Source: Candidatus Acidiferrum sp. (lineage in GTDB: Bacteria > Acidobacteriota > Terriglobia > Acidiferrales > UBA7541). Taken from it: a stretch of 64,000 nucleotides of DNA. Positions 1-64,000 of the stretch are shown here, in pieces. The notes beneath the pieces were generated by a model. The model was given only the letters and a program-made list of their open reading frames with translations, searched no databases and was not told the origin of the DNA. How positions within the stretch are numbered: position 1 is the first letter of the stretch; the number at the start of each line of letters is the position of its first letter. The position numbers and the translations under genes were made by a program. The DNA is taken from contig DATFZY010000035.1 in the NCBI GenBank assembly GCA_035313865.1, positions 466 to 64,465 of the forward strand, given 5' to 3'.

Positions 1-1
1 A

Positions 2-910
2 CCTGGCGCCGGGTCGGAGCACGACGGCGACGCCGTCAATTTTGATTTTGGCGGCTTCGATTTTGCTGGCGGTTCCGGCGCGCAAGGCGGCCAATCCAGT
101 TTCCGCGATCTCTTCAGCCAGTTCTTCCGCGGCGGCCGCGGTGGAAGTGAAGGACCCGAACAAGAACCCGGCGGCGACCTCGAATATCAGATCGAAATCG
201 ACTTCTGGGATGCCGTTCGCGGCGCGGTCAAGAAACTCACCATCACACGGCTCGACGCCTGTGACACGTGCCACGGCACTGGCGCAATCGGCTCCGCTCA
301 AACCTGCCCGACGTGTCACGGCTCCGGAACGATCCAACAAGCAGCTGGCAAGATGAAGTTCAACGTCCCCTGCACGCGCTGCGGGGGCACTGGCATAATC
401 CGCAAAGTGTGCCCGACGTGCAGCGGCGAAGGCCGCCTGCGTAAAACGGAATCCATCGACGTTCGCATTCCCGCGGGCGTAGCCAGCGGCTCGCGCGTAC
501 GCGTCCCCGGCAAAGGCAACGCCGGAACCATGGGCGCGCCTCCTGGCGATCTGTACCTGCGCGTAGACGTAAAGCCGCACGCCTTCTTCGAGCGCCGCGG
601 CGATGATCTCTACACCGAAGTTCCGGTCACGGTGACGGAAGCCACGCTAGGCGCAAAGGTAGAAGTGCCGACAATCGACGGCCGGTCGCTGGTCCGCATT
701 CCGCCCGGCACGAACAGCGGCAAGACGCTGCGCCTGAAAGAAAAAGGCGTCCCGAGCGCCCGGAGCGGCGCGCGTGGCGATCAATACGTGGAAATCCAGG
801 TAGTCGTCCCGCAACCAACGGACGAGCGCGTCCGCACCCTGATGAAAGAACTCGAAACGGTAGATCCCGGAGACCCGCGCAAGGATTTATTCGCGAAAGC
901 GGGCGTTTGA
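2..910 (+). CDS. dnaJ: Molecular chaperone DnaJ (5' end outside the window)
   Basis: Frame open from base 2: G/F-rich linker (NFDFGGFDF...FRDLFSQFF), four CxxCxGxG zinc-finger repeats (CDTCHGTG, CPTCHGSG, CTRCGGTG, CPTCSGEG) and C-terminal GDLY...F.R.GDDL motifs. Confidence 0.95.
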   Translation, partial: PGAGSEHDGDAVNFDFGGFDFAGGSGAQGGQSSFRDLFSQFFRGGRGGSEGPEQEPGGDLEYQIEIDFWDAVRGAVKKLTITRLDACDTCHGTGAIGSAQTCPTCHGSGTIQQAAGKMKFNVPCTRCGGTGIIRKVCPTCSGEGRLRKTESIDVRIPAGVASGSRVRVPGKGNAGTMGAPPGDLYLRVDVKPHAFFERRGDDLYTEVPVTVTEATLGAKVEVPTIDGRSLVRIPPGTNSGKTLRLKEKGVPSARSGARGDQYVEIQVVVPQPTDERVRTLMKELETVDPGDPRKDLFAKAGV

Positions 911-915
911 ATTTG

Positions 916-999
916 GTAGGGGCACGGCATGCCGTGCCCGTCTGTGCAAGGTGAAATGAAACGTCGACTGTAGGGCACCCGCTGCGGCGGGTGCCCTAC
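916..999. repeat. Two GTAG-type REP-like palindromes
   Basis: GTAGGGGCACGGCATGCCGTGCCCG (916-940, identical copy at 12886-12910) and the inverted repeat GTAGGGCACCCGC-tgcg-GCGGGTGCCCTAC (970-999). Confidence 0.8.
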
Positions 1000-1017
1000 A
1001 GTTGAAAAAATAAAGCA

Positions 1018-1413
1018 ATGCCACCACGAGCCAGAAAACGAGCCAAAGCCGGCTACATGATCAGCGCGGTAGCGGAGCTATACAAGCTGCACCCGCAAAC
1101 TCTGCGTCTCTACGAACGAGTCGGCCTGCTAAAGCCGTCGCGCTCGCAAGGCAACACCCGCCTCTACACCGACTCCGACCTCGAGCGCCTCGACGTAATC
1201 CTCACGCTGGCCCGCGACATGGGCGTAAACCTCGCCGGCATCGAAATCATCCTGAACATGCGCGAAAAAATGGTCGAAATGGAAAGACAGATGTCGGAAT
1301 TCGCCAGCGTAGTCCAGCAAGAACTCTCCCGCGTAGCTTCCCTCCGCGGACAAGACAAAGAACCCCGCCACGCTATCGTCCGTGCTACGCCGCGCGTCAC
1401 TCGTACTTCCTAG
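1018..1413 (+). CDS. hspR: MerR-family heat-shock repressor HspR
   Basis: YMISAVAE...HPQTLRLYER.GLL.PSRS.GNTRLY...LARDMGVNLAGIEIIL motif, directly downstream of dnaJ. Confidence 0.85.
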   Translation: MPPRARKRAKAGYMISAVAELYKLHPQTLRLYERVGLLKPSRSQGNTRLYTDSDLERLDVILTLARDMGVNLAGIEIILNMREKMVEMERQMSEFASVVQQELSRVASLRGQDKEPRHAIVRATPRVTRTS

Positions 1414-1467
1414 TAGCACAGACACTCCTGTCTGTGACCTTTGGCAGGACAGACATTTCTGTCTGTC
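1413..1467 (+). repeat. REP-like doublet (GTAGCACAGACA family), copy 1
   Basis: GTAGCACAGACACTCCTGTCTGTG followed by a GACAGACATTTCTGTCTGTC hairpin; near-identical to 2100-2154. Confidence 0.8.
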
Positions 1468-1553
1468 GCCGCGAAAATTCCGAGACATTAAGGATTAAGA
1501 AGACAGGCGAGAATGCGTGTCCTACCAGGCAGTTTCCCAAGAACGGCCGAGAA

Positions 1554-2069
1554 TCAGAGCGAAATCCAGCCAGCCTTAACAAGCATCTCCTGAGCAACCT
1601 CGGTCACCGAGCGATTCTCGTTTGTAATCGTGAAGTCTTCTAGTTTCGCGACGTCAAGGACGGCATTCAACTTCGCGACGCGAACAACAAATTCGCTCTG
1701 GCGCGCACCCGTTTCGCGTATCTCGACGCGCTGCTTCATAGTTTCGATGTCCGCGGTAAGCCGGCAGACGACGGTATTCGCTGCTGATACAGCCTCGTGG
1801 CAAGCCACGAGCTCGGCGTGACCTTCGATAGCACGTGCCAGCAAAATTCGCTTCACGCCAATGGATGCATAGTTTTTGCAGACAGACGCGAGATTGCAAT
1901 ACATCACGTCGTCGCTAGGGGTTCCTGTTGGAAGATGCGCAACCCCGAGTGCATCCAGGTCAATCGCTGCGTGCGCAATGTTGCGCAAAGCAAGAATGTC
2001 CGACGCTTCCCCCAGAACGGCCGACTTGCCTGCTCCCATCGATCCCGTAATGATAAGCAGCGATTCCAC
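1554..2069 (-). CDS. Small P-loop kinase / AAA_33-like nucleotide-binding protein
   Basis: N-terminal LIITGSMGAGKS Walker A and ID.D motif; 171 aa. Confidence 0.75.
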   Translation of the reverse strand: MESLLIITGSMGAGKSAVLGEASDILALRNIAHAAIDLDALGVAHLPTGTPSDDVMYCNLASVCKNYASIGVKRILLARAIEGHAELVACHEAVSAANTVVCRLTADIETMKQRVEIRETGARQSEFVVRVAKLNAVLDVAKLEDFTITNENRSVTEVAQEMLVKAGWISL

Positions 2070-2099
2070 AAGCGCTCCATTCGCGTTCCATCATGCCAT

Positions 2100-2154
2100 G
2101 TAGCACAGACACTCTTGTCTGTGCTTTCGGTAGGACAGACATTCCTGTCCGTCC
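2100..2154 (+). repeat. REP-like doublet (GTAGCACAGACA family), copy 2
   Basis: GTAGCACAGACACTCTTGTCTGTGC followed by GGACAGACATTCCTGTCCGTCC. Confidence 0.8.
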
Positions 2155-2300
2155 ATTTCTCCAGGCCTGAAAATTCGTCCTTATTGAGTGAAATTGGGGA
2201 CGACCAAAGAAACGGGCAAAAAAGCCTGTCCCACTATCCATCCACAGTTTTCCCAAAGCAGCAACTTGCCGTTAAGCCTCCGTAAACGTAAGCTGTCGGC

Positions 2301-3095
2301 ATGGCGCTTGAGAATTGCACTCTTTGCCGCGGCACAGGCTGGAAGCTCGTGTCGCGCCCCGACGGAGCCGCGGGCAAAGTAGCTGCCGCCTGCGACTGCG
2401 GCATGCAGCAGCGTTCCGAGCGCGTCATCGAGCGCGCCCACATTCCTAAGCGTTACGAGCACTGCGATTTCGAAAGCTACAGCACGGAAGTCGGAACGAC
2501 GCCGCAGCATATCAGCTCCCTCAAGAACGGCAAGGTGCTCGCCCAGGGCTTCGTCCGCGATTATCCGGGCACCGCGGAAAAAGGCCTCCTGCTGATGGGT
2601 CCATCAGGGGTAGGCAAAACGCATTTGGCGGTTGCAATTCTAAAAGAACTGATTCGCCGCGGCCACGTCGGTCTCTTCTGCGATTACCGCGAACTCCTGA
2701 AAGAAATCCAGGCCAGCTACAACCCATCCAGCGAATCCACGGAAATGGCCATCCTCGAACCCATCCGCACGGTCGAAATCCTGGTCCTCGACGACCTCGG
2801 CGCCAGCAAACCTTCCGACTGGGTCCGCGACATCGTCGGCATCGTCCTGAACGCCCGCTACAACGAACGCCGCACCACAATCATCACCACAAATTATTAC
2901 GACAGTCCCGCGACCGAGGGCGAAGCCACGCGTCTTCCCAGTGGAAAGCTGATGATGCCCACGCGCGAGGACTCCCTCGAACAAAGAATCGGCAGCCGCA
3001 TGCGCTCACGCCTATTCGAAATGTGCCGCACGGTAGAAGTCGTCGCCCCAGATTTCCGCCGCGAATCCACCCAAGCCGGCCGCGCCCGCGCTTAA
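2301..3095 (+). CDS. DnaC/IstB-like AAA+ ATPase (putative helicase loader) with N-terminal Zn-binding motif
   Basis: CxxCxGxG...CxC, GPSGVGKTHL Walker A, LVLDDLG Walker B, TIITTN, R..SRL.EM. Confidence 0.85.
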   Translation: MALENCTLCRGTGWKLVSRPDGAAGKVAAACDCGMQQRSERVIERAHIPKRYEHCDFESYSTEVGTTPQHISSLKNGKVLAQGFVRDYPGTAEKGLLLMGPSGVGKTHLAVAILKELIRRGHVGLFCDYRELLKEIQASYNPSSESTEMAILEPIRTVEILVLDDLGASKPSDWVRDIVGIVLNARYNERRTTIITTNYYDSPATEGEATRLPSGKLMMPTREDSLEQRIGSRMRSRLFEMCRTVEVVAPDFRRESTQAGRARA

Positions 3096-3103
3096 GCAGC
3101 CCG

Positions 3104-3655
3104 TCAGCGCAAGTCTATTTCAAATGGCTTTGCATGAATGGACTTCGTCAGCACGACGCCCTTCGCCTCTGGTAGCCTTGCAGCATCCTTGGTTCCAGGT
3201 AGGCCGGGCGAGTAACTGGCGACGACGCGGTACCGGCCGCGTCTTTTAGGGGGACACACTACGTTCGTTTTCCACCCAACAATTTGGCTCGGGGCCACGA
3301 AAACAAAATGCTCTCTGAGCAACGTGGTTGCATCTTGATCAGTTGTTGGCAATCCGTCAGCTGCGAATCCGCATGTCTGGGCTCCCCTGCCAGAGAGAGT
3401 TTCGATCTCCACAAAGAACCCGGGAATACCACCGCCAGCTCCTCCCCAGCCCTTCGCCAGGTATACGCCTCTGCCGCCCGCCTCCAAAAGAAGAGTGACT
3501 TCGATGGGTTCGCCAACTTTAAAAGAACGTTTAGCAGGAATTATCGACACTGTAGCAAGATCTTCCGGCTGCGCGACTGGCGCAACTTCATTCTAAGCAG
3601 ACGCATTTCCCGAAATCAAAACTAGTGGATATAGAATCGCAATATTCAGGTACAT
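3104..3655 (-). pseudogene. Secreted Ig-like hypothetical protein interrupted by an in-frame TAG (ORF track shows only 3104..3550)
   Basis: ATG at 3655 reads MYLNIAILYPLVLISGNASA-TAG(3593-3595)-NEVAPVAQPEDLATVSIIPAKRSFKVGEPIEVTLLL in a single frame. Confidence 0.6.
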
Positions 3656-3751
3656 CGCCCACCCCAATGTTTCGCCACCAATTCTACCCGTTTAGACACG
3701 TACAATGATTCCGTTGTTCCAACGCTTAGGCAGGAGCTTGGTTCGAAACTG

Positions 3752-4273
3752 ATGCTGGCACGCAAGGCAAAAATTGTGGCGGCGCTTCAAGGTTCGGACC
3801 GGCGCTCCATCGGCCGCGCAAACGAAGTAGCGCGCCTGGTTCTCAAAGAACCGCGCCGCTTTCGCGAACTCATCGCCTGCCTCTGGCATGACGATCCCGT
3901 CATCCGCATGCGCGCCGCCGACGCCGCCGAAAAAGTCTCCGCCAAAAAACCCCGCCTCCTGGATCGCTACAAAGCCGAACTCCTTGGCCTACTCTCCGAA
4001 GAAGAACAAATCGAGATGCGCTGGCATCTCGCCGCCATGGTGACGCGGCTTCGCCTCACGCCCGCCGAACGCAAGCGCGCCGTAGAAGCTCTGCATCGCT
4101 ATCTGGATGATCGCAGTTCCATCGTAAAGACTTCCGCTCTGCAAGCCCTCTCCGACTTAGCCCAGGCCGACGCCACGCTTCGCCCCAAAGTGAAGCAACT
4201 CCTCGAAGAATCCCTCCAGTCCGGAACGCCCGCGATGAGAGCCCGCGCCCGCAAACTCCTGAAAGGCCGCTAA
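3752..4273 (+). CDS. HEAT-repeat protein
   Basis: Helical repeats DDPVIRMRAADAAEK and DRSSIVKTSALQALSDL; coding-like codon usage. Confidence 0.75.
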   Translation: MLARKAKIVAALQGSDRRSIGRANEVARLVLKEPRRFRELIACLWHDDPVIRMRAADAAEKVSAKKPRLLDRYKAELLGLLSEEEQIEMRWHLAAMVTRLRLTPAERKRAVEALHRYLDDRSSIVKTSALQALSDLAQADATLRPKVKQLLEESLQSGTPAMRARARKLLKGR

Positions 4274-4362
4274 GACTAGCCAAATATTTCCCACCGATTT
4301 GCACTTCCGTTACATAGCCTCTTTAGACTCCTTCCCGTGCCAATTTCTCCAAACCGCTTTCA

Positions 4363-4392
4363 TTGACACAAACGCAACGCGGCGAGTATTCT
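4363..4392 (+). promoter_or_regulatory. Sigma70-type promoter for rpsA
   Basis: TTGACA (4363-4368), 18-nt spacer, TATTCT (4387-4392), about 180 nt upstream of the rpsA ATG. Confidence 0.6.
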
Positions 4393-4571
4393 CTTAAGGT
4401 TGCAGCGCGCCTCGAAACGCCCGCAGCACCTTGTCCCGTAAGACCGCTTAGCGGTTAACCTCCTTGCACAACCCCGTCAGGGAATTCGCAAGGAATTTTA
4501 TCGACGTTTGCGTGACCCCGGCTTGACCGGGGTCGGACAGAATAGAAGTTATCTCCCGGAGGCCAACAACC

Positions 4572-6596
4572 ATGTTTTCTGACCACGACCACCAGTCCGC
4601 AGCTTCAGCCCCCGCTCCCGCACCAGATTCAGAGCCAATCCAGAACAGCACCTCAACGGAAGCCAGTCCGGACCACACCAGTGTGTCCGAACCAGTTGCG
4701 CACGAGAGCGCACCTGAGCACGCCTCAGCGGCGAGCGAGGGCGCGGAAGGCTCGCACGGCAAGCCTGCAGAAGCCGCGTCAGCTCCCGTAGCAGTCGCGG
4801 AAGCTCCAGCCGCCTCCGAAGTACACGCCATCACAGCTCCAGTTCCGGCGGACGCGGAAGCCACAGCCGCCGCCGAAGAAGCCGCCGGCTCCGAAGAGAT
4901 GAGCAAGCTGATGGAGCAGTACGACGAGCAGCACGAAGCTGCCTCGCAAAACGAAATTATAGAAGTAAAGGTTGTCGCCTACACGGAGCACGGCGTAGTC
5001 GTGGACCTCGGCGGAAAAACCGAAGGCCTGATCCCCGCGGTGGAATTCTCCGAGACGGACATTCCGCGTCCCGAGCCCAACGCCACCATCGAAGTCCAGC
5101 GCACTGGCGAGCACAAAGACGGCTTCACGATTCTCTCGTATCAAAAAGTTCTCCGCCGCCGCACTTGGGAAAAGATCGAAGCCGCCTTCAAAGCCAAGGA
5201 AACCATCACCGGCAAAGTGGTCGACCGCATCAAGGGCGGCCTCGTCGTGGACATCGGCGTCCGCGCGTTCCTCCCTGGCTCGCAATTTGACCTGCGCCCC
5301 ACGCAGAACCTCGACGATCTGAATGGCACCGAAGTCCAGGTCCGCGTTACCAAACTCAACCGCCGCCGCGGCAACGTTGTCGTCAGCCGCCGCGCGCTTC
5401 TCGAGGAAGAGCTGCACGCCAAGCGCGCCCAACTCATGGAAACGCTGCAAGAAGGCCAAGTCGTGCACGGCCACGTGAAAAACGTCACCGAGTACGGCGC
5501 ATTCGTAGATCTCGGCGGCATCGACGGCCTGCTGCACCTCACCGACCTGAGCTGGGGCCGCGTCAAGCATCCATCCGACGTCGTCAAGCCGGAGCAAGAG
5601 CTCGATGTCATCATTCTCAAATTCGACAAGGAAAAGCAGCGCGTCTCGCTCGGCCTGAAGCAGCTCATGCCCGACCCGTGGGTAAACGCCTCAGAAAAGT
5701 ATCCCGCCGGCGGCAAAGTGAAGGGCAAAGTAGTCGGCGTTGTTGACTACGGCGTCTTCGTAGAACTCGAGCAGGGCATCGAAGGCCTCGTCCACGTCAC
5801 CGAGCTCAGCTGGTCCAAAAAAGTCCAGCATCCCTCGAAGCTCTTCAAAGTGGGCGAAGAAGTCGACGTCGTCGTGCTGGACATCAAGCCCAGCGACCGC
5901 CGCGTCTCTCTCGGCATCAAGCAAGCTCTGCCGGATCCCTGGCTTCTCATCGCGGACAAATATCCCGTCGGCACTATCGTCACCGGCAAGGTCCGCAACA
6001 TCGCCGAATTCGGCGCCTTCATCGAAATCGAAGAAGGCTTTGACGGCCTTGTCCACGTCGGCGACGTAAGCTGGACCGAGCGCATCAAGAATCCGCATGA
6101 AGTTTTCAAGAAGGGCGAGCCGGTCACCGCAAAAGTTCTGAAGATCGATCCGGAAAACCGCCGCGTCTCCCTGGGCATCAAGCAGGTCAATGACATCTGG
6201 GGCGAGTGGTTCAAGCAGCACAAGGTCGGCCAGATCGTCAAAGGCAAAGTTTCGCGCATCGCCACGTTCGGCGCCTTCGTGGAGCTCGGCGAAAATATCG
6301 AAGCTCTCTGTCACAACACCGAGATCGAGGAGCGCAAGCGCCGCGATGACGTCCACTCTCCCATGCACCGCACCAGCACCGGCCCGCTCAAGAGCGCCGG
6401 TCCGCTCGAACCGGGCAAGGAATACGACTTCAAAATCATAAAAATCAGCCCGGAAACGCGCCGCATTGGGTTAAGCTATCGCGCCGCCGCCAAGCAGATC
6501 GAGCGCAAGGAAATCGAGCAATATCGCTCCACGTCAAAGTCTTCATCGACCGCGACGATTGGCGACGCGCTCAAGTCCAAGCTCTCGGCTCGGTAA
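4572..6596 (+). CDS. rpsA: 30S ribosomal protein S1
   Basis: Repeated S1 domains (YGAFVDLGGIDGLLH, YGVFVELEQGIEGLVH, FGAFIEIEEGFDGLVH) and a long acidic N-terminal extension. Confidence 0.97.
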   Translation: MFSDHDHQSAASAPAPAPDSEPIQNSTSTEASPDHTSVSEPVAHESAPEHASAASEGAEGSHGKPAEAASAPVAVAEAPAASEVHAITAPVPADAEATAAAEEAAGSEEMSKLMEQYDEQHEAASQNEIIEVKVVAYTEHGVVVDLGGKTEGLIPAVEFSETDIPRPEPNATIEVQRTGEHKDGFTILSYQKVLRRRTWEKIEAAFKAKETITGKVVDRIKGGLVVDIGVRAFLPGSQFDLRPTQNLDDLNGTEVQVRVTKLNRRRGNVVVSRRALLEEELHAKRAQLMETLQEGQVVHGHVKNVTEYGAFVDLGGIDGLLHLTDLSWGRVKHPSDVVKPEQELDVIILKFDKEKQRVSLGLKQLMPDPWVNASEKYPAGGKVKGKVVGVVDYGVFVELEQGIEGLVHVTELSWSKKVQHPSKLFKVGEEVDVVVLDIKPSDRRVSLGIKQALPDPWLLIADKYPVGTIVTGKVRNIAEFGAFIEIEEGFDGLVHVGDVSWTERIKNPHEVFKKGEPVTAKVLKIDPENRRVSLGIKQVNDIWGEWFKQHKVGQIVKGKVSRIATFGAFVELGENIEALCHNTEIEERKRRDDVHSPMHRTSTGPLKSAGPLEPGKEYDFKIIKISPETRRIGLSYRAAAKQIERKEIEQYRSTSKSSSTATIGDALKSKLSAR

Positions 6597-6797
6597 GCGG
6601 CGAATTTTTTGCAGCAAACCGGTCCGCTCTCCCAGGGGCGTCCGGAGGGGACAGCAGCTCACAATTTCATTTACCTGCGGGTCAATTTAATGATAGGAAG
6701 AGGGGCAACCGGGCGCGTTCCGCCGCCCCTCTAAGCCGTTTCGCACCAGGAACCTGCGGCCGCCGGCACTTTGGCTCTGCAACGAGGCATAGGCACG

Positions 6798-7163
6798 ATG
6801 ACGAAGCAACTCACGCTGACGAAGGCCGACCTCATCGAAGAGGTCCTGCGCATCACCGAACTTCCTCGCAAGGAGTCCGAGTCCATCGTCGAGACCATCT
6901 TCGACAGCATTATCGAGTCTCTCCAGAAGGGCGAAAAAATCGAAATTCGCGGCTTCGGCAGCTTCCGCACGCGCCAGCGCCGCGGCCGCGTCGGCCGCAA
7001 TCCCAAGACCGGCGAAAAGGTCGAAGTCCCGCCGAAGAAAATTCCCTTTTTCAAGCCCAGCAAAGAACTCAAGGATTTTGTAAACACCGCCGAAGCCGAA
7101 GCTTCCGCGGAAGAGTCTTCCTCCGCCGCAGCCCCAGCTTCCGGCGACGCCAAGCATTCCTAA
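6798..7163 (+). CDS. ihfB: HU/IHF family DNA-binding protein, probably IHF beta
   Basis: TKADLI...IEIRGFGSF...GRNPKTGEKVEVP..FKPSKELK; rpsA-ihfB synteny; ATG at 6798. Confidence 0.8.
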   Translation: MTKQLTLTKADLIEEVLRITELPRKESESIVETIFDSIIESLQKGEKIEIRGFGSFRTRQRRGRVGRNPKTGEKVEVPPKKIPFFKPSKELKDFVNTAEAEASAEESSSAAAPASGDAKHS

Positions 7164-7224
7164 CCGACATCCGCATTTCTTTTTCAAATTTAAATTGTTC
7201 GCGAAATTAGACTAGACTCTCCTT

Positions 7225-7270
7225 CTCTGCGTCCTCCGTGCCTCAGCGATCTCTGTGTAATGTTTTTCTT
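7225..7270 (+). repeat. Degenerate 9-mer tandem array (CTCTGCGNN)
   Basis: ctctgcgtc ctccgtgc ctcagcgat ctctgtgtaatgtttttctt; related arrays at 7895-7924, 20048-20084 and 48374-48420. Confidence 0.7.
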
Positions 7271-7370
7271 ATTTGTAAGCATGCGAGCTGTCTCCAACAC
7301 GACCGCGCCTTCGCGATGCCGTTTTGCTATGCTGTCCCCTCAACTTTTTTGCCTTTGAGGAACTCTGCCG

Positions 7371-7859
7371 ATGGACTATCTCTGGAGCCCCTGGCGCTAC
7401 CAATACATGGAGCAAGTCTCAGGCGCAAAGCAGCCGGAGTGCTTCTTCTGCGACGCCGTCGCCCGCAAGGACGACGAAAACACGCTCATCGCCTTCCGCG
7501 GCGCAAAGACCTTCATCATCCTCAACCGCTTCCCCTACACGTCGGGCCACGTAATGATCGTCCCCTACGCCCACGTAGCCGAACTGGGCCTATGCGAAGC
7601 GGGCGCACTAGACGAAATGATGGCGTTGGCCCAGCGCGTGGAAAAAGCCTTCCAGACCAACTACAAGCCCGACGGCATGAACCTCGGCATGAACCTCGGT
7701 CGCGCCGCAGGAGCCGGCGTAGTCGGCCACTTGCACCTTCACGCCCTCCCACGCTGGTTCGGCGATTCCAACTTCATGACAGTTACCGCCGAGACCCGCG
7801 TCCACCCAGAAGAGCTCTCGGTCACCTACTCCCGCCTAAAATCCGCCCTCGCCACCTGA
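7371..7859 (+). CDS. HIT-domain hydrolase (Ap4A phosphorylase-like)
   Basis: LWSPWR, CFFC, LNRFPYTSGH, G.NLGRAAGAG and the HLHLH histidine triad. Confidence 0.92.
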   Translation: MDYLWSPWRYQYMEQVSGAKQPECFFCDAVARKDDENTLIAFRGAKTFIILNRFPYTSGHVMIVPYAHVAELGLCEAGALDEMMALAQRVEKAFQTNYKPDGMNLGMNLGRAAGAGVVGHLHLHALPRWFGDSNFMTVTAETRVHPEELSVTYSRLKSALAT

Positions 7860-7986
7860 TCGCTTTTCCGCGTGCCAATTTTTCGCTTCTTCCTCTCTGC
7901 GCACTCTGTGCCCTCTGTGTTAAAACCAACCTTCCACTTCAGCCCGGGCCTAACACGAAAAACGCAAAACTAACCCTGCTCGACAT

Positions 7987-8055
7987 GTAGGGTCATCCTT
8001 CTGAGGATGACCGTTTCTTCTTCAACTCTTCAACTCTTGAACTCTTGAACCTCTT
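7987..8055 (+). repeat. REP palindrome GTAGGGTCATCCTTCTGAGGATGACC plus 8-mer (TTCAACTC) array
   Basis: The same REP occurs twice at 15484-15605; ttcaactc/ttgaactc x4 at 8021-8055. Confidence 0.75.
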
Positions 8056-8112
8056 CCCGTCCCTCTGCCAGCTGTGAGCTCTCCCTCGTTCTGCGCTAAA
8101 CTTATCCCGCCC

Positions 8113-9255
8113 ATGAACCTCGACCTGACCGAAGAACAATCCCTTCTCCAAAAAACCGTCCGCGAATTCGCCGAATCCGAAGTCCGCCCGCTAGCCAAAG
8201 AACTCGACGAAACCGGCCACTTTCCCCACACCACTTTCAAAAAAGCCGCCGAGCTCGGCCTCACTGGCATCGCCCTTCCCGAATCCGAAGGCGGCGCCAA
8301 CTTCGACCACATCGCCTACACCATCGTCATCGAAGAAATCTCTCGCTGCTGCGCCTCGACAGGTGTGATTCTCTCCGTCCAGAACTCTTTGTACTGCGAT
8401 CCCATCCACCGCTACGGCACTCCAGAACAAAAAAAGAAATTCCTCGAACCGTACGCGCGCGGCGAAAAAATCGGCTGCTACGCCCTCACCGAGCCGCAAG
8501 CCGGCTCCAACGCCGCCGCTCTCCAAACCAAAGCCGTCCTCCACGGCGAAAAATACATCCTCAACGGCACCAAAGCCTGGATCACCAACGGCGGTGCCGC
8601 CGACGCAGCAATCGTCTACGTCAACACGCACCCCGAAAAAGGCGAAAAAGGTATCACGGCGCTAGTCGTAGAAAAAGGTACGCCCGGTTTCAAAACCGGC
8701 AAGGAAGAAAAAAAACTCGGCATCAGCGCCACCGCTTGCTGCGAATTAATTTTCACCGACTGCGAAGTCCCCGCCGCCAATCGCATCGGCAACGAAGGCG
8801 AAGGCTACAAAGTCGCGCTCTCCACCCTCGACGGCGGCCGCATCGGCATCGCCGCGCAAGCTCTCGGCATCGCGCAAGGCGCTTTCGAAGCTGCCCGCAC
8901 CTACTCGCAGGAACGCCTCGCCTTCGGCCATCCCATCGCGCAATTTCAAGCCATCCAGTTCATGCTCGCCGATATGGCCACCGAACTCGACGCCGCCCGC
9001 CTCCTCGTTCGCAAAGCCGCCTGGAAGCAAGACACCGGCGCCCGCTTCAGCATGGACGCCGCCATCGCCAAACTCTTTTCCAGCGAAATGGCCACCCGCG
9101 TCACCCACAAAGCCATCCAGATCCACGGCGGCAACGGCTACTCCCGCGAATATCCCGTCGAGCGCCACTACCGCGACGCCCGCATCACCGAAATCTATGA
9201 AGGCACCTCCGAAATCCAGCGCCTGGTCATCTCCTCCTGGCTCCTCCGCTCCTGA
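8113..9255 (+). CDS. Acyl-CoA dehydrogenase (short/branched-chain type)
   Basis: ALTEPQAGS, LNGTKAWITNG, LDGGRIGIAAQ, QIHGGNGY, RDARITEIYEGTSEIQ. Confidence 0.95.
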   Translation: MNLDLTEEQSLLQKTVREFAESEVRPLAKELDETGHFPHTTFKKAAELGLTGIALPESEGGANFDHIAYTIVIEEISRCCASTGVILSVQNSLYCDPIHRYGTPEQKKKFLEPYARGEKIGCYALTEPQAGSNAAALQTKAVLHGEKYILNGTKAWITNGGAADAAIVYVNTHPEKGEKGITALVVEKGTPGFKTGKEEKKLGISATACCELIFTDCEVPAANRIGNEGEGYKVALSTLDGGRIGIAAQALGIAQGAFEAARTYSQERLAFGHPIAQFQAIQFMLADMATELDAARLLVRKAAWKQDTGARFSMDAAIAKLFSSEMATRVTHKAIQIHGGNGYSREYPVERHYRDARITEIYEGTSEIQRLVISSWLLRS

Positions 9256-9293
9256 CGTGTTTTGCTCTTGATTTTCGAGTTGTGCTAGCGTTG

Positions 9294-9460
9294 CTACAGC
9301 AGTCTTGCAAATTCTTCAAGGCTAATTCCCAAATCCTGAATGATTCCGCGGAGCGTTTTCCGCTTCAATTCACCCGGTGCATCGGAATCACCACGCGTGC
9401 TTGGTCGCTCGCCCGCACGAAGATTGCGTGACTCCCGCTCTGCCGCCGAAACCGAAACTC
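9294..9460 (-). pseudogene. hicA: HicA-family toxin remnant (frameshifted, 5'-truncated)
   Basis: Minus strand reads EFRFRRQSGSHAIFVRASDQARVVIPMH, then after a frameshift near 9373 GELKRKTLRGIIQDLGISLEEFARLL-stop; GSH and V.IP.H motifs present; no start codon found. Confidence 0.75.
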
Positions 9461-9485
9461 ACCACTCGCCACTTCTTCACGCGAA

Positions 9486-9600
9486 CTAAACTCTTTAAAT
9501 GCAACGTTTAGGCAGCACTCCGCAAGTGTTGCATCTAAACGACTTACGCCAAATCTAAACCCTTTAGATACAACACTTACAAAAAACAGGGGGAGGGGGT
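9486..9600 (+). repeat. ~115-bp tri-site dispersed element, copy 1
   Basis: Three alternating ~24-bp units (TAANNCTTTAGAWKCAACACTTAC-like) followed by ACAAAAAAC-GGGGG; homologous to 26918-27031 and 56062-56173. Confidence 0.8.
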
Positions 9601-9659
9601 GTCGTCAGCGAGCGCTGCCATCCATGCCGCACCCACTTCCGTATTACCGTCAGACTGCC

Positions 9660-11453
9660 ATGAAGACCCTATTCGCCATTCTCGCGTCGTTCTTCCTGAT
9701 TCTTCCGCCAGCCCAAGCGCAGGAATCCACCCCCAAATCCGCAAAGCTTGCTTGGCAACCGTGGTCCGACTCCGTTTTCGCACAAGCTAAGCAACAAAAG
9801 CGTTTCGTCCTCCTCGATCTCGAAGCCGTCTGGTGCCACTGGTGCCACGTCATGGACGAAAACACCTACAGCGATCCCGCAGTGATCAAAATGCTCCGCG
9901 AGCACTACATCGTCGTCAAAACCGATCAGGACTCGCGCCCCGACCTCTCCAACCGTTACGAAGATTACGGCTGGCCTGCCACAGTCGTCTTCAACGCCAG
10001 CGGCCAGGAAATCGTCAAGCGCCAGGGCTATCTCGCTCCCGACGAAATGCTCTCCATGCTGCAAGCCATTCTCGACGATCCCACGCCCGGCCCGTCCGTG
10101 CGCCCCGAAGCCAAACTGGATGTGCCCGCAAACGCCCTTCTCACCGAACCTCTCCGCCAGCAACTGAACAAAAACTATCTCGCGGGTTACGACAAGCTTC
10201 ATGGAAGCTGGGGCACCGACCAAAAGCTCCTCGACTGGGACTCCGTCGAATACTCGATGGTCCTCGCCAAACTGAATCGCGATGCGCAAGCCGAACACAT
10301 GGCGCGTCAAACGCTAGCCGAGCAGCTTCATCTCCTCGATCCCGCCTGGGGCGGCGTCTACCAATATTCGACCGACGGCGACTGGAACCACCCACACTTC
10401 GAAAAAATCATGCAAGCGCAGGCGGAAAATCTGCGCATCTATGCGCTGGCCTACGCGCAATTCGGCGATCCCCTTTACCTCCACGCCGCGCAGGAAATTC
10501 GCCGCTACCTGAAAACATTCCTAACTTCGCCCGATGGCGCCTTCTACACCAGCCAGGACGCCGACCTCATCGACGGCAAACACAGCGCCGAATATTTCGT
10601 CCTGAGTGACGCCGCCCGCCGCAAACAAGGCGTCCCACGCGTTGACAAACACATCTACGCTCGCGAAAACGGCTGGGCCATCAATGCCCTCGTAACCCTC
10701 TACGACGCCACAGGAGACGCAGCAGTTCTGAATGACGCCACTCGCGCAGCTAAATGGATCCTCGCCAATCGCGCGTTACCCGGCGGCGGCTTCCGCCACA
10801 ACGAAGACGCCGCCGGTCCGTATCTCGGCGACACCATCGCCATGGCCCGAGCCTTTCTCGCTCTCTACGGCGCCACCGGAGACCGAGCATGGCTCGCTCA
10901 CGCCGAAGCCGCCATGAATTTCGCAGATAAAAATTTCCGCGACGCCAACTCCGCCGGCTTCCTCACGACGAAAACTCCGACCGACCACGCCTACACGCCG
11001 CATCCGCAACGCGACGAAAACGTCCTGGTCGCCCGCACCGCCAATCTGCTTTTCCACTACACCGGCGACGCTCATTACGAAGACCTCGCCAAACACGCCA
11101 TGAAATACCTGGCCGCGGTGCCCATCGTGGATCGCCTGCCGGCCTCCAGCGCACTCCTACCCGACGCAGAACTCAATCGCGTCCCGCTGCACCTTACTGT
11201 CGTCGGCAAGAAAGACGATCCAGCCTCGCAAGCCCTGTTCCAAGCCGCCCTGCGCTCTCCCTCCAGCTACAAACGAGTCGAATGGTGGGACACCCGCGAA
11301 GGCAAACTCCCAAATCCCGACGTCCAATATCCCGAACTCTCTCGCGCTGCAGCCTTCATCTGCACCAACCGCGCCTGCTCCGCCCCCATCTTCAAACCCG
11401 AAGACCTGCAACCCCGCATCGACAAACTCTCGGGACTCCAGGCTTCGCGGTGA
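9660..11453 (+). CDS. Secreted DUF255/YyaL (SSP411-like) thioredoxin-domain protein
   Basis: Signal peptide (AQA-Q), WCHWCHVMD, GWPATV, HFEK, FYTSQDAD and a C-terminal C...C.P motif. Confidence 0.88.
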   Translation: MKTLFAILASFFLILPPAQAQESTPKSAKLAWQPWSDSVFAQAKQQKRFVLLDLEAVWCHWCHVMDENTYSDPAVIKMLREHYIVVKTDQDSRPDLSNRYEDYGWPATVVFNASGQEIVKRQGYLAPDEMLSMLQAILDDPTPGPSVRPEAKLDVPANALLTEPLRQQLNKNYLAGYDKLHGSWGTDQKLLDWDSVEYSMVLAKLNRDAQAEHMARQTLAEQLHLLDPAWGGVYQYSTDGDWNHPHFEKIMQAQAENLRIYALAYAQFGDPLYLHAAQEIRRYLKTFLTSPDGAFYTSQDADLIDGKHSAEYFVLSDAARRKQGVPRVDKHIYARENGWAINALVTLYDATGDAAVLNDATRAAKWILANRALPGGGFRHNEDAAGPYLGDTIAMARAFLALYGATGDRAWLAHAEAAMNFADKNFRDANSAGFLTTKTPTDHAYTPHPQRDENVLVARTANLLFHYTGDAHYEDLAKHAMKYLAAVPIVDRLPASSALLPDAELNRVPLHLTVVGKKDDPASQALFQAALRSPSSYKRVEWWDTREGKLPNPDVQYPELSRAAAFICTNRACSAPIFKPEDLQPRIDKLSGLQASR

Positions 11454-11509
11454 CGCAATGCTCGTCACGCGATTCTCAATCCCATCCATCGTCATAGTAT
11501 TCTTTCACT

Positions 11510-12826
11510 GTGCTGGAACTGGACTGCGGCCTCGAATTCGATTTCACGCGCGCGGACGAAGATTTCTTTCCCGCACTGCCGCCCAGACCCGCTGTTTGCC
11601 TCATCGAAATGCGCGCGGAAAAAGCCGAGCCACTTCTGGTTCGCACGCAGGATTTGCGCCGCCGCTTGCAGCGCATCCTCGGCCCACTCGACCCAACCAG
11701 CAAGCGCCTGAACCTCCGCGAACTCGCGCGCGGCATCCGCTACCGCCTCACCGGCTCAAAGTTCGAGCAAACACTCACGTACTACACGCACGCCAAACAA
11801 ATCTTCCCAAAGCGTTATCGCGCGCTCATGCGACTGCGCACGCCGGCCGTTTTAAAAGTCAGCCTGCGCAACGCCTACCCGCGCTGCTACGTCACGCGCC
11901 ACATTCCCGTCGACGATTCCGGCTCACCCACGGCAGGGGCCTACTATGGTCCGTTCCCCTCACGAAAATCGGCTGATGCTTTCTCGGAGAAGGCTCTCGA
12001 CTTTTTCAAAGTGCGCCGCTGCCAAATCAAAATCCGCCGCGACCCGGCCTTTCCAGGTTGCATCTATTCCGAAATGAAAATGTGCCTGGCCCCGTGCTTC
12101 GCGGGCTGCACCAAGGAGGAATACGACGCCGAAGTTCACCGCCTCGTGCAATTTCTCGACACCAGCGGCGGCTCGCTCCGTACCGCAACCGAAGAGGACC
12201 GCGAGCGTGCCAGCGCCGATCTCGATTTTGAACGCGCCGCAGCGTTGCACAAACGCATCGAAAAGCTCGACGATGTCCTTCGTCTGCAACCGGAACTGGC
12301 CCGCCGCGTTCAGGATCTCAACGCGGTAATTCTCCAGCGCGCCGCTGAAGAACAATCTATCAGTGTCTACGGCATCCACGGCGGCCGCCTCGCGGAGCCG
12401 TTTTTCCTGCGCTTCGCTGAAATCGCCAGCCAGCCGCGCTCCGCGGAACACATCTTCAAGGACTATCTCGAAGGCCATGCCGGACCGGCACAAGCCCTGA
12501 ATGCTGGCACGCAAGACTCCGCTACCGCTAATTCCGTAGCTGCATCACCATCAGCCGCGCCGCCCTCAACAGGCGATTCATCCGTCGTGTCGAACGCAGC
12601 GTCGTACGCAGTGCCAAACGCAACGTTGTCCGCGACAGCTTCGCGCGAACAACTCGGCGAGCATTTGGGCATCATCTCCCGCTGGTTCTACAGCAACCCT
12701 CGCGAAGGCGAGATTTTCTTTCGTGAAAAAGACTGGCCCTACCGTAAAATCCTGAGGGCCTGTTCGCGTCTCCTCAATCCGAAGACCGCCGAACCACCTC
12801 CAAGTGAGCGGCCATCGACGGCTTGA
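11510..12826 (+). CDS. UvrC/Cho-like protein (degenerate GIY-YIG, Cys cluster, UVR domain)
   Basis: YYGPFPS, RRC...CIY.EMKMCLAPC...C and ASADLDFERAAAL; no C-terminal RNase H or HhH domain recognised. Confidence 0.75.
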   Translation: MLELDCGLEFDFTRADEDFFPALPPRPAVCLIEMRAEKAEPLLVRTQDLRRRLQRILGPLDPTSKRLNLRELARGIRYRLTGSKFEQTLTYYTHAKQIFPKRYRALMRLRTPAVLKVSLRNAYPRCYVTRHIPVDDSGSPTAGAYYGPFPSRKSADAFSEKALDFFKVRRCQIKIRRDPAFPGCIYSEMKMCLAPCFAGCTKEEYDAEVHRLVQFLDTSGGSLRTATEEDRERASADLDFERAAALHKRIEKLDDVLRLQPELARRVQDLNAVILQRAAEEQSISVYGIHGGRLAEPFFLRFAEIASQPRSAEHIFKDYLEGHAGPAQALNAGTQDSATANSVAASPSAAPPSTGDSSVVSNAASYAVPNATLSATASREQLGEHLGIISRWFYSNPREGEIFFREKDWPYRKILRACSRLLNPKTAEPPPSERPSTA

Positions 12827-12843
12827 GTGCATTCGCTGGGAAA

Positions 12844-12910
12844 GGGCACGATGTATCGTGCCCCTACAAGGCGCCAAGCGCAGTCGTAGGGGCACGGCAT
12901 GCCGTGCCCG
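12844..12910. repeat. Inverted pair of GTAG REP-like palindromes
   Basis: GGGCACGATGTATCGTGCCCCTAC (12844-12867) and GTAGGGGCACGGCATGCCGTGCCCG (12886-12910). Confidence 0.8.
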
Positions 12911-12939
12911 TCTTGGGGTGATCGCAACGCAAGGAAACC

Positions 12940-14049
12940 ATGACTAAATCCGCCACAAACGAAGCCACAAAGCGCTACGCCAACAAGTTTGCAGGCCGTG
13001 CCGCCGACGGCCATTTTCGCGAAGCCCATGGCCTCGTCGTCTCCTCGCTAGGCCTCGGCACATATCTAGGCCAGCCCGATCCAAAGACCGACGCAAGCTA
13101 CGCCGCCGCAATCGTGGCCGCCGCCGAATCCGGCATCAACGTTTTCGATGCCGCTATCAACTACCGCTTCCAGCGCAGCGAACGCAACATCGGCGCCGCC
13201 ATAAAACATCTAGCCACAAAAGGTTTCCCCCGCGAAGAATTAGTCGTCTGCACAAAAGGCGGCTACCTCACCCCCGACGGCTCCATGCCCGAAGAGCCCA
13301 ACGAATATTTCTTCCGCGAATATCTTCAACCCGGCGTCTTCACTGGGCCCGACATCGTCGCCGGCAGCCACTGCATGACCGCGCGCTTCCTCGAGAATCA
13401 GCTCGGCCGAAGCCTGCGCAATCTTGGGCTCGACTGCATCGACGTCTACTATCTCCACAATCCCGAAACGCAGCTCAGCGAAGTCTCCCCTCCGGATTTT
13501 CTCGAGCGCGTGCGCGACGCGTTCATCTATCTCGAATCCGCCGCCGATGCCGGCAAAATCCAGTTCTATGGCATGGCCACCTGGAATGGTTTCCGCCAGG
13601 AAGCCAAAGCGCGCGACGCCATGCAGTTGGCCGAGCTCGCCCAAATCGCCGAAGACATCGCCGGCAAAAAAAACCGTTTCCGTTTCGTGCAACTCCCCTT
13701 CAATCTCGGAATGACGGAAGCGTTGACACTCGGCAATCAATCCATCGGCGGCAAAGACCGCACGGTAATGGAAGCGGCAAGCGAATTGGGCATCACATTG
13801 ATAGCCAGCGCGTCATTGCTGCAAGGGCAAGTCGCGCGCAACCTGCCGGGATTCGTCGCCGAAGCCCTGGGCCTCGAGGACGACGCGGAACGCGCGCTGC
13901 AATTCGTCCGCTCATCTCCCGGAATCACAACGGCACTGGTGGGAATGTCGCGCGTCGAACACGTCCAGGCCAACGCGCGGCTCGTAAATGTCGCTCCAGC
14001 CACCGTGGACCAGTTCACAAAACTCTTCTCACGCGGCGAAACCGCCTGA
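12940..14049 (+). CDS. Aldo/keto reductase
   Basis: SSLGLGTY, D.A.NY...SE, CTKGG, SLRNLGLDCIDVYYLHNP. Confidence 0.9.
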   Translation: MTKSATNEATKRYANKFAGRAADGHFREAHGLVVSSLGLGTYLGQPDPKTDASYAAAIVAAAESGINVFDAAINYRFQRSERNIGAAIKHLATKGFPREELVVCTKGGYLTPDGSMPEEPNEYFFREYLQPGVFTGPDIVAGSHCMTARFLENQLGRSLRNLGLDCIDVYYLHNPETQLSEVSPPDFLERVRDAFIYLESAADAGKIQFYGMATWNGFRQEAKARDAMQLAELAQIAEDIAGKKNRFRFVQLPFNLGMTEALTLGNQSIGGKDRTVMEAASELGITLIASASLLQGQVARNLPGFVAEALGLEDDAERALQFVRSSPGITTALVGMSRVEHVQANARLVNVAPATVDQFTKLFSRGETA

Positions 14050-14104
14050 TCGGAGCGACCCAAATCTCGTAGGGGCGGAGCCAGGCCAAAGTCATGCAGA
14101 TTAA

Positions 14105-14761
14105 TCAGCCGGCGAGACTCGGCAAGCGCACAGTGACCCACGCAGTGATGGCGCCAGCCATCTGATCGAGCTTGCCGACAAAAAAATGATCAGCCTCTTC
14201 CACGATGACCACTCGATTTTCTCCCGGTACAATCGCGACGACACTCTGCAGCTTGTCCACAGCGCCGTACATATCGTTGCTGCCGCTCACGAACAGTTTT
14301 GGTTTTTCGCATTTTGCCAAATAAGAAAAATCCGCGTTGTTCACCGGCGCTCCTAGCCCGATCAATCCGGTAACGCGGTCATCTTCGCAGCCCGCGCGCA
14401 GCCCAACCCAGCAACCAAAGCTGAAGCCCGCCACCAAAAGCGGAATCCCAGGATATTCTGCGGCGAGAAAATCCAGCGCCGCCCGCACATCGCCGCGCTC
14501 GCCGTCTCCGTGATCGTGTTTGCCCTCGCTCATTCCCGTCCCGCGAAAATTGAATCGCAGCACCGGCAGCCCAAGCGCATCCAGCGATTTCGCCGCTTGA
14601 TAGACCACTTTGTTGTGCATCGTCCCGCCAAAGAGCGGATGCGGGTGGCAGACGACCGCAGCCATCGCCGGTGCGCCCGCAGTGGGACTCCACAAAATAG
14701 CTTCGAGACGGCCTGCAGGTCCGTCGAGAAACAAATTCCGCGACTCGTGTTGTGCGCTCAT
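14105..14761 (-). CDS. Alpha/beta hydrolase (Atu1826-like)
   Basis: GPAGRLEA, CHPHPLFGGTM.NKVV, FNFRG.G.S.G, GFSFG nucleophile elbow, ADHFF; start may be 14773. Confidence 0.9.
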   Translation of the reverse strand: MSAQHESRNLFLDGPAGRLEAILWSPTAGAPAMAAVVCHPHPLFGGTMHNKVVYQAAKSLDALGLPVLRFNFRGTGMSEGKHDHGDGERGDVRAALDFLAAEYPGIPLLVAGFSFGCWVGLRAGCEDDRVTGLIGLGAPVNNADFSYLAKCEKPKLFVSGSNDMYGAVDKLQSVVAIVPGENRVVIVEEADHFFVGKLDQMAGAITAWVTVRLPSLAG

Positions 14762-15128
14762 CGTTTTATTCAAATTGGTCGAAAGAAAATTGAGTGTACC
14801 GCAATGCGGCGGAAAGACCGAATTCTGGAAACCCGCAAATAAAATCTGCTAACTCGATTGAGTTTCGCGAGCGCGCTCTTATCAGCAGCGGTAGGGTTCG
14901 AGTCTTCCGGCTTGGTTCGCGCCCGATACCTCGCCTCACCTTCCAACGCGGTAGTACTCTCTGAGAGTAACGGTACGACACTAAGCACCGATTACTTCCC
15001 AGTTCACTGAATCCCCAAAAACCTCGTACTAGGACGTAATTTTCTGAATTTCGCGTTGCAGTTTGCGTGCGCCGATGTTAGCTTCCATTCAATTCCAGCC
15101 CGAGCGGGAGATCCCAGTGGGAGGAGAG

Positions 15129-15464
15129 ATGAGCGACGGAGCCGACCGCCGCGAAGCGCGGCGTTTCAATATGACTTTGCCGCTGCGCGTCCTTCCGCAC
15201 GAGCCGCACGGGCACGAACTCGCTGCACAAACTCGCGATGTCAGTTACCGCGGACTCTATTTCCTCGCCGAAACCAAGTTCGCCATCGGCAGCGAAATTG
15301 AATTCGTCATCACTCTTCCCGAGCAGGTGACGCAATCCAACGACGTCAATATCCGCTGCGTCGGCCAAATCGTGCGCGTCGAACCCACCTCCAACGGCCG
15401 CATGGGCATCGCCGCAAAAATCGAACGCTACGAATTCATGCCTGCCGCGGCAACCGCTGCGTAG
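15129..15464 (+). CDS. PilZ-domain protein
   Basis: RREARR (RxxxR) and DVSYRG (DxSxxG) motifs; GAGGAG RBS before ATG 15129. Confidence 0.85.
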   Translation: MSDGADRREARRFNMTLPLRVLPHEPHGHELAAQTRDVSYRGLYFLAETKFAIGSEIEFVITLPEQVTQSNDVNIRCVGQIVRVEPTSNGRMGIAAKIERYEFMPAAATAA

Positions 15465-15483
15465 ACACGGGACACGCGCAAAG

Positions 15484-15605
15484 CGGTCATCCTCAGAAGG
15501 ATGACCCTACAGATCGTTGGCCCGTTCAAGAATTCAAAGTTTAAGAGTCGAAGAAGGGCTTGCCGCGCAGGCGGACTTGTAGGGTCATCCTTCTGAGGAT
15601 GATCG
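15484..15605. repeat. REPIN-like inverted pair of GTAGGGTCATCC REPs enclosing 8-mer repeats
   Basis: CGGTCATCCTCAGAAGGATGACCCTAC (15484-15510) and GTAGGGTCATCCTTCTGAGGATGATCG (15579-15605); gttcaaga-type units lie between them. Confidence 0.8.
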
Positions 15606-15741
15606 TTTTCTCCTCCGCGCAACCTCCTTCGTTTTCCGGCGCCTGCAACTCGCTTGCGGGCACGCTGCGCGAGTACAATGGCCGTGGCCGTCCACTCCGC
15701 GTCCAATTGAAGAACGGCTCGTTCCTTCACAGGGGGAATCC

Positions 15742-15969
15742 ATGTATCACTATGACGCGAGCATCGCGCTGGAAGAATTGCAGGAAGACGCGCTTCTGCC
15801 GCATCCCGTCAAGCTGCGCGACATGATTCTGCGCACGCAACTTGGCCCGGAAGAAGCGAAGCTGTTGAACCACGAATTTCAGGACTATCTGACGCGCTTT
15901 GGCGAATTGCAAAAAGTGGCGCGCGGCGTCCTCCAGAAAATAGCCGCGGGCCGCCGCAAGGCTTCGTGA
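15742..15969 (+). CDS. Small hypothetical protein
   Basis: GGGGGA RBS, 75-aa helical protein, first gene of a co-oriented run. Confidence 0.65.
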   Translation: MYHYDASIALEELQEDALLPHPVKLRDMILRTQLGPEEAKLLNHEFQDYLTRFGELQKVARGVLQKIAAGRRKAS

Positions 15970-16000
15970 TGCAGACCGCCGCAGCGGGAGTGCGTCGCGG

Positions 16001-17140
16001 ATGAAGACCAAGCCGCGCGTCCTCCTCTTGTCCGCCTCTTCCGGCGCGGGCCATGTCCGAGCGGCCCAGGCCCTCGAAAAAGCGTTCGCAGCCCGCGGCG
16101 ATTGCGTAGTCGAACACATTGATACCATCCAGTACGTCAGCAAACTCTTCCAGCGCATCTACGACAAGGCTTACATCTCCATGGTGCGTCGGGCGCCTGA
16201 ATTGATGGGCGTACTCTACGATCGCACGGACAATCCCTGGGAACATGCCCGGCGGCGGCTCGCACTGGACCGCCTGAACACCGCGCCGATGATTCGCCTG
16301 CTGAAAAAAGTGCAACCCGATTTGTGTGTGGCGACGCACTTCCTGGCCGCGGAAATTATTGCGTGGCTTATCGCCAAACGAAAACTGCGCTCGCACAACG
16401 CTATCGTGGTTACCGACTACGACGTGCACGCCATGTGGCTGTGCCGCACCGTTGAACGATATTACGTGGCCATTGATGAAGCGGCCGAATACCTCGCGAA
16501 CATCGGCGTGCCGCGCGAAATCATAAAGGTTACGGGTATTCCGATCGACCCGCTCTTCGCCAAAGCGATCGACCGCGCGGAAACGCGGCGCGCGCTCGGC
16601 CTCGATCCATCGGCGGCCGTGATACTAGTTTCCGCGGGAGGCTACGGAGTTGGCCCCGTCGAGCAACTGGTGAATGATTTGCTCGCTTTGCAGCGTCCGT
16701 GGCAAATCGTAGCGATAGCCGGCAAAGCCGAAAAGGTTCGCAAACGCCTGGAAGAAATTTCGCGTGGAGCAGGAAAGCTTCCGAGCGGAACGCCACGGCT
16801 CTGCGCCGTCGGATTCACAACCGACATGGACAAATACATGGCTGCCGCCGATCTCCTCGTCGGCAAAGCCGGCGGCCTCACGACGTCGGAAGCGCTCGCG
16901 CGCATCTTGCCGATGGCGTTGATCGAGCCCATACCCGGCCAGGAAGAGCGCAACGCCGATCATCTGCTCGAAGCGGGCGCCGCGATTCGCTGCAACAACC
17001 TTCCGGCGGCAGCGTGGAAAATCGCCGGCCTGCTGGACAATCCCGCACGTCTCGCAAAAATGCGCGAAGCCGCTCGCGCCATGGCCAAACCCACCGCCGC
17101 CGCTGCTATCGCGGAAGACGCGCTCAGGCTGGTAGACTGA
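16001..17140 (+). CDS. MGDG synthase / UgtP-like GT28 glycosyltransferase
   Basis: G.GH..AA, ATHF, VVTDY..H..W, TGIPI, GKAGGLTTSEA, PIPGQEERNA. Confidence 0.9.
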   Translation: MKTKPRVLLLSASSGAGHVRAAQALEKAFAARGDCVVEHIDTIQYVSKLFQRIYDKAYISMVRRAPELMGVLYDRTDNPWEHARRRLALDRLNTAPMIRLLKKVQPDLCVATHFLAAEIIAWLIAKRKLRSHNAIVVTDYDVHAMWLCRTVERYYVAIDEAAEYLANIGVPREIIKVTGIPIDPLFAKAIDRAETRRALGLDPSAAVILVSAGGYGVGPVEQLVNDLLALQRPWQIVAIAGKAEKVRKRLEEISRGAGKLPSGTPRLCAVGFTTDMDKYMAAADLLVGKAGGLTTSEALARILPMALIEPIPGQEERNADHLLEAGAAIRCNNLPAAAWKIAGLLDNPARLAKMREAARAMAKPTAAAAIAEDALRLVD

Positions 17141-17152
17141 AAAAGCTTTCCT

Positions 17153-17839
17153 ATGCGACGCAACACACTTTTGATCGACGCCGACGACACGTTGTGGGAA
17201 AACAACGTGTTTTTCGAAAAGCTCATCGAGGATTTTATTACCCTCGTCGAGCCGTGCGGTTACACGCGCGCCTATATCCGCCACATCCTGAATGAAACCG
17301 AGCGCAAGAATATCCGCCAGTACGGCTATGGCGTGCGCAGTTTCGGCCGCTCGCTCGAAGAAACCTATCTAAAGCTTGCGGAACACATGGCGAAGCGCGA
17401 AACCCTCGCGCAAATTCACGTGCGCGTCGTGGAGTTGGAACGCACGCCGCCGCAAATTCTCGATGGCGTTCCGGAAACCCTGGCGTACCTGACCGAGCGG
17501 CATCGCCTTATTTTATTTACGAAAGGCGAGCCCGCGGAGCAAGCCGCGAAAGTGGAGCGCTCCGGCTTGCAGGGCTTTTTCGAGTTCATCGAAATCGTCA
17601 GCGAAAAAGATCCGGAAACCTACGGCAGCCTGGTGAAGAAACACAAAATCGTAAAATCGCTAGGCTGGATGATCGGCAACAGCCCGCGCAGCGACATCAA
17701 TCCCGCCATGAAAATCGGACTCAACGCCGTCTACATTCCGCACCAACACACCTGGCAGCTCGAGCATGAGCCGGTCATGGCCGGCGCGGGGAAACTCGTC
17801 ATCGTTCCCTCGTTTCGCGAGCTCCGCAGCCATTTCTAA
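17153..17839 (+). CDS. HAD-family hydrolase
   Basis: DADDTLWEN, FTKG, MIGNSPRSDINP. Confidence 0.9.
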   Translation: MRRNTLLIDADDTLWENNVFFEKLIEDFITLVEPCGYTRAYIRHILNETERKNIRQYGYGVRSFGRSLEETYLKLAEHMAKRETLAQIHVRVVELERTPPQILDGVPETLAYLTERHRLILFTKGEPAEQAAKVERSGLQGFFEFIEIVSEKDPETYGSLVKKHKIVKSLGWMIGNSPRSDINPAMKIGLNAVYIPHQHTWQLEHEPVMAGAGKLVIVPSFRELRSHF

Positions 17840-17951
17840 CTCTTATCCTGGGTATTGCTTCAGCTTCTGCCTTCTCCCAATTTGGACGGTGTATCCGAAT
17901 TTCTCTGCCGTAGTCTAAGAGGGATGGATCCAAGCCCGGAGGCTATTCACC

Positions 17952-19118
17952 ATGGCTACCGCAACGACACCGATTCACACCGATTGGCGAGAAGAGTGGT
18001 TCGAATTTGAGGACGCCACATATCTAAATCTCGCGGGGCAGTCGCCGATGCCCAAAGCTTCTCTGCGCGCGATTCAGACCGCCCTCGCCGACAAAAAACA
18101 TCCGCACCACCGAACCGATTCTGTTTTCTACGAAATCCCCAATCGCATACGCAGCAGCATCGCGCAATTGATCGGCGCCAAGCCCGAAGAGATTGCCATC
18201 ACCACCGGCGCCAGCGCCGGAGTCATTGCCGTCGCCTATGCGCTCGATTGGAAGCCGGGCGACGAAGTCATCACTGCCGCGCGCGAATTTCCGCTCCAAT
18301 ACACCATCTGGAAGCCCATGGAGCAGCGCGAGGGCATCAAAATAAAGGTCGTCTCGCCGCGCGAACGTTTTCTGACTGCCGACGATCTCATTGCCTCGCT
18401 CACTCCGAACACGCGCGTCGTTTCCGTCAGTCTCGTTCGTTTCGACGACGGCTCGTTGCTCGATGCTCGCCGTTTGGCCGATGCCTGCCATGCGCAAGGC
18501 ACATTGTTACTGCTCGATGTCAGCCAGTGCTGCGGCGCACTGCCCATGAACGTCGCGCAACTCGGCGCTGATTTCGTGGTCTGCGCCGGCTATAAATGGC
18601 TCTTCGGCCCCTTCGGCACGGGTTTTTTCTGGATCAAGCGCGAACTGCTCTCGCGCGTTCGACCCGCGCCGTTTTACTGGATGGCGATCGAGGGCTCCGA
18701 CAATTTCGCCAAGCTCAACTTCTCCGATCCCAAGCCCGCGGATAGCGCAAAGCGCTGGGACGCTCCCGAATGGGCCAGTCATTTCAACTTCAATCTCGCT
18801 GGGATGGACGCATCGCTCGAATTTGTTCTTCGCATGGGCGCGGAGACTGTCGCAAAACACAACCGCGGACTGATGGAACTGATGTACGAACGGCTGCCGA
18901 AAGATCGGTGCGTTCCGGCGAGTCCGCTGGACCCCACCCAGCGTGGCCCGTATGGATGTTTTGCAGCCCGGACGCCGGAAAAAACCGCGGAGCTGTATCA
19001 GAAACTGCGCGCGGAAAATGTGATTGTCAGTTTGCGCGAAGGAAATATTCGCGTGTCGCCGCATCTTTACAACACGGAGCGCGACATCGACCGTCTGATT
19101 TCCGTGGTGACCGCATGA
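17952..19118 (+). CDS. Class V PLP-dependent aminotransferase / cysteine-desulfurase-like enzyme
   Basis: YLN.AG.SP, LDVSQ, GYKWL.GP.G.GF, RVSPHLYN. Confidence 0.88.
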   Translation: MATATTPIHTDWREEWFEFEDATYLNLAGQSPMPKASLRAIQTALADKKHPHHRTDSVFYEIPNRIRSSIAQLIGAKPEEIAITTGASAGVIAVAYALDWKPGDEVITAAREFPLQYTIWKPMEQREGIKIKVVSPRERFLTADDLIASLTPNTRVVSVSLVRFDDGSLLDARRLADACHAQGTLLLLDVSQCCGALPMNVAQLGADFVVCAGYKWLFGPFGTGFFWIKRELLSRVRPAPFYWMAIEGSDNFAKLNFSDPKPADSAKRWDAPEWASHFNFNLAGMDASLEFVLRMGAETVAKHNRGLMELMYERLPKDRCVPASPLDPTQRGPYGCFAARTPEKTAELYQKLRAENVIVSLREGNIRVSPHLYNTERDIDRLISVVTA

Positions 19119-20044
19119 CCGCTGAAAAAACCTGGCCGCGAATTGCCGTCGTTGGCGCTGGCGCTGTTGGCGGTTACTTTGGCGGGATGCTCGCGCGCGC
19201 GGGCGCTCCCGTCATCATGATCGGGCGCCCGGCGCTCGTGGAAGCCGTGAAGAAGAACGGACTTTTTCTCGACGCGGTTCAATTCAAAGAAACTGTGCGC
19301 GTCGAAGCCTCCACGGAATTGAAAGACGCTCGCGGCGCCGAGATCGTTCTTTTTTGTGTGAAGACAACGGACAACGCAGCCACGTCAAAAGAACTTGCGC
19401 CCCTGCTCGCTCCCGGAGCGGTGGTTGTGAGCATGCAGAACGGCGTGGACAACGCCGAGCAGATTCACGCGGCTTCAGGGATTGATGCAATCTCCGCGGT
19501 GGTGTATGTCGCGGCGGCCGTTCCCGAGCCCGGCCGCGTCAAGCATTCCGGCCGCGGCGATCTGGTCGTTGGGCCGCGCAGCGAAAAGAGCGAACGTGTA
19601 GCCGCAACATTCGAACGAGCCGGCGTTGGCTGCCGCATCGCGGACAATATCGCCGGCGAACTTTGGACCAAGCTCACCTGGAATTGCGCGCTGAACGCCG
19701 TCTCCGCGCTGGCACGCGTCCCATACGGGCAGATTGCGGCGAGCCCCGACGCGCGCAAGATGGTCGAAACTGCTGTATACGAGATTCTGGCTGTCGCCAA
19801 AGCGGCGGGCATTCATCCGCCTGGATTTGAGGATCCGCAAGTGGCGCTCACAGGTGCTTTCCAAATCGCCACGCAAATGGCCGAAGCGTATTCTTCGACT
19901 GCTCAAGACTTGATGCGCGGCAAGCGCACCGAAATTGATTCGCTCAACGGGTACATCTCGCGGCGCGGCTCCGAGCTTGGCGTGCCCGCGCCGGTCAACC
20001 ACGCACTCTACACGCTCGTGAAGCTGGTAGAAGGACGCGCCTGA
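19115..20044 (+). CDS. panE: 2-dehydropantoate 2-reductase
   Basis: GAGAVGG, MQNG, W.KL..N.A.N, SS..QD...GK.TEID.LNG; ATGA overlap with the upstream gene. Confidence 0.9.
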   Translation: MTAEKTWPRIAVVGAGAVGGYFGGMLARAGAPVIMIGRPALVEAVKKNGLFLDAVQFKETVRVEASTELKDARGAEIVLFCVKTTDNAATSKELAPLLAPGAVVVSMQNGVDNAEQIHAASGIDAISAVVYVAAAVPEPGRVKHSGRGDLVVGPRSEKSERVAATFERAGVGCRIADNIAGELWTKLTWNCALNAVSALARVPYGQIAASPDARKMVETAVYEILAVAKAAGIHPPGFEDPQVALTGAFQIATQMAEAYSSTAQDLMRGKRTEIDSLNGYISRRGSELGVPAPVNHALYTLVKLVEGRA

Positions 20045-20120
20045 CGTCTCCGCGACCTCGGCGAACTCTGAGTCCTCTGTATAACGTTTTTTCCGAATCC
20101 GCTGCCACGCTGAAAGGCCG

Positions 20121-21818
20121 TTAGCGGTCGTCTCGGATTTTGAACGGGATGTGCGCGATGACTTCGATCTCGACCGGCGCGCCAGCCTTGGAAGCTGGAG
20201 TGAATTTCCACTGCGCGAAAGCGCTTTTCGCGTTGGCGTCGAGTTGAGGATCGACGCTGCGCACAACATGGATGCTGTCCACGGTGCCGTTGGCGCGAAT
20301 GATGCCGTAGAGAACCACTTCTCCCTGGACATTTTGCTCAATCAATTCCGGCGGATACTTTGGATCCACTTTTCTCATCGGCACCGGCGAAACCAAATCG
20401 GTGGCCGCGGATGGTGCGCCGTTTGGACCGGAACCCAGCTCCGCAAAATTCAAAATCCAGCTGCCGCTGGCGCTGTTGATGTTGGCCATGTTGATGGCCA
20501 GCGTATAAACGTGTTTGGCCGCAAAAACTTGCTCCGGCTTTGCGCCAGGAGGGAGCATCGCGAAGTTCGGCGGGCCGGTTCGTTCCGGCGCGTCTTCGGA
20601 TTTGGCGCCGGCATCCGAGCCGCCGCTCATTAAAGAGCGCGTCGAGGGCAGCTTGAGCTTTGCGCTTCCCAAACCGGAAACGGTGTTCTTCGGCTGCGGA
20701 TTTCCTCCGCTGATGCTGACGCCTACCGGGCTTTTCCCACCGCCGCTCGAACTACTTGAAGGATCGCCCGTGCCGTTCGGCGAACCATCCGGCACGCCGC
20801 GCTTGGTCCCATCCGGCGAAATCGAGATGCGCGCGGCGAGATTGCCCTGCGGCGGCTGAACATTCGGCGCAGGAGGCGCAGGCGCGGCGGAGAGCGCGAT
20901 GAGCGGCGCAGGCGCTCCATTCGCGGTGGCAGCTTGAGCAGCGCCCAACTCAGGCGCGGGCGCGGAGTCGCCGGTTTGAGTGCGAGCGGCAACACGCGGC
21001 GCAATGCCCGCGTTCAATTCGAGTTTCGGGCGCGCAGGCGCGTTTGGCGAAAGGGCCAAAGCGATCTCACCTGGTTTTTGATCCAGAACCGGCGCGACGT
21101 CCGGAGGCGGAGCCACGGTGGAAGTCGCAACGCGATGCTGCCGCGCATGAAGCTTCGCCAGAGCCTGCTCGCTGATCTGAATGTGAGGCCGTGCAGGCGC
21201 AGCCGGAGCCTGCAACTGCACGATGTTCGGCAAATCGGGAAGCACTTTGGGTGCGAGCTGCGGCGCAGCCGGATTGATTACCGTCTGCCGCGGATGCGTG
21301 GGATGCACAGGGTCGGTGACGATGCGCTGGCGCGGGTGGAAGGCGTCGGCGCCTTTTGGCGGCAAAGGCTTAAGCGGGTCGGCGTGCGAAGCAACCTTGG
21401 GCTTTGCGGCGCGAATTTCCACCAGCGGAAAGTCATTGATGGGCCCCGACCAAGTGAGCTGCGTATTGTCGAACGCCGGATTGCGCCGCAGTGTCGCCGT
21501 GAACAGCGAGAACGGCAACATGAAAACAGCCGCGTGCAATAGCGCAGCAGCGAGCACCGCTCGCTTGGGAATGCGGCGCTCAATCCAGCAATCTCGGAAG
21601 TACTCGCCGCCGAGAAAGTCCTTTGCAAGGAAAGGCCGAGAGAAAAGGGCGCGAACGCTGCTCGCAAACCCCTGGTGAAAATCTCCCCAGGGAATTTCCA
21701 GCTTGGGCTCGACCTCGATAACGATGGGTGCAGGCGGAACTTCAAGAGCCATCCGCGCAGCGGTAGCCGCGCCCTGTCCCGAGAGGTTGAACCCACTATC
21801 GACCTGGCCGAGCGACAT
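20121..21818 (-). CDS. TonB-family energy transducer (TM anchor, Pro-rich linker, TonB_C)
   Basis: LLHAAVF TM with His, long Pro-rich region, KVDPKYP...QGEVVL...WKF.PA...G.PV. Confidence 0.85.
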   Translation of the reverse strand: MSLGQVDSGFNLSGQGAATAARMALEVPPAPIVIEVEPKLEIPWGDFHQGFASSVRALFSRPFLAKDFLGGEYFRDCWIERRIPKRAVLAAALLHAAVFMLPFSLFTATLRRNPAFDNTQLTWSGPINDFPLVEIRAAKPKVASHADPLKPLPPKGADAFHPRQRIVTDPVHPTHPRQTVINPAAPQLAPKVLPDLPNIVQLQAPAAPARPHIQISEQALAKLHARQHRVATSTVAPPPDVAPVLDQKPGEIALALSPNAPARPKLELNAGIAPRVAARTQTGDSAPAPELGAAQAATANGAPAPLIALSAAPAPPAPNVQPPQGNLAARISISPDGTKRGVPDGSPNGTGDPSSSSSGGGKSPVGVSISGGNPQPKNTVSGLGSAKLKLPSTRSLMSGGSDAGAKSEDAPERTGPPNFAMLPPGAKPEQVFAAKHVYTLAINMANINSASGSWILNFAELGSGPNGAPSAATDLVSPVPMRKVDPKYPPELIEQNVQGEVVLYGIIRANGTVDSIHVVRSVDPQLDANAKSAFAQWKFTPASKAGAPVEIEVIAHIPFKIRDDR

Positions 21819-21896
21819 GAATCTCCCAATTATAGCGTGACTGGGGCGCCAGGAAGGATGGATTCGTTTCAGGCCGAGGAGGATGCCTGAGAAGGG

Positions 21897-21928
21897 AGTG
21901 AGTAGCGAATAGCTAGTAGTGAGTAGCG
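21897..21928 (+). repeat. Heptamer tandem array (AGTGAGT/AGCGAAT)
   Basis: agtgagt agcgaat agctagt agtgagt agcg. Confidence 0.55.
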
Positions 21929-21987
21929 CAGAGCGGGCCCTTCGAGTCTCACGACAAGCCAAGCTCCCGCCCCTACAACGTGGGACG

Positions 21988-23670
21988 CTACGCTGAGGCC
22001 GCAGGTCTGGGGCGCATTTGGTAATGGCGGAAGATGGCGATGGCTAGCGCGATGACGCACGAGATCGTTAAGACGAGCCAGAAATAAAAGACGATCTGCC
22101 ACGCGCCTACGTACCACGATTCCGGGCCCAGGTGAAATTGCGAGCCAAGGGGGAGCCGGGCGTCACGAAGGAAGGCGGAGAGTTCGGGCAGGTGGGCATC
22201 ATCTCCCTTGCTAAGAAACCGCTGTAGGAGTTTGGCATAGGGGCGGTAACTCACAAAAAGGACGGCACTGGCCAGTAGCGCGCCGACAGCTGCAGCGAAA
22301 CCAAGGGTGAGCGTGAGCCGGCTGGGGAGAAGCGAACCTAGCCTGAGAGAGCGGTTCCGGATCACTACGCCGAGCGCACAAAGAAGCAAGAGCACCGCGC
22401 ACAAAAGAATCGACAAACCGGAGAGCCGCACCAAAAAGGCGTTCCAGTGCGAAACTTCGCTGCCGCTAAACCTGCTTTGCAGGAGGGCGTGTTCTCTCTC
22501 CGCCGTTTTATCAACTCCATCCGCGAGTGCGCCCTCGAACGCGGCCGCAGCTTCGTTCCCTTCCGTTCGAGAGAGTGCGCCGAGCCGAGAGTAAGCTTCC
22601 TTCAAAGGCCTGTTCATGAAAAATGTTAATTCATCGTCGGCCCTCATCAATTCGCCAAATCGTGCAACCTCCGAATATTTTTCAAACGCGGCTTTGCGAT
22701 CGCCGCGAGACTCGAGAGCCTGGCCGGATTGGAGAAGCGACTGCGCGTAAAGATAGCAGTACGAAACGCCATAGCTCGGAAAGCCGTACCAGTTCTCGTC
22801 CGAGGCGGCCTGAAAAGGATCGTCGAGGTGATAGCGAGAGAGAACGCGGTGATCCAATTGTTTTTGGCGGTCGAGATAGGTGTCGAGCTTGGGGGATTGG
22901 AACGCGGCAGCCATTTCCGCTTCCCAGGCTGGGCTTTCCTCGACCTTGCCTAGCGGAAACTCTTTGCTGTGCGTGACGGTGACGCCAATTTTCTGGGCGG
23001 CGAGCAGATGGGGCAAGGCGTTTTGCGGATCCCATTGCTGGAGCGTGGAGAGACGCTCGGTCCCGTTGGAAGTCAACTCCACCGCGCCATTTACGGCGTA
23101 AACCCAGGTGAGATTGGGATCGAGGTGAACGGCTTCGTCGGCCAAGCGCACCCTTTCAGCTTCATTCGGGTGGCGAACGGCCACAAAGGCGAGCGCTTCG
23201 GCATCGTGATTTTGCTCGGCTTTTTTCGCTAGTGCGTCCAGCTCTGGATCTGTATCGGGGCCGGCAAAACTAATTTGTGATTTGACGTGGAGGACGTCGT
23301 GCCACTGCGCGAGGGAGACTTGGAAGGCTTGGCGGAAGACGGGGACTAGGAAAAAGAGCAGAGAGGCGGCTACGCAGGACGCGATGACGGCTAGGGTGGT
23401 TTTGCGCATGGGTGACTCCTTGGCGAAAAGTTCGCTGGCGGTGGAGACGGTGCGGCGGTCGGGGCCGGGGAAGAGGAAGGCGAGGACGGCGTGTTTTGCC
23501 AGGACTCCCGCGCCACCCAGCGACCAGATGAGGGCCGACCAATTCCCTTCGACGTGACTTAGTTCGTTGAGCATGGCGTGGCCCCAGTCGAGGGTGTCGT
23601 GAGGGGCGATCCAGATGGCGAAACGCAGGAGCGCGATGGCGACGGTGCGGGGCGCGGCGGCGGGGATCAT
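21988..23670 (-). CDS. Membrane protein with TPR-like periplasmic domain, PadR-associated
   Basis: Start overlaps the PadR stop (ATGA); N-terminal W..AML.EL motif typical of PadR-adjacent membrane proteins; several TM helices. Confidence 0.7.
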   Translation of the reverse strand: MIPAAAPRTVAIALLRFAIWIAPHDTLDWGHAMLNELSHVEGNWSALIWSLGGAGVLAKHAVLAFLFPGPDRRTVSTASELFAKESPMRKTTLAVIASCVAASLLFFLVPVFRQAFQVSLAQWHDVLHVKSQISFAGPDTDPELDALAKKAEQNHDAEALAFVAVRHPNEAERVRLADEAVHLDPNLTWVYAVNGAVELTSNGTERLSTLQQWDPQNALPHLLAAQKIGVTVTHSKEFPLGKVEESPAWEAEMAAAFQSPKLDTYLDRQKQLDHRVLSRYHLDDPFQAASDENWYGFPSYGVSYCYLYAQSLLQSGQALESRGDRKAAFEKYSEVARFGELMRADDELTFFMNRPLKEAYSRLGALSRTEGNEAAAAFEGALADGVDKTAEREHALLQSRFSGSEVSHWNAFLVRLSGLSILLCAVLLLLCALGVVIRNRSLRLGSLLPSRLTLTLGFAAAVGALLASAVLFVSYRPYAKLLQRFLSKGDDAHLPELSAFLRDARLPLGSQFHLGPESWYVGAWQIVFYFWLVLTISCVIALAIAIFRHYQMRPRPAASA

Positions 23671-23981
23671 GCGCGGCCTCCGCTGAAGGCGACACGCCGG
23701 ACTTTCAGGCCGGCCCGGGTCGCGGGCAGCGCGGAGCGGACGAACGCGGCGCCATCGGGAGTGAGGCGATAGGTGTGGCGCGGTGGGACGCCGTCTTCGG
23801 TGGTGACCCACTTGGTTTCGAGCAGGGAGTACTTGGCCAGGCGCATGAGGATGGGGTAGAGCGTGCCGGACTTGAGGCCGGTCTCGCGGCTGAGTTCGTA
23901 GCCGTAGCGCCAGGCGGTGGGGCGCTCGATGAAGCGTTCGAGAACGCGAAGAGTCTGCGGCGATAAGCGTGGCGGTTTCAT
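23667..23981 (-). CDS. PadR-family transcriptional regulator
   Basis: YGYEL...GTLYPIL.RL...W......PPR..YRLT..G. Confidence 0.9.
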   Translation of the reverse strand: MKPPRLSPQTLRVLERFIERPTAWRYGYELSRETGLKSGTLYPILMRLAKYSLLETKWVTTEDGVPPRHTYRLTPDGAAFVRSALPATRAGLKVRRVAFSGGRA

Positions 23982-23991
23982 GGCACCTCTA

Positions 23992-24019
23992 AGTCTACAT
24001 ATATAGAGAGCGTTGTCAA
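23992..24019 (-). promoter_or_regulatory. Promoter and putative PadR operator
   Basis: Minus strand TTGACA-16 nt-TAGACT; the imperfect palindrome TCTA-TATATG-TAGA (23994-24007) overlaps the spacer and -10. Confidence 0.6.
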
Positions 24020-24062
24020 GCCGAATCGGCCGCAGCATGCCATGCACGGTCGGCTCTATCCC

Positions 24063-24142
24063 GTAGCACAGGCACTCTTGCCTGTGCGGCTTTTTCCCTG
24101 CGCATCTGTCGCGAGAAGCACAGCCAGGAGTGGCTGTGCTCC
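24063..24142. repeat. REP-like doublet (GTAGCACAG family)
   Basis: GTAGCACAGGCACTCTTGCCTGTGC ... GCACAGCCAGGAGTGGCTGTGCTCC. Confidence 0.75.
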
Positions 24143-24168
24143 TAAAACCGCTCATTGGGACGACAATG

Positions 24169-24741
24169 TTAGAATGAGCGAAAAAAGGAAAGGGCCGCGT
24201 CGCCTTGCTTCAGCAGGCGGAAGCGCTTGAGTCGTCCAATATTTTCCGGCAGCGCAAATTTGTGGTAGTGCTCAAAGATGATGAGCGCGTCCGGCGAAAG
24301 AAAGTTGGCGGAGCCAGACGCGAGAAACTCCAGAGCACGCGAGTAGTCCTCGTGCGCAGCGTAAGGCGGATCCAGAAAAACAACATTGACGAGCGATGTT
24401 GCCAGCGTCTGGCGCGCGGCTAACTTTTCCAACGCTGCGAGAGCGTCGGAGGTGAGGATTGTCGCGCCTGACGTGATGCCCAGCGATTCGAGATTGCGGC
24501 GGATCAACTTTGCAGCCGGCGCATGCTTCTCGATGAAGATAGCCTCGACGGCACCGCGGCTGATCGCTTCGATGCCGACAGCGCCCGTCCCGGCGAAAAC
24601 ATCGAGAAAGCGCGAGCCTGCGAGAGACGGCGCCAAAATATTAAACAGCGTCTCGCGCAAGCGATCGGACGTTGGACGCAGCGCATCCCCTTTGAGCGAT
24701 TTGAGCAAACGCGAGCGATATTTCCCGGCGATTATCCGCAT
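24169..24741 (-). CDS. rsmD: 16S rRNA m2G966 methyltransferase RsmD
   Basis: MRIIAG, RPTSDRLRETLFN, LDVFAGTGAVGIEAISRG, FLDPPY. Confidence 0.95.
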   Translation of the reverse strand: MRIIAGKYRSRLLKSLKGDALRPTSDRLRETLFNILAPSLAGSRFLDVFAGTGAVGIEAISRGAVEAIFIEKHAPAAKLIRRNLESLGITSGATILTSDALAALEKLAARQTLATSLVNVVFLDPPYAAHEDYSRALEFLASGSANFLSPDALIIFEHYHKFALPENIGRLKRFRLLKQGDAALSFFRSF

Positions 24742-24745
24742 GTGC

Positions 24746-26869
24746 TCATCCGATTTTCGCGAGGTGGTAGCGGCGTTGCCACTCGCCGGGGAGTTGGCGG
24801 AGGACGCGTTGAAGGGCGGGCGATTGCTGCGCGTCTTCGGCAAGGGCGAAGGCTTCTGTTCGTGCCAATTCCAAGAGTTCTTTGTCGCGGAGGGGGTTGG
24901 CGATGTGGAAGCCGAGGTCGCCGGATTGGCGGGTACCGAAGAATTCGCCGGGGCCGCGGAGGAGGAGATCGGTTTCGGCGATTTCGAAGCCGTTGGCGGT
25001 GCGGACCATGGTTTCGAGGCGGGCGCGGGCTTCGTCGGTCATGCGGATGGGACCGACGAGGATGCAGTGGGATTTGGCGGCTCCGCGGCCGATGCGCCCG
25101 CGGAGCTGGTGGAGTTGGGCCAAGCCGAAGCGTTCGGCGTGCTCGATGACCATTGCCGTGGCGTTGGGGACGTCGACGCCGACTTCGATCACCGTGGTGG
25201 CAACGAGGATTTGGATTTCGTTTTTGCGGAAGCGCTCCATGACGGAGTCTTTTTCTTCGCTGGAGAGGCGCCCGTGGAGAAGGCCGAGTTTCAGTTTGGG
25301 GAAGACTTCTTTGGAGAGGCGCTCGTATTCGTCGATGGCGGCTTTCAGTTCTAACTTCGATTCTTCGATCACCGGATAGACGATGTAGGCCTGATGGCCG
25401 GCCTGGACTTCGCGGCGAAGAGACTCCCAGGTGCCGGGGAGATGCGGCTCGGAAGTCAGGTGCGTTTGGATCGGCGTGCGTCCCGGCGGAAGTTCGTCGA
25501 GGACGGAGACGTCTAGGTCGCCGTAGAGAGTGAGCGAGAGAGTGCGCGGGATGGGAGTTGCGGTGAGGACGAGGACATGCGGGGCGTGGCCGTGGCTGGC
25601 GGCTTTGTCCATGAGGCGTTTGCGCTGCATGACGCCGAAGCGGTGCTGCTCGTCGATGGCGGCGAAGCCGAGGCGGGCGAATTGGACCTGGTCTTCGATG
25701 AGCGCGTGCGTGCCGATGACAAGCTGGGCTTCCCCAGAACGGATGCGCTCGAGGGCGGCGTTTTTTTCGGCGGATTTTAGGCCGCTGATGAGGAGTTCGA
25801 CTTTGTAGCCGCCGGGAGCGAGGATGCGGCGCGCGGAAAGATAGTGCTGGACGGCAAGAATTTCTGTCGGGGCCATTAGCGCGGCCTGGCAGCCGTTTTC
25901 GATGGCGATGACCGCGGCTTGCAGAGCGACGATGGTTTTGCCGCTGCCGACGTCGCCCTGCAACAGGCGATTCATGGGAGCGGGTTTTTCCAGGTCGGCG
26001 GCAATTTCGGCGAGGACACGTTTTTGCGCGGCAGTCGGCTTGAACGGGAGGATGCGCTTCAGTGCTTCGCGGATTTTTTCTTCGCGGACCCGGAAGGCGA
26101 TGGCGTTTTCCTTGCGCGTGGCTTTGCGGTCGAGCGCGAGGCTGAGTTGGTACAGAAAGAATTCTTCGAAGATCAATCGCTGCTGGGCTGGTGTGCGAAA
26201 CGTGTTGAGCGCTTCGATGGATTCGTTCGGCGGGGGAAAGTGGACGTGGATCTGCGCTTCGCGGCGTGAGGGATAGTTGAGACGCGCGCACAAAGCTTCC
26301 GGAAGAATATCCGGCGTGCTGGCGTCGAGCATTTGGACGGCGGCGTACATGGCACGGCGGATTTGGCGCGAGCCGAACGTGCCGATGGCTTCGTAGATGG
26401 GAACGATGCGGCCGACTTCGGTAGAGTCCGGCTCTTCTTTGCCGAGCATCTCGAGCTGAGGATTAATCATTTCGAGGCGGGCCGGGCGGAGCTTATCGAT
26501 TTCGACCTTGCCGTGAAGAATGAGCTGCTGGCCGGGTTTGAGTCGGTCTTCGAGATAGCCGCCGTGGAAAAATTTGCAGGGGAGCAGGCCCCCGGCGGCG
26601 TCCTGAACGAGGAGGTGATAGATGGCATTGTAGTGATGCTTGTTGGGGATGGCCTGGCCGCTCATGACGCGGGCGCGGATGGTGTAGGTGCCACCGGGCT
26701 GGATATTCTTGATTTCGGAGAAATGGATGCGGTCTTCGTAGCGGAACGGGAGATAGGCGAGGAGATCCTCGAAAGTGTGGATGCCGCGCTTGGCGAGGAG
26801 TTCGGCGCGCTGCGGGCCGACGCCCTTGATCATGCGGACTTCGGTCGAGAGGTTCAGCGTCATGGACAT
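24746..26869 (-). CDS. recG: ATP-dependent DNA helicase RecG
   Basis: KGVGP, MNRLLQGDVGSGKT, DEQHRFGV.QR, TATPIPRTL, ERFGLAQLHQLRGRIGRG, RGPGE..GT.QSG; start 26869 or 26863. Confidence 0.97.
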   Translation of the reverse strand: MSMTLNLSTEVRMIKGVGPQRAELLAKRGIHTFEDLLAYLPFRYEDRIHFSEIKNIQPGGTYTIRARVMSGQAIPNKHHYNAIYHLLVQDAAGGLLPCKFFHGGYLEDRLKPGQQLILHGKVEIDKLRPARLEMINPQLEMLGKEEPDSTEVGRIVPIYEAIGTFGSRQIRRAMYAAVQMLDASTPDILPEALCARLNYPSRREAQIHVHFPPPNESIEALNTFRTPAQQRLIFEEFFLYQLSLALDRKATRKENAIAFRVREEKIREALKRILPFKPTAAQKRVLAEIAADLEKPAPMNRLLQGDVGSGKTIVALQAAVIAIENGCQAALMAPTEILAVQHYLSARRILAPGGYKVELLISGLKSAEKNAALERIRSGEAQLVIGTHALIEDQVQFARLGFAAIDEQHRFGVMQRKRLMDKAASHGHAPHVLVLTATPIPRTLSLTLYGDLDVSVLDELPPGRTPIQTHLTSEPHLPGTWESLRREVQAGHQAYIVYPVIEESKLELKAAIDEYERLSKEVFPKLKLGLLHGRLSSEEKDSVMERFRKNEIQILVATTVIEVGVDVPNATAMVIEHAERFGLAQLHQLRGRIGRGAAKSHCILVGPIRMTDEARARLETMVRTANGFEIAETDLLLRGPGEFFGTRQSGDLGFHIANPLRDKELLELARTEAFALAEDAQQSPALQRVLRQLPGEWQRRYHLAKIG

Positions 26870-26917
26870 TTCTTTTATATCATTGCCGGCGGGTGAAGGC
26901 TGATTTGTCGTTTGCGG

Positions 26918-27031
26918 CCCCCCTTGCAAATTTGTAAGTGTTGCATCTAAAGGAGTTAGCTTCCAGCTAAGCTCTTTAGAATCAATGCTTACGGGAACTC
27001 TCGTAAGTGTTGCATCTAAAAGACTTAAGCT
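26918..27031 (-). repeat. ~115-bp tri-site dispersed element, copy 2 (inverted)
   Basis: TAAGTGTTGCATCTAAA at 26935 and 27004 (69 bp apart) with an inverted unit between them. Confidence 0.8.
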
Positions 27032-27165
27032 CACTGTGGGGCCCGGCTTGGGTTAGTCGGCAGCGATTGGCTTGGAACTGTGCGTGAGAGTTGCGCTACC
27101 CTCCGTACGTAGTATAAGTGTCAGCGTTTCGAGTTGACGAGGTGACAGCAATAGCGGGAGGAACT

Positions 27166-30100
27166 GTGGCGGAAGAGCGGCTGACTGGTTCGGATAAGCG
27201 GGCGCTGTTGCTTTGGGTCCTGCTGGGCATCGTGGGAGTGGTGTTTGCGTACAAATATTTTTTCCAGGCGTTTCCGGAAGCGTCGGTGGACTTCAAGGTT
27301 TCGCGCGGCGAGGCGCTGGCGCGAGCGCAGAAGTTTGTCGGAAGCCTGGGCGAGGATGTAAGCGGCTATCGGACGTCGATTGTGTTCGATCTGGACGAGA
27401 ACGCGAAGACGTATCTGGAGCGGGAGCTGGGACTGGAACAAGCCAACCAGCTGATGTCCGGCGAGCTGAACATCTGGTATTGGGATGTGCGGTTTTTCCG
27501 GCCGCAGCAGGAAGAAGAGTTCCGAGTGCGGATAAGTCCTGGCGGAGAAGTTGTAGGTTATGGGCATTCGATAGAAGAGTCGAGGGCGGGAGCGACGCTG
27601 GATAGGGAAGCGGCGCTGGCGCAGGCGCAGAAATTCCTGACCGAAAAGATTGGGGTGAACCTGGCGAACTGGAACCCTCTGCCGGAAGAGACAAGCTCGA
27701 CGAAATTGCCGAACCGGCTGGATTGGGCTTTCACGTGGGAAAAGCGCGGTGTTAAGGCCAAAGATGCGCCGTACCGCCTGCGGGTGGTTGTGGATGGGGA
27801 CCAGGTGAACGGCAGCCATGAGCACCTGAAAGTGCCGGAAGCGTGGGAAAGAAGCTTCGCGAAGCTGCGGTCGAGCAACGATTCGCTGACTCTAGTCTTC
27901 ACCGTGTTTTACCTTGGCTTGCTGGTGGCGGCGGTTTGGCTGGCGATTCAGCTTACGTACAAAGGGATGACTTCGTGGCGGGGAGCGCTGTTGCTGGGCG
28001 GAGTGGTCGCCGGCTTGCTTTTCTTGCAGAGTTTGAACGATTGGCCGCTCTGGGGCGCAAGCTACGATACAAAAGACAGCTATGGAACTTTCCTGGCGCT
28101 GCAACTGGCCCGGGCGCTGGCCCTCGCCGTGGTTACGGCAGTGACGATAACGCTGGTGCTTCCCGCGGGTGAGCCGCTATACCGGGCTTCGCAGCCGGGG
28201 AAGCTGCAGCTTTCGAAAATATTCACGTTGCGGGGATTGCGCTCGAAAGAGTTTTTTTCGTCGGCGGTGGTGGGGCTGTCGCTGGCGGCGGCGCACATTG
28301 GATACGTGGTGGCGTTTTACATTGTGGCGAGCTATTACGGAGCGTGGGCGCCGCAGGAAGTGAACTATCAGGATTCCGTGAATACGGCGTTTCCGTGGAT
28401 TTCCGGGGCGGCGATTGGATTGCTGGCATCGACGAACGAAGAATTTACGTTCCGCCTGTTTGCGATTCCCTTCTTCGCGCGGTTGACGCATTCGCGATGG
28501 ATTGCGGTGATCGTGCCGGCGTTTATGTGGAGCTTTCTGCACAGCAACTATCCGCAGGAACCGCCGTACATTCGTGGCATTGAGATAGGGCTTTTCGGCA
28601 TTGTGGCTGGAGTGGTGATGTTGCGCTACGGCATTTTGGCGACGCTGATCTGGCACTACACCGTTGACGCATCGCTGGTGGGGTTGTTCCTGCTGCGGTC
28701 GAACAGCCTTTATTTCAAGGTGTCCGGGGTGGTCGTTGCAGCGGCGGCGGTTGCGCCGCTGGCGTTTGCTGGAGTTGCGTATCTGATTCGAGGACGATTC
28801 GAAGCGGATGAAGACTTGCTCAATAGCGCCCCGCGGACTGTGGTTGTGCCCATGGCCGAGGCGCCTGTCGAGACGGCAACTGCGCGCGGGACGCGGCGAT
28901 ACGAAGCGCTTACACCCGCAATGTTCGGAGCTCTGGCGGTGTGCCTGGTGGCCGGCAGCGTTCTTGCGTGGCGGGTGAAAACGGAATCGCTCGGGGATAA
29001 TTTGAAGTTGTCCGTGAACGCGAAAAGCGTGCGCGCGACAGCCGATGAAATCATGCGGAAACGAGGGGTGGATCCGGCTTCGTACAAACGCGCCGTTGTG
29101 ATTGTGAATGTCACCGATCCCATCACGAATGAGTTTTTGCGGGAACGCGTGGGCATCAAACGCCTGAATGAGATTTACGCCACGGAAGTGCCGGGTGTGG
29201 TGTGGCAGGTGCGGTACTTCAAGGACAGTCAACCGGAAGAGTTCTCCGTCAAACTCGATCGCGATGGAGCACTGCTGGCGTTCAATCACCGACTGCCGGA
29301 AGATGCGGCGGGAGCATCGCTGAGCAAGGAAGAAGCGCTGGCCAAGGCGCAAACGTATCTAAGCGAAGTAAAAAAACTCGATCTGAGCCAGTGGAACCTG
29401 GTGGAAGAGAACTCGGACAAGAGAGTTCACAGAACAGACCATGAGATTGCGTGGCAGCAGCGGACTCCGATCGACTCGGGCTCGACTTCCTCGAATGATG
29501 TGGTGAGCCACGCGTTTGTGCGCAACAAAGTAGCCGTGCTCGGCGATGAGGTTGTGGATTACAGAGGATCCTACTACTCGAAACCGGATGCGCGCGAAGA
29601 CCAGGAAGCGGCGGAGGGGGGAACCCTTTGGACATTCATCAAGATTCCTGACGAATGGCGGCGCAAACAGGAAGAGCAAACGCTGCCGCGCACGCTGCTG
29701 GCTTACGGAGTGCCCGTCTTGTTTTTTGTTGGAGGCGGACTCACGGCGCTCATCATTTTCCTCAAGAATATTCGCTCGGAAGTTGCGCGATCGGTTCCCT
29801 GGAAGAAACTGTCGGGATGGGCGATCTGGGGAATGGCTGCTTATTTGGCCGTTTTTGCGTTCGGGGACCGCATCCAGAGTGCGTTCAACATGTACAACAC
29901 GGCGATTCCCTTCAAAACCACAATGGGGATTCTGGGAATTGGCATTCTACTGGGAGCACCGTTTAACTTTGGCCTGGTGGTGTTCGTGTTCGGGCTGGCG
30001 TGGTATTACGGGAAGCGCGCGTTTGGGGAAGAATTGCTGCCCGTGGGCGGACGGATGCCAGCGGTCTATTATCGCGATGCGCTGTGGATCGGGGTGTGCG

Positions 30101-30690
30101 GGACGGCGGGCCTTGTTGGATTGGGGCGGCTGATTGCGCTGCTTTCCAAGTATTGGCAGACGGTGGATCGAAGCTTCCCAGCGTCCTTTGGGCAGAGCTT
30201 TGATGCCACGGTTCCGTTCGCGGCGGCGTTCGGGCAAGGGCTGAACAGCGGATTATTGCGAGCGGGGCTTGTGGCACTGGTTGCGGCGTTTGTGGTTGCG
30301 GTGGTCAAGGCGCCGTGGATGCGGTTTTTGATTTTCGTGCTGGGGGCGTTGTCGCTGGTGGGGGGAGATTGGAGCAATGGGACCGGCTTTGCGAAGCAAT
30401 TTGTCACGGAGGCGATCGTATTGGGAGTGATTGTCTTCGCGGTGCGGCGGATTGTGCGTTTCAATTTTCTGGGATGCTTCCTGGTGGCGACGTGCACCTC
30501 TCTATTGGGCGGGGCGGCGGAATTGTTGGGGCAGCCTGACGCGTACTACCGCACAAACGGCTATGTGCTTCTGCTCATTCTGGGATTGCTGCTGGCTTGG
30601 CCATTTATCGTGTGGCGAATGAGGGCGCCTACAGGTGACGCGAACCAAATTGGTGCTCCCTTAGAATCGAGCGGGCGGGGCAACCTATAG
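27166..30690 (+). CDS. Large CPBP/Abi (type II CAAX) intramembrane glutamic endopeptidase with internal duplication
   Basis: EEFTFR, SFLH and IWHYTVD motifs; many TM helices; GGAGGA RBS before GTG 27166. Confidence 0.85.
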   Translation: MAEERLTGSDKRALLLWVLLGIVGVVFAYKYFFQAFPEASVDFKVSRGEALARAQKFVGSLGEDVSGYRTSIVFDLDENAKTYLERELGLEQANQLMSGELNIWYWDVRFFRPQQEEEFRVRISPGGEVVGYGHSIEESRAGATLDREAALAQAQKFLTEKIGVNLANWNPLPEETSSTKLPNRLDWAFTWEKRGVKAKDAPYRLRVVVDGDQVNGSHEHLKVPEAWERSFAKLRSSNDSLTLVFTVFYLGLLVAAVWLAIQLTYKGMTSWRGALLLGGVVAGLLFLQSLNDWPLWGASYDTKDSYGTFLALQLARALALAVVTAVTITLVLPAGEPLYRASQPGKLQLSKIFTLRGLRSKEFFSSAVVGLSLAAAHIGYVVAFYIVASYYGAWAPQEVNYQDSVNTAFPWISGAAIGLLASTNEEFTFRLFAIPFFARLTHSRWIAVIVPAFMWSFLHSNYPQEPPYIRGIEIGLFGIVAGVVMLRYGILATLIWHYTVDASLVGLFLLRSNSLYFKVSGVVVAAAAVAPLAFAGVAYLIRGRFEADEDLLNSAPRTVVVPMAEAPVETATARGTRRYEALTPAMFGALAVCLVAGSVLAWRVKTESLGDNLKLSVNAKSVRATADEIMRKRGVDPASYKRAVVIVNVTDPITNEFLRERVGIKRLNEIYATEVPGVVWQVRYFKDSQPEEFSVKLDRDGALLAFNHRLPEDAAGASLSKEEALAKAQTYLSEVKKLDLSQWNLVEENSDKRVHRTDHEIAWQQRTPIDSGSTSSNDVVSHAFVRNKVAVLGDEVVDYRGSYYSKPDAREDQEAAEGGTLWTFIKIPDEWRRKQEEQTLPRTLLAYGVPVLFFVGGGLTALIIFLKNIRSEVARSVPWKKLSGWAIWGMAAYLAVFAFGDRIQSAFNMYNTAIPFKTTMGILGIGILLGAPFNFGLVVFVFGLAWYYGKRAFGEELLPVGGRMPAVYYRDALWIGVCGTAGLVGLGRLIALLSKYWQTVDRSFPASFGQSFDATVPFAAAFGQGLNSGLLRAGLVALVAAFVVAVVKAPWMRFLIFVLGALSLVGGDWSNGTGFAKQFVTEAIVLGVIVFAVRRIVRFNFLGCFLVATCTSLLGGAAELLGQPDAYYRTNGYVLLLILGLLLAWPFIVWRMRAPTGDANQIGAPLESSGRGNL

Positions 30691-30706
30691 CGTGCTGTGT
30701 AAATCC

Positions 30707-30732
30707 GAAACAAACAGGCTTCGATATTCGTT
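30707..30732 (+). promoter_or_regulatory. Putative ECF-sigma promoter
   Basis: GAAAC-17 nt-CGTT upstream of the ECF sigma gene. Confidence 0.4.
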
Positions 30733-30884
30733 TTCTAAGTGGAAGTGGATGCTCACCCAAGGGGCGTTTGGCCGTCCAAATTGGGTGGTCGCAAGAGATT
30801 GTGTGTGTGGCGGGCCAGCGAAGTGCAGGCTAAGGCGTTTGAATACAGGAAGTAACGCGCGCACATACGAACAGAAAGCGAAAT

Positions 30885-31562
30885 ATGCCGCTTCCAAGAT
30901 GGGCTTTAGCTTTGGCTAATGATGCAGGCCTGGCAGGTGGTTCAAGCGCCTCCGTGGCCGCGGCGGACTCTTTGCCCAATGTAAATGAGCAGTCCCTGGT
31001 GGCGGAAGCTCAGGCCGGCAGCAGGGTGGCTTTCGAGGAGCTGGTGCACCGCTACGACCGGGATGTGCTGCGGCTGGCACTGAACCTGATGAAGCGCCCG
31101 GAAGACGCGCGCGATGTTTATCAGGAAGCGTTTTTGAAGGTTTTCAAGAATCTGCACCGGTTTCGGTTCGAGTGCAGCTTTTATACGTGGCTCTACCGGA
31201 TAGTGACGAACGTTTGCCTGGATCATCTGCGGCGGCGGCAGGCGCGGCCTGAGGATCAGTCGCCGGAACCCAACCCCGGGCACCATGAAGAAGGCATCAC
31301 GGACTTTTTTGAGCGGCAGCGGGAGCATCGTCCGACGCTGGATCCCGAGCGGCAACTATTTGGCAAAGAGATTCAGGCGCGCATTGCATCGGCGATGGAA
31401 CGGCTGTCGCCGCGCGAGCGCGTTGTGTTTGAGATGAAGCACTATCAAGGATTGAAGCTGCGAGCGATTGGCGACGCGCTGGGCACCACGGAAGAAACCG
31501 TGAAGAATTCGCTGTTTCGCGCGACGCGCAAACTGCGCAGCCAGCTGGGAGGCTTGCGATGA
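30885..31562 (+). CDS. ECF RNA polymerase sigma factor
   Basis: AFEELV.RY, DA.DV.QEAFLK, FYTWLYRIVTN.C.D.LRR, TVKNSLFRA. Confidence 0.95.
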   Translation: MPLPRWALALANDAGLAGGSSASVAAADSLPNVNEQSLVAEAQAGSRVAFEELVHRYDRDVLRLALNLMKRPEDARDVYQEAFLKVFKNLHRFRFECSFYTWLYRIVTNVCLDHLRRRQARPEDQSPEPNPGHHEEGITDFFERQREHRPTLDPERQLFGKEIQARIASAMERLSPRERVVFEMKHYQGLKLRAIGDALGTTEETVKNSLFRATRKLRSQLGGLR

Positions 31563-32641
31563 GCGCGCCTCAACAGACACAGTGCAAAGAAGTTGCCGCG
31601 CTTCTTGTTTTTTACGCTTGCGAAGAAACCAGCGCGCAGGAGAAAGCGCGGATCGAAAAGCATCTAGCGGGTTGCGCGGCTTGCGCCTCGCAGCTTGCTG
31701 AGGAACGCTCCCTTCACGAGTCCTTGATGGAAGCGCTGCAAGCCTCCGAACAATTTGATAGCGGAGGCATTCTTCTTTCGCGGTGCCGCAGTGAACTTGC
31801 GGAAGCGTTGGACGATTTATCGGCACCCCCTTTGAAGAAACACTGGCAGCCGCTGGGATGGCTCCGCAGTTGGATGGCCATGCGGCCGGTCTGGAGCGCG
31901 GCGGTTTTGGTTTTGATTGGATTGGGGCTGGGTACGCAAGGGTTGCCGTGGTTGTCGGCGCGGCTGGATTCCGGGTCGAACGGGCAGACTGTAAATGTTT
32001 CGCCTTCGGCACGGTTCACGGATGAACAGCTGGCGAAGATGGCTGTGGCGAGCATGAGTTTTTCTCCTACGTCTGACAGCACCTCCGGAAATGTGCAGCT
32101 GCACATAAAGACGGAACAGCCGCTGGTACTTTCCGGAAGCGTGGACGATCCCGATCTGCGCCGCGTTTTGACATACGTGGTTGAAAATGGAAATCAGACA
32201 GAAGCTGGAGTGCGGCTCGACTGCCTGGAAGCGCTGCGGGCGCGCACGGGAGATGCCGACGTGCGCCGGGCGCTGCTTTATGCGGCGCGAAATGACCAGA
32301 ATCCCGCGGTGCGGATGAAAGCGATGGAATCGTTGCGCGATGTAGTGGTGGACCAGACCGTGCGCGAGACGCTGATTGATGCGCTGGAGCACGACTCCAA
32401 TCCCGGCGTGCGCGTGGAAGCGGTGAACCTGCTGGTGCGCTCGCTGGAAGGCGGTACACCGGAAGCTGCGCAGACTCCGGAAGCGGTGCTGGCCCCGGAG
32501 CCTGTGGAACGTTTGCTGGACCCGTCGATGGAACGCGTGATTCAGACGCTACAGGATCTAGAGCGCAGCGATCCCAACCGCTACGTGCGGCTGCGCAGCG
32601 CCGCGGCTTTGCGGCAGATTGGCCCGCACGAAGTTCAGTGA
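31559..32641 (+). CDS. zf-HC2 anti-sigma factor with TM and periplasmic HEAT repeats
   Basis: HLAGCAAC (HxxxCxxC), TM segment, D.NPAVR.KA / D.NPGVR.EA / DPNRYVR repeats. Confidence 0.88.
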   Translation: MSAPQQTQCKEVAALLVFYACEETSAQEKARIEKHLAGCAACASQLAEERSLHESLMEALQASEQFDSGGILLSRCRSELAEALDDLSAPPLKKHWQPLGWLRSWMAMRPVWSAAVLVLIGLGLGTQGLPWLSARLDSGSNGQTVNVSPSARFTDEQLAKMAVASMSFSPTSDSTSGNVQLHIKTEQPLVLSGSVDDPDLRRVLTYVVENGNQTEAGVRLDCLEALRARTGDADVRRALLYAARNDQNPAVRMKAMESLRDVVVDQTVRETLIDALEHDSNPGVRVEAVNLLVRSLEGGTPEAAQTPEAVLAPEPVERLLDPSMERVIQTLQDLERSDPNRYVRLRSAAALRQIGPHEVQ

Positions 32642-32689
32642 GAAGTGCGGTGAGAAGTTCAGCCGGTTGAGAAGAGATCCAAGCAAGAA

Positions 32690-34507
32690 ATGAGCACCCT
32701 TCCCATTTTCGTGACGATTCGCGATACGCGGACGAAAGTTTCTCGCGCTGCGCTGTCAGCCATTTTCTGCTCGATACTACTTTCGGGTTTGGCTTTTTGC
32801 GCGAACTCCAATGAACCGTTTGCTGCTGGAGCTGTCGTTCCCGGCGATCCGGCGCCGCGCGTGGCCACGGATCGCTCCGGCACGCTGCAAACCAAAGACG
32901 GACTAACGCTGCACCTGACGACGGACCTTGGCTTGGTGCGAATCATCGCGTTGGAACCGGGCGCGCCGCAAGTGGTGCGTTACACGGTGCATATTGAGAC
33001 CGATGCGCGCGCGCCATGGGCGCAGAATCTTCTGGACCGCTATGCGCTGACGGCAAAAACGACGGCGTCCGGCGTGGAGATGACGGGAACCTTGCCGCCG
33101 CAGTCCGGGCACGGTGAAGCGATTGCGCAATTCTGGGTGCAATTTGAAGTTGCGGTTCCCGCGGGCTACAGCGTCGACGTGAACACGGGCGCCGGAGACA
33201 TCGAAACGAGAGACATCGGCGGATCCGCGAACCTCATCACGCAGGGCGGAAACATTCGGACTGGGCGCATCGGCTTCAGACCGGTGCTCAACGTATCGCA
33301 GAGCCACTTGCTCGCAAAGCTCTCCACGCAGGGCGGACATATCCAAGTGCAAGATGTTGCGGGCGACCTGGATGCGTTCACCGCGGGCGGGCACATTGTC
33401 GCGGGAAACATCACGGGAGATGGAACGTTGCGCAGCGGAGGCGGGCACATCCGCGCGGGACAAATTGGCGGGCGTGCGCAACTGGAAACCGATGGCGGCA
33501 ACATTACGCTGAAGCAAGCGGGGAGTTTCGTCAGCGTGCGCACCGGCGGCGGACAGATTGATTTCGGCGAAGTGCGCGGCTCGGTGCGGGCGCAAACGGG
33601 CGGCGGCGGGATTCGCATCATCACGGTTTCCGGGCCGATGGAAGTCGAATCCAACGGGGGGAGCATTTGCTTGACGCGCGTGGCAGGCGCGGTGCAGGCA
33701 GCCACCGCGGGCGGCACGATTCAGGCGTGGTTCAATCCGGATGCGGCTTCCTCCAGCGGCGTCGTGAGCCTTCCGGGCGCTTCGCAACTTTCTTCCGGAG
33801 CGGGAGACATCATCATTTTCCTGCCGCGAAATCTGGCCGTCACCATTGATGCGCTGGTCGAAAAAGGGGGCGTGAGCCGCATTGATGCCGACCCTGCGCT
33901 GCTTTTGAACATCCAGGCGCAAGGAAATCGAGACCTGGGCGCGGTGCGCGCCACGGGAATTTTGAATGGCGGCGGCGCGCTGCTGAAATTGCGCACGACG
34001 GTGGGCAAAATCCGGCTGCAATACCTGGATGAAGGCACGGGACTGCGTGATTCGCTGATTCAGCAGCAGCGCGAACGGATCGAGCGCGTGCGTGACTCGG
34101 ACTTTCCTTCCAACAAGTTTTCGGAACCGGGCCCGGGAGCCGCAGAGCAGCCTCCAGCCGATGAAAGACGTGACTGGTTGGAGAGCTGGATGGACAGTTT
34201 GGAGCGATTTCTTCTTGGCGGAATACACGAAGATTCCAGCGAGTTCTTCAAGCGGCTCATCGCGAGGCCGAACCCCGCGTATCCCGAGCTTGCCCGGAAG
34301 GCAGGTATCCACGGAGTTGTGAAGCTGCAAGTACGGGTGAAGATAGATGGAAGCGTGGAAGTGATCAAGATTCTGGAAGGCGAACCGGTTCTTGCGGATG
34401 CCGCGATAGACGCGGTCAAGAGGTGGCGCGCGAAGCCGGCATCCATCAATGGAAACCCGGTGGAGACCATTTCAACCGTGGCATTTGATTTTGAACCGTC
34501 GCACTGA
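32690..34507 (+). CDS. DUF4097-like beta-repeat protein fused to a TonB C-terminal domain
   Basis: About ten TxGGxI-type repeats, then P.YPELARKAGIHGVV.L...W...PA..NG.PV. Confidence 0.8.
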   Translation: MSTLPIFVTIRDTRTKVSRAALSAIFCSILLSGLAFCANSNEPFAAGAVVPGDPAPRVATDRSGTLQTKDGLTLHLTTDLGLVRIIALEPGAPQVVRYTVHIETDARAPWAQNLLDRYALTAKTTASGVEMTGTLPPQSGHGEAIAQFWVQFEVAVPAGYSVDVNTGAGDIETRDIGGSANLITQGGNIRTGRIGFRPVLNVSQSHLLAKLSTQGGHIQVQDVAGDLDAFTAGGHIVAGNITGDGTLRSGGGHIRAGQIGGRAQLETDGGNITLKQAGSFVSVRTGGGQIDFGEVRGSVRAQTGGGGIRIITVSGPMEVESNGGSICLTRVAGAVQAATAGGTIQAWFNPDAASSSGVVSLPGASQLSSGAGDIIIFLPRNLAVTIDALVEKGGVSRIDADPALLLNIQAQGNRDLGAVRATGILNGGGALLKLRTTVGKIRLQYLDEGTGLRDSLIQQQRERIERVRDSDFPSNKFSEPGPGAAEQPPADERRDWLESWMDSLERFLLGGIHEDSSEFFKRLIARPNPAYPELARKAGIHGVVKLQVRVKIDGSVEVIKILEGEPVLADAAIDAVKRWRAKPASINGNPVETISTVAFDFEPSH

Positions 34508-34623
34508 CGGGGAGTGATGATGGCGGCGAATCGCGCAGGCGTGTTATTGGGGTTCGAGGTTGGTTCCACTGTGAGCAGCAACGAGCAACCGCTCGTGAGA
34601 TGAACTCGAGGGGGTAGAACGAG

Positions 34624-35388
34624 ATGCTACGTCCAGGTTTGCGCTCGGCGGTGTTGTTCATCCTGATGCTTGCGGGGGTGTCCGCTGCTCCTTGCTTTGC
34701 GATCAGCAAAGACTTCAATCAATCGTATTCGCTGCAGCCGGGAGGTTCGTTTGAGCTGCAGAATGTCAACGGCCCCGTCGAGGTGGAAGGGTGGGACCGC
34801 AATGTCGTGGAAATCCACGCGGTGAAAATCGCCAAAGAAAAAGAGGCGGACCTGGAGCGCGTAACGATTGAGGTGGAAGCGCGACCTAATGCCGTGTCGG
34901 TGGTAACGCGTTATCCGCAGAATGAGGGCGTGGAAGTGGCCGTGGAATACACCATACATGTTCCGCATGGAGCGCGCGTGGAACACATTGGGACGGTCAA
35001 CGGGACGCTGAAGATTGCGGGCGTCGAATCCGTGGAGGATTTGCGCACCGTGAACGGAAATATTGAAGTGTACGAGGGCGGCGGAAGCGTGCACGCGCGG
35101 ACGACGAACGGGAATCTGCATCTAGAACTTTCGCGTGCGATGGATGACAAGGGCATGACGGCGGAGACGACGAACGGGTCGCTGCTGCTGGCTGTGCCGC
35201 AGGATACGCAGGCGAATCTCGAAGCGCGCTCGTTAAATGGCAATTTTTATTCGGAGTTGCCGCTGTCGCTCGAGAGTTCCTTGAAACCGCGGGAGATGCG
35301 CGGCAAGTATGGCAAAGGCGGCGCGCCCATCAAACTGAATACCATCAACGGCGGAATTCGCGTGGTGATTTTGCGGTCAACGGTTTAG
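34624..35388 (+). CDS. Secreted DUF4097 (putative adhesin) beta-repeat protein
   Basis: Signal peptide; NVNG/TVNG/TTNG/TING repeats. Confidence 0.85.
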   Translation: MLRPGLRSAVLFILMLAGVSAAPCFAISKDFNQSYSLQPGGSFELQNVNGPVEVEGWDRNVVEIHAVKIAKEKEADLERVTIEVEARPNAVSVVTRYPQNEGVEVAVEYTIHVPHGARVEHIGTVNGTLKIAGVESVEDLRTVNGNIEVYEGGGSVHARTTNGNLHLELSRAMDDKGMTAETTNGSLLLAVPQDTQANLEARSLNGNFYSELPLSLESSLKPREMRGKYGKGGAPIKLNTINGGIRVVILRSTV

Positions 35389-35427
35389 CCCGGGCCGCGT
35401 CTAAGCAAAGCAGGAGGCAGAAAAATC

Positions 35428-36435
35428 ATGCTGAAACGTAATTTGATTATGTGCGGCGGAGCGGCGGTGCTGGGTGTTGCGCTGATTGCGTTGCCCAGCC
35501 CTTCCGCGGTGGCACAAGATTCTGCGGCCGCAAAGGTGGCGCAAGTGGAAGCGAGCCGTGCGCAAGTGGCTGCCGCGCAGGCCGCATTTCAAGAGGCGCA
35601 ACAGGACCAGCGAAACCGCGTGTTGATTACGCCTGGGGCGGAGGTGGACTCTGACGGCCCGGTGGTGCTGTTTGGCGACGATGGCGCGAGCTGGCTGGGC
35701 GTGGAATCGCAGGAAGTTAACTCGGAGAAGGCCAAGGAACTGAAGCTGCCCGCGGAGCGCGGCGCCCTGCTGCAGCGAATCGTGCCGGACAGCCCGGCGG
35801 CAAAAGCCGGTTTGAAAGAAAATGATGTCATTACCGAAATAAACGGACAGCGAGTGGAAGGCGCTGCGCAATTTCGCCGCATGATTCACGAGATTCCCGC
35901 CGGACGGACGGTGCAATTCACGGTATGGCGGGACGGCCGCGCGCAAACGATTGCCGCGACGCTCGGCAAATCGGAAGATCGCGCGAGTGTCTGGTCCAAA
36001 ACTGCCCCGCGCGCATTTTCCTTCCAGCTTCCGAAGGTGGAAATGCCGGAAATGCCTGATGGACCTGGGATGGATTGGAATTTAGAGATGCTGCCTGGCG
36101 GGCGGCCGCGTCTGGGCATTGACGCCGAAGACCTGAGCGGACAATTCGGAGCCTATTTTGGCGCGCCGGACGGCGAAGGCGTGCTGGTCCGCGAAGTGAA
36201 TGCCGGATCCGCGGCGGACAAGGCCGGAGTGAAGAGCGGCGACGTCATTGTTTCGCTGAATGGCGATCGCATTCGTTCGCTCGGCGATCTGCGGGAGAAA
36301 CTTGCCGGAAAGCGGGAAGAAAAGACTGTGAAACTCGGTGTCTTGCGCAACAAGAGCGAGCAGTCGATTACCGTGGAATTGCCGCCGCTGCCTTCGAAAA
36401 CTCCGCGAGTTATATCGCGACGCACCAATATTTAA
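35428..36435 (+). CDS. Periplasmic tandem-PDZ protein without a protease domain
   Basis: Signal peptide; WLGV...SPAAKAGLK.NDVI and RLGI...SAADKAGVK.GDVI; no GNSGG trypsin motif. Confidence 0.85.
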   Translation: MLKRNLIMCGGAAVLGVALIALPSPSAVAQDSAAAKVAQVEASRAQVAAAQAAFQEAQQDQRNRVLITPGAEVDSDGPVVLFGDDGASWLGVESQEVNSEKAKELKLPAERGALLQRIVPDSPAAKAGLKENDVITEINGQRVEGAAQFRRMIHEIPAGRTVQFTVWRDGRAQTIAATLGKSEDRASVWSKTAPRAFSFQLPKVEMPEMPDGPGMDWNLEMLPGGRPRLGIDAEDLSGQFGAYFGAPDGEGVLVREVNAGSAADKAGVKSGDVIVSLNGDRIRSLGDLREKLAGKREEKTVKLGVLRNKSEQSITVELPPLPSKTPRVISRRTNI

Positions 36436-36449
36436 GAAAGCTTTGCGCA

Positions 36450-36487
36450 AGAAAGCCCGGACAAATTGTCCGGGCTTTCTCGTTTTT
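36450..36487. terminator. Intrinsic, likely bidirectional terminator
   Basis: AGAAAGCCCGGACA-AAT-TGTCCGGGCTTTCT followed by a T-run, between convergent operons. Confidence 0.8.
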
Positions 36488-36534
36488 GCATCGGGCTCGC
36501 GGGTGAGGGGGCCGCGTTCGCGCGCGAATGCGCT

Positions 36535-37719
36535 TCAGGGCTTGCCGTCGCGGCCATATTTTCGCGCGAGACGAAATGGACGTCCGAGGGCATCGAGAAA
36601 CCAGTGGCGCTTGTTTTCTTCGCCTTCGACCCAGTCTTCCTCGGTGGGCGAAAAAGATAGCCGAAAAAGATAGCCGAGCCCGGAAAAACCGCCGCCGTAC
36701 ATGCCGATGCGAAACTTAGCGCGTTCAACAATTCCCGTCGGCGCCGTACCGGCTGCTGGAAGCCACCGAATAATCTGAGAAGACAGGCGGCCGACGGCGC
36801 GGTCCGATCGCACAGCCGCTGCGATTGCATCAGGTAGCGGAGCACCGAGCATATCGGCGGCCAATCGCAGGCCGACTTGTAACATGCGTTCCGCCCCAAC
36901 CTCTTCGGCGGCTGACTTCACGAGCGCCCAATCGAGTTGCTGCCGGGAGACGAAGGCGGCCACGTCGGCGATATAAACAAGGCGCTCCCAAAAATGCTTC
37001 GCTCCGTGAATACAAATCAGGATCAGTTCGTCTTCCGGCGAAAGCGCGGGAACCTCGTGCGCATCGAACTTTTCGCGCACTTGCCGGCGAAAGAGCGCTT
37101 CCAACGGAAGGGGTTTCGGATGATAACGGAAGGTAAGCTCGGTGTGGAATTCGATCAGGAGCTTCGTGGTGGGCTGCCGAAAATTGTATTCGCCGGGAAT
37201 TTTTTTAGCATGAATGGCGGTCAACGGGACGCTGGGGGCGTATCCGAGGCCAAGCATGAGTTCCGTGGAGCGCAGAATATCGTTGTCGCGCACGATCAAA
37301 TCCAGATCGCCGTATTGGCGCAAGCCTGGATCGCCGTAACTACGCACGGAAAGCACCGGCCCTTTAATCACCAGCGCCTCGATGCCGGAGGCGGCAAAGC
37401 GATCGAAGAGCCGGAACATCTCCGCGCTCAAATTCAGGGTGAAAAGGGTGTGATTGCGGCGCCAGACGCGCAGAGCATCGCGATTTTCCGGCGGAATGAC
37501 CGCTTCGTTGAAGTCAAACAGGCGGGCGACGGTTAACCCGAGGACACCGTGGTCTTCCGCGAATGCAATCAGTGATGGCCAGTCGAGACGAGCGCGGAGT
37601 TTTTCGGCAAGGCGCTGGCGGTCCGGTTGCGGCCTGGCGCACTCGAGCAGCAGCGTCCACTCCGCTTCAAGAACTTCCGCATCCTGTGGCAGTGTTTCCG
37701 TCAGAAAATCCCCCAGCAA
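36535..37719 (-). CDS. Nucleotidyltransferase (NTP_transf_5-like), lasso-cluster tailoring enzyme
   Basis: IKGP.L....Y.DPGLR..GDLDLIV, IEFH, CIHGAKH.W.RL...D motifs; last gene of the lasso operon. Confidence 0.85.
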   Translation of the reverse strand: MLGDFLTETLPQDAEVLEAEWTLLLECARPQPDRQRLAEKLRARLDWPSLIAFAEDHGVLGLTVARLFDFNEAVIPPENRDALRVWRRNHTLFTLNLSAEMFRLFDRFAASGIEALVIKGPVLSVRSYGDPGLRQYGDLDLIVRDNDILRSTELMLGLGYAPSVPLTAIHAKKIPGEYNFRQPTTKLLIEFHTELTFRYHPKPLPLEALFRRQVREKFDAHEVPALSPEDELILICIHGAKHFWERLVYIADVAAFVSRQQLDWALVKSAAEEVGAERMLQVGLRLAADMLGAPLPDAIAAAVRSDRAVGRLSSQIIRWLPAAGTAPTGIVERAKFRIGMYGGGFSGLGYLFRLSFSPTEEDWVEGEENKRHWFLDALGRPFRLARKYGRDGKP

Positions 37720-37756
37720 TTTTCATGGAGATCGGCGGAATTCGCAATCGCTTCCG

Positions 37757-38899
37757 CTAGCGGGAAAATCTTTCGGCCAAAGCAGAAACGCGCCGGAAGG
37801 CATCTTCCGGGCGGCGAAAAACCTTTGGGAATTGTTCCGCGGCGGCTTGCGCGATTTCCTGCAAAGGCGCGATGCCGTCCATGGCCTGAAGGAGCCAGCG
37901 TTCCGCCAGACCCGCCTCCGTGAGGAGAGGAACGTAATCCGCCGCGCGGCGACGAAGAGTCTCGGACATGAATTGCGCGCCTTCAAAAGTGGACTGGCGA
38001 AAAACTCGTTCGCGTTGACCGTTATGAGCGGCGATCCTGGTATCCCAGCGCCAGATGTAGTCGCCGCCGACGGGATCGGCGTGCAAATCAACTTCAATCT
38101 CCTGCCCGGCCTCCAGAGCTACGGGTTCAAGCCAAGGAAGAAAACCCTGACCGTAGACGGTCCCCGCGGGTCCCGGTCCGGTCGAGAATCCGATGTTTTC
38201 AAAGAGCTTCGTTTCAAACCAGGCGCTCACTCCATGCCCAATCCCGCTGCGCGTTGCGCGGAATCGCATCTTTGCGGAAGCGCGGGTATTCAGGTGCGCC
38301 GTGTAATCCAGCGTGCACCAGTTTTGCGGATCCGTCAGGAGCTGCTCCTTTTTCGAGCGCAGTTTGTAAACACCATTCAGAAGGAGCGGAAGCGGAGCGG
38401 AAAGATCGATCTCGCTCCCCGGCTCCTTCCATGGCGAGGTGATGCGCTCGTAATAGTCAGGAGCTTCGACGATGGCAGCGTAGAGGGTGTCGCGCTCGGG
38501 AATCTGCGTTCCGCCCTCCTTCAAAAAGCGCACCCTGGCGTCCTCAATCGACGGCAGCGCGTCATCAAAGAGCGGCAAGGCTCCACGCACATCGGAAACA
38601 ACGACGTTCGCGCGTTCGGGCAGCTGGACTTGCCTGGAATCCTCGTGGATAAATTGGATGCGATCCGCAAAGCCATTGCTGGCGGCCAACTGCCGCGCGA
38701 GGTGAACGATGTCCCCGCCTTCGATCGCATAAACGCGCTTCGCACCGGCGCGGCAAGCCAGCAGCGCAAAGATTCCGGGACCGCAGCCGAGGTCGACGAC
38801 GACATCGCCGGGACGCACGGCGCGGCTGATGGCATCGGCGTACGCTCCAAAGCGCGCCTTGTCGGCGATCATGTCGCCAAATTCATTGAGAAGGTACAT
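37757..38899 (-). CDS. PRMT-fold class I SAM-dependent methyltransferase, lasso-cluster tailoring enzyme
   Basis: M..D..R..AY, VVDLGCGPGI, AGAKRVYAIE, LPE.A.VVVSD, RFLK.GG..IP, HG..AWF, STGP; collinear with eukaryotic PRMT cores. Confidence 0.8.
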   Translation of the reverse strand: MYLLNEFGDMIADKARFGAYADAISRAVRPGDVVVDLGCGPGIFALLACRAGAKRVYAIEGGDIVHLARQLAASNGFADRIQFIHEDSRQVQLPERANVVVSDVRGALPLFDDALPSIEDARVRFLKEGGTQIPERDTLYAAIVEAPDYYERITSPWKEPGSEIDLSAPLPLLLNGVYKLRSKKEQLLTDPQNWCTLDYTAHLNTRASAKMRFRATRSGIGHGVSAWFETKLFENIGFSTGPGPAGTVYGQGFLPWLEPVALEAGQEIEVDLHADPVGGDYIWRWDTRIAAHNGQRERVFRQSTFEGAQFMSETLRRRAADYVPLLTEAGLAERWLLQAMDGIAPLQEIAQAAAEQFPKVFRRPEDAFRRVSALAERFSR

Positions 38900-38900
38900 T

Positions 38901-39914
38901 TCAGCGGCCGGCCGCGGCGCCCAGGCTCACCTGGCTGGCCAGCAAACGGGTGGCATCGGCAAGAATCAGCTCGGAGAGAGCGCCGATCCGCGATGGATCG
39001 CTGTGAGGAACAATTCGCCGAACCGGAATCTGTGAAACCAGGCGAGAGAGCAGTTCGAATTCCGCCGCACGTTGCGCGCGGTCCAGAAGCCAATTCATAT
39101 ACGTATTCTGGACTAGTTCCAGAAGCACATCGCGACTGCTCACCTCTTCAATCCGCGGAGCATTCTCCATTTCTCGCGGACCAAGAATATAAACGGCTCC
39201 AAGAGGTTGCTTGCGGGATTCCAGGCTGGCTTTCACGCCATCCAACTGCAAATAACATTTGTCCCAGTTTGGCGCAATCCGCGGCAGTGCGTCCCGGTGT
39301 CCCATCAGCATCTCGACGGATTCGGGCCACAAACAAACGCGTGGATATCCCGCCTCGACGGCGAAACCTCCACCGGTTTCCTCGACCGCAGCAATATCCT
39401 CGCAAAGAACCGGCAATCCAAGCAGTCCCAACGCCGCCGCAGTCGTGGACTTTCCAGCTCCAGCCTCACCGGTCAGCAGAATAGCCTTGCCGTCCACGCA
39501 TAGCGCGCTGGCATGCAGCGCCGTGATTCCTCGCCGGCGCAAAATGAATCCCATGACAGGTCCGAGCAAATAGGTGGAAAGGTCCTGGATTGTTTGGCCG
39601 TCGCCAGGGATGCCCCAAATGGAGGTTGCCTCGCCGTTCACTACAAAGCGAGTCCCATCAGAATAGGCCAGTTGAAAAAATTTCCCAACTCCCAGAGAAG
39701 TAAGTACGAAGGCAGGGTCCTGCGTTTCCGGAGAGGCTGCAATACTTTGAAGAACCGCGCGTGGCAGCTCGAGCGCTTCTCGCACCCATAAAGGTTCGCG
39801 GCACAACTCCAGGCGAACGCCCGCGCGACACGAGCCGTCAATTTCCTCGTTCAATCCGGGAATTGGAGAATCGGAAGAGAGGTCCAGGCCGTAAGTACGA
39901 TAGCGGTAAGTCAC
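38901..39914 (-). CDS. HPr kinase-like (PadeK/ThcoK-type) peptide kinase
   Basis: YLLGPVMG..L..RG...LHAS, GEAGAGKST Walker A, L.EDI, P...LWP; immediately downstream of the precursor. Confidence 0.85.
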   Translation of the reverse strand: MTYRYRTYGLDLSSDSPIPGLNEEIDGSCRAGVRLELCREPLWVREALELPRAVLQSIAASPETQDPAFVLTSLGVGKFFQLAYSDGTRFVVNGEATSIWGIPGDGQTIQDLSTYLLGPVMGFILRRRGITALHASALCVDGKAILLTGEAGAGKSTTAAALGLLGLPVLCEDIAAVEETGGGFAVEAGYPRVCLWPESVEMLMGHRDALPRIAPNWDKCYLQLDGVKASLESRKQPLGAVYILGPREMENAPRIEEVSSRDVLLELVQNTYMNWLLDRAQRAAEFELLSRLVSQIPVRRIVPHSDPSRIGALSELILADATRLLASQVSLGAAAGR

Positions 39915-39957
39915 GAAAGGCCAGCACAGAGATAGCTACGTATCAGGGAGAGCACCC

Positions 39958-40110
39958 TTAGCCGGTCTTGCGCATGTTAATAGGCGTCTTCGCCCCGTCC
40001 AAAGTCCCCTTATTCGTCTTGGCCCGGGTCATCTCCGTTAAATTTCCATAGACAAGAAGTTTGGGTGCTCGGTAGGGCTTTTTCGCAGATGCCTCAGACT
40101 GCGGCCTCAT
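39958..40110 (-). CDS. Lasso peptide precursor (50 aa; not in the ORF track)
   Basis: MRPQSEASAKKPYRAPKLLVYGNLTEMTR-AKTNKGTLDGAKTPINMRKTG*: YxxPxL motif, conserved G, Thr at -2, core Asp9; ATG abuts the cyclase TGA, with GGGGGA upstream. Confidence 0.9.
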   Translation of the reverse strand: MRPQSEASAKKPYRAPKLLVYGNLTEMTRAKTNKGTLDGAKTPINMRKTG

Positions 40111-41982
40111 TCAGTTTCCCCCGATTCGACTGTACTGAATACTTTGTTCGTTTTCAACGCTTTTCAGCCAATAATCAAGAGCAATGGGCCGCAGGTCGGC
40201 CCACAATGCCAAACCTAAACCCCGGGCGGGGTGAGAAGTTGCGCTGAGCATTCTGCAGTTTACAAACATCCGCAGTCTCTCGCAAGCCCCGTCTTGCAGG
40301 GCCGGCTTCCAACTATTTTTTTCGGAATGGAGAAGGAGCGGGTCGCCTTGCAAAGGCGTCTTGCGGCGGGTGCGTATTTCCTCGGGCAATAGACCTTGCA
40401 TCGAGTCGCGAAGAAGTTCTTTATTCATACACCAGGGCACCGGGGGTACGCGTAGGAGGAAACGGATCAAACGTTGATCGTGCAAAGGAGCGCGCGTTTC
40501 CACCGGCACACCTGTCCAGCCCGAATCTTCGGGCTCATAGATGCTGGGCCAGTACGCGGTGGTCAACGAGGCATGCCCGGCGGGATGAAGCGGATGTTGC
40601 TCTTTGGCGGGCTGCTGCAACTCTCGCCAACGATCGCGCAGATGCCACTCCTGCTCAAAGGTCGGTTCCAGCCACGGAGGATAATCCACCGTTTCCTGCG
40701 CGCGGCCCATCCAGCGCCGCAAACGCGTTCGAAGCCCTGCGCGCAATGGTGGAAATCTGCCGTGACGGAGCATGTACCCACCGAACGACCGCGCCATTGT
40801 GCCCAGGTGGCCTCCCTGCAACAGCTGGACGAGATACGGCCAGGCGCGCCCGGTCAGAATGTCGTCGCCGCCGTCGCCAGTGAGCATCACGCGCCACTGC
40901 ATGGCTACCTGGCGGTAATGCTCGACGTGCAGTGCAAAAAACGGTTCAACACAAGGCTCCGGAGTGCTCAGCCCCAGCTCGTCCCATCCACCAAATGGCG
41001 GGCACGAAGCTCCCGAGAGGATCTCGATGGGAATGCCGAGGTGCTTCGCGGCCCGCGACGCGAGTGTGCCCTCCTCGTCCTCAAAAAGCGGAGTGTAATC
41101 CACGGTGTACGCACGCAGCGAATCCCGGACGCCTCGCGCGACCTGCACCTTGCCGGCGATCGCCGCGACGCTCGTGGAGTCCAGTCCTCCACTCATGAAA
41201 ATTCCCGCCGCGCCCTGCGGCAAGCGGTCCCGCACAGCTTCTTCCAGGTGTCCGCGAAAGGCCTCGATGTACTCTTCGCGCCGCCTCAATAAGAGCGGCT
41301 CTTCGATAGGCAGGCTCGTGTAACGGCGCACCTGCACTTCTCCATTCGAAAAGTGCAGAGCGTGGCCCGCCGTCAACCGGCGCACATCGCGATACGCAGT
41401 GCGTTCGGGATCAGAGCACCAGGATTGCAGCAGAAAGTCGCCGATAAAATATGGGTCGAGCTTCGCGGATACTTCTGGCGCAAGCCGCACGGTGTTGAGT
41501 GTGTTGCTGAAAATAAGCTGGCCGCCAACGTGTGCGTAAAAGAAGGGTCTGGCGCCCAGCAGACTGCGCGCGCACCACAACTCTTTCGCTTCCGAATCCC
41601 AAAGCGCAAACGAAAAATCTCCGATCAAAGTCTCAAAACTTTTTTCGGCCCACAGTCGCCACGCCCGCAGAATCAACTCTTCATCGGTGGTGTCCGCGGG
41701 AGCCTTTTCTCCATGCTGCTCGAGCCTTCGGCGCATCTCCTCGCGCCCGTCCAGCCGCACATCGCCCAGCAGCCAGACTCGGCCATCCAGGGAACACGGC
41801 TGTGCGGCGGCTTGCGGAGACGGACCGGTTCGCAGCAGAGTGAAACAGAATCCCGCCCCGGGGCGCATCCAGACCTGCGTCGCATCCGGCCCGCGAAATG
41901 CCAGGCTCTCTGCCATTCGCTCAATGATGCGGACATCGGGCGTTCCGCCGTCCGGGCGCACAATCCCCGCAAACCCGCTCAT
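40111..41982 (-). CDS. Lasso cyclase (asparagine synthetase-like isopeptide-bond-forming enzyme, C protein)
   Basis: N-terminal MSG instead of the catalytic MCG, SGGLDST PP-loop, LTGDGGD, R.P..D.R, K.LLR..M.GLLP..I..R.K. Confidence 0.92.
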   Translation of the reverse strand: MSGFAGIVRPDGGTPDVRIIERMAESLAFRGPDATQVWMRPGAGFCFTLLRTGPSPQAAAQPCSLDGRVWLLGDVRLDGREEMRRRLEQHGEKAPADTTDEELILRAWRLWAEKSFETLIGDFSFALWDSEAKELWCARSLLGARPFFYAHVGGQLIFSNTLNTVRLAPEVSAKLDPYFIGDFLLQSWCSDPERTAYRDVRRLTAGHALHFSNGEVQVRRYTSLPIEEPLLLRRREEYIEAFRGHLEEAVRDRLPQGAAGIFMSGGLDSTSVAAIAGKVQVARGVRDSLRAYTVDYTPLFEDEEGTLASRAAKHLGIPIEILSGASCPPFGGWDELGLSTPEPCVEPFFALHVEHYRQVAMQWRVMLTGDGGDDILTGRAWPYLVQLLQGGHLGTMARSFGGYMLRHGRFPPLRAGLRTRLRRWMGRAQETVDYPPWLEPTFEQEWHLRDRWRELQQPAKEQHPLHPAGHASLTTAYWPSIYEPEDSGWTGVPVETRAPLHDQRLIRFLLRVPPVPWCMNKELLRDSMQGLLPEEIRTRRKTPLQGDPLLLHSEKNSWKPALQDGACERLRMFVNCRMLSATSHPARGLGLALWADLRPIALDYWLKSVENEQSIQYSRIGGN

Positions 41983-42443
41983 CGCGGCCCCGGCGGCAGA
42001 GAGGACAGCGCCGCGTCAAACGCAGCATAATGCTCGTGGAGCGCTTCCGGCTCATTCAACGCAGTCCCCGCGCGCTCCACCCAGGCATGCGCCTCGAATT
42101 TTTCGGCCTCTTTGCGAACGCCAATGCGCAGTTCGCAAGCAATCCCCTGGCGCCCCAGCAGCCACCACAATGCAAGCGATTCTTCCAGGCAGGTGGGATG
42201 ACCACCACTGTGACGCACCGCGGCGCGCACCATGCGCGCCGTGCTTTCCGCAGCTGCGGCGGGCACTGAACTATCGGGCCGCTCCTTGGGCGGGGAAAGA
42301 AACCTTTGCAGGAAGGCCTGAGTCTTACGAAATCCGCGCAGGCGCAAACTCATGGAAATCAGGGGCAACAATGCCGCCGCACGCAGGAAAAGCCCGCGCG
42401 CCGGGCGCTCCAGCGCGCTAAACCGTCGAAGCCGTTCCCACAT
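41979..42443 (-). CDS. Lasso leader peptidase (B2, transglutaminase-like)
   Basis: TCL..SL...W.L...G...LRIGV...F.AHAWVE; real ATG at 42443 within ORF 41979..42614. Confidence 0.92.
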   Translation of the reverse strand: MWERLRRFSALERPARGLFLRAAALLPLISMSLRLRGFRKTQAFLQRFLSPPKERPDSSVPAAAAESTARMVRAAVRHSGGHPTCLEESLALWWLLGRQGIACELRIGVRKEAEKFEAHAWVERAGTALNEPEALHEHYAAFDAALSSLPPGPR

Positions 42444-42723
42444 CGGCAGGCTGAATCTGTAGCAATCCGTTTTCGACGAGCCGCCCCAGGAGTTCCGTGA
42501 GGTGCAACCGCAGCAGTTCGGACTCGACGTCGAACTCGTTCTGGAGCTCCTGATAGGCAGCGTCAATGCTCGGCGCAGCAGTGACCACCTGCCACATGCG
42601 CGTCCCGGTTTCATCCAGGCCGAAGTAACGCTCCGTCTCCAAATTCAAAAGCACGGATTCCCTATCGAGAAAACGCACCAGCACATGCGGCACCGTTCCA
42701 GCGCGATCTGCGAATGACACCAT
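42418..42723 (-). CDS. RiPP recognition element (PqqD-family, B1)
   Basis: ESVLLNL....YFGLDETG..MW...L..EFDV...L..L...GLL. Confidence 0.92.
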   Translation of the reverse strand: MVSFADRAGTVPHVLVRFLDRESVLLNLETERYFGLDETGTRMWQVVTAAPSIDAAYQELQNEFDVESELLRLHLTELLGRLVENGLLQIQPADVGTASTV

Positions 42724-43040
42724 CAGCCCCGCTCCTCAGCTCCTCGTCCAAACACGCAGGTCAGGCCATTGCGTGCGTCTTGCGTCACAAATTCTAGTGC
42801 TCATATTCTACCGGGGATTCGAGCGGTTCGCCATGCGGAGTAACAGTTGAGATGGAATCAAATTTCGACATGCAGGCGAATCACGATCGCTGCATTACCT
42901 TGCCTCACGGAGTTTCATCCTCTGTGAGGATAAATTCTGCCGTCACACTTTTTCGTGCGCCCTCTTCCATTTCCACCTTTTCGCCCTTCCCTGCATAGAA
43001 TCCTGCGAACCACCCCAACCTGGCCATTTCGTGCAACCGA

Positions 43041-43895
43041 TTGTCTTCGCGCCACAGACACGCTATAAGTTTTGTCGTGCCGGAAGCCGCGATTGCTGTT
43101 GCATCCCTCGAAAAATTGTTTCCGCCCGCGCGCAGCGGCTGGCGCGCTTTCTTGCAGCCATTTGAAAAACCGTCCGTGGTCGCGCTCGCCGGAATTTCCT
43201 TCGAGGTTCGCCCCGGCGAAGCGTTGGCGCTCTTGGGTGCAAACGGCGCGGGAAAATCGACCCTCCTCAAAATTCTCGCCACGCTGCTTCTTCCCACGCA
43301 TGGCCATGCGCAAATCGCCGGACACGATGCCGTTCTCGACCCGCGCGCCGTCCGCCGCCAGATCGGCTATCATGCCGGCAGTGACCTCGGCTTTTACGCG
43401 CGACTCACCGGCCGCCAAAATCTGCGCTTCTTCGGGCGCCTCAATCATCTTTCGGACGCCGCCTCTGCGCAGCGTATCGCGCTGCTCTCGGAACAGTTCC
43501 ATCTCGGAGAAGCACTCGACCGCCAGCTCCGCACGCTCTCCTCGGGAACGGTCCAGCGTCTGAGTCTCGCTCGCGCCCTGCTCCACCAACCGCACGTACT
43601 TCTGCTCGACGAACCCACTCGCAGCCTGGACGCCATCGCTGCCTCTGAATTTCGCCGCTTCCTCAAATCCGAAGTCCTCAGCCGCGGCGACACTTCCCTG
43701 CTCTTCGCTTCGCATACTCTGCCCGAAGTCGAGATGCTCGCCGACCGCGTCGCCGTGATTGATGCGGGACGTCTCGTCACCTGCGACACTCCCGCTGCCT
43801 TGAAGCGCACCACGAACGCTGCATCGCTAGAAGACGCCTTCATGCGCCTGACGGGTCGCTCCCCACATCTCACCGGAGAGGGAACCCCGGAATGA
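43041..43895 (+). CDS. ABC transporter ATP-binding protein (exporter type)
   Basis: GANGAGKST, LSSG..QR, LLLDEPT, ASH; start may be GTG 43077. Confidence 0.92.
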   Translation: MSSRHRHAISFVVPEAAIAVASLEKLFPPARSGWRAFLQPFEKPSVVALAGISFEVRPGEALALLGANGAGKSTLLKILATLLLPTHGHAQIAGHDAVLDPRAVRRQIGYHAGSDLGFYARLTGRQNLRFFGRLNHLSDAASAQRIALLSEQFHLGEALDRQLRTLSSGTVQRLSLARALLHQPHVLLLDEPTRSLDAIAASEFRRFLKSEVLSRGDTSLLFASHTLPEVEMLADRVAVIDAGRLVTCDTPAALKRTTNAASLEDAFMRLTGRSPHLTGEGTPE

Positions 43896-44707
43896 CGCGC
43901 AGCCTGCGCGAGTTGTGGGCTTTCTTCTGGCGCGACCTCTCCATCGCGCGCACCTACCGCACCGTCTTCGTGCTCGAAGCCCTCGAAGCGCTGTTCGGAG
44001 TGGCCATGTTTTTTTATGTCGCGCGCTTCGTGGACAGCCCGCAGCTCCGGAACGCGCTCCCGCAGGGCGGAGGCTACTTCGCTTTTTCCCTAATCGGCTT
44101 CGTCTTCCTCGATTATCTCAACGCCGCGATGGACACCTTCGACCGAAGCCTCGAAGAAGCCCGCGACTCCGGCACGCTCGAACATCTGCTGGTCACGCAG
44201 ACTTCTCTCCCCGTCATTCTGGCCGGCTCAGCAATCTATCCTTTCGCAGTGACAACGCTGCGCATAGCCGTCTACGTCGCCTGGGGCGCACTGTTCTTCG
44301 GGTTTCCGCTGCGCGGTGCAAACTGGCTCGCCGTAGCCGCGGTGCTCCTCGCCACTCTGCTCGCTTTTTCCGGACTGGGAATTCTCTCCGCAAGCTATCT
44401 CCTGCTCTTCAAGCGCGGCAATCCCGCGAAGTGGTTCCTCCTCGGCGTTTCCAGCGTTGCCGGCGGCATGCTGTTTCCCATCAGCGTGCTTCCCGATTGG
44501 CTTCAGATAGTGGCCCGGTTGAATCCTGTCACTTACGCGCTAGACGCTATGCGCGCCGCTCTTCTCGGCGGCGCGGATGTGCAAGCCGTCTGGCGCCCGC
44601 TGATCGTCCTTCTCATTTTCAGCGCAGTCCTTCTGCCCCTTTCCATGGCGGTATTCTCCTGGGCGCTTCGCCGCACCAAAACCACGGGAACTCTAATGCA
44701 CCGCTAG
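43892..44707 (+). CDS. ABC-2 type permease
   Basis: GTLE.LL, FPISVLP.WLQ..A..NP.TY..D..R; about 6 TM helices; ATGA overlap. Confidence 0.9.
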   Translation: MTRSLRELWAFFWRDLSIARTYRTVFVLEALEALFGVAMFFYVARFVDSPQLRNALPQGGGYFAFSLIGFVFLDYLNAAMDTFDRSLEEARDSGTLEHLLVTQTSLPVILAGSAIYPFAVTTLRIAVYVAWGALFFGFPLRGANWLAVAAVLLATLLAFSGLGILSASYLLLFKRGNPAKWFLLGVSSVAGGMLFPISVLPDWLQIVARLNPVTYALDAMRAALLGGADVQAVWRPLIVLLIFSAVLLPLSMAVFSWALRRTKTTGTLMHR

Positions 44708-44785
44708 AGACTCAATCCGTATTGCCAAGATCCGTAGAGGCTGGGCTTGCCCCGCCCTCCTTCGACGGCGTGGATCTCTCATTCC

Positions 44786-44820
44786 AAAAAAAGGCCGGCC
44801 CCGCAAACCGGAACCGGCCC
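44786..44820 (-). terminator. Intrinsic terminator for the que/TPR transcript
   Basis: Minus strand GGGCCGGTTCCG...CGGGGCCGGCC followed by T7. Confidence 0.65.
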
Positions 44821-44844
44821 AATAGAAAGCAGTTTGAATCCTGC

Positions 44845-46008
44845 TCAGGACTTCTTTTTCGCGTTCACCTTGATATCAATGCCCGGAGCCATCTGCTGCA
44901 ATTGTTCCAGCCCCTCTTTAGCCTGCTTGCCAAAAGGTCCGTTGGGGTCGAGTTCAATCGCCTTCTGGTATGCCTCAATGGTTCCCGGCGCGAACTCGGG
45001 CACATCTTTGTTCCCGACTTTCTTTACCGTCATTTTATAGATTAGGCAGGCACCCAGCAGATACCAGGTCTGCGCGCTCTTCGGGTCCAGTTCTGCGGAT
45101 TTCTGTAGAGGTTCGATGGCGTCGGCTCCGCGGTTCGCGTTATACAAGCTGATACCAAAGTTGCGCCAGGCCGTCGCGGCTTTCGCCGGATCCAGTTCCG
45201 CGCTCTTCGTGTAAGCGGCCCGCGCTTCGTCGATCTTCCCCGCTCGCGCCAGCACGTTTCCCAGATTGTTGTAGTAGCCGGGGTCATCCGGCTTCGCGTT
45301 GATGGCCTGCTGGTAAGCTTGCGCTGCTTCGTCATTGCGCCCCGCCAGGTCATACGCTTCGCCCAGACGCGCCCAAAGCAGGTGCTGGTTGGGGTCTTTT
45401 TCCGACGCCGCCTTCTGTGCCGCCTCAAATTCTGTAGCGGCTTTGTCGGATAGATCCTTCAGGTTTTGCTTCAGCGCATCTTTCTGATCCGCAGGCGCCT
45501 TGGACAAGTCGTCTTTCGCCTTGCGCTCCTGGTCCAGGAATCCAGTCCCGGCAGTGTAGTGCGCTTTCATGCCCTCGAACTTTTGCTTTTCCTCGGCGTC
45601 CGCCTTGGTTTTTTGCGCCGCAGCCGCGCCCTCTTTCGCCATCTCTGTCTTGAAGTTCATGTCCAGTTTCGCTTCATCGTTGCTGGTCACCCGGATTTGC
45701 CCCATCTTGACAGGAATTTGCTTTTCATTCGGCGGCGGGAAAGTGATAATCGTCACGTCGTAGACGCCCGGGCGGAGATTGCGAAAACCGTACCTTCCTT
45801 CCGCATCGGTCTTTGCTTCCAGCTTCGCGCCCTGGTCGCTTATCGCCTCGACTCCCAACCCAAACCACGGCTTTCCGTTGATATCCATAATTATGCCGCT
45901 GAGTGTTCCAGTCACTTGCGCCTTCGTGCCCGGCGCAAGCACGCAAACCAGCGCGGCCACGAGCACCGCAGCCATCGCGCAATACTTCCTAAATCTTTTC
46001 ATACCCAT
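44845..46008 (-). CDS. Secreted TPR protein with N-terminal carboxypeptidase-regulatory-like domain
   Basis: Signal peptide, G.I.D..GKP...TD..G.Y....L.PG.Y, several TPRs (YYNNLGNVLA..G..DEA..AY). Confidence 0.85.
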   Translation of the reverse strand: MGMKRFRKYCAMAAVLVAALVCVLAPGTKAQVTGTLSGIIMDINGKPWFGLGVEAISDQGAKLEAKTDAEGRYGFRNLRPGVYDVTIITFPPPNEKQIPVKMGQIRVTSNDEAKLDMNFKTEMAKEGAAAAQKTKADAEEKQKFEGMKAHYTAGTGFLDQERKAKDDLSKAPADQKDALKQNLKDLSDKAATEFEAAQKAASEKDPNQHLLWARLGEAYDLAGRNDEAAQAYQQAINAKPDDPGYYNNLGNVLARAGKIDEARAAYTKSAELDPAKAATAWRNFGISLYNANRGADAIEPLQKSAELDPKSAQTWYLLGACLIYKMTVKKVGNKDVPEFAPGTIEAYQKAIELDPNGPFGKQAKEGLEQLQQMAPGIDIKVNAKKKS

Positions 46009-46092
46009 TTCTCCTTTTGCCGAGGCATACCCTGCCCGGCCTGGCTGGCGGGATGTGCCCTATTATGCCTAATCTTAGCTCTTTTCCAAGTG

Positions 46093-46818
46093 TCAGGAGT
46101 GCGCCGAGACCGCCTGCCGGTAAGGGATGGGATCCGCCACGCCAGCCTCCGCAAACGCCTTCAATCGCAGCAGGCAGCTGTCGCACGCTCCGCAAGCTTT
46201 TTCTTCGCCCTGATAACACGACCACGTCAGATGCAACGGCGCACCAAGCGTGATTCCGCGTCGAATAATTTCATTTTTCTTCAGCGTAATCACTGGAGTC
46301 GCAATCTCGATCTGCGTCTCTGGCCGCGTTCCCACGCGCACCAACTCCTGAAATACCTGGTAATACTCCGCGCGGCAATCGGGATAGCCGGAGCTATCCT
46401 CCGCCACGGCTCCGATGCAAACGGCTCCCGCCCCAATCGCTTCCGCCCAGCTCACTGCTACGGAAAGAAAATGAGCGTTGCGAAACGGCACATACGTCAC
46501 GGGAATCGAGCTCCCATGCGGCCCCGGCGCGCCAAGCTCATTCTCCGGCACCGCGATTTTCTTGTCCGTAAGCGCCGATCCGCCTATCGCTCGAAAGTGG
46601 TCGAGCTGCACCACAAGCCGCTGGCTCACGCCGTAAAAATCCGCAATCGCCTCAAACGCTCGCCGCTCGCGTTCCTGTGTCCGCTGCCCGTAACCTGCAT
46701 GCAGCAGCGCAATGTTCCCGGCCCCATGCCGCTCGCGCGCAATCGCGGTGCAAACACAAGAGTCCATCCCTCCGCTCAGGAGCACCACTGCCTTCGAGAT
46801 TTGCGACCCAACTGTCAT
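46093..46818 (-). CDS. queC: 7-cyano-7-deazaguanine synthase
   Basis: AVVLLSGGMDS, YGQR, TYVPFRN, GYPDCR, TWSCY, CG.CDSC.LR. Confidence 0.97.
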   Translation of the reverse strand: MTVGSQISKAVVLLSGGMDSCVCTAIARERHGAGNIALLHAGYGQRTQERERRAFEAIADFYGVSQRLVVQLDHFRAIGGSALTDKKIAVPENELGAPGPHGSSIPVTYVPFRNAHFLSVAVSWAEAIGAGAVCIGAVAEDSSGYPDCRAEYYQVFQELVRVGTRPETQIEIATPVITLKKNEIIRRGITLGAPLHLTWSCYQGEEKACGACDSCLLRLKAFAEAGVADPIPYRQAVSAHS

Positions 46819-47012
46819 ACATCCCCATTATAACTCGCGCCGTCCCAACAACTCGCCGCGCGAGTAAGTTCAGGGGGGCAGCACGCTGCGCCCCTGGTCT
46901 GCAAAGCTCTAAACTGGCCCCTTCCAATGTGGGACAGACTATGTGTGAGCTAAGCGCCAGTTTGGAGGAGGGGAGCGAAAAATTCGAATCTTCTGAGTGA
47001 CCCCGGTAACTC

Positions 47013-47708
47013 CTAAACTCCCTTTGTCGCCGGGTCCCACACAAACTTATGCAGCTGAAGCCCAAGCCGCACCGGCAACCCATCCGCAAGTATCCACTCC
47101 ACCACCTTGCGCGCCTCCAACCCCTGCCATTTCCCCGCCGGATCGTCAAACACCGGCGAAAACAAAACCTGCTTCACGCGCTCCGCCAGCCGATGCTCCG
47201 CCGTAAAATCTCTCGCAAACTCATAATCCCGCCGCGTCATGAGCACAAACTTCACTTCATCTTTCGCATCCAGCTCCGCAAGATTCCGCATCTCAAACGT
47301 ATCCGCTTCGCCCGAGTCCGGGCATTTCACATCCACAATCTTGATCACCTCGCGCGGCAGCCGCCCGGTAAACCGCTCGCCGCTGGTCTCGATCATCACC
47401 GTGTATCCAGCCGTAACCAATTTCTCCGCCAGCGGATAAACCTCTTCCTGCAAAAGCGGCTCCCCGCCAGTCAATTCAACAAGCGGCACGCGAGCCTGCG
47501 CGCCAGATGCCGCCGCCTCGCGCCCAGCAAGTTCATCCACTCGAGCCAGCACATCCTCAACACTCATTTTCTTCCCGCCATGAAACGCATAAGCCGTATC
47601 GCACCACGTGCACCGCAAATTGCAGCCAGTCAGCCGCACAAAAACACACGGCAACCCCGCCCGTGTCCCTTCGCCCTGAATCGATTTGAAAATTTCGGTT
47701 ATGAACAT
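47013..47708 (-). CDS. queE: 7-carboxy-7-deazaguanine synthase (radical SAM)
   Basis: EIF.SIQGEG, GCNLRCTWCDT, TGGEPL, ETSG, QLHK. Confidence 0.95.
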   Translation of the reverse strand: MFITEIFKSIQGEGTRAGLPCVFVRLTGCNLRCTWCDTAYAFHGGKKMSVEDVLARVDELAGREAAASGAQARVPLVELTGGEPLLQEEVYPLAEKLVTAGYTVMIETSGERFTGRLPREVIKIVDVKCPDSGEADTFEMRNLAELDAKDEVKFVLMTRRDYEFARDFTAEHRLAERVKQVLFSPVFDDPAGKWQGLEARKVVEWILADGLPVRLGLQLHKFVWDPATKGV

Positions 47709-47773
47709 ATGGAGTGCGGCAGCTTGATGCCGCCTTTCTTACCGCGCAAAATTCTGCGTCGAATTGTTTCGCT

Positions 47774-47965
47774 CTACCTCGGCCCCGAAGTTTTCTCGCG
47801 GGCCGCCCCTCGCCCGAACCACCACAGCGCGCCCCCGACAAACGCAAACGGCAAAATCAACCTCCAATAACCCGGCGGAGTCCCGCCCATCAGCCGAAAC
47901 ACAACAACATATCCAATCGCAACCAGAACCGCCGGAATCAAGACGATGTAGAACGCGCGATTCAT
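47774..47965 (-). CDS. Small two-TM membrane protein
   Basis: 63 aa, two hydrophobic segments, GAGAG upstream, lies within the que operon. Confidence 0.6.
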   Translation of the reverse strand: MNRAFYIVLIPAVLVAIGYVVVFRLMGGTPPGYWRLILPFAFVGGALWWFGRGAAREKTSGPR

Positions 47966-47988
47966 CGACTCATCTCTCGCGGAAACGC

Positions 47989-48369
47989 TTAGTCACCCGG
48001 CCGATATTGCGCCCGGCTGGTATCCGTCTCCCACAAAATCACATCCGTAACTCGCGCCCCAGGCGGCAAATCCTTCAACCCCCGCGCCACTTCCTCATAA
48101 AAATACTTCGCCATATTTTCCGCCGAAGGATTCACCGTCTTAAACGGCTCCAGATCATTCACAAACTGGTGATCCAACCGCCCCATCACCTCACGCACAA
48201 TCTGTTTCACCCGAGTAAAATCCACCAGCAACCCAATCGAATCCAGCTCCGGCCCCTCCAAGGTAACGCGCACCCGGTAATTATGCCCATGCACGTTCTC
48301 GCACTTCCCCCGGTACCCCCGAAGCGCGTGCCCCGCCGAAAATGTCTCTTCCACGCTGACCTGAAACAT
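47989..48369 (-). CDS. queD: 6-carboxy-5,6,7,8-tetrahydropterin synthase
   Basis: FSAGH.L, CENVHGHNY, DF, LDH..N, NPSAEN, WET. Confidence 0.95.
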   Translation of the reverse strand: MFQVSVEETFSAGHALRGYRGKCENVHGHNYRVRVTLEGPELDSIGLLVDFTRVKQIVREVMGRLDHQFVNDLEPFKTVNPSAENMAKYFYEEVARGLKDLPPGARVTDVILWETDTSRAQYRPGD

Positions 48370-48418
48370 TCTTCTCTGTGTCCTCTGCGCTCTCGGCGTC
48401 CTCTGTGTAATGTTTTTC

Positions 48419-50533
48419 TTAACTCTTCTTCTTCGCCAAAAATCTCGAAACCGCCGCCAAATCCTGAGTCACCCGATACTTCGGAAGCGACTCAATAAAA
48501 ATTTTACCATACGCCATCCGCTGAATCCTGCTATCCAGCAGCGCCAAAACCCCTCGATCCGTCTTCGTCCGAATCAATCTTCCGAAACCTTGTTTCAGCG
48601 CCAAAACCGCCTCCGGCACTTGAAACTCCGCGAAGGGGTTTCGTCCATCCTCCTGCAGCGCCTTTACCCGCGCCGCCACAATCGGATCGCTCGGCACCGC
48701 AAACGGCAACCGGTCCACAATCACGCAAGAAAGCTGGTCCCCCGGCACATCCACGCCCTGCCAAAAGCTAGCCGTAGCAAAAAGCACCGCTCCCGGTGTG
48801 TTCTTAAACCGCTCCAGCAAAACCGAACGCGGCGAAGTCCCCTGAAGCAACAGCGGAAACGGCACCCGCGTCCTTACCCGCTCAAACAACTCATTCATCT
48901 GCGAGTAGCTCGTAAACAAACAAAACGCCCTACCCTGGCTGGTCTCCAGCAAATTCACAATCTCATCGGCCGCTTTCGCCACATACGCCGGATTCCGCAC
49001 GTCCGGCATCCCCGGCGGCAAATACAGCAAAGCCTGCTCTGGATAATCAAACTCCGGCGGCAAAGCCCGTTCTTTTGCATGATCCAACCCGAGCCGGCTG
49101 CGAATGAACTCGAATCGCCCTTCCACCGTCAACGTCGCCGAAGTCAGCACCACGGTATCGAACTGCTCAAACAGCCGCTCCCGCAAAATCTGGCTCACAT
49201 CAATTGGGGTAGCAGCTAAAAACACTCCCTTATTCCGCCGCTCATACCAATACACAAAATTCTTCTCGTTCGATTCGAACAAAAACGACAGCTCCTGCCG
49301 TATCTCAAAACTCCGCCGCGCAATCCGCAGAATCTCTTCCGGCTTCTGCGTCATCGCCGCGCATTCCGTCTCAAATCCCTTCAGCGCAGAAGCCAAATCA
49401 TCGTAAGCCTCGCGGTTCTGCTCCAGAAACGCCTCGCGTTCCACACGCGAAAATGGATATCTCCCGTCCCGCGGCGGAAACGTATCAAAAAACGCCCGGC
49501 TCCTCTCGCGAATCCGCTGCGTCCGACGCAAAACGGAAGGCGTCCCCAGATGCAGCAGCCGCAAAGTCTGGTCCGCGTCGCGCGCCAACTCGTCAAACCG
49601 GAAATTCGAAATCTGCCGCCCGAAATAATCGCTCGCCACGTCCTCCATCTCATGCGCTTCATCAAACACAACCGCCGAATACTCCGGCAAAATGCTCCCA
49701 AAATCGTCCTGCTTCAAAGCCAAATCCGCAAAGAACAAATGGTGGTTCACAATAATCAAGTCCGCGTCCTTAGCCCGCTGGTGCATCCCGGTAACAAAAC
49801 ACGGATTGAACGATGGGCACTTCTGCCCCATGCACGTGTCCCGCCGCGCATCCAGCCGCGGCCACAAATCCGAATCGTCCGGCAAAAATGTCAGCTCCGC
49901 ACGGTCACCGGTCTCCGTCAGCTTCGCCCATTGCTTGATCTGCTGAAATGCATCCAGCTCATCCATCCCCTTCAGCAGCGCCTGGTCCGCCATGTGGTTC
50001 ATCTTTTCAACGCACAGAAAATTCGATCGTCCCTTCATCACCGCTACTTTCAAATTCGGCGCAAAGTGTTTCTGCAAAAACGGAATATCCTTCTGAAACA
50101 ATTGCTCCTGCAAGGATTTCGTCGCAGTGGAAATCACCACCCTCCGCCCGCTGCAAATCGCTGGCACCAGATACCCCAGCGTCTTCCCCGTTCCCGTCCC
50201 CGCCTCGAGAATCGCGTGGTGATGCGTCTCAAACGCATCGTGCACCATCTCCGCCATTTCCAATTGCGCGCGCCGGTGCTCGTAACCGCCAATCATGCAC
50301 CGTTCCAGAAATCCTCCCGGCCCAAACACATCCCGCATCGAAGGTTTTTCTGGAACAGGATCAGAAGCTGCCGAAGCCGCACCGGAAGCCGGCTCCTCCT
50401 CCACCATTGTCCCTTCCGCATCCTCTTCACGAAGCGCCGGGTCCGGCCCACCCGCCAAAGCCGCCTCCGCAATAAACACCTCTTCCTCATCACGCGCCAG
50501 CGCGCTTCGCCCCGTCTCTTCAGTACTCCTCAC
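48419..50533 (-). CDS. dinG: DinG/YoaA-family Fe-S ATP-dependent DNA helicase
   Basis: EAGTGTGKT, KGRSNFLC, C...CP...C, NHHL, DEAH, TSAT, FWQGVD, QG.GRLIR...DRG. Confidence 0.92.
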   Translation of the reverse strand: MRSTEETGRSALARDEEEVFIAEAALAGGPDPALREEDAEGTMVEEEPASGAASAASDPVPEKPSMRDVFGPGGFLERCMIGGYEHRRAQLEMAEMVHDAFETHHHAILEAGTGTGKTLGYLVPAICSGRRVVISTATKSLQEQLFQKDIPFLQKHFAPNLKVAVMKGRSNFLCVEKMNHMADQALLKGMDELDAFQQIKQWAKLTETGDRAELTFLPDDSDLWPRLDARRDTCMGQKCPSFNPCFVTGMHQRAKDADLIIVNHHLFFADLALKQDDFGSILPEYSAVVFDEAHEMEDVASDYFGRQISNFRFDELARDADQTLRLLHLGTPSVLRRTQRIRERSRAFFDTFPPRDGRYPFSRVEREAFLEQNREAYDDLASALKGFETECAAMTQKPEEILRIARRSFEIRQELSFLFESNEKNFVYWYERRNKGVFLAATPIDVSQILRERLFEQFDTVVLTSATLTVEGRFEFIRSRLGLDHAKERALPPEFDYPEQALLYLPPGMPDVRNPAYVAKAADEIVNLLETSQGRAFCLFTSYSQMNELFERVRTRVPFPLLLQGTSPRSVLLERFKNTPGAVLFATASFWQGVDVPGDQLSCVIVDRLPFAVPSDPIVAARVKALQEDGRNPFAEFQVPEAVLALKQGFGRLIRTKTDRGVLALLDSRIQRMAYGKIFIESLPKYRVTQDLAAVSRFLAKKKS

Positions 50534-50731
50534 CGATTTGGCAGCTTTTCTAGCCAGAAAATTAACCTTCCCCTTCGCTCATTCGCTGCAACAAAACCAA
50601 CCATTCATGCCAATCCGCATCAGCGATTTCGTAACAATATCACAGCGCCTCTCATCATTCCGGCGTGCCCTTCGTCACCAGCCACTCGCCACTTCTTCAT
50701 TCCAAAAAATTCGATTCCTCATCTTTTCCCA

Positions 50732-52207
50732 TCAGAAATCCAGCACCAGCAAAGTAATGTCATCCTCCTGCCGCCGCCCGTCCGAATGTCCGGACCACCG
50801 CCCAATCTCCTCAAGCAGCGCAGCCGACAATCGCGCGGCAGAATCCCCTCTATGGCTATTCAGAAACTGCGCCAGCCGCGCCTTCCCGAACTCCTCCTGC
50901 CCCGCATTCATGGCCTCGAACAATCCGTCCGTATACAGCAAACAACGGTCCCCAGTTTGCAATGCAATCTCCAAGCTCGCGTACTCCGCCTCAGGAAACA
51001 ATCCCAGCATCAACCCATTTTCCTCAATCGCCCGCACTTCCTCACTCGCACGCGGAGCCAACAAGAGCGGCGGATGCCCCGCCCCGGCGTAGCGCATCAC
51101 TCCCTTCTCCAAATCCAGGAAAACATACGCCGCCGTAACAAAGTGCTCCTCGAACTTCCCACAAAGCGCCCGGTTCAATCCCGCAAGCACCCGCGCCGGC
51201 TCTTTCGCATTCTCCGCTTGCCCTGCAAACGCCACCTTCAGCATCGAAGCTATTAGTGCCGCGGGCACGCCATGCCCCGTAACGTCCGCAACAAGAATCC
51301 CAACCCTGCGCTCATCTACCGCAAGAAAATCATAAAAATCACCAGCCACCGCGCTCATCGGCACATACCGCGCTGCAACTTCCAGCCCCGCAATCCGCGG
51401 CACCTCTTTCGGCAGGGTCGAAGCCTGTATTTGCCGCGCAATCTCCAGCTCTTTATTCAGGTTCAGCAGACTCTCTTCCTTGGCGAAGCTTAGCGACGCC
51501 GTCACATATCCCAGGCAGCCAACGAAAACTAGGAGCCCGACAAACTCCACGTTGAGGCCCTTCAAAATCTTCAATCCCAGCAGGTTTGCCTGCAAAATGA
51601 ACAACAGCCAGATCGAGAAACCGGTCATAAACACGACCATTCCCCTGCTGACCGGTTTGCGGGGACCAGCAGAACGCGGGCCAAAAACCAGGAACAATGC
51701 GCTGGCCAAAAAAATTCCCAGCACCATCAGGTTATTCGAAAGAAACAAAGTTTTGAGACTGACTCGCAACGCAGCCCCTAGAATCGCCCATACCGCAAAA
51801 GCAGCCTGAAAAATAATCAGCCAGCCAAAGAATCGACGGAATCGTTCGGGGGCCACCTGATGGAGGAAGAGTCCAAACGGAAGAATAATCGTGCCGGTGA
51901 TCACCCAGTTCAAATACAACCAGAACGCCGGCGAAAACCCCAGGCTGAACTGGATCGTTTGCAATGTAGTGAGCAGCCGGAGCCCATACAAAATGCAGAA
52001 CAATCCGAAATAAATCAGCGTCAGTTCACGTGTCTTGCGCCGCGAAAGAAAAAGCACGATGGCCACCGTGCCAAACGACAGCAGCATCACGGCAGCAGCT
52101 ATGTTCAGCAACTCCCAGCGCAGTTGCCAGACTTCTATTTTCATGATTGTCTGCGCTCCTGTGCCAGCCTGAAAAAGAGCCGACATAAGCTCAATCACGG
52201 GTGCCAT
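50732..52207 (-). CDS. Membrane-bound PP2C/SpoIIE (RsbU-like) phosphatase
   Basis: About 7 TM helices, then ELEIARQIQ, GDFYD, DVTGHG..AAL, YTDGL.E, DDIT; start may be 52144. Confidence 0.9.
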   Translation of the reverse strand: MAPVIELMSALFQAGTGAQTIMKIEVWQLRWELLNIAAAVMLLSFGTVAIVLFLSRRKTRELTLIYFGLFCILYGLRLLTTLQTIQFSLGFSPAFWLYLNWVITGTIILPFGLFLHQVAPERFRRFFGWLIIFQAAFAVWAILGAALRVSLKTLFLSNNLMVLGIFLASALFLVFGPRSAGPRKPVSRGMVVFMTGFSIWLLFILQANLLGLKILKGLNVEFVGLLVFVGCLGYVTASLSFAKEESLLNLNKELEIARQIQASTLPKEVPRIAGLEVAARYVPMSAVAGDFYDFLAVDERRVGILVADVTGHGVPAALIASMLKVAFAGQAENAKEPARVLAGLNRALCGKFEEHFVTAAYVFLDLEKGVMRYAGAGHPPLLLAPRASEEVRAIEENGLMLGLFPEAEYASLEIALQTGDRCLLYTDGLFEAMNAGQEEFGKARLAQFLNSHRGDSAARLSAALLEEIGRWSGHSDGRRQEDDITLLVLDF

Positions 52208-52290
52208 TCCATTCCAGAGAGACGGATGTCATTCGAATCGCTTTGGGTAGAAGCAGCTATCAGTGCTCGCACAACGGCGGCTGCGAGCCA

Positions 52291-52680
52291 TTATCGCCTT
52301 TTGCGCGGAGACTTTGTCATCTGCCTCGGGCCGGCCGGCTCTTTGCTTTTCTTGCCGGACTTCGCATTCTTTTCCGTCCGCAGCTTCCACGCCGTGCGCA
52401 GGGCCCCTTCCAACAAATCTTCATTCGCCGCCGCCAACCGTATATGAGTCGCCCCGTTTCTTCCCCATCCTCCGGGGACAGGCAGAAAAACCTTCGGCAT
52501 CTCCTCCACAAACGCCGCCTGCTGCTCCACCGTCAGCATCAAGTTCCCAAAACCTTGCTTTTCCGAAGCCAGCGTTGCAAAAATCCTGCCGCCCACGCGA
52601 AAGTCCGGGTTGCCCATGTGCGAACTCTCTTCCGCGCCTTCCATGCTCAGCGCAATCCTTCGAAAATCTTTGGCCTTCAT
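52291..52680 (-). CDS. MmcQ/YjbR-family protein
   Basis: FRRIALS..E..H...PDFRV.G.IFATL, PVPGGWG..G.T. Confidence 0.8.
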   Translation of the reverse strand: MKAKDFRRIALSMEGAEESSHMGNPDFRVGGRIFATLASEKQGFGNLMLTVEQQAAFVEEMPKVFLPVPGGWGRNGATHIRLAAANEDLLEGALRTAWKLRTEKNAKSGKKSKEPAGPRQMTKSPRKRR

Positions 52681-52767
52681 ACGCGCCTCACTGTCCCCGC
52701 GCTCAATATCCTACCGACCTGCTCAAATCATGCCACCGCAAACTCAGTCTTTCCCGCAATCTACCCG

Positions 52768-54240
52768 TCATTCCGCGTGAATCACCTTGTGCTGGCTCAC
52801 CGTGTTGCCGTCCCCCCTCTTTAACCTGTGAAAAGTAATCGCCGACAAAATTGTGAGGCACCCCAAAGCAAGAAAAGCTTTGTGGATACCGCTAATCATC
52901 TCCTGCGCGTTGGTGTGCGCGCGATTCGGAATGAAAAATACCGTAGCCAGGCCCGCCGTCGCCACTCCAAAACTGATGGACATCTGCTGCACCGTGCTCG
53001 CGATGGAGCTTGCGCTGCTTGCCTGCTCTTCCGTGACGTCCGCGTACACCAGCGTGTTCATGCTCGTATATTGGAGCGATGTGAAAGCGCCGTAGCAGAA
53101 AGCCTGAATTACAATGATCCAGACCGGCGTCCCTACCCCAATCGTCCCGAAAAGCAGAAGCAGCAGTCCCAGTATCACGGTGTTGGAAACGAGCACGCCG
53201 CGGTACCCGAAGCGGTTCAGAATTTTGGGCAAAAGAAACTTCGTGCTCATCGACGCAACCGCCTGCGGCATGATCAGCAACCCGGACTGAATGGGCGTAT
53301 ATCCCAATCCCACCTGGTAAAGCAGCGGCAGCAGAAAAGGCACTCCGCCGATTCCCAGGCGCGTAAAGAAATTGCCGCTCACCGCGGCGCTAAACGTCCG
53401 AATGCGAAACAGGCTCAGCCGCAGCAGGGGGAACGCCGTCCGAGAGGCATGCAATCCGTACCCTGCGAGCAGCGTGAGGGAAACCACCAGCAGACCGGCC
53501 ATTTCCCCGGCGTTCAACGCGTGCTCGCCGAATATCTCCAGCACGTACGACAGCAGCGCGATCCCCGATCCGAATAGAATCAGCCCCACAATATCCAGCC
53601 GAGGCGTTTTTTCTTCCCGATAGTCCGGCAAATGGATGAAAACCATCAATAGCCCGGCGATTCCAATTGGAATGTTTACGAAAAAAATGACTCGCCAGTG
53701 CAGGTAGCCCACGATCAGTCCGCCGGCGATCGGACCCAGCATGGGGCCAATCAACGCCGGAATTGCCACGAAACTCATGATCCGTATAAGCTCGGATTTA
53801 GCGAACGCTCGCACCAGCGTCAGCCTGCCCACTGGCACCATCATCGCTCCGCCGAAGCCCTGCAGAATCCTGCACGCCACCAACAAATGAATATTGCTCG
53901 ATATCCCGCAAAGAAACGACCCCAGCGTAAAGATCCCGATCGCCGAGGAAAACACTCTCCTCGTTCCAAACTTGTCTGCCATCCATCCACTGATCGGAAT
54001 GAATACCGCCAGGCTCAACGTGTAGCTCGCCAGCACAGACTTCATGCTCAGCGGCGTCACTTTCAGCGCCTCCGAAATAGCCGGCACCGCGGTATTCAGA
54101 ATCGTCGTATCCAGCGACTCCATGAAAAACGCCACCGCGACCAGCCACGGCAGATACCTCTTGCTCGAAGCCGACGGCTCGGCTGGCAACATGGGCGCGT
54201 TTGTGCTTTGGACCGGGGCGGTGGGCATGAAGTCGAGCAA
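52768..54240 (-). CDS. DHA2 (EmrB/QacA) MFS efflux transporter
   Basis: FMESLD.TI.N.A.P, GWMADKFGTRR, LQG.GGAMM.PVGR, WR.IF.VN.PIG; about 14 TM helices. Confidence 0.92.
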   Translation of the reverse strand: MLDFMPTAPVQSTNAPMLPAEPSASSKRYLPWLVAVAFFMESLDTTILNTAVPAISEALKVTPLSMKSVLASYTLSLAVFIPISGWMADKFGTRRVFSSAIGIFTLGSFLCGISSNIHLLVACRILQGFGGAMMVPVGRLTLVRAFAKSELIRIMSFVAIPALIGPMLGPIAGGLIVGYLHWRVIFFVNIPIGIAGLLMVFIHLPDYREEKTPRLDIVGLILFGSGIALLSYVLEIFGEHALNAGEMAGLLVVSLTLLAGYGLHASRTAFPLLRLSLFRIRTFSAAVSGNFFTRLGIGGVPFLLPLLYQVGLGYTPIQSGLLIMPQAVASMSTKFLLPKILNRFGYRGVLVSNTVILGLLLLLFGTIGVGTPVWIIVIQAFCYGAFTSLQYTSMNTLVYADVTEEQASSASSIASTVQQMSISFGVATAGLATVFFIPNRAHTNAQEMISGIHKAFLALGCLTILSAITFHRLKRGDGNTVSQHKVIHAE

Positions 54241-54517
54241 CTACTTTACTAACGAACCGGGCAATTTGCTTGCCCAGAGAACTCCATCTTTCAACATCGA
54301 GTTAGTGAGGCAAGCCGCCGATCGCCAGCATAAGGACGTGACTAGTACGTCGGGCGGGCTGGTCTGCGGCATGCCCGACTGTCCATTTAGTAGTAGGGCA
54401 ACGAGCTTGTTTTAGCAGTCCCATTACCTCCTTCGCAGGGTTAGATTCATCCGTGGGGCAATTCCGTCCATCACGGACAGTGTGGACGTCGCACTTTCTG
54501 CAAGCGTGGGGTACTCG

Positions 54518-55978
54518 ATGAAATCCTATAAGTCTCTTCTTTTTCTAAGTTTAGTGCCGGCTCTCACCTTGGCCTCGTGCTATCACGAGTTCCCAGGCGG
54601 CGGAGGCGGCGCCGGAGGTGGCGGCGGCACTGGGACCCAGTTCGTCAATGTCCTCCTTACCTCGACTCCCTCTTCGACTTTCTCGTTCGCCTCTCTCAAC
54701 TGGCAAATTGGGAGCGTCAACATCACGAATTCCGCGGGCGTTGCTGTTCCCCTTGGCACCACAGTAGGAGTTGTCATTCCCGATTTCGTGCGCATGCAGA
54801 CCGACTCCATCTACATGAGCCATACGACTCTGGCAACCACGAGCTACACCAGCCTCCAGGTCGAATTCAACGCACCGCTTTCCGGCTATATCTACAACAA
54901 CTCCAATGCCACCCTCTTTTCCGGGGCCAATGCCTGCTCGCCTGGCACCGTTTGTCCGATTCCTAGTACTGTCCCTGGCTTCTCCTCCAGCAGCGTTACC
55001 ATCCCCATAACCTATACCCCTTCCGCTGCGTCCACCGGGGGCATTCGCATCAACTTGGATCTCAGCAAAGCCGTCACCACTGCCGGAGCCGACGGCATCA
55101 CCTTTGATTTCACTCAGGCCGGCGCCATCACATTGATTCCTCTTCCCACTACCTCCAGCCAGGCCTCCGTCATTGATACTATCGACAACTTTACAGGCGT
55201 CGTTACAGCTGTCACTTCCAGCACCGTTACCGTGGCCTCCTATGAGTTCGATGCCCGCACCTTCAGCATTGCTTCCACCGACGAATTCGACGACCCTTTC
55301 ACCATTTGCCCCCAGCCGGCTACTATAAGCTGCCTGGCCGTTGGTCAAAACGTCAGTATTGATGGCATCGTAAACAACACCGCTACCTCTAGCCCATTTA
55401 CAGTCAACGAAATTGAATTTCTCGACGCCGCCCCTGCCGTCGGGGAACTGGAAGGCGTTATCATTTCCACTCCTGCAAACAATCAGTTTAAGATCGCCCT
55501 TAGCAACGGTGTGGGTTTGTCCAACTTTTTCGTTGGCACCACCACAATTGTCAATCTGAACGGCGCCGAAACCTATCTTGTGGATCCAAAGGAGCTCGGG
55601 ATAACCGACATTGCGAACCCTGGCTTCCAGAGTCAGGCGGACCTGGTTCTCGGCCAAACCGTTATGATTCAGGGCGGCACGGTAAACGATAACAACACCA
55701 GCATCAATAACCCGACCCGCGTTTTGCTCCGCTACTCCAGCATCGGTGGAGCGGTGCAGACACCTTCTGGCACCACATTTACGCTGGGATCTCCCTCCTT
55801 CGCTGGTCCATTTAATCTTTCACTTGCCGTTCAGACCTTTCCCAACACGGCCTATGACAACATCACTGGCTTCAGCGGGCTATCTGGAGTGAACAACGCC
55901 TCGGTACGCGCTCTCCTTCTGAACCCCAACAGCAACGTCCAATTTCCACTCTTGGCGGCAAAGGTTCGCACTCACTAG
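54518..55978 (+). CDS. Lipoprotein with DUF4382/DUF5666-like domains
   Basis: LASC lipobox, Gly linker, T/S-rich beta content, L..GQ.V...G repeats. Confidence 0.7.
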   Translation: MKSYKSLLFLSLVPALTLASCYHEFPGGGGGAGGGGGTGTQFVNVLLTSTPSSTFSFASLNWQIGSVNITNSAGVAVPLGTTVGVVIPDFVRMQTDSIYMSHTTLATTSYTSLQVEFNAPLSGYIYNNSNATLFSGANACSPGTVCPIPSTVPGFSSSSVTIPITYTPSAASTGGIRINLDLSKAVTTAGADGITFDFTQAGAITLIPLPTTSSQASVIDTIDNFTGVVTAVTSSTVTVASYEFDARTFSIASTDEFDDPFTICPQPATISCLAVGQNVSIDGIVNNTATSSPFTVNEIEFLDAAPAVGELEGVIISTPANNQFKIALSNGVGLSNFFVGTTTIVNLNGAETYLVDPKELGITDIANPGFQSQADLVLGQTVMIQGGTVNDNNTSINNPTRVLLRYSSIGGAVQTPSGTTFTLGSPSFAGPFNLSLAVQTFPNTAYDNITGFSGLSGVNNASVRALLLNPNSNVQFPLLAAKVRTH

Positions 55979-56000
55979 ATTTCTCCGCCTCCGCAAAGGC

Positions 56001-56044
56001 AACGGGCGGGAGCATCCAAGGATGCTCCCCGCCCGTTCTTCTTT
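56001..56044 (+). terminator. Intrinsic terminator
   Basis: AACGGGCGGGAGCATCC-AA-GGATGCTCCCCGCCCGTT followed by a T-rich tail. Confidence 0.75.
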
Positions 56045-56061
56045 AGTGGCGCCACTACTTG

Positions 56062-56173
56062 CGTAACCGCTTTAGAATCAACACCTAGACATAGCTCCGT
56101 AAGTGTTGATTTTAAAAGACTTACAAAGATGCTAAACCCTTTACAATCAACAGTTACAAAAACTGCATGGGGC
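56062..56173 (+). repeat. ~115-bp tri-site dispersed element, copy 3
   Basis: Units at 56064 and 56133 (69 bp apart) with the inverted TAAGTGTTGATTTTAAAAGACTTA between them; ends ACAAAAAC...GGGG. Confidence 0.8.
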
Positions 56174-56263
56174 CAAATCGACAAACGCCTTGCCAACTAA
56201 GTCTCAACGCCCCGAATATTTGCTATGGAGTTCTCAAACGACAGCCACCACGCCTGATCCCGC

Positions 56264-57970
56264 TTACGCCGGCTGAACTCCGCTGGCCACCGGTGTCATC
56301 GTTCCAGTCGCAGGAATCGCAGCCATCTTTGGCTGCAGCCGCCCATAGAGCGCGATCGCAATCGCTCCAGTGCCCCACATCACGATGCCCAGCCCGACGA
56401 GCCAGCCAATCACATGGATCGGCTCGATCGGAGTGTAAATGACCCGCACAATCACAAACCCGACAGCCATCCTTCCGATCAGCCCCCAGGTATCGCTCGT
56501 CTTCCCCATAATCCAGTTGCCGATCACGGCGCCCACGACAATCTCCCCGCAATTAATCACCAGCATCCAGAGTCCCAGGGTGAGTATCCCCAACGGAATA
56601 CCAACTACCGTGATGCACGCAATGATGGCCGCAATCGGCACTCCGGGCAGCACAAGCAGGCCCAGCCCCAGCGGCGCGCCGACGCGCTCCCCGGCTCTTA
56701 CAGAGTCCGCTGCGAATTTCGGCAGCAACAAAAACAGCACCATCCCAAACAGCACAAAAGCGGCCGTCCAGATGACGCGCCACACGTAATAGTGGCCTTG
56801 CTTGTACCTGGATTCGTGCACGTGTTTGGTAAATTCGGGCTGCGAAGCCAGCTTCGCGCCGGAGGCGACAGTTGGGGGCTTCTCACCCTCAAAATGGATC
56901 GGTCCTGCAACTTGCGCGGATGAAGCGAACGACAGCGTCTCGCCCTTCGTTTGAATCGCTCCTCCGACGTCCCCGGAGACGACGGTGGTGCCGCCCATGG
57001 CATACAAATCGCGGCCCAAGTGGCCGTCGACGCCCACAGTTCCCGCAAAAGCCGTCAAGCTGCCATTGACCGTGCCAACCGAATCCAAGTTGAACGAATC
57101 GTTCGCGGTCAGAGCATTTTTCCCGACCGTCCCCGTAATGGTCAGGTTGTTGCAAGCCGTGCGAACGTTCCCGTCAACCTGCCCGCTGATGCGCACGGAT
57201 TGCGCGAAAACAATCGCGTCGCCTTTGATATGTCCATTGATATCAATACTTTGCCCGAAGAAGTAGAGGTCTCCATCCACCGTGCCGTCGACCCGCCCGC
57301 GCGCGCCGGTCATGAACAGGTCGCTCTTGACGATCTCATCCTTCGTCACTTCAAGAGTGTCGCCTTTGCGAAACTCCGTTGCCGAAGCCGGCGCAGGCAC
57401 GGCCAGGGCGGCGCACAATCCCGCAAGTACCAGCGCTAATGCCGAACCGCGTCGCAGGCGCCGCCGGAAAATAGCCACGGCGAATCCCGCCACGATCAGC
57501 ATCGCCAGTACCTCGAGAAGTGTGAGCATGGATTGCCATCCTTTCCAGAAGGCGCCTTGAAAAATCATCAGGCTGAGTAAGCTTGTGCCGCCAAAGCCGG
57601 CCTGTTCCAAACGGGCCTGCCAGGGTTCGACGAGGTAGGTGTAAAGCGAGTAGACGCCGGTGGCCGCCAGGCCGAAAACCAGACCCCAAATCCATCCAAA
57701 CGATTTCCGCGCTTGCTCCTGGAATTCAGCGAGGCGCGCCGGCAGCGGTTCGTCTTCCTCAAGCATGGCGCGCGTCAGCAAGCGCGATTCGCGGTCGAGC
57801 GCCCGGAGCAGAGTACGGCAAGAGGCGCACTCCTGCGCGTGCGCGGAAACGGCTTGCGCGCGGGCGCGGTCCAGTTGCCGCTCGGCGTAGAGCAGGCACG
57901 TTATTTCATCCAGATGATCCATCGTCCGGCCCGCACCATCCTGCAAAGCGTGGTCAGCAGGTTCGCTCAC
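56264..57970 (-). CDS. zf-HC2 anti-sigma factor fused to bactofilin-like beta-helix repeats and a multi-TM domain
   Basis: HAQECASC; TM helices; repeats V.G.V.GD/N; C-terminal TM bundle; overlaps the sigma stop codon. Confidence 0.8.
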   Translation of the reverse strand: MSEPADHALQDGAGRTMDHLDEITCLLYAERQLDRARAQAVSAHAQECASCRTLLRALDRESRLLTRAMLEEDEPLPARLAEFQEQARKSFGWIWGLVFGLAATGVYSLYTYLVEPWQARLEQAGFGGTSLLSLMIFQGAFWKGWQSMLTLLEVLAMLIVAGFAVAIFRRRLRRGSALALVLAGLCAALAVPAPASATEFRKGDTLEVTKDEIVKSDLFMTGARGRVDGTVDGDLYFFGQSIDINGHIKGDAIVFAQSVRISGQVDGNVRTACNNLTITGTVGKNALTANDSFNLDSVGTVNGSLTAFAGTVGVDGHLGRDLYAMGGTTVVSGDVGGAIQTKGETLSFASSAQVAGPIHFEGEKPPTVASGAKLASQPEFTKHVHESRYKQGHYYVWRVIWTAAFVLFGMVLFLLLPKFAADSVRAGERVGAPLGLGLLVLPGVPIAAIIACITVVGIPLGILTLGLWMLVINCGEIVVGAVIGNWIMGKTSDTWGLIGRMAVGFVIVRVIYTPIEPIHVIGWLVGLGIVMWGTGAIAIALYGRLQPKMAAIPATGTMTPVASGVQPA

Positions 57971-58575
57971 GTCGTCCCTCCCGCAGCCAGCGCACTTTTC
58001 CCCTCCAGCGCCTGCCGAAGTTCATGCCGCGCACGCAGCAGCACGACGCCCACGAAGGCGCGCCGCACGCCGAGCTCGTCGGCAATTTCGTCATAACTCA
58101 TGTCCGAGTAATACCGCATTACCAGCGCCATGCGCGCCCGCGCCCCCATCTTGCCGAGGGCGCTGCGCACTTCCTCGCTGGTCTTCTGCTCAATCAGCCG
58201 GTCCAACTGGCTTGGGTCGGGATGCTCCAGAGGCACCTCGTCCACGTCTTCGGTCTCTTTGTCCTGGCGTATTTTGCGCCGCCGCAATATATCCCAACAA
58301 TGGTTTGCCGCCACCCTGTAAAGCCAGGCGGAGAAGGATCGAGTCTCGTCGTACTGGCTCAGATTCTTCTGCAGCTTGATGAAAATATCCATGGTGGCGT
58401 CTTCGGCGTCTTCCCGCGTCGGCAGAGCCCTCCTGCAAAAGCGAAAGATAGCCGGCGCAAAATCCCTATACAACTGGCCCCAAGCGTCGTTATCCCCTGC
58501 ACGAGCCCGGGCAACAGCTTCCGTGGTCTCCGTCATTCCCGGCACGCTCATCGGGCCTGGTCTCAGCGGTTCCAT
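57967..58575 (-). CDS. ECF RNA polymerase sigma factor
   Basis: AEDAT.D.F.K, FSAWLYRVAAN.C.D.LRRR, MSYDEIA..LG...L.RAR. Confidence 0.93.
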   Translation of the reverse strand: MEPLRPGPMSVPGMTETTEAVARARAGDNDAWGQLYRDFAPAIFRFCRRALPTREDAEDATMDIFIKLQKNLSQYDETRSFSAWLYRVAANHCWDILRRRKIRQDKETEDVDEVPLEHPDPSQLDRLIEQKTSEEVRSALGKMGARARMALVMRYYSDMSYDEIADELGVRRAFVGVVLLRARHELRQALEGKSALAAGGTT

Positions 58576-58582
58576 AGACTAG

Positions 58583-58609
58583 TACGCAGGGGAGCCCCAA
58601 AAACTTACA
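58583..58609 (-). promoter_or_regulatory. Putative autoregulatory ECF promoter, near-leaderless
   Basis: Minus strand TGTAAG-17 nt-CGTA, ending 7 nt before ATG 58575. Confidence 0.45.
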
Positions 58610-58726
58610 CGATTTTCGCAAATAGCAATATCGCGGAACGGGGCTATCTCGTCTGTGTTCAACACTCTACCAGAAATGTTGGGCGAATCTGCGAGGAGGC
58701 AGCAATAACGGGGGAGTGCGGAGGCG

Positions 58727-58796
58727 GTTGAGGGTTAAAAGTTCAAGGTTTAAGAGTTCAAGACCAAGAGCTAGGAGTCCAGGGTTCCAGGGTCCA
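58727..58796 (+). repeat. Degenerate 8-mer array (GTTCAAGA-like)
   Basis: gttgaggg ttaaaa gttcaagg tttaaga gttcaaga ... gtccaggg ttccaggg tcca; reverse-complement type of 8021-8055. Confidence 0.5.
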
Positions 58797-59019
58797 ATGC
58801 TTGGAACAGGAGCAGGGTCGAGGGAATGGAGGACATGGCGCCCGGCCTCGGCGGCTTCGGACGCGGGTGAGTAAGTTAAGTTGATTCAATCTTCAAGACC
58901 ATCAAATCGAAAACTTTGGATTGACAGTCCAATATGGAAAGGTGTTAGGTATATGGCAACCGAGGGGTGGTCAACCAAAATTTTTGCCGAGGAACATTCG
59001 ACTGAGGAGGGGTGTTTTT

Positions 59020-62000
59020 ATGCACGATAAGAATCGAAGAGAATCCAGGGGATTCTGGTACGCACTTTTACGGGTGGGAACAGTTGCGCTTGCGCTCGCT
59101 CTCCTGGTGCTGCCGGGATACGCACAGACATTCCGCGGGGCTATCAATGGCACGGTAACGGATCCATCGGGAGCCGTCATTCCCAATGCGCAAGTAAGAG
59201 CAACTGAAGTAGCGACCGGGATTGACCACAACGGCGTTACGACCAACGACGGCCAGTTTTCGTTCCAGGACATTCCGCTGGGATTCTACAAAGTCACGGT
59301 AACGGCGACCGGATTCCCCGTGTATACCGTGGATAAGGTCGAAGTCATCGCAGGCACCATCTACACGCTGCAGATCAAGCTGACGATGCAGGCGCAGGCC
59401 ACCACGGTAGAGGTCTCGGCTGCTGCTCTTGCTCTGGATACCACCACGCAAACGCAGACCATGACGATCAACGAAGATATCGTCCAAAACATGCCTCTGA
59501 ACGGACGCGATTTCACGCAATTGATTTCCATCGAACCCGGCTTTGGGGGCTACAACGTGGGAGGGTTCGGCTCACTCAACGGGACAAGGCCCAATCAAAT
59601 CAATTGGCAGATCGACGGCGTGGACAACAACGATTTCTGGCACAACATTCCGGCCGTCAATCAAGGCGGCGTTTCCGGAATTGCCGGCGTGGTCCTTCCG
59701 ATCGACTCGGTTACGGAATTCTCCGCGCAGACCTCATCGGGCCCGGAGGGCGGGCGGAACGCGGGCGGCACGGTAAACGTGGTTACCAAATCCGGCGGCA
59801 ACGATCTTCATGGCTCCGCGTACTACTACAACCGCAACGAGGCGTTCGGCGATCCTTCGCCATTCTTCGCGCCCAGCCCAGAGGTTCCCAAAGCGCCGCC
59901 CGAGCGCAACGAAAATTACGGATTCTCTCTCGGCGGGCCAATCCTCAAGAACAAGCTCTTCTACTTTGCGAACTACGAGAAACAGCAGTTCATTTTCGGA
60001 CTCTCGGGCGTGGCGACGGAACCTTCCAGCGCATGGATCACGCAGGCGCAGGCCCTCTTGGCCAACACAGGCGATCAGTTCGGCACATATGCTCCTGTTA
60101 CGCCAAGCGCGGTATCGGCAAGCCTGATTGGTCCTAATGGCTTGTGGCCGCAGAAAACCATTAGTAGTCTCCCATTCGCACCGGACAATTTCTTTAGCCC
60201 GAGCGCGGAGACAGGGTATAGCTACAATGGCGTTGCCAGGGTGGACTACGAGATCAGCTCGAAACATCACCTCTATTTGCGCGCGTTCGGTGGCCAGGGA
60301 AGCCAAACCGCTCCTCTGGGTGGCAGCCCTGCCCTGGGAACGGCGAGTTCAAACCTGGACTACTACTTTGAGGTTGCTCCCATCCACGTATTTAACTACT
60401 CGGCGGTCTTGAACTCCACGCTGACGAGTACGATCACCAACCAACTGCTCTTCGGAGCCAACTACTTCAACCAGCTGTTTCACGACAACAATAATAGCTT
60501 CAACACCAAGGATCTGGGACTGTACCTGAGTCCGGATGCGACCAGCCACGGCCAGTACATTCTCGGAGCTCCGAACATAGTTATTGCACCGCCCTCGTCA
60601 AGCGGATCTGGTGGATTCGAACAAATCGGACTGACGCCACCAGAAGGCCGCAGTGACCTGACCTGGCATATAACCGACATCGTTTCGCAGACGTGGGGAG
60701 CGCACCAGTTCCGCTACGGAGCGGAAGTGCGGCGCGCGACGCTGGATGAGTTCTATCATCGGCGCGGAACGGGACAATTCATCTTTGACGGAAGCGCGGG
60801 GCCCTGGGCCACCAGTCTGGCCGCGCCTTGCACAGCCAACACGACCTCGCCTCTTGTGTGCGCCTTGGCCGACTTTCTTGCCGGCGATGTGTCCGCCTGC
60901 GACACGACACATCTCCAAGCGGGCAATATCTGCGGTTCAACCATCGCAGTAGGAAACCCGGAGCGGTTTGTTCATGTGACGGCCTTCAATGCCTACTTCG
61001 AGGACTCTTGGCAATTCAACAAGAGACTCACCTTCAATTACGGCCTGCGCTACGAATACTTCGGGCCCATGGGTGACGACCACAACGACATCGCGAACTT
61101 CAATCCTGCAAGCGGGTTCGTGATTCAAAACGGCAGCCACCCGCTGTTCAACCCCGGCAAGGATCATTTCGCTCCGCGCGTCGGCTTCGCCTATCAGCCC
61201 ACTTCCAAGGGAGACCTGGTGGTGCGCGGCGGTTTCGGCGTGTTCTACGATCAAATCAACCTGAACCCGTTCCTGGATTTCCGGCCGCCGGTGGCGGCGC
61301 CTCAAGGAATTGAAGGCAATCCGGTGGGAGCCAATCCGGTTTCCACGTACAGCCTGAGCGGCTACAACTGGGATGCGGTGCAGACCGGAGGTGCTTCGAT
61401 TTTCCCCGGCGTTCGCACCTGCTCGACGCTGAACTTCAACACGCAGTCTGCGACCGACAACTGCGGAATACCCAACTACGTGTCGGGAGCGAACCTCTAC
61501 GGCGTTTACTCCGTCAGCCCGAATTTCCGCACTCCGTATTTCTTTAACTTCAACCTGCAAGTCGAGAAGAGCTTCGGCAGTCTCGGAGTCCTCCAGGTTG
61601 GATACGTGGGCAGCGAAGGGCGCAAACTGAATATCGTGAGCAACATCAACCCGGCGGGCGGCGGCGCCGCCGATCCGCTCTTCGGGCCGCTCAATACGGC
61701 CTATCCCAACGTCGGCAACGTGCTGCAGCTCAACACAATTGGCACATCGAACTACAATTCATTGCAATCCACCTTCCGGCTGCGATCGTGGCACGGTCTG
61801 ACGTCGCAGGTTGCGTATACGTGGTCGCATGCCTTGGACGAAGTCAGCGAGTATCGTGGCGCGATCTTGACCGACTACACCGATCCCAAACTGGACTACG
61901 GAAACAGCGATTTCGACACGCGGAATCTCTTCACCGTGGCCTTAACGTATGACGTTCCAAAGGCGCCGTGGGCATCTTCCAACTGGTCGAAGCGCGTCTT

Positions 62001-62514
62001 CAACGGCTGGCAACTCAGCAGCGTTATGAACTGGCACAGCGGACAGCCTTCCGACGAAACGCGGCTTGGCCTGGACTTGATTGGCAATCCCTACGCGGGA
62101 GTCAGTCACAGCTTCAGCTCGAGCATACCGGGCGTCCAATGGTGGAACCCGGATGCGTTCTGCTCACCTGGCGGATCGGCTTGCCCAGGCACGACGGACG
62201 ACCTTGCTCGCAATAAGTTCACTGGACCGGGTTTCAGCGATGTCGACCTGTCGTTCATCAAGAACATCCCAATCACGGAACGCGTCAGAATCCAGCTCCG
62301 CGCAGACGTGTTTAACCTGTTCAACCGCATCAACTTCGCCTCCGGCGTGGGATCGGTGAACAGCGTATGCGCAGCCAACGCTGTAACCGGAGTCTGCACC
62401 GGGAATAGCGGGTTCGGAACGGTGACGGACACCATCGGCGACTTCAACGGGGCACCTGCTATCGGCCCTGGTGAAGCGCGGAACATTCAGCTTGTTGGAA
62501 AGATCATTTTCTAA
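59020..62514 (+). CDS. TonB-dependent receptor (Oar-like, carboxypeptidase-regulatory-like N-domain)
   Basis: Signal peptide, GTVTDPSGAVIP.A, MPLNGRDF, IDGVDNN, TKSG.N..HGS, GLRYEY, FAPRVGFAY, C-terminal R.IQL..K..F; GAGGAGG RBS. Confidence 0.93.
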   Translation: MHDKNRRESRGFWYALLRVGTVALALALLVLPGYAQTFRGAINGTVTDPSGAVIPNAQVRATEVATGIDHNGVTTNDGQFSFQDIPLGFYKVTVTATGFPVYTVDKVEVIAGTIYTLQIKLTMQAQATTVEVSAAALALDTTTQTQTMTINEDIVQNMPLNGRDFTQLISIEPGFGGYNVGGFGSLNGTRPNQINWQIDGVDNNDFWHNIPAVNQGGVSGIAGVVLPIDSVTEFSAQTSSGPEGGRNAGGTVNVVTKSGGNDLHGSAYYYNRNEAFGDPSPFFAPSPEVPKAPPERNENYGFSLGGPILKNKLFYFANYEKQQFIFGLSGVATEPSSAWITQAQALLANTGDQFGTYAPVTPSAVSASLIGPNGLWPQKTISSLPFAPDNFFSPSAETGYSYNGVARVDYEISSKHHLYLRAFGGQGSQTAPLGGSPALGTASSNLDYYFEVAPIHVFNYSAVLNSTLTSTITNQLLFGANYFNQLFHDNNNSFNTKDLGLYLSPDATSHGQYILGAPNIVIAPPSSSGSGGFEQIGLTPPEGRSDLTWHITDIVSQTWGAHQFRYGAEVRRATLDEFYHRRGTGQFIFDGSAGPWATSLAAPCTANTTSPLVCALADFLAGDVSACDTTHLQAGNICGSTIAVGNPERFVHVTAFNAYFEDSWQFNKRLTFNYGLRYEYFGPMGDDHNDIANFNPASGFVIQNGSHPLFNPGKDHFAPRVGFAYQPTSKGDLVVRGGFGVFYDQINLNPFLDFRPPVAAPQGIEGNPVGANPVSTYSLSGYNWDAVQTGGASIFPGVRTCSTLNFNTQSATDNCGIPNYVSGANLYGVYSVSPNFRTPYFFNFNLQVEKSFGSLGVLQVGYVGSEGRKLNIVSNINPAGGGAADPLFGPLNTAYPNVGNVLQLNTIGTSNYNSLQSTFRLRSWHGLTSQVAYTWSHALDEVSEYRGAILTDYTDPKLDYGNSDFDTRNLFTVALTYDVPKAPWASSNWSKRVFNGWQLSSVMNWHSGQPSDETRLGLDLIGNPYAGVSHSFSSSIPGVQWWNPDAFCSPGGSACPGTTDDLARNKFTGPGFSDVDLSFIKNIPITERVRIQLRADVFNLFNRINFASGVGSVNSVCAANAVTGVCTGNSGFGTVTDTIGDFNGAPAIGPGEARNIQLVGKIIF

Positions 62515-62545
62515 CGACTGCGGCTCGCTAAACTAACTACTTTCC

Positions 62546-62589
62546 GAAAGCGCCTCGACACTTCGTGCCGGGGCGCTTTCGTTTTCTTT
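62546..62589 (+). terminator. Intrinsic terminator
   Basis: GAAAGCGCCTCGACAC-TTC-GTGCCGGGGCGCTTTC followed by GTTTTCTTT. Confidence 0.75.
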
Positions 62590-62640
62590 GGGAGCGGGTG
62601 GGGATTCGCGGGATTTGTGATCGCGGCTGGGCTTGAAGAG

Positions 62641-62663
62641 GGAGGGGCAAGCCCCTCCCCTAC
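62641..62663 (-). repeat. GTAG REP-like palindrome
   Basis: GGAGGGGCAAGCCCCTCCCCTAC; a related degenerate copy starts at 44734. Confidence 0.65.
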
Positions 62664-62795
62664 GAATACACAAGGCACGGTTCGATTGAGTTGCCGGCGT
62701 TAGGGAGGCAGGGCTTGGATGCGGTACAGTTGAGAGTTGCAGCGTTGTTGCGGTTCTTGACTGTCCGCGGCGGCTTGCGTCCGATACTCTTTTAA

Positions 62796-64000
62796 ATGAC
62801 CCAAACACTTCCATCGCTTGTAATTGTGGGACGGCCCAATGTGGGCAAATCCACACTTTTTAATAGATTGACGGGGACGCGGCGCTCGATTGTTACCAAT
62901 GAGCCGGGCATTACGCGCGACCGCATTTATGGGAAGGCGGAATGGCGCGGGCGGGCTTTGGAGATTGTGGATACGGGTGGAATCGTTCCCGACGACAAGG
63001 CGCTGATTCCGCAGGAGATTTTGCGGCAGGCGAACGTCGCAATCAAGAAAGCGGCCTTGCTGGTTTTGGTGGTGGATAGCCACGCAGGCATTACGCCTTT
63101 GGATCAGGAATTGGCGCGGCTTTTGCGCACGACCGGCAAGCCGTTTGTAGTGGCCGTGAACAAGGTGGATTCGACGTCGCAGGAGGTGAATGCGGCGCAG
63201 TTTCATTCGCTGGGAGCGCCAGTGTTTCCGATTGCGGCGGAGCACGGGACTGGCGTGGACGATCTTTTGGACGCGGCTTTGGCGGAAGTGGATGTTGTCG
63301 AGTCTGAGGAACAGGCCAAGCAGGAAAATGCCGTTGAAGTGGCCATCATCGGGCGGCCGAACGTGGGCAAATCTACCTTGCTGAATCGCATGGTGGGCGA
63401 GGAGCGGTCGATTGTTTCGCCGATTCCGGGGACTACGATGGACAACGTGGACACCGAGATTGTGCGCGAGGGGCATACGTACCGGTTTGTGGATACGGCG
63501 GGGATTCGACGCAAGGGGAAGACGACGCTGGTGGCGGAGAAATTGAGCGTGGTGATGGCGCGGCGCGGGTTGGAGCGGTGCGATGTGGCGCTGCTGGTGG
63601 TGGATGGGGAGCAAGGAGTGACGCAAGGCGACGCGCAGATTGCGAGTTATGCGGAGGAGTCCGGACGGTCGGTGATCATTGTTATTAATAAGTGGGATTT
63701 GGCGGTCGTGGCGGCGCGCAATGCAGCTGCTCGGGACGCGGACAGCGCCAAGGGGAAATCGAAGCGGGCGCCTGGAGAGCGGCATCGGCCGGAGGATTTC
63801 GATCCGGGGAGACTGCTTTTCGATTACGAAAAGATGATTCGCGGAAAATTGAAATTTTTGAGTTATGCGCCGATTGTTTTTCTTTCTGCTAAGACTGGCG
63901 AGCGGGCGAGCAAGCTGTATCCCTTGATTGATGAAGTGGCCGCGGCGCGGAGGAGGCATATTTCCACGCCGGAGTTGAACCGGTGGTTGAAAGAAGACGT
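62796..64000 (+). CDS. der: Ribosome biogenesis GTPase Der (3' end outside the window)
   Basis: Two GTPase domains: GRPNVGKST...PGITRD...DTGG...NKVD and GRPNVGKST...DTAG...NKWD; absent from the ORF track because the stop lies outside the window. Confidence 0.96.
   Translation, partial: MTQTLPSLVIVGRPNVGKSTLFNRLTGTRRSIVTNEPGITRDRIYGKAEWRGRALEIVDTGGIVPDDKALIPQEILRQANVAIKKAALLVLVVDSHAGITPLDQELARLLRTTGKPFVVAVNKVDSTSQEVNAAQFHSLGAPVFPIAAEHGTGVDDLLDAALAEVDVVESEEQAKQENAVEVAIIGRPNVGKSTLLNRMVGEERSIVSPIPGTTMDNVDTEIVREGHTYRFVDTAGIRRKGKTTLVAEKLSVVMARRGLERCDVALLVVDGEQGVTQGDAQIASYAEESGRSVIIVINKWDLAVVAARNAAARDADSAKGKSKRAPGERHRPEDFDPGRLLFDYEKMIRGKLKFLSYAPIVFLSAKTGERASKLYPLIDEVAAARRRHISTPELNRWLKED

Follow-up and report, generated by a model that had tools for sequence, protein, structure and literature searches.

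A kinase- and nucleotidyltransferase-type lasso-peptide operon from a soil acidobacterium that also encodes a predicted PRMT-fold methyltransferase

Lasso-peptide operons of the kinase/nucleotidyltransferase type have been described for paeninodin (pade), pseudomycoidin (psm) and Bsf. In the psm and pade systems of Bacillota the kinase phosphorylates the C-terminal hydroxyl residue of the precursor, which is its very last residue (Ser), and the ring joins Ala1 to an Asp (PMC6993621; PMC9266682). In pseudomycoidin this C-terminal Ser is the target of both PsmK and PsmN, the latter being a DxD-containing, uncharacterised NTP-transferase that adds a hexose to the phosphate (PMC6993621). A preliminary description of the DNA analysed here had invoked two precedents, the phosphorylation of paeninodin-type precursors by a kinase (PMC9266682) and the hexosylation of phosphorylated pseudomycoidin that depends on PsmN (PMC6993621), and both are borne out by these papers. 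The Bsf cluster of the Gram-negative Bradymonas sediminis FA350 (bsfA, B1, B2, C, D, K, N) has split B1 and B2 proteins, a cyclase and an ABC exporter, and its kinase BsfK modifies core Ser3 of the linear precursor with the help of B1 (PMC10368454). SAM-dependent tailoring of lasso precursors is known from StspM/LasF, which O-methylate the C-terminal carboxyl, and from the PIMT-type enzymes TceM/LihM, which form aspartimide; in the studied cases it precedes ring closure (PMC9266682).

The locus described here lies in a window of 64,000 nucleotides (the whole stretch of DNA that was analysed) from a soil Acidobacteriota MAG that is 83% complete. Like bsf it is Gram-negative in origin, with split B1/B2, a cyclase, an ABC exporter, an HprK-like kinase with the H...GxxGxGKS...(D/E)D motif and a PF14907-type nucleotidyltransferase (PMC10368454). 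Unlike bsf (PMC10368454), psm and pade (PMC6993621; PMC9266682), it also has a methyltransferase; psm and pade differ further in phylum and exporter type, the exporter here being a two-gene ABC-2 pair. Seven intact minus-strand genes, identified by Pfam and NCBIfam profiles, encode B1 (42418..42723), B2 (41979..42443), the cyclase C (40111..41982), the precursor A (39958..40110), the kinase (38901..39914), the methyltransferase (37757..38899) and the nucleotidyltransferase (36535..37719). Successive genes overlap by 26 nt (B1/B2) and 4 nt (B2/C), abut (C/A), or are separated by 43 nt (A/kinase), 1 nt (kinase/methyltransferase) and 37 nt (methyltransferase/nucleotidyltransferase). Across a divergent intergenic region with presumed promoters (42724..43040), which contains no strong sigma-70 match, lie intact plus-strand genes for a DrrA-like ABC ATPase (43041..43895; start uncertain) and a DrrB-like ABC-2 permease (43892..44707), the latter overlapping the ATPase gene by 4 nt. 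Thus, the tightly coupled minus-strand operon, the divergent exporter and the gene assignments of the preliminary description all hold, the last by profiles and motifs alike. It had also placed a terminator at the end of the operon: a GC-rich hairpin with a 14-bp stem is indeed present at 36450..36480, between the nucleotidyltransferase and a convergent PDZ gene, but since its clean T-run sits on the plus strand it is plausibly a two-way terminator rather than one of the textbook operon type. A soil RNA library contains four contigs that match the kinase, C, B1/B2 and permease genes at 100% identity, a weak hint of expression, with contaminating DNA as another possible source.

Examination of the core genes indicates a real, intact lasso-peptide cluster, for which a threaded macrolactam product is predicted. 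The 623-aa cyclase is Asn-synthetase-like, with Asn_synthase (PF00733, E 9e-30) and GATase_7 matches, and is recovered by NF033535 (E 7e-80), yet under that model's cyanobacterial cut-off. B2 is a transglutaminase-like leader peptidase (PF13471, Transglut_core3, E 8e-22; lasso_biosyn_B2, E 2e-24; NF033537, 86 bits against a cut-off of 33) with readable catalytic Cys (PTCLEES) and His (AHAWVE); its frame ends at 41979, and the likely ATG at 42443 yields 154 aa, matching the gene calls of relatives. B1, of 101 aa, is a PqqD-type RiPP recognition element (PF05402, E 9e-14). The 50-aa precursor, whose GGGGGA ribosome site lies within the 3' end of C, has a 29-aa leader with the pattern YxxPxLx3Gx5T-x and a 21-aa core, AKTNKGTLDGAKTPINMRKTG, in which an Ala1-Asp9 ring is predicted, as in psm and pade. 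In an alignment of 23 precursors, leader positions K10, Y13, P16, Y21, G22 and T28 are invariant, and core Asp9 and Thr20 are conserved in at least 90%. Thr(-2) of this leader is the canonical residue, whereas the Bsf leader has Ile(-2) (PMC10368454).

The 337-aa kinase contains H134, the P-loop GEAGAGKS (149-156) and E172-D173, spaced as in BsfK and conforming to the published motif (PMC10368454); it scores weakly against the family models (PF07475, E 0.006; TIGR04352, 39 bits). Its likely phosphorylation site is Thr20: in this family the conserved hydroxyl is near-C-terminal, in contrast to Ser3 of Bsf, although Thr3, the BsfK-type position, is also present (PMC10368454), and Thr20 is penultimate where the psm and pade acceptor is terminal (PMC6993621; PMC9266682). 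The 394-aa nucleotidyltransferase is of the PsmN/BsfN type (PF14907, NTP_transf_5, E 2.6e-49) and, like PsmN (PMC6993621), has a DxD metal site (DLD, residues 138-140). Its TTG start corresponds to the longest ORF and is uncertain.

The kinase and nucleotidyltransferase are thus of already studied kinds, and the methyltransferase is the part without described chemistry in the literature that we found. Its 380 residues give PrmA and PRMT_C matches, phmmer retrieves PRMT6/PRMT1 (E 2e-23), and an AlphaFold model (pLDDT 93) matches PRMT6, PRMT1 and HMT1 in Foldseek (E ~1e-28; TM 0.79-0.86 by target). On this basis we confidently assign it the PRMT fold, with a Rossmann domain and β-barrel at residues ~1-303 followed by an extra C-terminal three-helix domain at ~305-380. 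It shares with the eukaryotic type I enzymes PRMT1, PRMT6 and HMT1 the two-domain architecture, the SAM-binding motifs (conserved as D13, R16, G38/G40/G42) and an acidic first position of the double-E loop, D103, which is D or E throughout and invariant in the close family. It differs from them in its additional domain and at the second double-E position, where D112 is replaced by A, H, R or S in relatives; T-V-Y aligns with the THW loop. R105, adjoining D103, is likewise invariant in the close family and is not kept in distant members. StspM/LasF and TceM/LihM belong to unrelated folds and families, and the enzyme here is set apart from them by its genetic coupling to a kinase. The NCBIfam PrmA score falls far below its cut-off (31.5 against 183 bits).

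Several residues of the C-terminal domain are nearly invariant (P324, L326, G330, F361, A367). Its best structural match among 48,161 chains is PqqD 3g2b (Z 6.6, rmsd 2.4 Å over 49 residues, 22% identity), a Z below 8 of a kind common for helical bundles, and lasso B1 proteins also appear among the matches (6jx3, Z 4.9; 5v1u, Z 4.5). The domain lacks the separate three-stranded sheet of the winged-helix RRE, and it is the three helices that match PqqD best. The Pfam PqqD profile matches weakly (E 0.11), an hhalign comparison with B1 reaches only 2.7% probability, and Foldseek with this domain returned nothing significant. The domain may distantly resemble PqqD, a RiPP leader-binding fold, and probably docks the methyltransferase on the precursor.

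Relatives of the methyltransferase, at 59-98% identity, fall into more than 120 protein clusters. Gene order is identical in three related loci (L002, L004, L005), the first two of which also share both flanks and the third the queC/TPR flank. A homologue occurs in 41 of 401 genomes of the phylum, where roughly a quarter to a third of the sampled genomes have lasso B2 genes, and its distribution is patchy (3 of 19 genomes of its own family, 16 of 151 of the class). Among the 20 phylum-wide loci fetched with flanks and examined by tblastn, 15 contain lasso C, three are cut by contig ends and two hold unrelated paralogues; these 15, and most metagenome loci, combine the homologue with B1/B2/C and a kinase, mostly adjacent to it. 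The tailoring genes thus accompany lasso genes in other genomes too, an outcome in favour of the preliminary description, with the kinase and methyltransferase as the conserved pair and the nucleotidyltransferase optional. The linkage to kinase-bearing lasso clusters persists from 98% to ~28% identity, across Acidobacteriota and one Chloroflexia MAG. In the two PRMT-like paralogues that lie away from lasso genes (L056, L059) the match covers residues 8-290 only, so that the C-terminal domain is missing. The arrangement is found again, gene by gene, in many further genomes and so is not due to chance, and the genomic context of the methyltransferase places this enzyme in the lasso pathway; the cluster is one member of a widespread uncharacterised subfamily. 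That the enzyme lies here by chance and serves a housekeeping function such as ribosomal protein methylation, leaving the lasso peptide untouched, is hardly credible: some source annotations do name homologues '50S ribosomal protein L11 methyltransferase', but the co-occurrence data effectively refute this reading, and the patchy distribution and low PrmA score also argue against it.

The identity of the methyl acceptor is less easily read from the cognate cores. In this member the candidates are the tail residues Arg18 or Lys19; the family as a whole has no obligatory Arg or Lys. Were the enzyme a true protein arginine methyltransferase acting on the single core arginine, Arg18, the product would be the first methyl-arginine lasso peptide, and the proximity of its sequence and fold to type I PRMTs, the invariance of D103 and the retention of an [MF]-R-K-T tail wherever the methyltransferase is at least 69% identical are all in keeping with this. 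We nevertheless consider it unlikely, as 17 of the 33 cognate cores contain no Arg, among them those of L010, L067 and L068, with methyltransferases at 55-61% identity. Given the lack of conservation at the second Glu and in the THW loop, and the many cores with no Arg, the enzyme probably does not qualify as a strict arginine methyltransferase; the PRMT-like fold of the preliminary description stands, and its reading as arginine methylation does not. A tentative possibility is side-chain N-methylation of lysine (or of Lys and Arg) in the tail or ring with loose position specificity: Lys is found in 29 of the 33 cores, often directly before the conserved Thr (K-T), and the Pfam matches include PrmA, a Lys and N-terminal methyltransferase. 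Four cores, however, are without Lys (L045, L046, L079, L081), two of them without any basic residue, and neither Lys nor Arg has a conserved position. Leads to bacterial protein-lysine methyltransferases (WHD_PKMT, 0.80, from a language model; Rv2067c, Z 4.6, from structure) are under the tools' own trust marks.

The only features common to all 33 cores are a hydroxyl residue and the C-terminus. It is thus conceivable, if rather improbable, that a leader-guided RiPP methyltransferase modifies not a side-chain nitrogen but the phospho (or phosphoglycosyl) group installed by the kinase and nucleotidyltransferase, for example as a phospho-Thr methyl ester or a methylated appended group, or else the C-terminal carboxylate. 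Such an acceptor would explain the strict linkage to the kinase, which is present in every complete methyltransferase locus, usually adjacent, while kinases occur without the methyltransferase in bsf, psm and pade (PMC10368454; PMC6993621). The invariance of R105 beside D103 in the close family would also fit; its loss in distant members would not, and the proposal derives from gene linkage only. Furthermore, PRMT-fold enzymes are known as N-methyltransferases, and we know of no RiPP precedent for such a methylation. If correct, it would represent chemistry so far unseen in ribosomal peptides and a new activity of the PRMT fold.

Together the above observations make it quite probable that this is an intact operon of the same lineage as those for paeninodin, pseudomycoidin and Bsf, to which a methyltransferase dedicated to the peptide has been added. 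We infer the chemical steps and their order as follows. B1 would bind the YxxPxL leader of the precursor, and the kinase would phosphorylate a hydroxyl residue, most likely Thr20 beside the C-terminus, while the precursor is still linear. The PF14907 enzyme may then attach a hexose or a nucleotide-derived moiety to the phosphate in a PsmN-like manner, and the PRMT-fold enzyme, probably docked through its C-terminal helical domain, would methylate the core once or several times, with SAM as the donor. B2 would cleave behind Thr(-2)-Arg(-1) to release the leader, C would close the Ala1-Asp9 isopeptide ring around the tail, and the divergent ABC-2 pair would export the 21-residue product. A triply tailored lasso peptide, as previously suggested, thus remains the prediction; its presumed novelty agrees with our literature search, which turned up no publication on a PRMT-type enzyme in a lasso cluster.

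As scaffolds, lasso peptides are compact and resist proteases, and every further tailoring enzyme enlarges the range of products that they can give. We found no characterised RiPP counterpart of a PRMT-fold methyltransferase tied genetically to a peptide kinase. Complete, intact and possibly expressed, the locus encodes a simple core of 21 residues, and its biochemistry would show what a bacterial PRMT-like fold does where the arginine-binding residues are not kept. As the enzyme is common in the lasso clusters of soil Acidobacteriota, with a homologue in about one-tenth of the sampled genomes of the phylum, one such study would annotate hundreds of clusters.

An ORF listing scanned against Pfam and NCBIfam recovered all the genes that the preliminary description had named. 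On the minus strand these are, in transcriptional order, B1 (a PqqD-type RRE, 42418-42723; PqqD, E 9e-14), the leader peptidase B2, with an ORF ending at 41979 (Transglut_core3, E 8e-22; lasso_biosyn_B2 at 86 bits, its cut-off being 33), the lasso cyclase C (40111-41982; Asn_synthase and GATase; lasso cyclase model, E 7e-80), a 50-residue precursor ORF, A (39958-40110), an HprK-like kinase (38901-39914), a methyltransferase with PrmA and PRMT_C matches (37757-38899) and a PF14907 nucleotidyltransferase (36535-37719; E 3e-49). The plus strand carries, divergently from B1, the genes of a two-part ABC exporter: the ATPase at 43041-43895 and the ABC-2 permease at 43892-44707. At its longest the B2 ORF has an extensive overlap with B1; a start at the ATG at 42443 instead shortens the overlap to 26 nt, yields a protein of 154 amino acids and agrees with the gene calls of relatives. 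The tight coupling claimed earlier, with overlaps or gaps of at most 43 nt, holds at the remaining junctions, where one gene pair overlaps by 4 nt and the others lie 0, 43, 1 and 37 nt apart, and a strong ribosome site for A (GGGGGA) lies inside the end of C. The proposed operon-closing terminator fared less well: a 14-bp hairpin is present at the operon end (36450-36480), between it and the convergent PDZ gene, but the cleaner T-run is on the opposite strand. A further strong intrinsic-terminator-like hairpin, of 12 pairs followed by a seven-T run, is seen on the minus strand at 44792-44820, after the TPR gene and just past the end of the ABC permease. The lasso cluster is real and intact, and its general type is already known.

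The methyltransferase belongs to the lasso pathway. Searches of 401 species genomes of the phylum revealed a homologue (E <= 1e-20) in 41, and when 20 of these loci were taken with their flanks and searched using the proteins of the window, 15 coded for a lasso cyclase, always with the kinase and usually with B1/B2; three others were cut by contig ends and two were short paralogues. The association of the tailoring genes with lasso genes, as proposed for this cluster, therefore recurs in other genomes. Metagenome loci, searched with a closer methyltransferase alignment, agree with this picture. The methyltransferase gene usually adjoins that of the kinase, and several clusters lack the nucleotidyltransferase (e.g. 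the related loci L051, L052, L054, L057 and L058); what is conserved is the pairing of kinase and methyltransferase. By comparison, the characterised kinase clusters pade, psm and bsf have no methyltransferase (PMC10368454; PMC6993621). Over 120 protein clusters (at 90% identity), mostly from soil metagenomes, are 59-98% identical to the methyltransferase. B2 exceeds its cut-off in 113 of the 401 genomes and is much commoner than the methyltransferase, which occurs in 3 of 19 genomes of the window's family and 16 of 151 of its class, so the latter is an accessory module of patchy distribution. A Chloroflexia MAG (L012:3903-9138) combines B1, B2, C and the kinase with a methyltransferase 39% identical to that of the window; the module is therefore not confined to one phylum, and horizontal transfer may have spread it. 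At a locus from an Acidobacteriota MAG (L011:6809-8543) the cyclase match runs directly into methyltransferase residues 200-380, and matches to a precursor and a kinase were sought there and not found; this cluster looks like one degraded by internal deletion.

Comparison of the methyltransferase with PDB sequences using phmmer recovered PRMT6, PRMT1/HMT1, PRMT2, PRMT3 and CARM1 (E 2e-23 to 1e-19, residues 9-271). An AlphaFold model built with 48 homologues (mean pLDDT 93) retrieved PRMT6, PRMT2, PRMT1 and HMT1 in Foldseek (E about 1e-28, TM 0.79-0.86 by target). The SAM-binding residues, namely D13, R16 and the GxGxG motif, are kept. In the double-E loop the first Glu position is D103, conserved as D or E, while the second, D112 in the window, varies freely among relatives, and the THW loop position reads TVY; judging from these residues, the arginine-binding apparatus is just half retained. 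Reviews describe two kinds of lasso methyltransferases, carboxyl O-methyltransferases (StspM/LasF) and PIMT-type enzymes (PMC9266682, PMC8498205), and a PRMT-fold enzyme is missing from the lasso methyltransferases of both (PMC9266682, PMC8498205). A full-text literature search likewise found none in lasso clusters; most subscription papers lay outside its scope, so this absence is not proof.

Beyond the PRMT core, residues of about 305-380 form an extra domain of three long helices, with P324, L326, G330, F361 and A367 near-invariant throughout the family. Modelled alone (pLDDT 89), this C-terminal domain found its closest structural counterpart among 48,161 representative chains in Xanthomonas PqqD (3g2b; Z 6.6, rmsd 2.4 A over 49 residues, 22% identity), and two leader-bound lasso B1 proteins were also among the structural matches (6jx3, Z 4.9; 5v1u, Z 4.5). 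Pfam PqqD matched it at E 0.11. An hhalign comparison with the B1 alignment paired the expected helices, yet with E 0.017 and a probability of 2.7%, and a Foldseek search of the PDB with the C-terminal model gave nothing at E <= 0.001, with lasso B1 6jx3 at rank 40. An Atlas feature search with residues 305-380 gave WHD_PKMT as the best named lead (0.80, under the trust mark), and an Atlas shape search returned the same methyltransferase family only. That the domain may be an RRE-like docking domain is a reasonable hypothesis and is put forward only as such, because the match values lie below those that establish homology and the B1 profile comparison is unconvincing. PRMT-like paralogues from Acidobacteriota, located away from lasso genes (L056 and L059; G083:C30 and G070:C31), match residues 8-290 only and therefore do not possess the C-terminal helical domain. 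The absence of these short paralogues from lasso clusters supports a pathway-specific role.

The precursor carries the leader motif YxxPxLx3Gx5T-x, and cleavage after Thr(-2)-Arg(-1) would release a 21-residue core, AKTNKGTLDGAKTPINMRKTG. As this has an Asp at position 9, a nine-residue Ala1-Asp9 macrolactam is predicted. The monoisotopic masses calculated for this core are 2201.195 Da in linear form and 2183.184 Da as a lasso; for the lasso with the predicted modifications they would be 2263.151 Da (phosphate), 2197.200 Da (methyl), 2277.166 Da (phosphate and methyl), 2425.204 Da (phosphate and hexose) and 2439.219 Da (all three). An alignment of 23 precursors, all from clusters with the methyltransferase, showed the leader to be invariant at K10, Y13, P16, Y21, G22 and T28, with the core conserved at 90% or more only at the ring Asp and a near-C-terminal Thr. 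This Thr lies 1-3 residues before the C-terminus (Thr20 in the window's core), and the residue preceding it is mostly Lys or Arg. Although family models match the kinase only weakly, it retains H134, a P-loop (GEAGAGKS, 149-156) and E172-D173 with the spacing of BsfK, the kinase of the Bsf system, in which the corresponding residues matter by mutagenesis and core position 3 is used as the site (PMC10368454). We infer Thr20 to be the first-ranked phosphorylation site; Thr3, the BsfK-type site, comes second because position 3 is variable among relatives. In the PF14907 protein, residues 138-140 form a DLD motif that resembles the D134/D136 pair on which PsmN-dependent hexosylation of phosphorylated pseudomycoidin relies (PMC6993621).

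Other precursors depart from this pattern. With positions counted from canonical cleavage at Thr(-2), related precursors in 12 of 33 cases have an acid within reach of the N-terminus only at core position 10 (L004:6779-6931, L005:6754-6933, L010:4931-5068, L063:3958-4098, L064:4799-4936 and others), which differs from Asp9 of the window and would imply either a ten-residue ring or a shifted cleavage site. To our knowledge, a ten-residue lasso ring would exceed any characterised. Some relatives code for two different precursors per cluster (L048:3984-4151 and 6072-6215; L051 near 5872 and 6551). A distant branch of kinase-methyltransferase lasso clusters has Gly/Ala-rich cores with Glu/Asp8 and a conserved Cys-Leu end (precursor motifs at L055:4398, L076:5878, L079:4614 and L081:489); the methyltransferase is 32-35% identical in three of these four and 46% identical, over a partial match only, in L081. 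These core sequences suggest different or additional C-terminal chemistry in this branch.

The identity of the methyl acceptor was considered across 33 cognate cores, in which no basic position is conserved. The simple reading suggested by the fold, arginine, is weakened by the core sequences, 17 of which have no Arg, and we regard it as unlikely. Lysine, or a mixture of basic side chains, is a tentative possibility; four of the 33 cores have no Lys, and two have neither Lys nor Arg (L081 and also L045, whose methyltransferase is 44% identical). The closest relatives keep the tail motif M-R-K-T-G/A, so Arg18 or Lys19 are candidates in the window's core. Only a hydroxyl residue, the ring acid and the C-terminus are common to all 33. 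This commonality, together with the obligate linkage of the methyltransferase to the kinase, would be compatible with a phosphate-linked acceptor in the phosphorylated product or with the C-terminus as acceptor, which we consider rather improbable; what probability remains falls to some other acceptor.

The host assembly is a MAG of 4.4 Mb, 83% complete, in which the B2 of the cluster is the sole B2 match. It is related to MAGs of Acidobacteriota, some of which bear the name Candidatus Acidoferrum/Acidiferrum, and soil metagenomes from several studies contain near-identical DNA. One soil metatranscriptome library has four short contigs that match the kinase, C, B1/B2 and the permease at 100% identity; since DNA carry-over is possible, this is only a weak hint that the cluster is expressed. 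The cluster is flanked by queC/queE-like genes and a TPR/CarboxypepD_reg gene (44845-47708) on one side, and by genes for a PDZ protein, DUF4097, TonB-C, an anti-sigma-like protein and an ECF sigma factor (30885-36435) on the other. Neither the TPR/CarboxypepD_reg gene (44845-46008) nor queC/queE was accepted as a cluster member, as their synteny is limited to the closest lineage and their families are of housekeeping type. The same nine genes occur in the same order on three long contigs (methyltransferase identity 79%, 69% and 59%); of these, L005 (59%) shares just the queC/TPR flank, and the other two keep both (queC and TPR; PDZ, DUF4097, TonB and sigma factor). Given this recurrence of both flanks, the cluster seems to be vertically inherited at one chromosomal site within that sublineage, though it is patchy at the family level. 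The methyltransferase it carries is an uncharacterised, kinase-coupled PRMT-fold enzyme, and the cluster is not unique but represents a common subfamily well.

Follow-up and report, generated by a model that had tools for sequence, protein, structure and literature searches.

The window analysed here is a stretch of 64,000 nt from Candidatus Acidiferrum sp., and its reverse strand carries an operon with the gene order B1-B2-C-precursor-kinase-MT-nucleotidyltransferase, MT being a methyltransferase. The genes of the operon, the parts of MT and a divergently oriented exporter are as follows:

36535-37719, reverse strand: PF14907 nucleotidyltransferase (N), the final gene of the operon (Pfam NTP_transf_5, E 2.6e-49)
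37757-38899, reverse strand: methyltransferase (MT) gene, P0001, 380 aa, stop codon at 37757-37759 (ORF and translation, PRMT homology)
37760-37975, reverse strand: MT residues 309-380, a mainly helical C-terminal tail beyond the PRMT fold (helices of the model, without a PRMT match)
37976-38494, reverse strand: MT residues 136-308, PRMT-type beta-barrel (Pfam PRMT_C; VIA-align model range 1-305/308 against PRMT3, PRMT2, PRMT6 and CARM1)
38150-38161, reverse strand: MT T247-V248-Y249-G250, at the site of the PRMT THW loop (HMMER alignment)
38495-38899, reverse strand: MT residues 1-135, a short N-terminal helix and the Rossmann SAM-binding domain (PRMT6 alignment, secondary structure of the model)
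38558-38593, reverse strand: MT residues 103-114, counterpart of the PRMT double-E loop (D103-V-R105-G106-A-L-P109-L-F-D112-D-A)
38901-39914, reverse strand: HprK-like peptide kinase (K) (Pfam Hpr_kinase_C, a weak match; NCBIfam HprK_rel_A; P-loop GEAGAGKST)
39958-40110, reverse strand: lasso precursor, P0002, 50 aa (translation and DNA; NCBIfam lasso_cyano at E 3e-6, below its cut-off)
40111-41982, reverse strand: lasso cyclase (C), asparagine-synthetase-like (Pfam Asn_synthase and GATase_7; best NCBIfam match lass_lactam_cya)
41979-42443, reverse strand: leader peptidase B2, transglutaminase-like (Pfam Transglut_core3; NCBIfam lasso_biosyn_B2 at 87 bits, cut-off 33)
42418-42723, reverse strand: B1, a stand-alone PqqD-type RRE (Pfam PqqD, E 9e-14; NCBIfam lasso_PqqD_Bac)
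43041-44707, forward strand: divergent ABC exporter, with the ATPase at 43041-43895 and an ABC-2 permease at 43892-44707 (Pfam ABC_tran, ABC2_membrane)

The locus is a kinase-type lasso cluster, with a YxxPxL leader, Thr(-2), B1, B2, a cyclase and an HprK-like kinase. The kinase stop codon lies 1 nt from the MT ATG in the junction sequence, and an ABC exporter also adjoins the cluster in close relatives. Metatranscriptome contigs match K, A, C and B1/B2 in part and leave the MT gene uncovered, an absence that carries no weight. An earlier description made from the DNA letters (hereafter the sequence-only reading) had placed the methyltransferase at 37934-38899, a range that corresponds to MT residues 1-322 and has ~58 C-terminal amino acids outside it.

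From the leader pattern YxxPxL..YG....T-x, we deduced that the precursor core is AKTNKGTLDGAKTPINMRKTG, encoded at 39961-40023 on the reverse strand. As the sequence-only reading had stated, this core has one Arg, R18 (39970-39972), followed by K19 (39967-39969) and T20 (39964-39966), all on the reverse strand. Alignment of 39 precursors showed Y13, P16, Y21, G22, T28 and D38 to be invariant, with T49 present in at least 90% and Lys just before it in at least 70%; what is conserved in the core is the Asp of the ring, together with a [K/R]-[T/S] motif at the C-terminal end, here K19-T20, and the conserved Thr lies 0-4 residues from the C-terminus. Arg replaces the Lys before Thr in L008, L010, L014, L016, L019 and L020. 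The column of R18 is free to vary, with R, K, M, V, S, T, A, F, Q, N, H and D all represented, and the sequence M-R-K-T is common to the closest relatives (L001-L004, L006 and L036).

The sequence-only reading had described MT as PRMT-like, with a Rossmann domain and a beta-barrel, and both sequence and structure comparisons bear this out. A phmmer search of the PDB with MT as the query matched PRMT6 (E 2e-23), PRMT1/Hmt1 (8e-23), and PRMT2, PRMT3 and CARM1 (E 1e-21 to 1e-19), and the alignment spans MT residues 9-271, thus covering the barrel. Pfam PRMT_C matches MT at 32.2 bits (cut-off 27), and it matches 104 of 112 homologues. We built an AF2 model of MT on the 112-sequence alignment (mean pLDDT 95.8, pTM 0.88), which superseded an earlier model from a shallow 27-sequence alignment that was too uncertain (pLDDT 66.7). 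The best Foldseek matches of the model were PRMT6, PRMT2 and PRMT1 (E 3e-30, ~320 columns). VIA-align gave PRMT3 at Z 34.4 (rmsd 2.0, 294 aligned), PRMT2 at 34.3, PRMT6 at 33.7 and CARM1 at 33.3, with PRMT5, PRMT7 and PRMT9 at Z 25-29; the matches at Z 33-34 extend over 294-306 residues and cover model residues 1-308. PrmA (Z 13.5, 119 aligned) and Trm5 (Z 13.3) followed below a gap, such that the best structural matches are PRMTs and not PrmA or enzymes lacking the barrel. The class I SAM-binding signature (motif I, GxGxG; the post-I acid; and the Arg of the N-terminal helix that serves the SAM carboxylate) is also present in MT and aligns to PRMT6: the helix bears M10, D13, R16 and Y20, motif I (VVDLGCGPG) is encoded at 38774-38800 on the reverse strand, and the post-I acid is E60. 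Among the SAM residues R16, G38, G40, G42 and E60, all conserved in the family, R16, G38 and G40 are invariant in the alignment of 112 homologues. We conclude that MT has a full PRMT fold with its SAM-binding residues intact.

The loops that bind arginine in PRMTs are altered in MT, again as the sequence-only reading had proposed. In PRMTs, the guanidinium is clamped by two invariant Glu in the double-E loop and by the His and Trp of the THW loop. The phmmer alignment pairs SDVRGALPLFDDAL of MT with SEWMGYGLLHESML of PRMT6, placing D103 at the first Glu and D112 at the second, and pairs STGPGPAGTVYGQ with STSPLHPATHWKQ, placing TVY at THW. MT therefore lacks the two invariant Glu of the double-E loop, having Asp at the first position and a variable second position, and it has TVY instead of THW. 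Position 103 is Asp in 110 of the 112 homologues, position 105 is Arg in 91 and His in 15, G106 is kept in 109 and P109 in 111, and Y249 and G250 are found in 101 and 96, respectively; the THW-equivalent positions read [T/L/S/A]-[I/V]-Y across the family. By contrast, position 112 is variable (G in 38, Q in 19, E in 14, D in 11). Hence, the 'double-D' loop of the sequence-only reading holds for MT itself, in which the spacing of D103 and D112 is as described, but not for the family; since position 112 shows no conservation even in close relatives, this spacing is no more than coincidence. Both Glu (SE..G......E) are retained in the distant relatives L065, L068, L069, L073 and L074, and (S/T)HW in L068, L073 and L074. 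MT belongs to a derived clade in which the PRMT arginine clamp, Glu...Glu plus Thr-His-Trp, is swapped for S-D-x-[R/H]-G-x-L-P plus [I/V]-Y-G, and the 'rewired' motifs are, by the same comparison, a family feature in part only.

The C-terminal tail of MT forms helices at 312-317, 328-339, 346-356 and 364-378 in the model. Whole-model PDB searches aligned the PRMT fold only, never the tail. PqqD matched tail residues 335-377 weakly (E 0.1) and the relative L073 at E 1.2e-3, and at E<=0.01 it matches 2 of 112 family members. Comparison of the tail profile with the B1 profile by hhalign gave a probability of 7.9%, and an ESM Atlas feature search with residues 300-380 returned sub-threshold leads only, including a PKMT winged-helix domain (0.79). 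Residues 309-380 possibly form a winged-helix or RRE-like peptide-binding domain. MTs without a tail in L049 and L055 directly precede a B1 gene and could be split forms; tailed MTs in L063 and L064 also precede B1, and hence B1 adjacency fails to discriminate split forms.

MT relatives are numerous and closely tied to the kinase. The family comprises 1,377 clusters (50% identity) at E<=1e-30, and relatives occur in at least 424 species genomes; a sample of 301 genomes of the phylum yielded a homologue in 39. In related loci, the kinase lies immediately upstream of MT on the same strand in 56 of 80, immediately downstream in 5 of 80 and at another place within the locus in 8 of 80, a linkage that spans Acidobacteriota, Cyanobacteria, Proteobacteria and Gemmatimonadota; a PF14907 nucleotidyltransferase is present in 43 of the 80. 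MT is one member of a conserved tailoring cassette of three enzymes, the other two being the HprK-like kinase and the PF14907 nucleotidyltransferase. Relatives with the double-E and THW motifs are found in radical-SAM RiPP loci, where their neighbours are Arg-rich peptides with T or S at the end. These relatives probably act on Arg, a context that, as read from the neighbouring sequences, would fit ancestral methylation of a basic residue near a phospho-acceptor and suggests that true arginine methylation of bacterial ribosomal natural products also exists.

We compared predicted cores next to enzymes of the SD-x-RG type with those of kinase-only clusters from the same phylum. Ser or Thr is present in all 50 cores beside this MT type, whereas Arg is absent from 19, Lys from 5, and both from one, L057 (FGGSGSADFFGEMMGM). 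An ending of the form [KR][ST]x0-4 occurs in 37/50 cores with MT and in 3/14 in kinase-only clusters, and K or R within the last six residues in 48/50 and 9/14, respectively (nominal Fisher p 0.001 and 0.004, the relatives not being independent). These counts indicate that the basic residue tracks the methyltransferase more than the kinase. R-T is also carried by three kinase-only clusters.

These data bear on what MT does. NCBI-derived names of homologues read '50S ribosomal protein L11 methyltransferase', and PrmA leads the Pfam matches by E-value, as would be expected if MT were a housekeeping enzyme that neighbours the cluster by chance. However, PrmA covers only the Rossmann part (119 residues, compared with the PRMT matches at Z 34), MT reaches 31.5 bits with the NCBIfam prmA model (TIGR00406), whose cut-off is 183, the lasso gene neighbourhood is retained from phylum to phylum, and presence in only 39 of 301 sampled genomes is unlike a housekeeping gene; this explanation is extremely improbable, and we rejected a PrmA identity for MT, given the TIGR00406 score far below cut-off and a structural match confined to Rossmann residues. 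The sequence-only reading had preferred a genuine protein arginine methyltransferase acting on R18 of the core. The full PRMT fold, the location of R18 within the conserved C-terminal stretch and in the M-R-K-T of the closest relatives, and the probable action of the double-E/THW relatives on Arg all agree with such an activity. Nonetheless, it is very unlikely, with the R18 column unconserved, Arg missing from 19 of the 50 associated cores, and the His and Trp of THW, like the second Glu, replaced throughout the family. MT probably places a hitherto uncharacterised methyl mark on the lasso peptide, and probably at a site other than R18. The fallback offered by the sequence-only reading, that the altered motifs redirect the enzyme to Lys or another group, is favoured by the evidence, with the acceptor still a candidate.

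Class I enzymes that methylate amines or guanidines, including PRMTs and the (D/N)PPY and DxxY enzymes, use an acid at the end of strand beta-4. In MT, D103 is near-invariant and the second acid is lost, and a nitrogen acceptor is therefore favoured over an anionic one. We tentatively prefer a reading in which MT is a SAM-dependent peptide methyltransferase of PRMT fold that N-methylates the basic residue beside the Thr used by the kinase. The kinase would phosphorylate T20, much as the C-terminal Ser is phosphorylated in paeninodin-type peptides, and MT would target this C-terminal stretch too in the linear, leader-bearing precursor, with D103 and Y249 holding the side-chain nitrogen and K19 (Arg at this position in some relatives) being N-methylated; R105 may bind the adjacent phosphate, the C-terminal carboxylate or the SAM carboxylate, and the helical tail (309-380) may help to grip the peptide. 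Alternation of K and R before the Thr (K in ~70%) suits electrostatic recognition better than it suits a chemically specific acceptor. The L057 core, which lacks Lys and Arg and yet lies next to an SD-x-RG enzyme, also runs counter to N-methylation of K19, as do the invariant Arg or His two residues past D103, which is odd in a cation-binding pocket, and the R-T of the three clusters without a methyltransferase. We detected no pattern of covariation between MT active-site residues and K versus R before the precursor Thr among the relatives compared. A complex prediction from the MT alignment, SAM and the precursor alignment gave a score of 0.00, which counts neither for nor against binding.

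If the kinase phosphorylates T20, MT might instead methylate that phosphate to form an O-methyl-phosphothreonine diester. The near-obligate adjacency of kinase and MT across phyla and two RiPP classes would be explained in this way, as would the presence of Ser or Thr in every core when Arg or Lys can be absent, and a pocket that has lost one acid and gained an invariant Arg/His at 105 would suit an anion. However, the carboxylate of D103, present in 110 of 112 homologues, should repel phosphate unless a metal bridges both, the side chain of R105 may face SAM rather than substrate, as the E+2 residues of PRMT structures do, and the association of the basic residue before Thr with MT is left unexplained. 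We know of no PRMT-fold phosphate methyltransferase, and O-methyl-phosphothreonine is, to our knowledge, undescribed in ribosomal peptides or proteins. WbdD provides a documented kinase-plus-methyltransferase precedent for a methyl-phosphate (PMC3482155), and we consider phosphate methylation unlikely overall. Decidedly unlikely, too, is some other acceptor, such as the C-terminal carboxylate (lassomycin-type), a Ser/Thr hydroxyl, a backbone amide or a group added by the nucleotidyltransferase: the C-terminus is the sole group found in every precursor, L057 included, a carboxylate could be bound by R105, and C-terminal methyl esters are already known on lasso peptides (PMC9266682), but the known lasso carboxyl methyltransferases are of other families that MT does not match, the conserved D103 speaks against an anionic acceptor, and the distance from the conserved Thr to the C-terminus ranges from 0 to 4 residues.

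As stable scaffolds, lasso peptides are of interest to pharmacy, and few reactions that tailor them are known. The MT family, large and almost always tied to a peptide kinase, would give them a new methyl mark, on a side-chain nitrogen or on phosphate, and it provides a naturally occurring example of a PRMT active site whose specificity has moved away from arginine; were the phosphate the acceptor, this clade would be the first PRMT-fold enzyme switched from nitrogen to phosphate-oxygen methylation. A literature search that reached few subscription journals found no characterisation of a PRMT-fold lasso or RiPP methyltransferase.

MT shares its two-domain architecture with the eukaryotic type I PRMTs (PRMT6, PRMT1/Hmt1, PRMT2, PRMT3 and CARM1; 22-27% identity over ~300 residues). 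It differs from them in having Asp for the first Glu and a variable second position, [T/S/L]-[I/V]-Y for THW, an invariant Arg or His two residues past the Asp, a shortened YFxxY helix, an extra helical tail of ~70 aa and, as a predicted substrate, a ribosomal peptide of a biosynthetic operon that is often without Arg. The clusters for paeninodin (PadeK), pseudomycoidin (PsmK/PsmN) and Bradymonas sediminis bsf (BsfK/BsfN; PMC10368454) have the same A, B1, B2, C and ABC exporter, and share with the MT locus the HprK-like kinase, the PF14907 nucleotidyltransferase and the YxxPxL leader; unlike the MT locus, they are without a methyltransferase as described in the papers. The residue phosphorylated in these clusters is a C-terminal Ser or Ser3, whereas the conserved candidate here, a Thr that follows K/R, lies 0-4 residues from the C-terminus. 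WbdD of E. coli O9a is a bifunctional kinase-methyltransferase that, after phosphorylating a terminal mannose, adds a methyl group to the phosphate (PMC3482155), and it resembles the MT system in the use of a kinase and then a methyltransferase on one terminal residue; its substrate is a polysaccharide and its methyltransferase domain is not PRMT-like, and we claim no homology. The known lasso methyltransferases are the C-terminal carboxyl O-methyltransferases of the StspM/LasF type and the PIMT-like TceM/LihM (PMC9266682). Like MT, these enzymes use SAM to tailor a lasso precursor or peptide, but they belong to other families, have other folds past the Rossmann core and make carboxylate methyl esters. 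A Pfam search found no match to PF00891 (Methyltransf_2) or PF01135 (PCMT) in MT, and among the 112 homologues these match 1 and 7, respectively, all weakly. MT is thus distinct from the known types, as the sequence-only reading had anticipated, and its PRMT barrel and acidic pocket residue, unlike the features of the known lasso methyltransferases, point to a nitrogen acceptor.

The methyltransferase (MT) gene of the window encodes a 380-aa protein; the range 37934–38899 of the sequence-only reading corresponds to MT residues 1–322. It lies sixth in a tightly packed run of seven genes on the same strand, with 1 nt separating its ATG from the kinase stop codon.

Genes of the seven-gene operon and the adjacent exporter gene
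42418–42723, minus strand: B1, PqqD-type RRE
41979–42443, minus strand: B2 peptidase
40111–41982, minus strand: lasso cyclase
39958–40110, minus strand: precursor, 50 aa
38901–39914, minus strand: HprK-like kinase
37757–38899, minus strand: MT
36535–37719, minus strand: PF14907 nucleotidyltransferase
43041–44707, divergent from the seven-gene operon: ABC exporter

Soil metagenomes from several studies contain DNA near-identical to the window. Matches of at least 99% also occur in contigs of three soil metatranscriptome libraries from two studies; these contigs span the whole precursor gene (39938–40120 and 39963–40113) and partly cover the kinase, cyclase and B1/B2 genes (39146–39491, 41023–41535 and 42379–42657). 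We take this as a faint indication of operon transcription in situ, since the contigs could also stem from DNA carry-over.

MT is PRMT-like in both sequence and structure. Its best match among PDB sequences (phmmer) is PRMT6 (E 2e-23), followed by PRMT1/Hmt1, PRMT2, PRMT3 and CARM1, with the alignment spanning MT residues 9–271, and Pfam PRMT_C scores above cut-off. AlphaFold modelling gave low confidence (pLDDT 66.7) with 27 close homologues and high confidence (pLDDT 95.8, pTM 0.88) with 112 diverse ones. Foldseek with the MT model ranked PRMT6/2/1 at the top (E 3e-30, ~320 columns, target TM 0.73–0.86). An independent VIA-align search gave PRMT3 a Z of 34.4 (rmsd 2.0, 294 residues), PRMT2, PRMT6, PRMT10 and CARM1 a Z of 33–34, and PRMT5, PRMT7 and PRMT9 a Z of 25–29; below a gap came PrmA (Z 13.5) and Trm5 (Z 13.3), each aligned over ~120 residues of the Rossmann part only. 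Sequence and structure searches therefore both bear out the PRMT fold proposed from the sequence, and the best structural matches are not PrmA-like or barrel-less enzymes. The PRMT part stops near residue 308; residues 309–380 form four helices outside it in the AlphaFold model. A peptide-binding winged helix is a possible identity for this tail, as was also proposed from the sequence alone; tests for a winged helix or RRE-like domain gave weak signals at most.

The active-site motifs had been read as a rewired "double-D" loop with TVY in place of THW. HMMER alignments place D103 and D112 opposite the first and second Glu of the double-E loop, and T247-V248-Y249 opposite THW, as claimed. Among 112 MT homologues, down to about 38% identity, conservation is strong at positions 103 (D in 110), 105 (R in 91, H in 15), 106 (G in 109), 109 (P in 111) and 249 (Y in 101). 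By contrast, position 112 is variable (G 38, Q 19, E 14, D 11), even among relatives of at least 59% identity, so the family signature is S-D-x-[R/H]-G-x-L-P with [I/V]-Y-G, not a "double-D" loop. Five more distant relatives retrieved from genomes (L065, L068, L069, L073 and L074) still carry a true S/T-E-x-x-G...E loop, accompanied by (S/T)-H-W or S-W; the MT of the window is thus a member of a derived clade whose two arginine-clamping elements have changed in concert. Because two defining PRMT features, double-E loop and THW, are missing despite the shared fold, we call MT a PRMT-fold enzyme and not a PRMT.

The MT family is large and kinase-linked, and apparently uncharacterised. In the 90% database, 1,668 of 8,000 candidate proteins score E≤1e-3, and the 120 best are 59–98% identical and nearly all 379–380 aa long. 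Among 50% representatives, an exhaustive search returned 1,377 with E≤1e-30, and full-length matches at about 40% identity filled the top 150. At least 424 stretches in one-genome-per-species contigs carry an MT relative; hosts include Acidobacteriota, Cyanobacteria, Alpha- and Gammaproteobacteria and Gemmatimonadota. Across the 80 loci kept, the kinase gene immediately precedes MT on its strand in 56, immediately follows it in five and lies elsewhere in the locus in eight; 60 of the loci have a detectable lasso cyclase and 43 the nucleotidyltransferase. No NCBIfam model covers MT, homologues carry database names as different as "protein arginine N-methyltransferase 1" and "50S ribosomal protein L11 methyltransferase", and the literature searched yielded no publication on this MT type.

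Three loci (L011:7001–8143, L018:6881–8143 and L052:3150–4301) encode full-length MTs with the window-type loop S-D-x-[R/H]-G (SD-x-RG type), and the surrounding 7 kb or so contain neither a kinase gene nor lasso genes. The conserved Tyr249 is His in L011 and L018, and opposite-strand ORFs of about 1,000 aa flank the L011 gene. Truncated or interrupted MT frames, which could reflect pseudogenisation or errors in long-read assembly, lie right behind an intact kinase at L042:7001–8146, L054:7001–7771, L056:7001–7645, G291:C105:65664–65948 and G094:C281:41605–41967; in genome G291, a different contig carries a further copy that is intact.

R18 of the precursor core (numbered from the predicted cleavage) had been proposed as the methyl acceptor. 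We aligned 39 predicted precursors from MT loci. Invariant columns are the leader residues Y, P, YG and Thr(-2) together with the ring Asp, which is D9 in the core of the window; a Thr (Ser in three) 0–4 residues from the C-terminus, T20 in the window, is near-invariant. At least 70% of precursors have Lys before this Thr, and several have Arg; the R18 column varies freely. In 50 predicted cores beside SD-x-RG-type MTs, 19 lack Arg, five lack Lys and one (L057) lacks both; all contain Ser or Thr, 37 end in [KR][ST]x0-4, and 48 have K/R among the last six residues. Since the column is free and 19 cores lack Arg, the predicted precursors indicate that R18 is not the family's acceptor, and Arg-specific activity is unlikely for the SD-x-RG clade.

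If cleavage follows Thr(-2), the ring Asp lies at core position 10 in many relatives, among them L001–L003, L005, L010, L024–L026 and L029 (precursor genes near 5780–5940), and at position 11 in L070, which would give rings larger than the 7–9 residues of known lasso peptides. The core of the window has a predicted 9-residue ring.

To tell kinase requirements from MT requirements, we searched for both proteins in 301 genomes of the phylum and fetched kinase loci without a nearby MT, which yielded 14 credible precursors. Three of these end in [KR][ST]x0-4 and nine have K/R among the last six residues; nominal Fisher p values against MT cores are 0.001 and 0.004, respectively, and are overstated because relatives are non-independent and the sample is small. 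The comparison suggests that a C-terminal basic residue goes with MT.

G014, from the same family as the genome of the window, has a kinase-only lasso cluster (L081:5951–6310) with B1, B2, cyclase, two precursors and kinase; no MT was detectable anywhere in this 100%-complete genome. One of its precursors ends …IIRTRV, so an R-T tail is possible without MT. A second precursor class starts (A/G)G(S/T)G and ends RRL, RKL, RRP or RPRP; it occurs with MT in Proteobacteria (L053, L060, L072, L077) and in kinase-only loci (L103, L108), and resembles the Ser3-phosphorylated BsfA type.

Our best guess, a tentative one at somewhat under even odds, is that MT N-methylates the basic residue beside the putative phospho-acceptor Thr, which here would be K19 beside T20. 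We favour this reading because D103 preserves an acid at the end of strand beta-4, the site at which PRMTs and other amino-methyltransferases position the acceptor nitrogen, because Y249 is conserved, and because the basic residue tracks MT. Against it stand the alternation of Lys and Arg, the L057 core with neither residue, and the invariant R/H at position 105. The chief alternative is modelled on WbdD, which methylates a phosphate on O9a polymannose (PMC3482155): MT could instead methylate the phosphate placed by the kinase. This would account for the obligate kinase–MT pairing and the independence from Lys/Arg, but it fits poorly with the strictly conserved Asp, and we consider it less likely. 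A dual role is possible, in which D103 would read the basic side chain and R105 the phosphate.

L073:133–5520 (Aminicenantia MAG) and L074:4809–9733 (Desantisbacteria MAG), both counted as "no kinase", are radical-SAM/SPASM RiPP loci, not lasso loci. Both have the order PqqD, rSAM, precursor, kinase-position gene, MT, S24-like peptidase, PF14907 and ABC, with an MT that keeps the canonical double-E loop and THW. The kinase-position gene has an HprK-like Pfam match in L074 and no Pfam match in L073. Their precursors end in T or S, and that of L073 is Arg-rich (…CGRGRRFRQLGT). The kinase–MT–nucleotidyltransferase set, at least in L074, has the look of a portable cassette that predates the active-site switch. 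In both loci, a bacterial RiPP is a candidate for genuine arginine methylation.

The cluster in the window is of the kinase type, as are the lasso clusters of paeninodin, pseudomycoidin and Bradymonas bsf, but those lack an MT (PMC10368454). Known lasso MTs, whose products are C-terminal methyl esters or aspartimides, belong to families other than that of the MT described here (PMC9266682).

Follow-up and report, generated by a model that had tools for sequence, protein, structure and literature searches.

Characterized lasso peptide kinases phosphorylate the linear precursor, either at a C-terminal Ser, as for paeninodin, ThcoA, SyanA, and pseudomycoidin, or at Ser3, as for BsfA (PMC10368454, PMC6993621, PMC9266682). 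The kinase of the bsf cluster is assisted by the B1 protein (PMC10368454), and in pseudomycoidin biosynthesis PsmN places a hexose on the phosphate, the bulky C-terminal groups being proposed to act as a lock (PMC6993621). The leader motif YxxPxL at positions −17 to −12 has been described as general, and cleavage by B2 has been validated in vitro for the bsf cluster, which bears both a kinase and a nucleotidyltransferase (PMC10368454). According to reviews, natural lasso rings have 7 to 9 residues (PMC9266682). Lariocidin is a Ser1-Asp8 lasso with a charge of about +7 in 17 to 18 residues, and its cluster encodes a GNAT for self-resistance along with a clostripain-type peptidase; lrc-like clusters have been reported in Proteobacteria, Bacillota, and Actinomycetota (PMC11451635, PMC13352647).

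Here, we analyzed a stretch of 64,000 nucleotides (the window) from a Candidatus Acidiferrum sp. contig (DATFZY010000035.1, assembly GCA_035313865.1), in which a first-pass annotation had proposed an unannotated 50-residue lasso precursor with a strongly cationic core. The genes at this locus form an operon on the minus strand in the order B1-B2-C-A-kinase-MT-NT, with an ABC-2 exporter transcribed divergently:

36450 to 36480, no strand assigned: palindromic hairpin with a 14-bp perfect stem, downstream end of the operon (consensus match only)
36535 to 37719, minus strand: NT, an NTP_transf_5 nucleotidyltransferase of 394 aa (PF14907, E = 3e-49; D138-x-D140 invariant)
37757 to 38899, minus strand: MT, a PRMT-fold methyltransferase of 380 aa (PRMT6/PRMT1, E = 2e-23; PRMT_C, 32 bits against a cut-off of 27)
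38901 to 39914, minus strand: K, an HprK-related peptide kinase of 337 aa (TIGR04352, E = 4e-10, under the cut-off; P-loop match to HPr kinase)
39958 to 40110, minus strand: precursor gene A (P0001), 50 codons plus TAA (translation, homologue conservation, and third-position-biased substitution)
40111 to 41982, minus strand: lasso cyclase C, 623 aa (Asn_synthase, E = 9e-30; NF033535 lasso cyclase, 269 bits, under its cut-off)
41979 to 42443, minus strand: leader peptidase B2 (Transglut_core3, E = 8e-22; NF033537, 86 bits; Cys142 and His176 invariant)
42418 to 42723, minus strand: B1, a PqqD-type leader-recognition protein of 101 aa (PqqD, E = 9e-14; 90 to 95% identical in close loci)
43041 to 44707, plus strand: divergent ABC-2 exporter (ATPase at 43041 to 43895 and permease at 43892 to 44707, from domain searches)

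The first-pass reading of a lasso precursor agrees with this arrangement: gene A comes immediately after the genes for B1 (PqqD), B2 (Transglut_core3), and C (Asn_synthase), and the leader has the canonical spacing. An HprK-like kinase with an intact catalytic motif accompanies them. We consider it probable that gene A encodes the precursor for a lasso peptide of class II type, produced by the B1-B2-C-A-K-MT-NT operon, with the tailoring and the Ala1-Asp9 ring proposed below, the chemical steps being ones that we infer from sequence. At a minimum, the product would be an exported, modified lasso peptide.

The translation in the first-pass annotation, which had not given the strand, is identical to that of the minus-strand ORF at 39958 to 40110, and its residue counts all hold (Y13-x-x-P16-x-L18, G22, and T28 in the leader; four Lys, one Arg, and Asp9 as the sole acid in the core). 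ORFs are plentiful in the GC-rich DNA here, with 129 of at least 40 aa in 15 kb. Gene A and a 43-nt spacer exactly fill the 196-nt gap between the cyclase and kinase genes. The cyclase TGA abuts the gene A ATG, and the same junction is kept in ten related loci. Gene A is preceded by a ribosome-binding site:

40117 to 40122, minus strand: Shine-Dalgarno sequence GGGGGA, 6 nt 5′ of the gene A ATG, inside the 3′ end of gene C

In the ten loci sharing the TGA-ATG junction, this sequence reads GGGGGA or GAGGGA. A comparison of the leader with ten orthologues gave 61 synonymous versus 32 nonsynonymous codon changes, with 69 of 107 base differences at third positions, and this codon-position bias indicates that the leader is under purifying selection. 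The precursor matches the NCBIfam model NF033528 ("lasso peptide") at an E value of 3e-6 and 27.1 bits (cut-off, 33) and has no Pfam match; since the NF033528 score is under the cut-off, no annotation pipeline or curated model would name the precursor. The exact protein is nonetheless found on 11 contigs, public gene callers predicting the ORF, and homologues, where labelled, are listed as "hypothetical protein."

The first-pass annotation had also held that a lack of both conservation and expression would speak against its reading. A word-indexed search returned 57 other homologous clusters (58 including the window's own) of 49 to 52 residues and 61 to 84% identity, and a profile search of 1.84 billion representative proteins returned 1044 at E ≤ 1e-3; the precursor is thus conserved. 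The same cluster, with the same gene order, is present in 14 species-level genomes, nearly all of them labelled as Acidobacteriota, Candidatus Acidoferrum, or Acidoferrales metagenome-assembled genomes (MAGs). The source genome, a 4.4-Mb MAG that is 83% complete, has one copy of the precursor. Members of the family occur in 165 of the 301 sampled genomes of the window's order and in 65 of 101 in its genus. With 165 of 301 genomes, more than half, the precursor family probably ranks with the most common RiPPs in a soil lineage that is itself dominant. We found no characterized member of it in the searchable literature.

Together, these observations support the ORF as a genuine lasso precursor of an uncultured soil Acidobacteriota bacterium and not a chance ORF. 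That it is a chance ORF, or a decayed and unexpressed remnant, would fit the subthreshold NCBIfam match and the lack of an RNA contig over gene A (see below). We give this reading almost no credence: it is opposed by the conservation, synteny, Shine-Dalgarno sequence, coupling to the cyclase gene, and codon-position bias, by the catalytic residues that are intact in all partner enzymes, and by RNA-library contigs at 100% identity on three other operon genes.

Those contigs come from one soil metatranscriptome and lie on K (39263 to 39491), C (41023 to 41181), and B1/B2 (42379 to 42657), while none in the same data set lies over gene A. As these are assembled contigs of unknown strand, with DNA carry-over possible, they count neither for nor against transcription of gene A. 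At most, the contigs on K, C, and B1/B2 hint at possible transcription of the operon. The hairpin at 36450 to 36480 separates the NT gene from a convergent PDZ-protein gene (35428 to 36435) and, by its consensus match, is likely a bidirectional terminator at the end of the operon. In a scan for regulatory signals, promoter-like and terminator-like matches were not above those in shuffled sequences. One promoter-like element, TTGAAA-17-TACAGT, lies at 40129 to 40157 on the minus strand, within the last part of the cyclase coding region and a short way 5′ of the gene A ATG; it is not above chance, and its TACAGT is kept in most related loci but lies in coding sequence. Folding of the spacer between A and K was no better than that of shuffles (z = 0.01), and we therefore claim no attenuator.

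The window DNA is also found in many soil metagenomes from several studies. Other soil metagenomes contain strain variants: two runs show a 1-nt deletion at window position 40115, in the last cyclase codons and 5 nt from the gene A ATG, and one run shows a 6-nt deletion at 40204.

Some of the related loci deviate from the common pattern. Two cluster-bearing records, L006 and L012, are labelled "Betaproteobacteria bacterium" and "Candidatus Dormiibacterota," respectively; mislabelled or mis-binned contigs seem a more likely explanation for these odd phylum labels than transfer. L006 is among the loci nearest to the window, with a cyclase that is 79% identical and an NT that is 85% identical. 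The L011 precursor (L011:10001-10174) matches the family to about residue 37 and then continues as an unrelated 57-residue reading, which looks like a frameshift, arising from either a pseudogene or a long-read assembly error. The kinase and methyltransferase of L009 align poorly (54% and 47% identity, respectively).

The partner enzymes were examined for their boundaries and catalytic residues. The B2 ORF is open to 42614, with 57 extra codons that reach into B1 in another frame. Because the B2 domain begins at about residue 75 and the alignment with a distant orthologue starts only at residue 60, translation probably initiates at Met58 (42443), which leaves a 26-nt overlap with B1. In the kinase, H134, G149, G154, K155, S156, E172, and D173 are conserved at the spacing of the BsfK motif, with Glu172 replacing the first Asp. 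The gene 3′ of A is a kinase homologue in every locus that is long enough, and this holds even where the cyclase is only 34 to 50% identical to the window's; the gene order C-A-K is likewise retained in distant family members. The ABC-2 exporter is syntenic in every locus reaching far enough upstream.

To parse the precursor, we divided it as follows:

40024 to 40110, minus strand: leader, residues 1 to 29, with YRAPKL at 40057 to 40074, Gly22, and Thr28 (position −2) at 40027 to 40029; residues 10 to 28 nearly invariant
39961 to 40023, minus strand: predicted core, residues 30 to 50 (predicted boundary), with Ala1 at 40021 to 40023, the putative acceptor Asp9 at 39997 to 39999, and Thr20 at 39964 to 39966

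A cut after residue 29 puts Y13, P16, and L18 at −17, −14, and −12 and T28 at −2. The corresponding Thr, 15 residues after the Tyr (Y+15), is invariant in all 148 superfamily representatives, and the residue at Y+17 is Ala in 54, Thr in 36, Ser in 30, Gly in 10, and Asn in 7 of them, with others in the remainder. When the superfamily is cut at the canonical site, the most frequent ring size is 9 residues (85 of 148), and the most frequent class combines such a ring with Ala1 (29 of 148). The predicted core (P0001:30-50) has 21 residues, with a small first residue (Ala1) and an acid within positions 7 to 9 (Asp9); Thr is found at positions 3, 7, 13, and 20, and Ser, Cys, and aromatic residues are absent. 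The first-pass annotation had predicted an Ala1-Asp9 ring with a 12-residue tail, and this is the best parse because of the canonical Tyr−17/Pro−14/Leu−12/Thr−2 leader spacing; it also falls in the commonest superfamily class. We hold it to be the likely structure for this peptide, with a cut two residues later as its rival.

A later cut by B2, after Ala30-Lys31, would produce a 19-residue core with a 7-residue Thr1-Asp7 ring and would bring the rings of the family to 7 or 8 residues. Among 68 close homologues, it gives ring sizes of 8 (46 sequences) and 7 (22 sequences), all of them inside the known range of 7 to 9. The first residue is then Ala in 25, Ser in 19, Gly in 19, and Thr in 5, so that Gly, Ala, or Ser comes first in 63 of the 68, and Gly is found at Y+19 in 78 of the 148 superfamily representatives. 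On the other hand, this cut needs a Tyr−19 spacing, which we did not find reported in the literature, and leaves the invariant Thr (148/148) at −4, where it has no known role, while position −2 becomes Ala, Thr, Ser, Gly, Asn, Lys, Val, or Met. Of the 148 superfamily representatives, 6 would then begin with Pro and 3 with Asp, and 7 would have an impossible 6-residue ring; for the window's own peptide, this cut requires Ala at −2 and Thr1. The later cut seems unlikely to us. The two parses differ by 199 Da in computed monoisotopic mass (2183.184 Da for the dehydrated Ala1-Asp9 form versus 1984.052 Da for Thr1-Asp7), to which each phosphate would add 79.966, each hexose 162.053, and each methyl group 14.016.

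The canonical cut has its own consequence for the family. Applied to the 68 close homologues, it gives 10-residue rings in 46 and Thr1 in 43, and 53 of the 148 superfamily representatives would likewise have 10-residue rings; the only 10-residue lasso ring that we found in the literature is that of an engineered fusilassin variant. If the canonical cut applies family-wide, these peptides would be the first natural lassos with 10-residue (in a few cases, 11-residue) rings and Thr1. Their conserved [K/R]-Thr motif would bear a new combination of marks, with phospho-Thr, perhaps glycosylated, beside a Lys or Arg N-methylated by the remodelled PRMT-fold enzyme, and the marks would jointly serve as the lower plug. 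This family-wide extension is a tentative suggestion that we find somewhat doubtful. If it is true, the window's peptide would be the 9-residue-ring form, with its plugs in a tail that lacks aromatics. Characterizing the family would put to the test whether natural lasso rings can exceed nine residues.

Conservation within the core is limited to a few positions. Asp38-Gly39 and Thr49 are its only invariant residues in the close family (58/58), Arg47 is conserved in at least 90%, and the Met-Arg-Lys just ahead of Thr20 is nearly invariant. Across the superfamily, Thr is found among the last three residues in 122 of 148 representatives, preceded by Lys or Arg in 107 of 142. Given the invariance of Thr49 in the close family and the near-C-terminal Thr across the superfamily, the kinase acceptor is probably the penultimate residue, Thr49 (core Thr20). 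The conserved residue here is a penultimate Thr and not a C-terminal Ser of the paeninodin/pseudomycoidin type, and a work-up would establish a Thr close to the C terminus as a new acceptor rule for lasso kinases. We also considered Thr3, by likeness to Bsf, as the kinase site; since position 3 is not conserved in the family, we keep it only as a minor alternative.

By its profile matches, MT is a true PRMT homologue. All of 13 sequences compared have Asp103, and for the second conserved loop acid 11 of the 13 have Asp113, as against 2 with Asp112. Conservation extends to D36, G38, and G40 of the SAM motif and to Tyr249, and the THW loop reads Thr-Val-Tyr. Both PRMT loop Glu residues are replaced by Asp. 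The PRMT-fold homology, with Asp for both loop Glu residues, suggests N-methylation of Lys or Arg. The last ~67 residues of MT have only a weak PqqD match, under the cut-off (E = 0.086; 13.6 bits).

Of the 14 loci, the two that are most distant (L013 and L014) have no MT but retain the kinase and NT. The precursors of these two loci have a Phe before the conserved Thr (ending in R-F-T-G-R and H-F-T-G-G) instead of Lys or Met. A distant cluster, L017 (L017:7720-8174), has MT and two tandem precursors (P0209 and P0123) with Arg-free cores ending in Lys-Thr; this cluster adjoins glycosyltransferase and carbamoyltransferase genes. The two Arg-free cores in an MT-bearing cluster weaken the case for Arg18 as the methyl acceptor, because the Lys before the conserved Thr is then the only shared basic residue, if MT acts on the core. 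We therefore lean, weakly, toward Lys19 over Arg18. Our literature searches on PRMT, Acidobacteriota, and phosphothreonine found no paper tying a PRMT-fold enzyme to lasso peptides, and a functional work-up would, for the first time, assign a bacterial enzyme of the PRMT fold a role in tailoring peptides.

These features can be arranged into a putative pathway. Translation of gene A would be coupled to the end of the cyclase gene, and B1 would bind the leader via Y13, P16, and L18. The HprK-like kinase would then phosphorylate the still-linear precursor, most probably at Thr49 (core Thr20), after which the NTP_transf_5 enzyme may decorate the phosphate, with a hexose by analogy with PsmN. The PRMT-fold enzyme might N-methylate Lys19 or, less likely, Arg18 in the C-terminal R-K-T motif, although its substrate is a guess. 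B2 would cleave after Thr28-Arg29, and C would join the Ala1 amine to the Asp9 side chain to form the 9-residue ring. The 12-residue tail would be held by Met17, Arg18, and Lys19 together with the modified Thr20, and the ABC-2 pump would export the product.

The threading step in this scheme has an alternative. The predicted core has no Phe, Trp, Tyr, or His, ends in Arg-Lys-Thr-Gly, and has 12 residues beyond Asp9. With a tail devoid of an aromatic plug, the product could be branched-cyclic and unthreaded, or it could thread only with the modifications added by the kinase and NT. The nearly invariant Met-Arg-Lys directly ahead of Thr20 counts against this possibility. Arg and Lys may also have enough bulk to plug the ring, going by other lassos with 9-residue rings. 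Pseudomycoidin made without PsmK and PsmN has, however, been reported as nonthreaded, and its hexose-phosphate has been proposed as the lock (PMC6993621). We regard an unthreaded or modification-dependent product as improbable and favor a threaded Ala1-Asp9 lasso.

The first-pass annotation had further likened the core to the cationic triculamin/lariocidin-type antibacterial lassos, with RNA or membrane as a conceivable polyanionic target. The predicted core has a net charge of +4 over 21 residues (five basic residues and one C-terminal carboxylate), and no acid is left once the ring is closed. The charge would drop to roughly +2 to +3 if the core were phosphorylated or phospho-glycosylated. 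In the close family, the number of Lys and Arg minus that of Asp and Glu lies between +1 and +7 (mode, +3); in the superfamily, it spans −1 to +7 (modes, 0 and +1). This wide spread indicates that high positive charge is not a conserved property of the scaffold. The idea of a polyanionic target finds no support, and the kinase would add negative charge, which the original charge argument had omitted.

A lariocidin/triculamin-like polycationic antibiotic, which would enter cells by its charge and bind rRNA or another polyanion, is in our view very unlikely. The similarities consist of a Lys/Arg-rich lasso core, a Gly beside the ring Asp, and an ABC exporter (PMC11451635, PMC12070363), the cores being likened by description and not by sequence. 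In support of such a product, the core is at +4 before tailoring, a Gly comes after its Asp in the manner of the Asp/Gly pattern that is conserved among lariocidin relatives, and the cluster has a dedicated exporter. However, lariocidin and triculamin have a Ser1-Asp8 ring and about twice the charge density, and a GNAT serves for self-resistance; here, the predicted ring has 9 residues (or 7 with the later cut), and no GNAT was found among the nine cluster genes scanned. Lariocidin also has a clostripain-type peptidase and triculamin has no B proteins, whereas the window cluster has split B1/B2; the reported relatives come from other phyla. The lariocidin and triculamin clusters lack the kinase, NT, and PRMT-like enzyme, all three of which are present here, and phosphorylation would take away one to two charges from a core whose charge varies across both the close family and the superfamily. 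The resemblance to lariocidin is thus loose, and any value as an antibiotic lead is speculative.

The closest similarities are to clusters with peptide kinases. The clusters of pseudomycoidin (psmCAKB1B2ND of Bacillus pseudomycoides; PMC6993621) and paeninodin (Paenibacillus dendritiformis) likewise have split B1/B2, C, and an HprK-like kinase beside A. The psm cluster includes an "uncharacterised NTP transferase" gene, PsmN being comparable to NT at the level of description, and pseudomycoidin, like the peptide predicted here, starts with Ala1 and closes a 9-residue ring (Ala1-Glu9). Modification at the end of the C-terminal tail, with a phosphate added while the precursor is still linear, would be a common feature as well. 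The pseudomycoidin and paeninodin precursors, however, end in the phosphorylated Ser, whereas the window's precursor has a C-terminal Gly and a penultimate Thr in a [K/R]-Thr motif, and its leader has the canonical Tyr−17 spacing. They also have no counterpart of the PRMT-fold methyltransferase, and the window differs in having a two-gene ABC-2-type exporter and a host in Acidobacteriota rather than Bacillota.

The bsf cluster of Bradymonas sediminis FA350 (BsfA/B1/B2/C/D/K/N; PMC10368454) is also a Gram-negative cluster with a kinase and a nucleotidyltransferase. It shares YxxPxL at −17 to −12, with in vitro cleavage shown for bsf, and the kinase motif spacing of H, G, G, G, K, S, D, and D, which was mutationally tested in BsfK. 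BsfA differs in having Ile at −2, a Gly1-Asp8 ring, a C-terminal Asp, and a phospho-Ser3; the window's precursor has Thr at −2, an Ala1-Asp9 ring as predicted, and a Thr at position 3 that is not conserved in the family. The methyltransferase is absent from bsf. SAM-dependent methyltransferases are found in the clusters of the lassomycin-type and PIMT-type methylated lassos (StspM/LasF and TceM/LihM; PMC9266682), but these known lasso methyltransferases are O-methyltransferases acting on the C-terminal carboxylate or Asp6, and MT is a PRMT-fold homologue. As far as our literature searches showed, MT belongs to a class of enzyme that is new to lasso peptide biosynthesis. By analogy, the window cluster would work like psm, pade, and bsf, with a leader-guided kinase, a nucleotidyltransferase, and a split B protein, but it departs from their acceptor rule.
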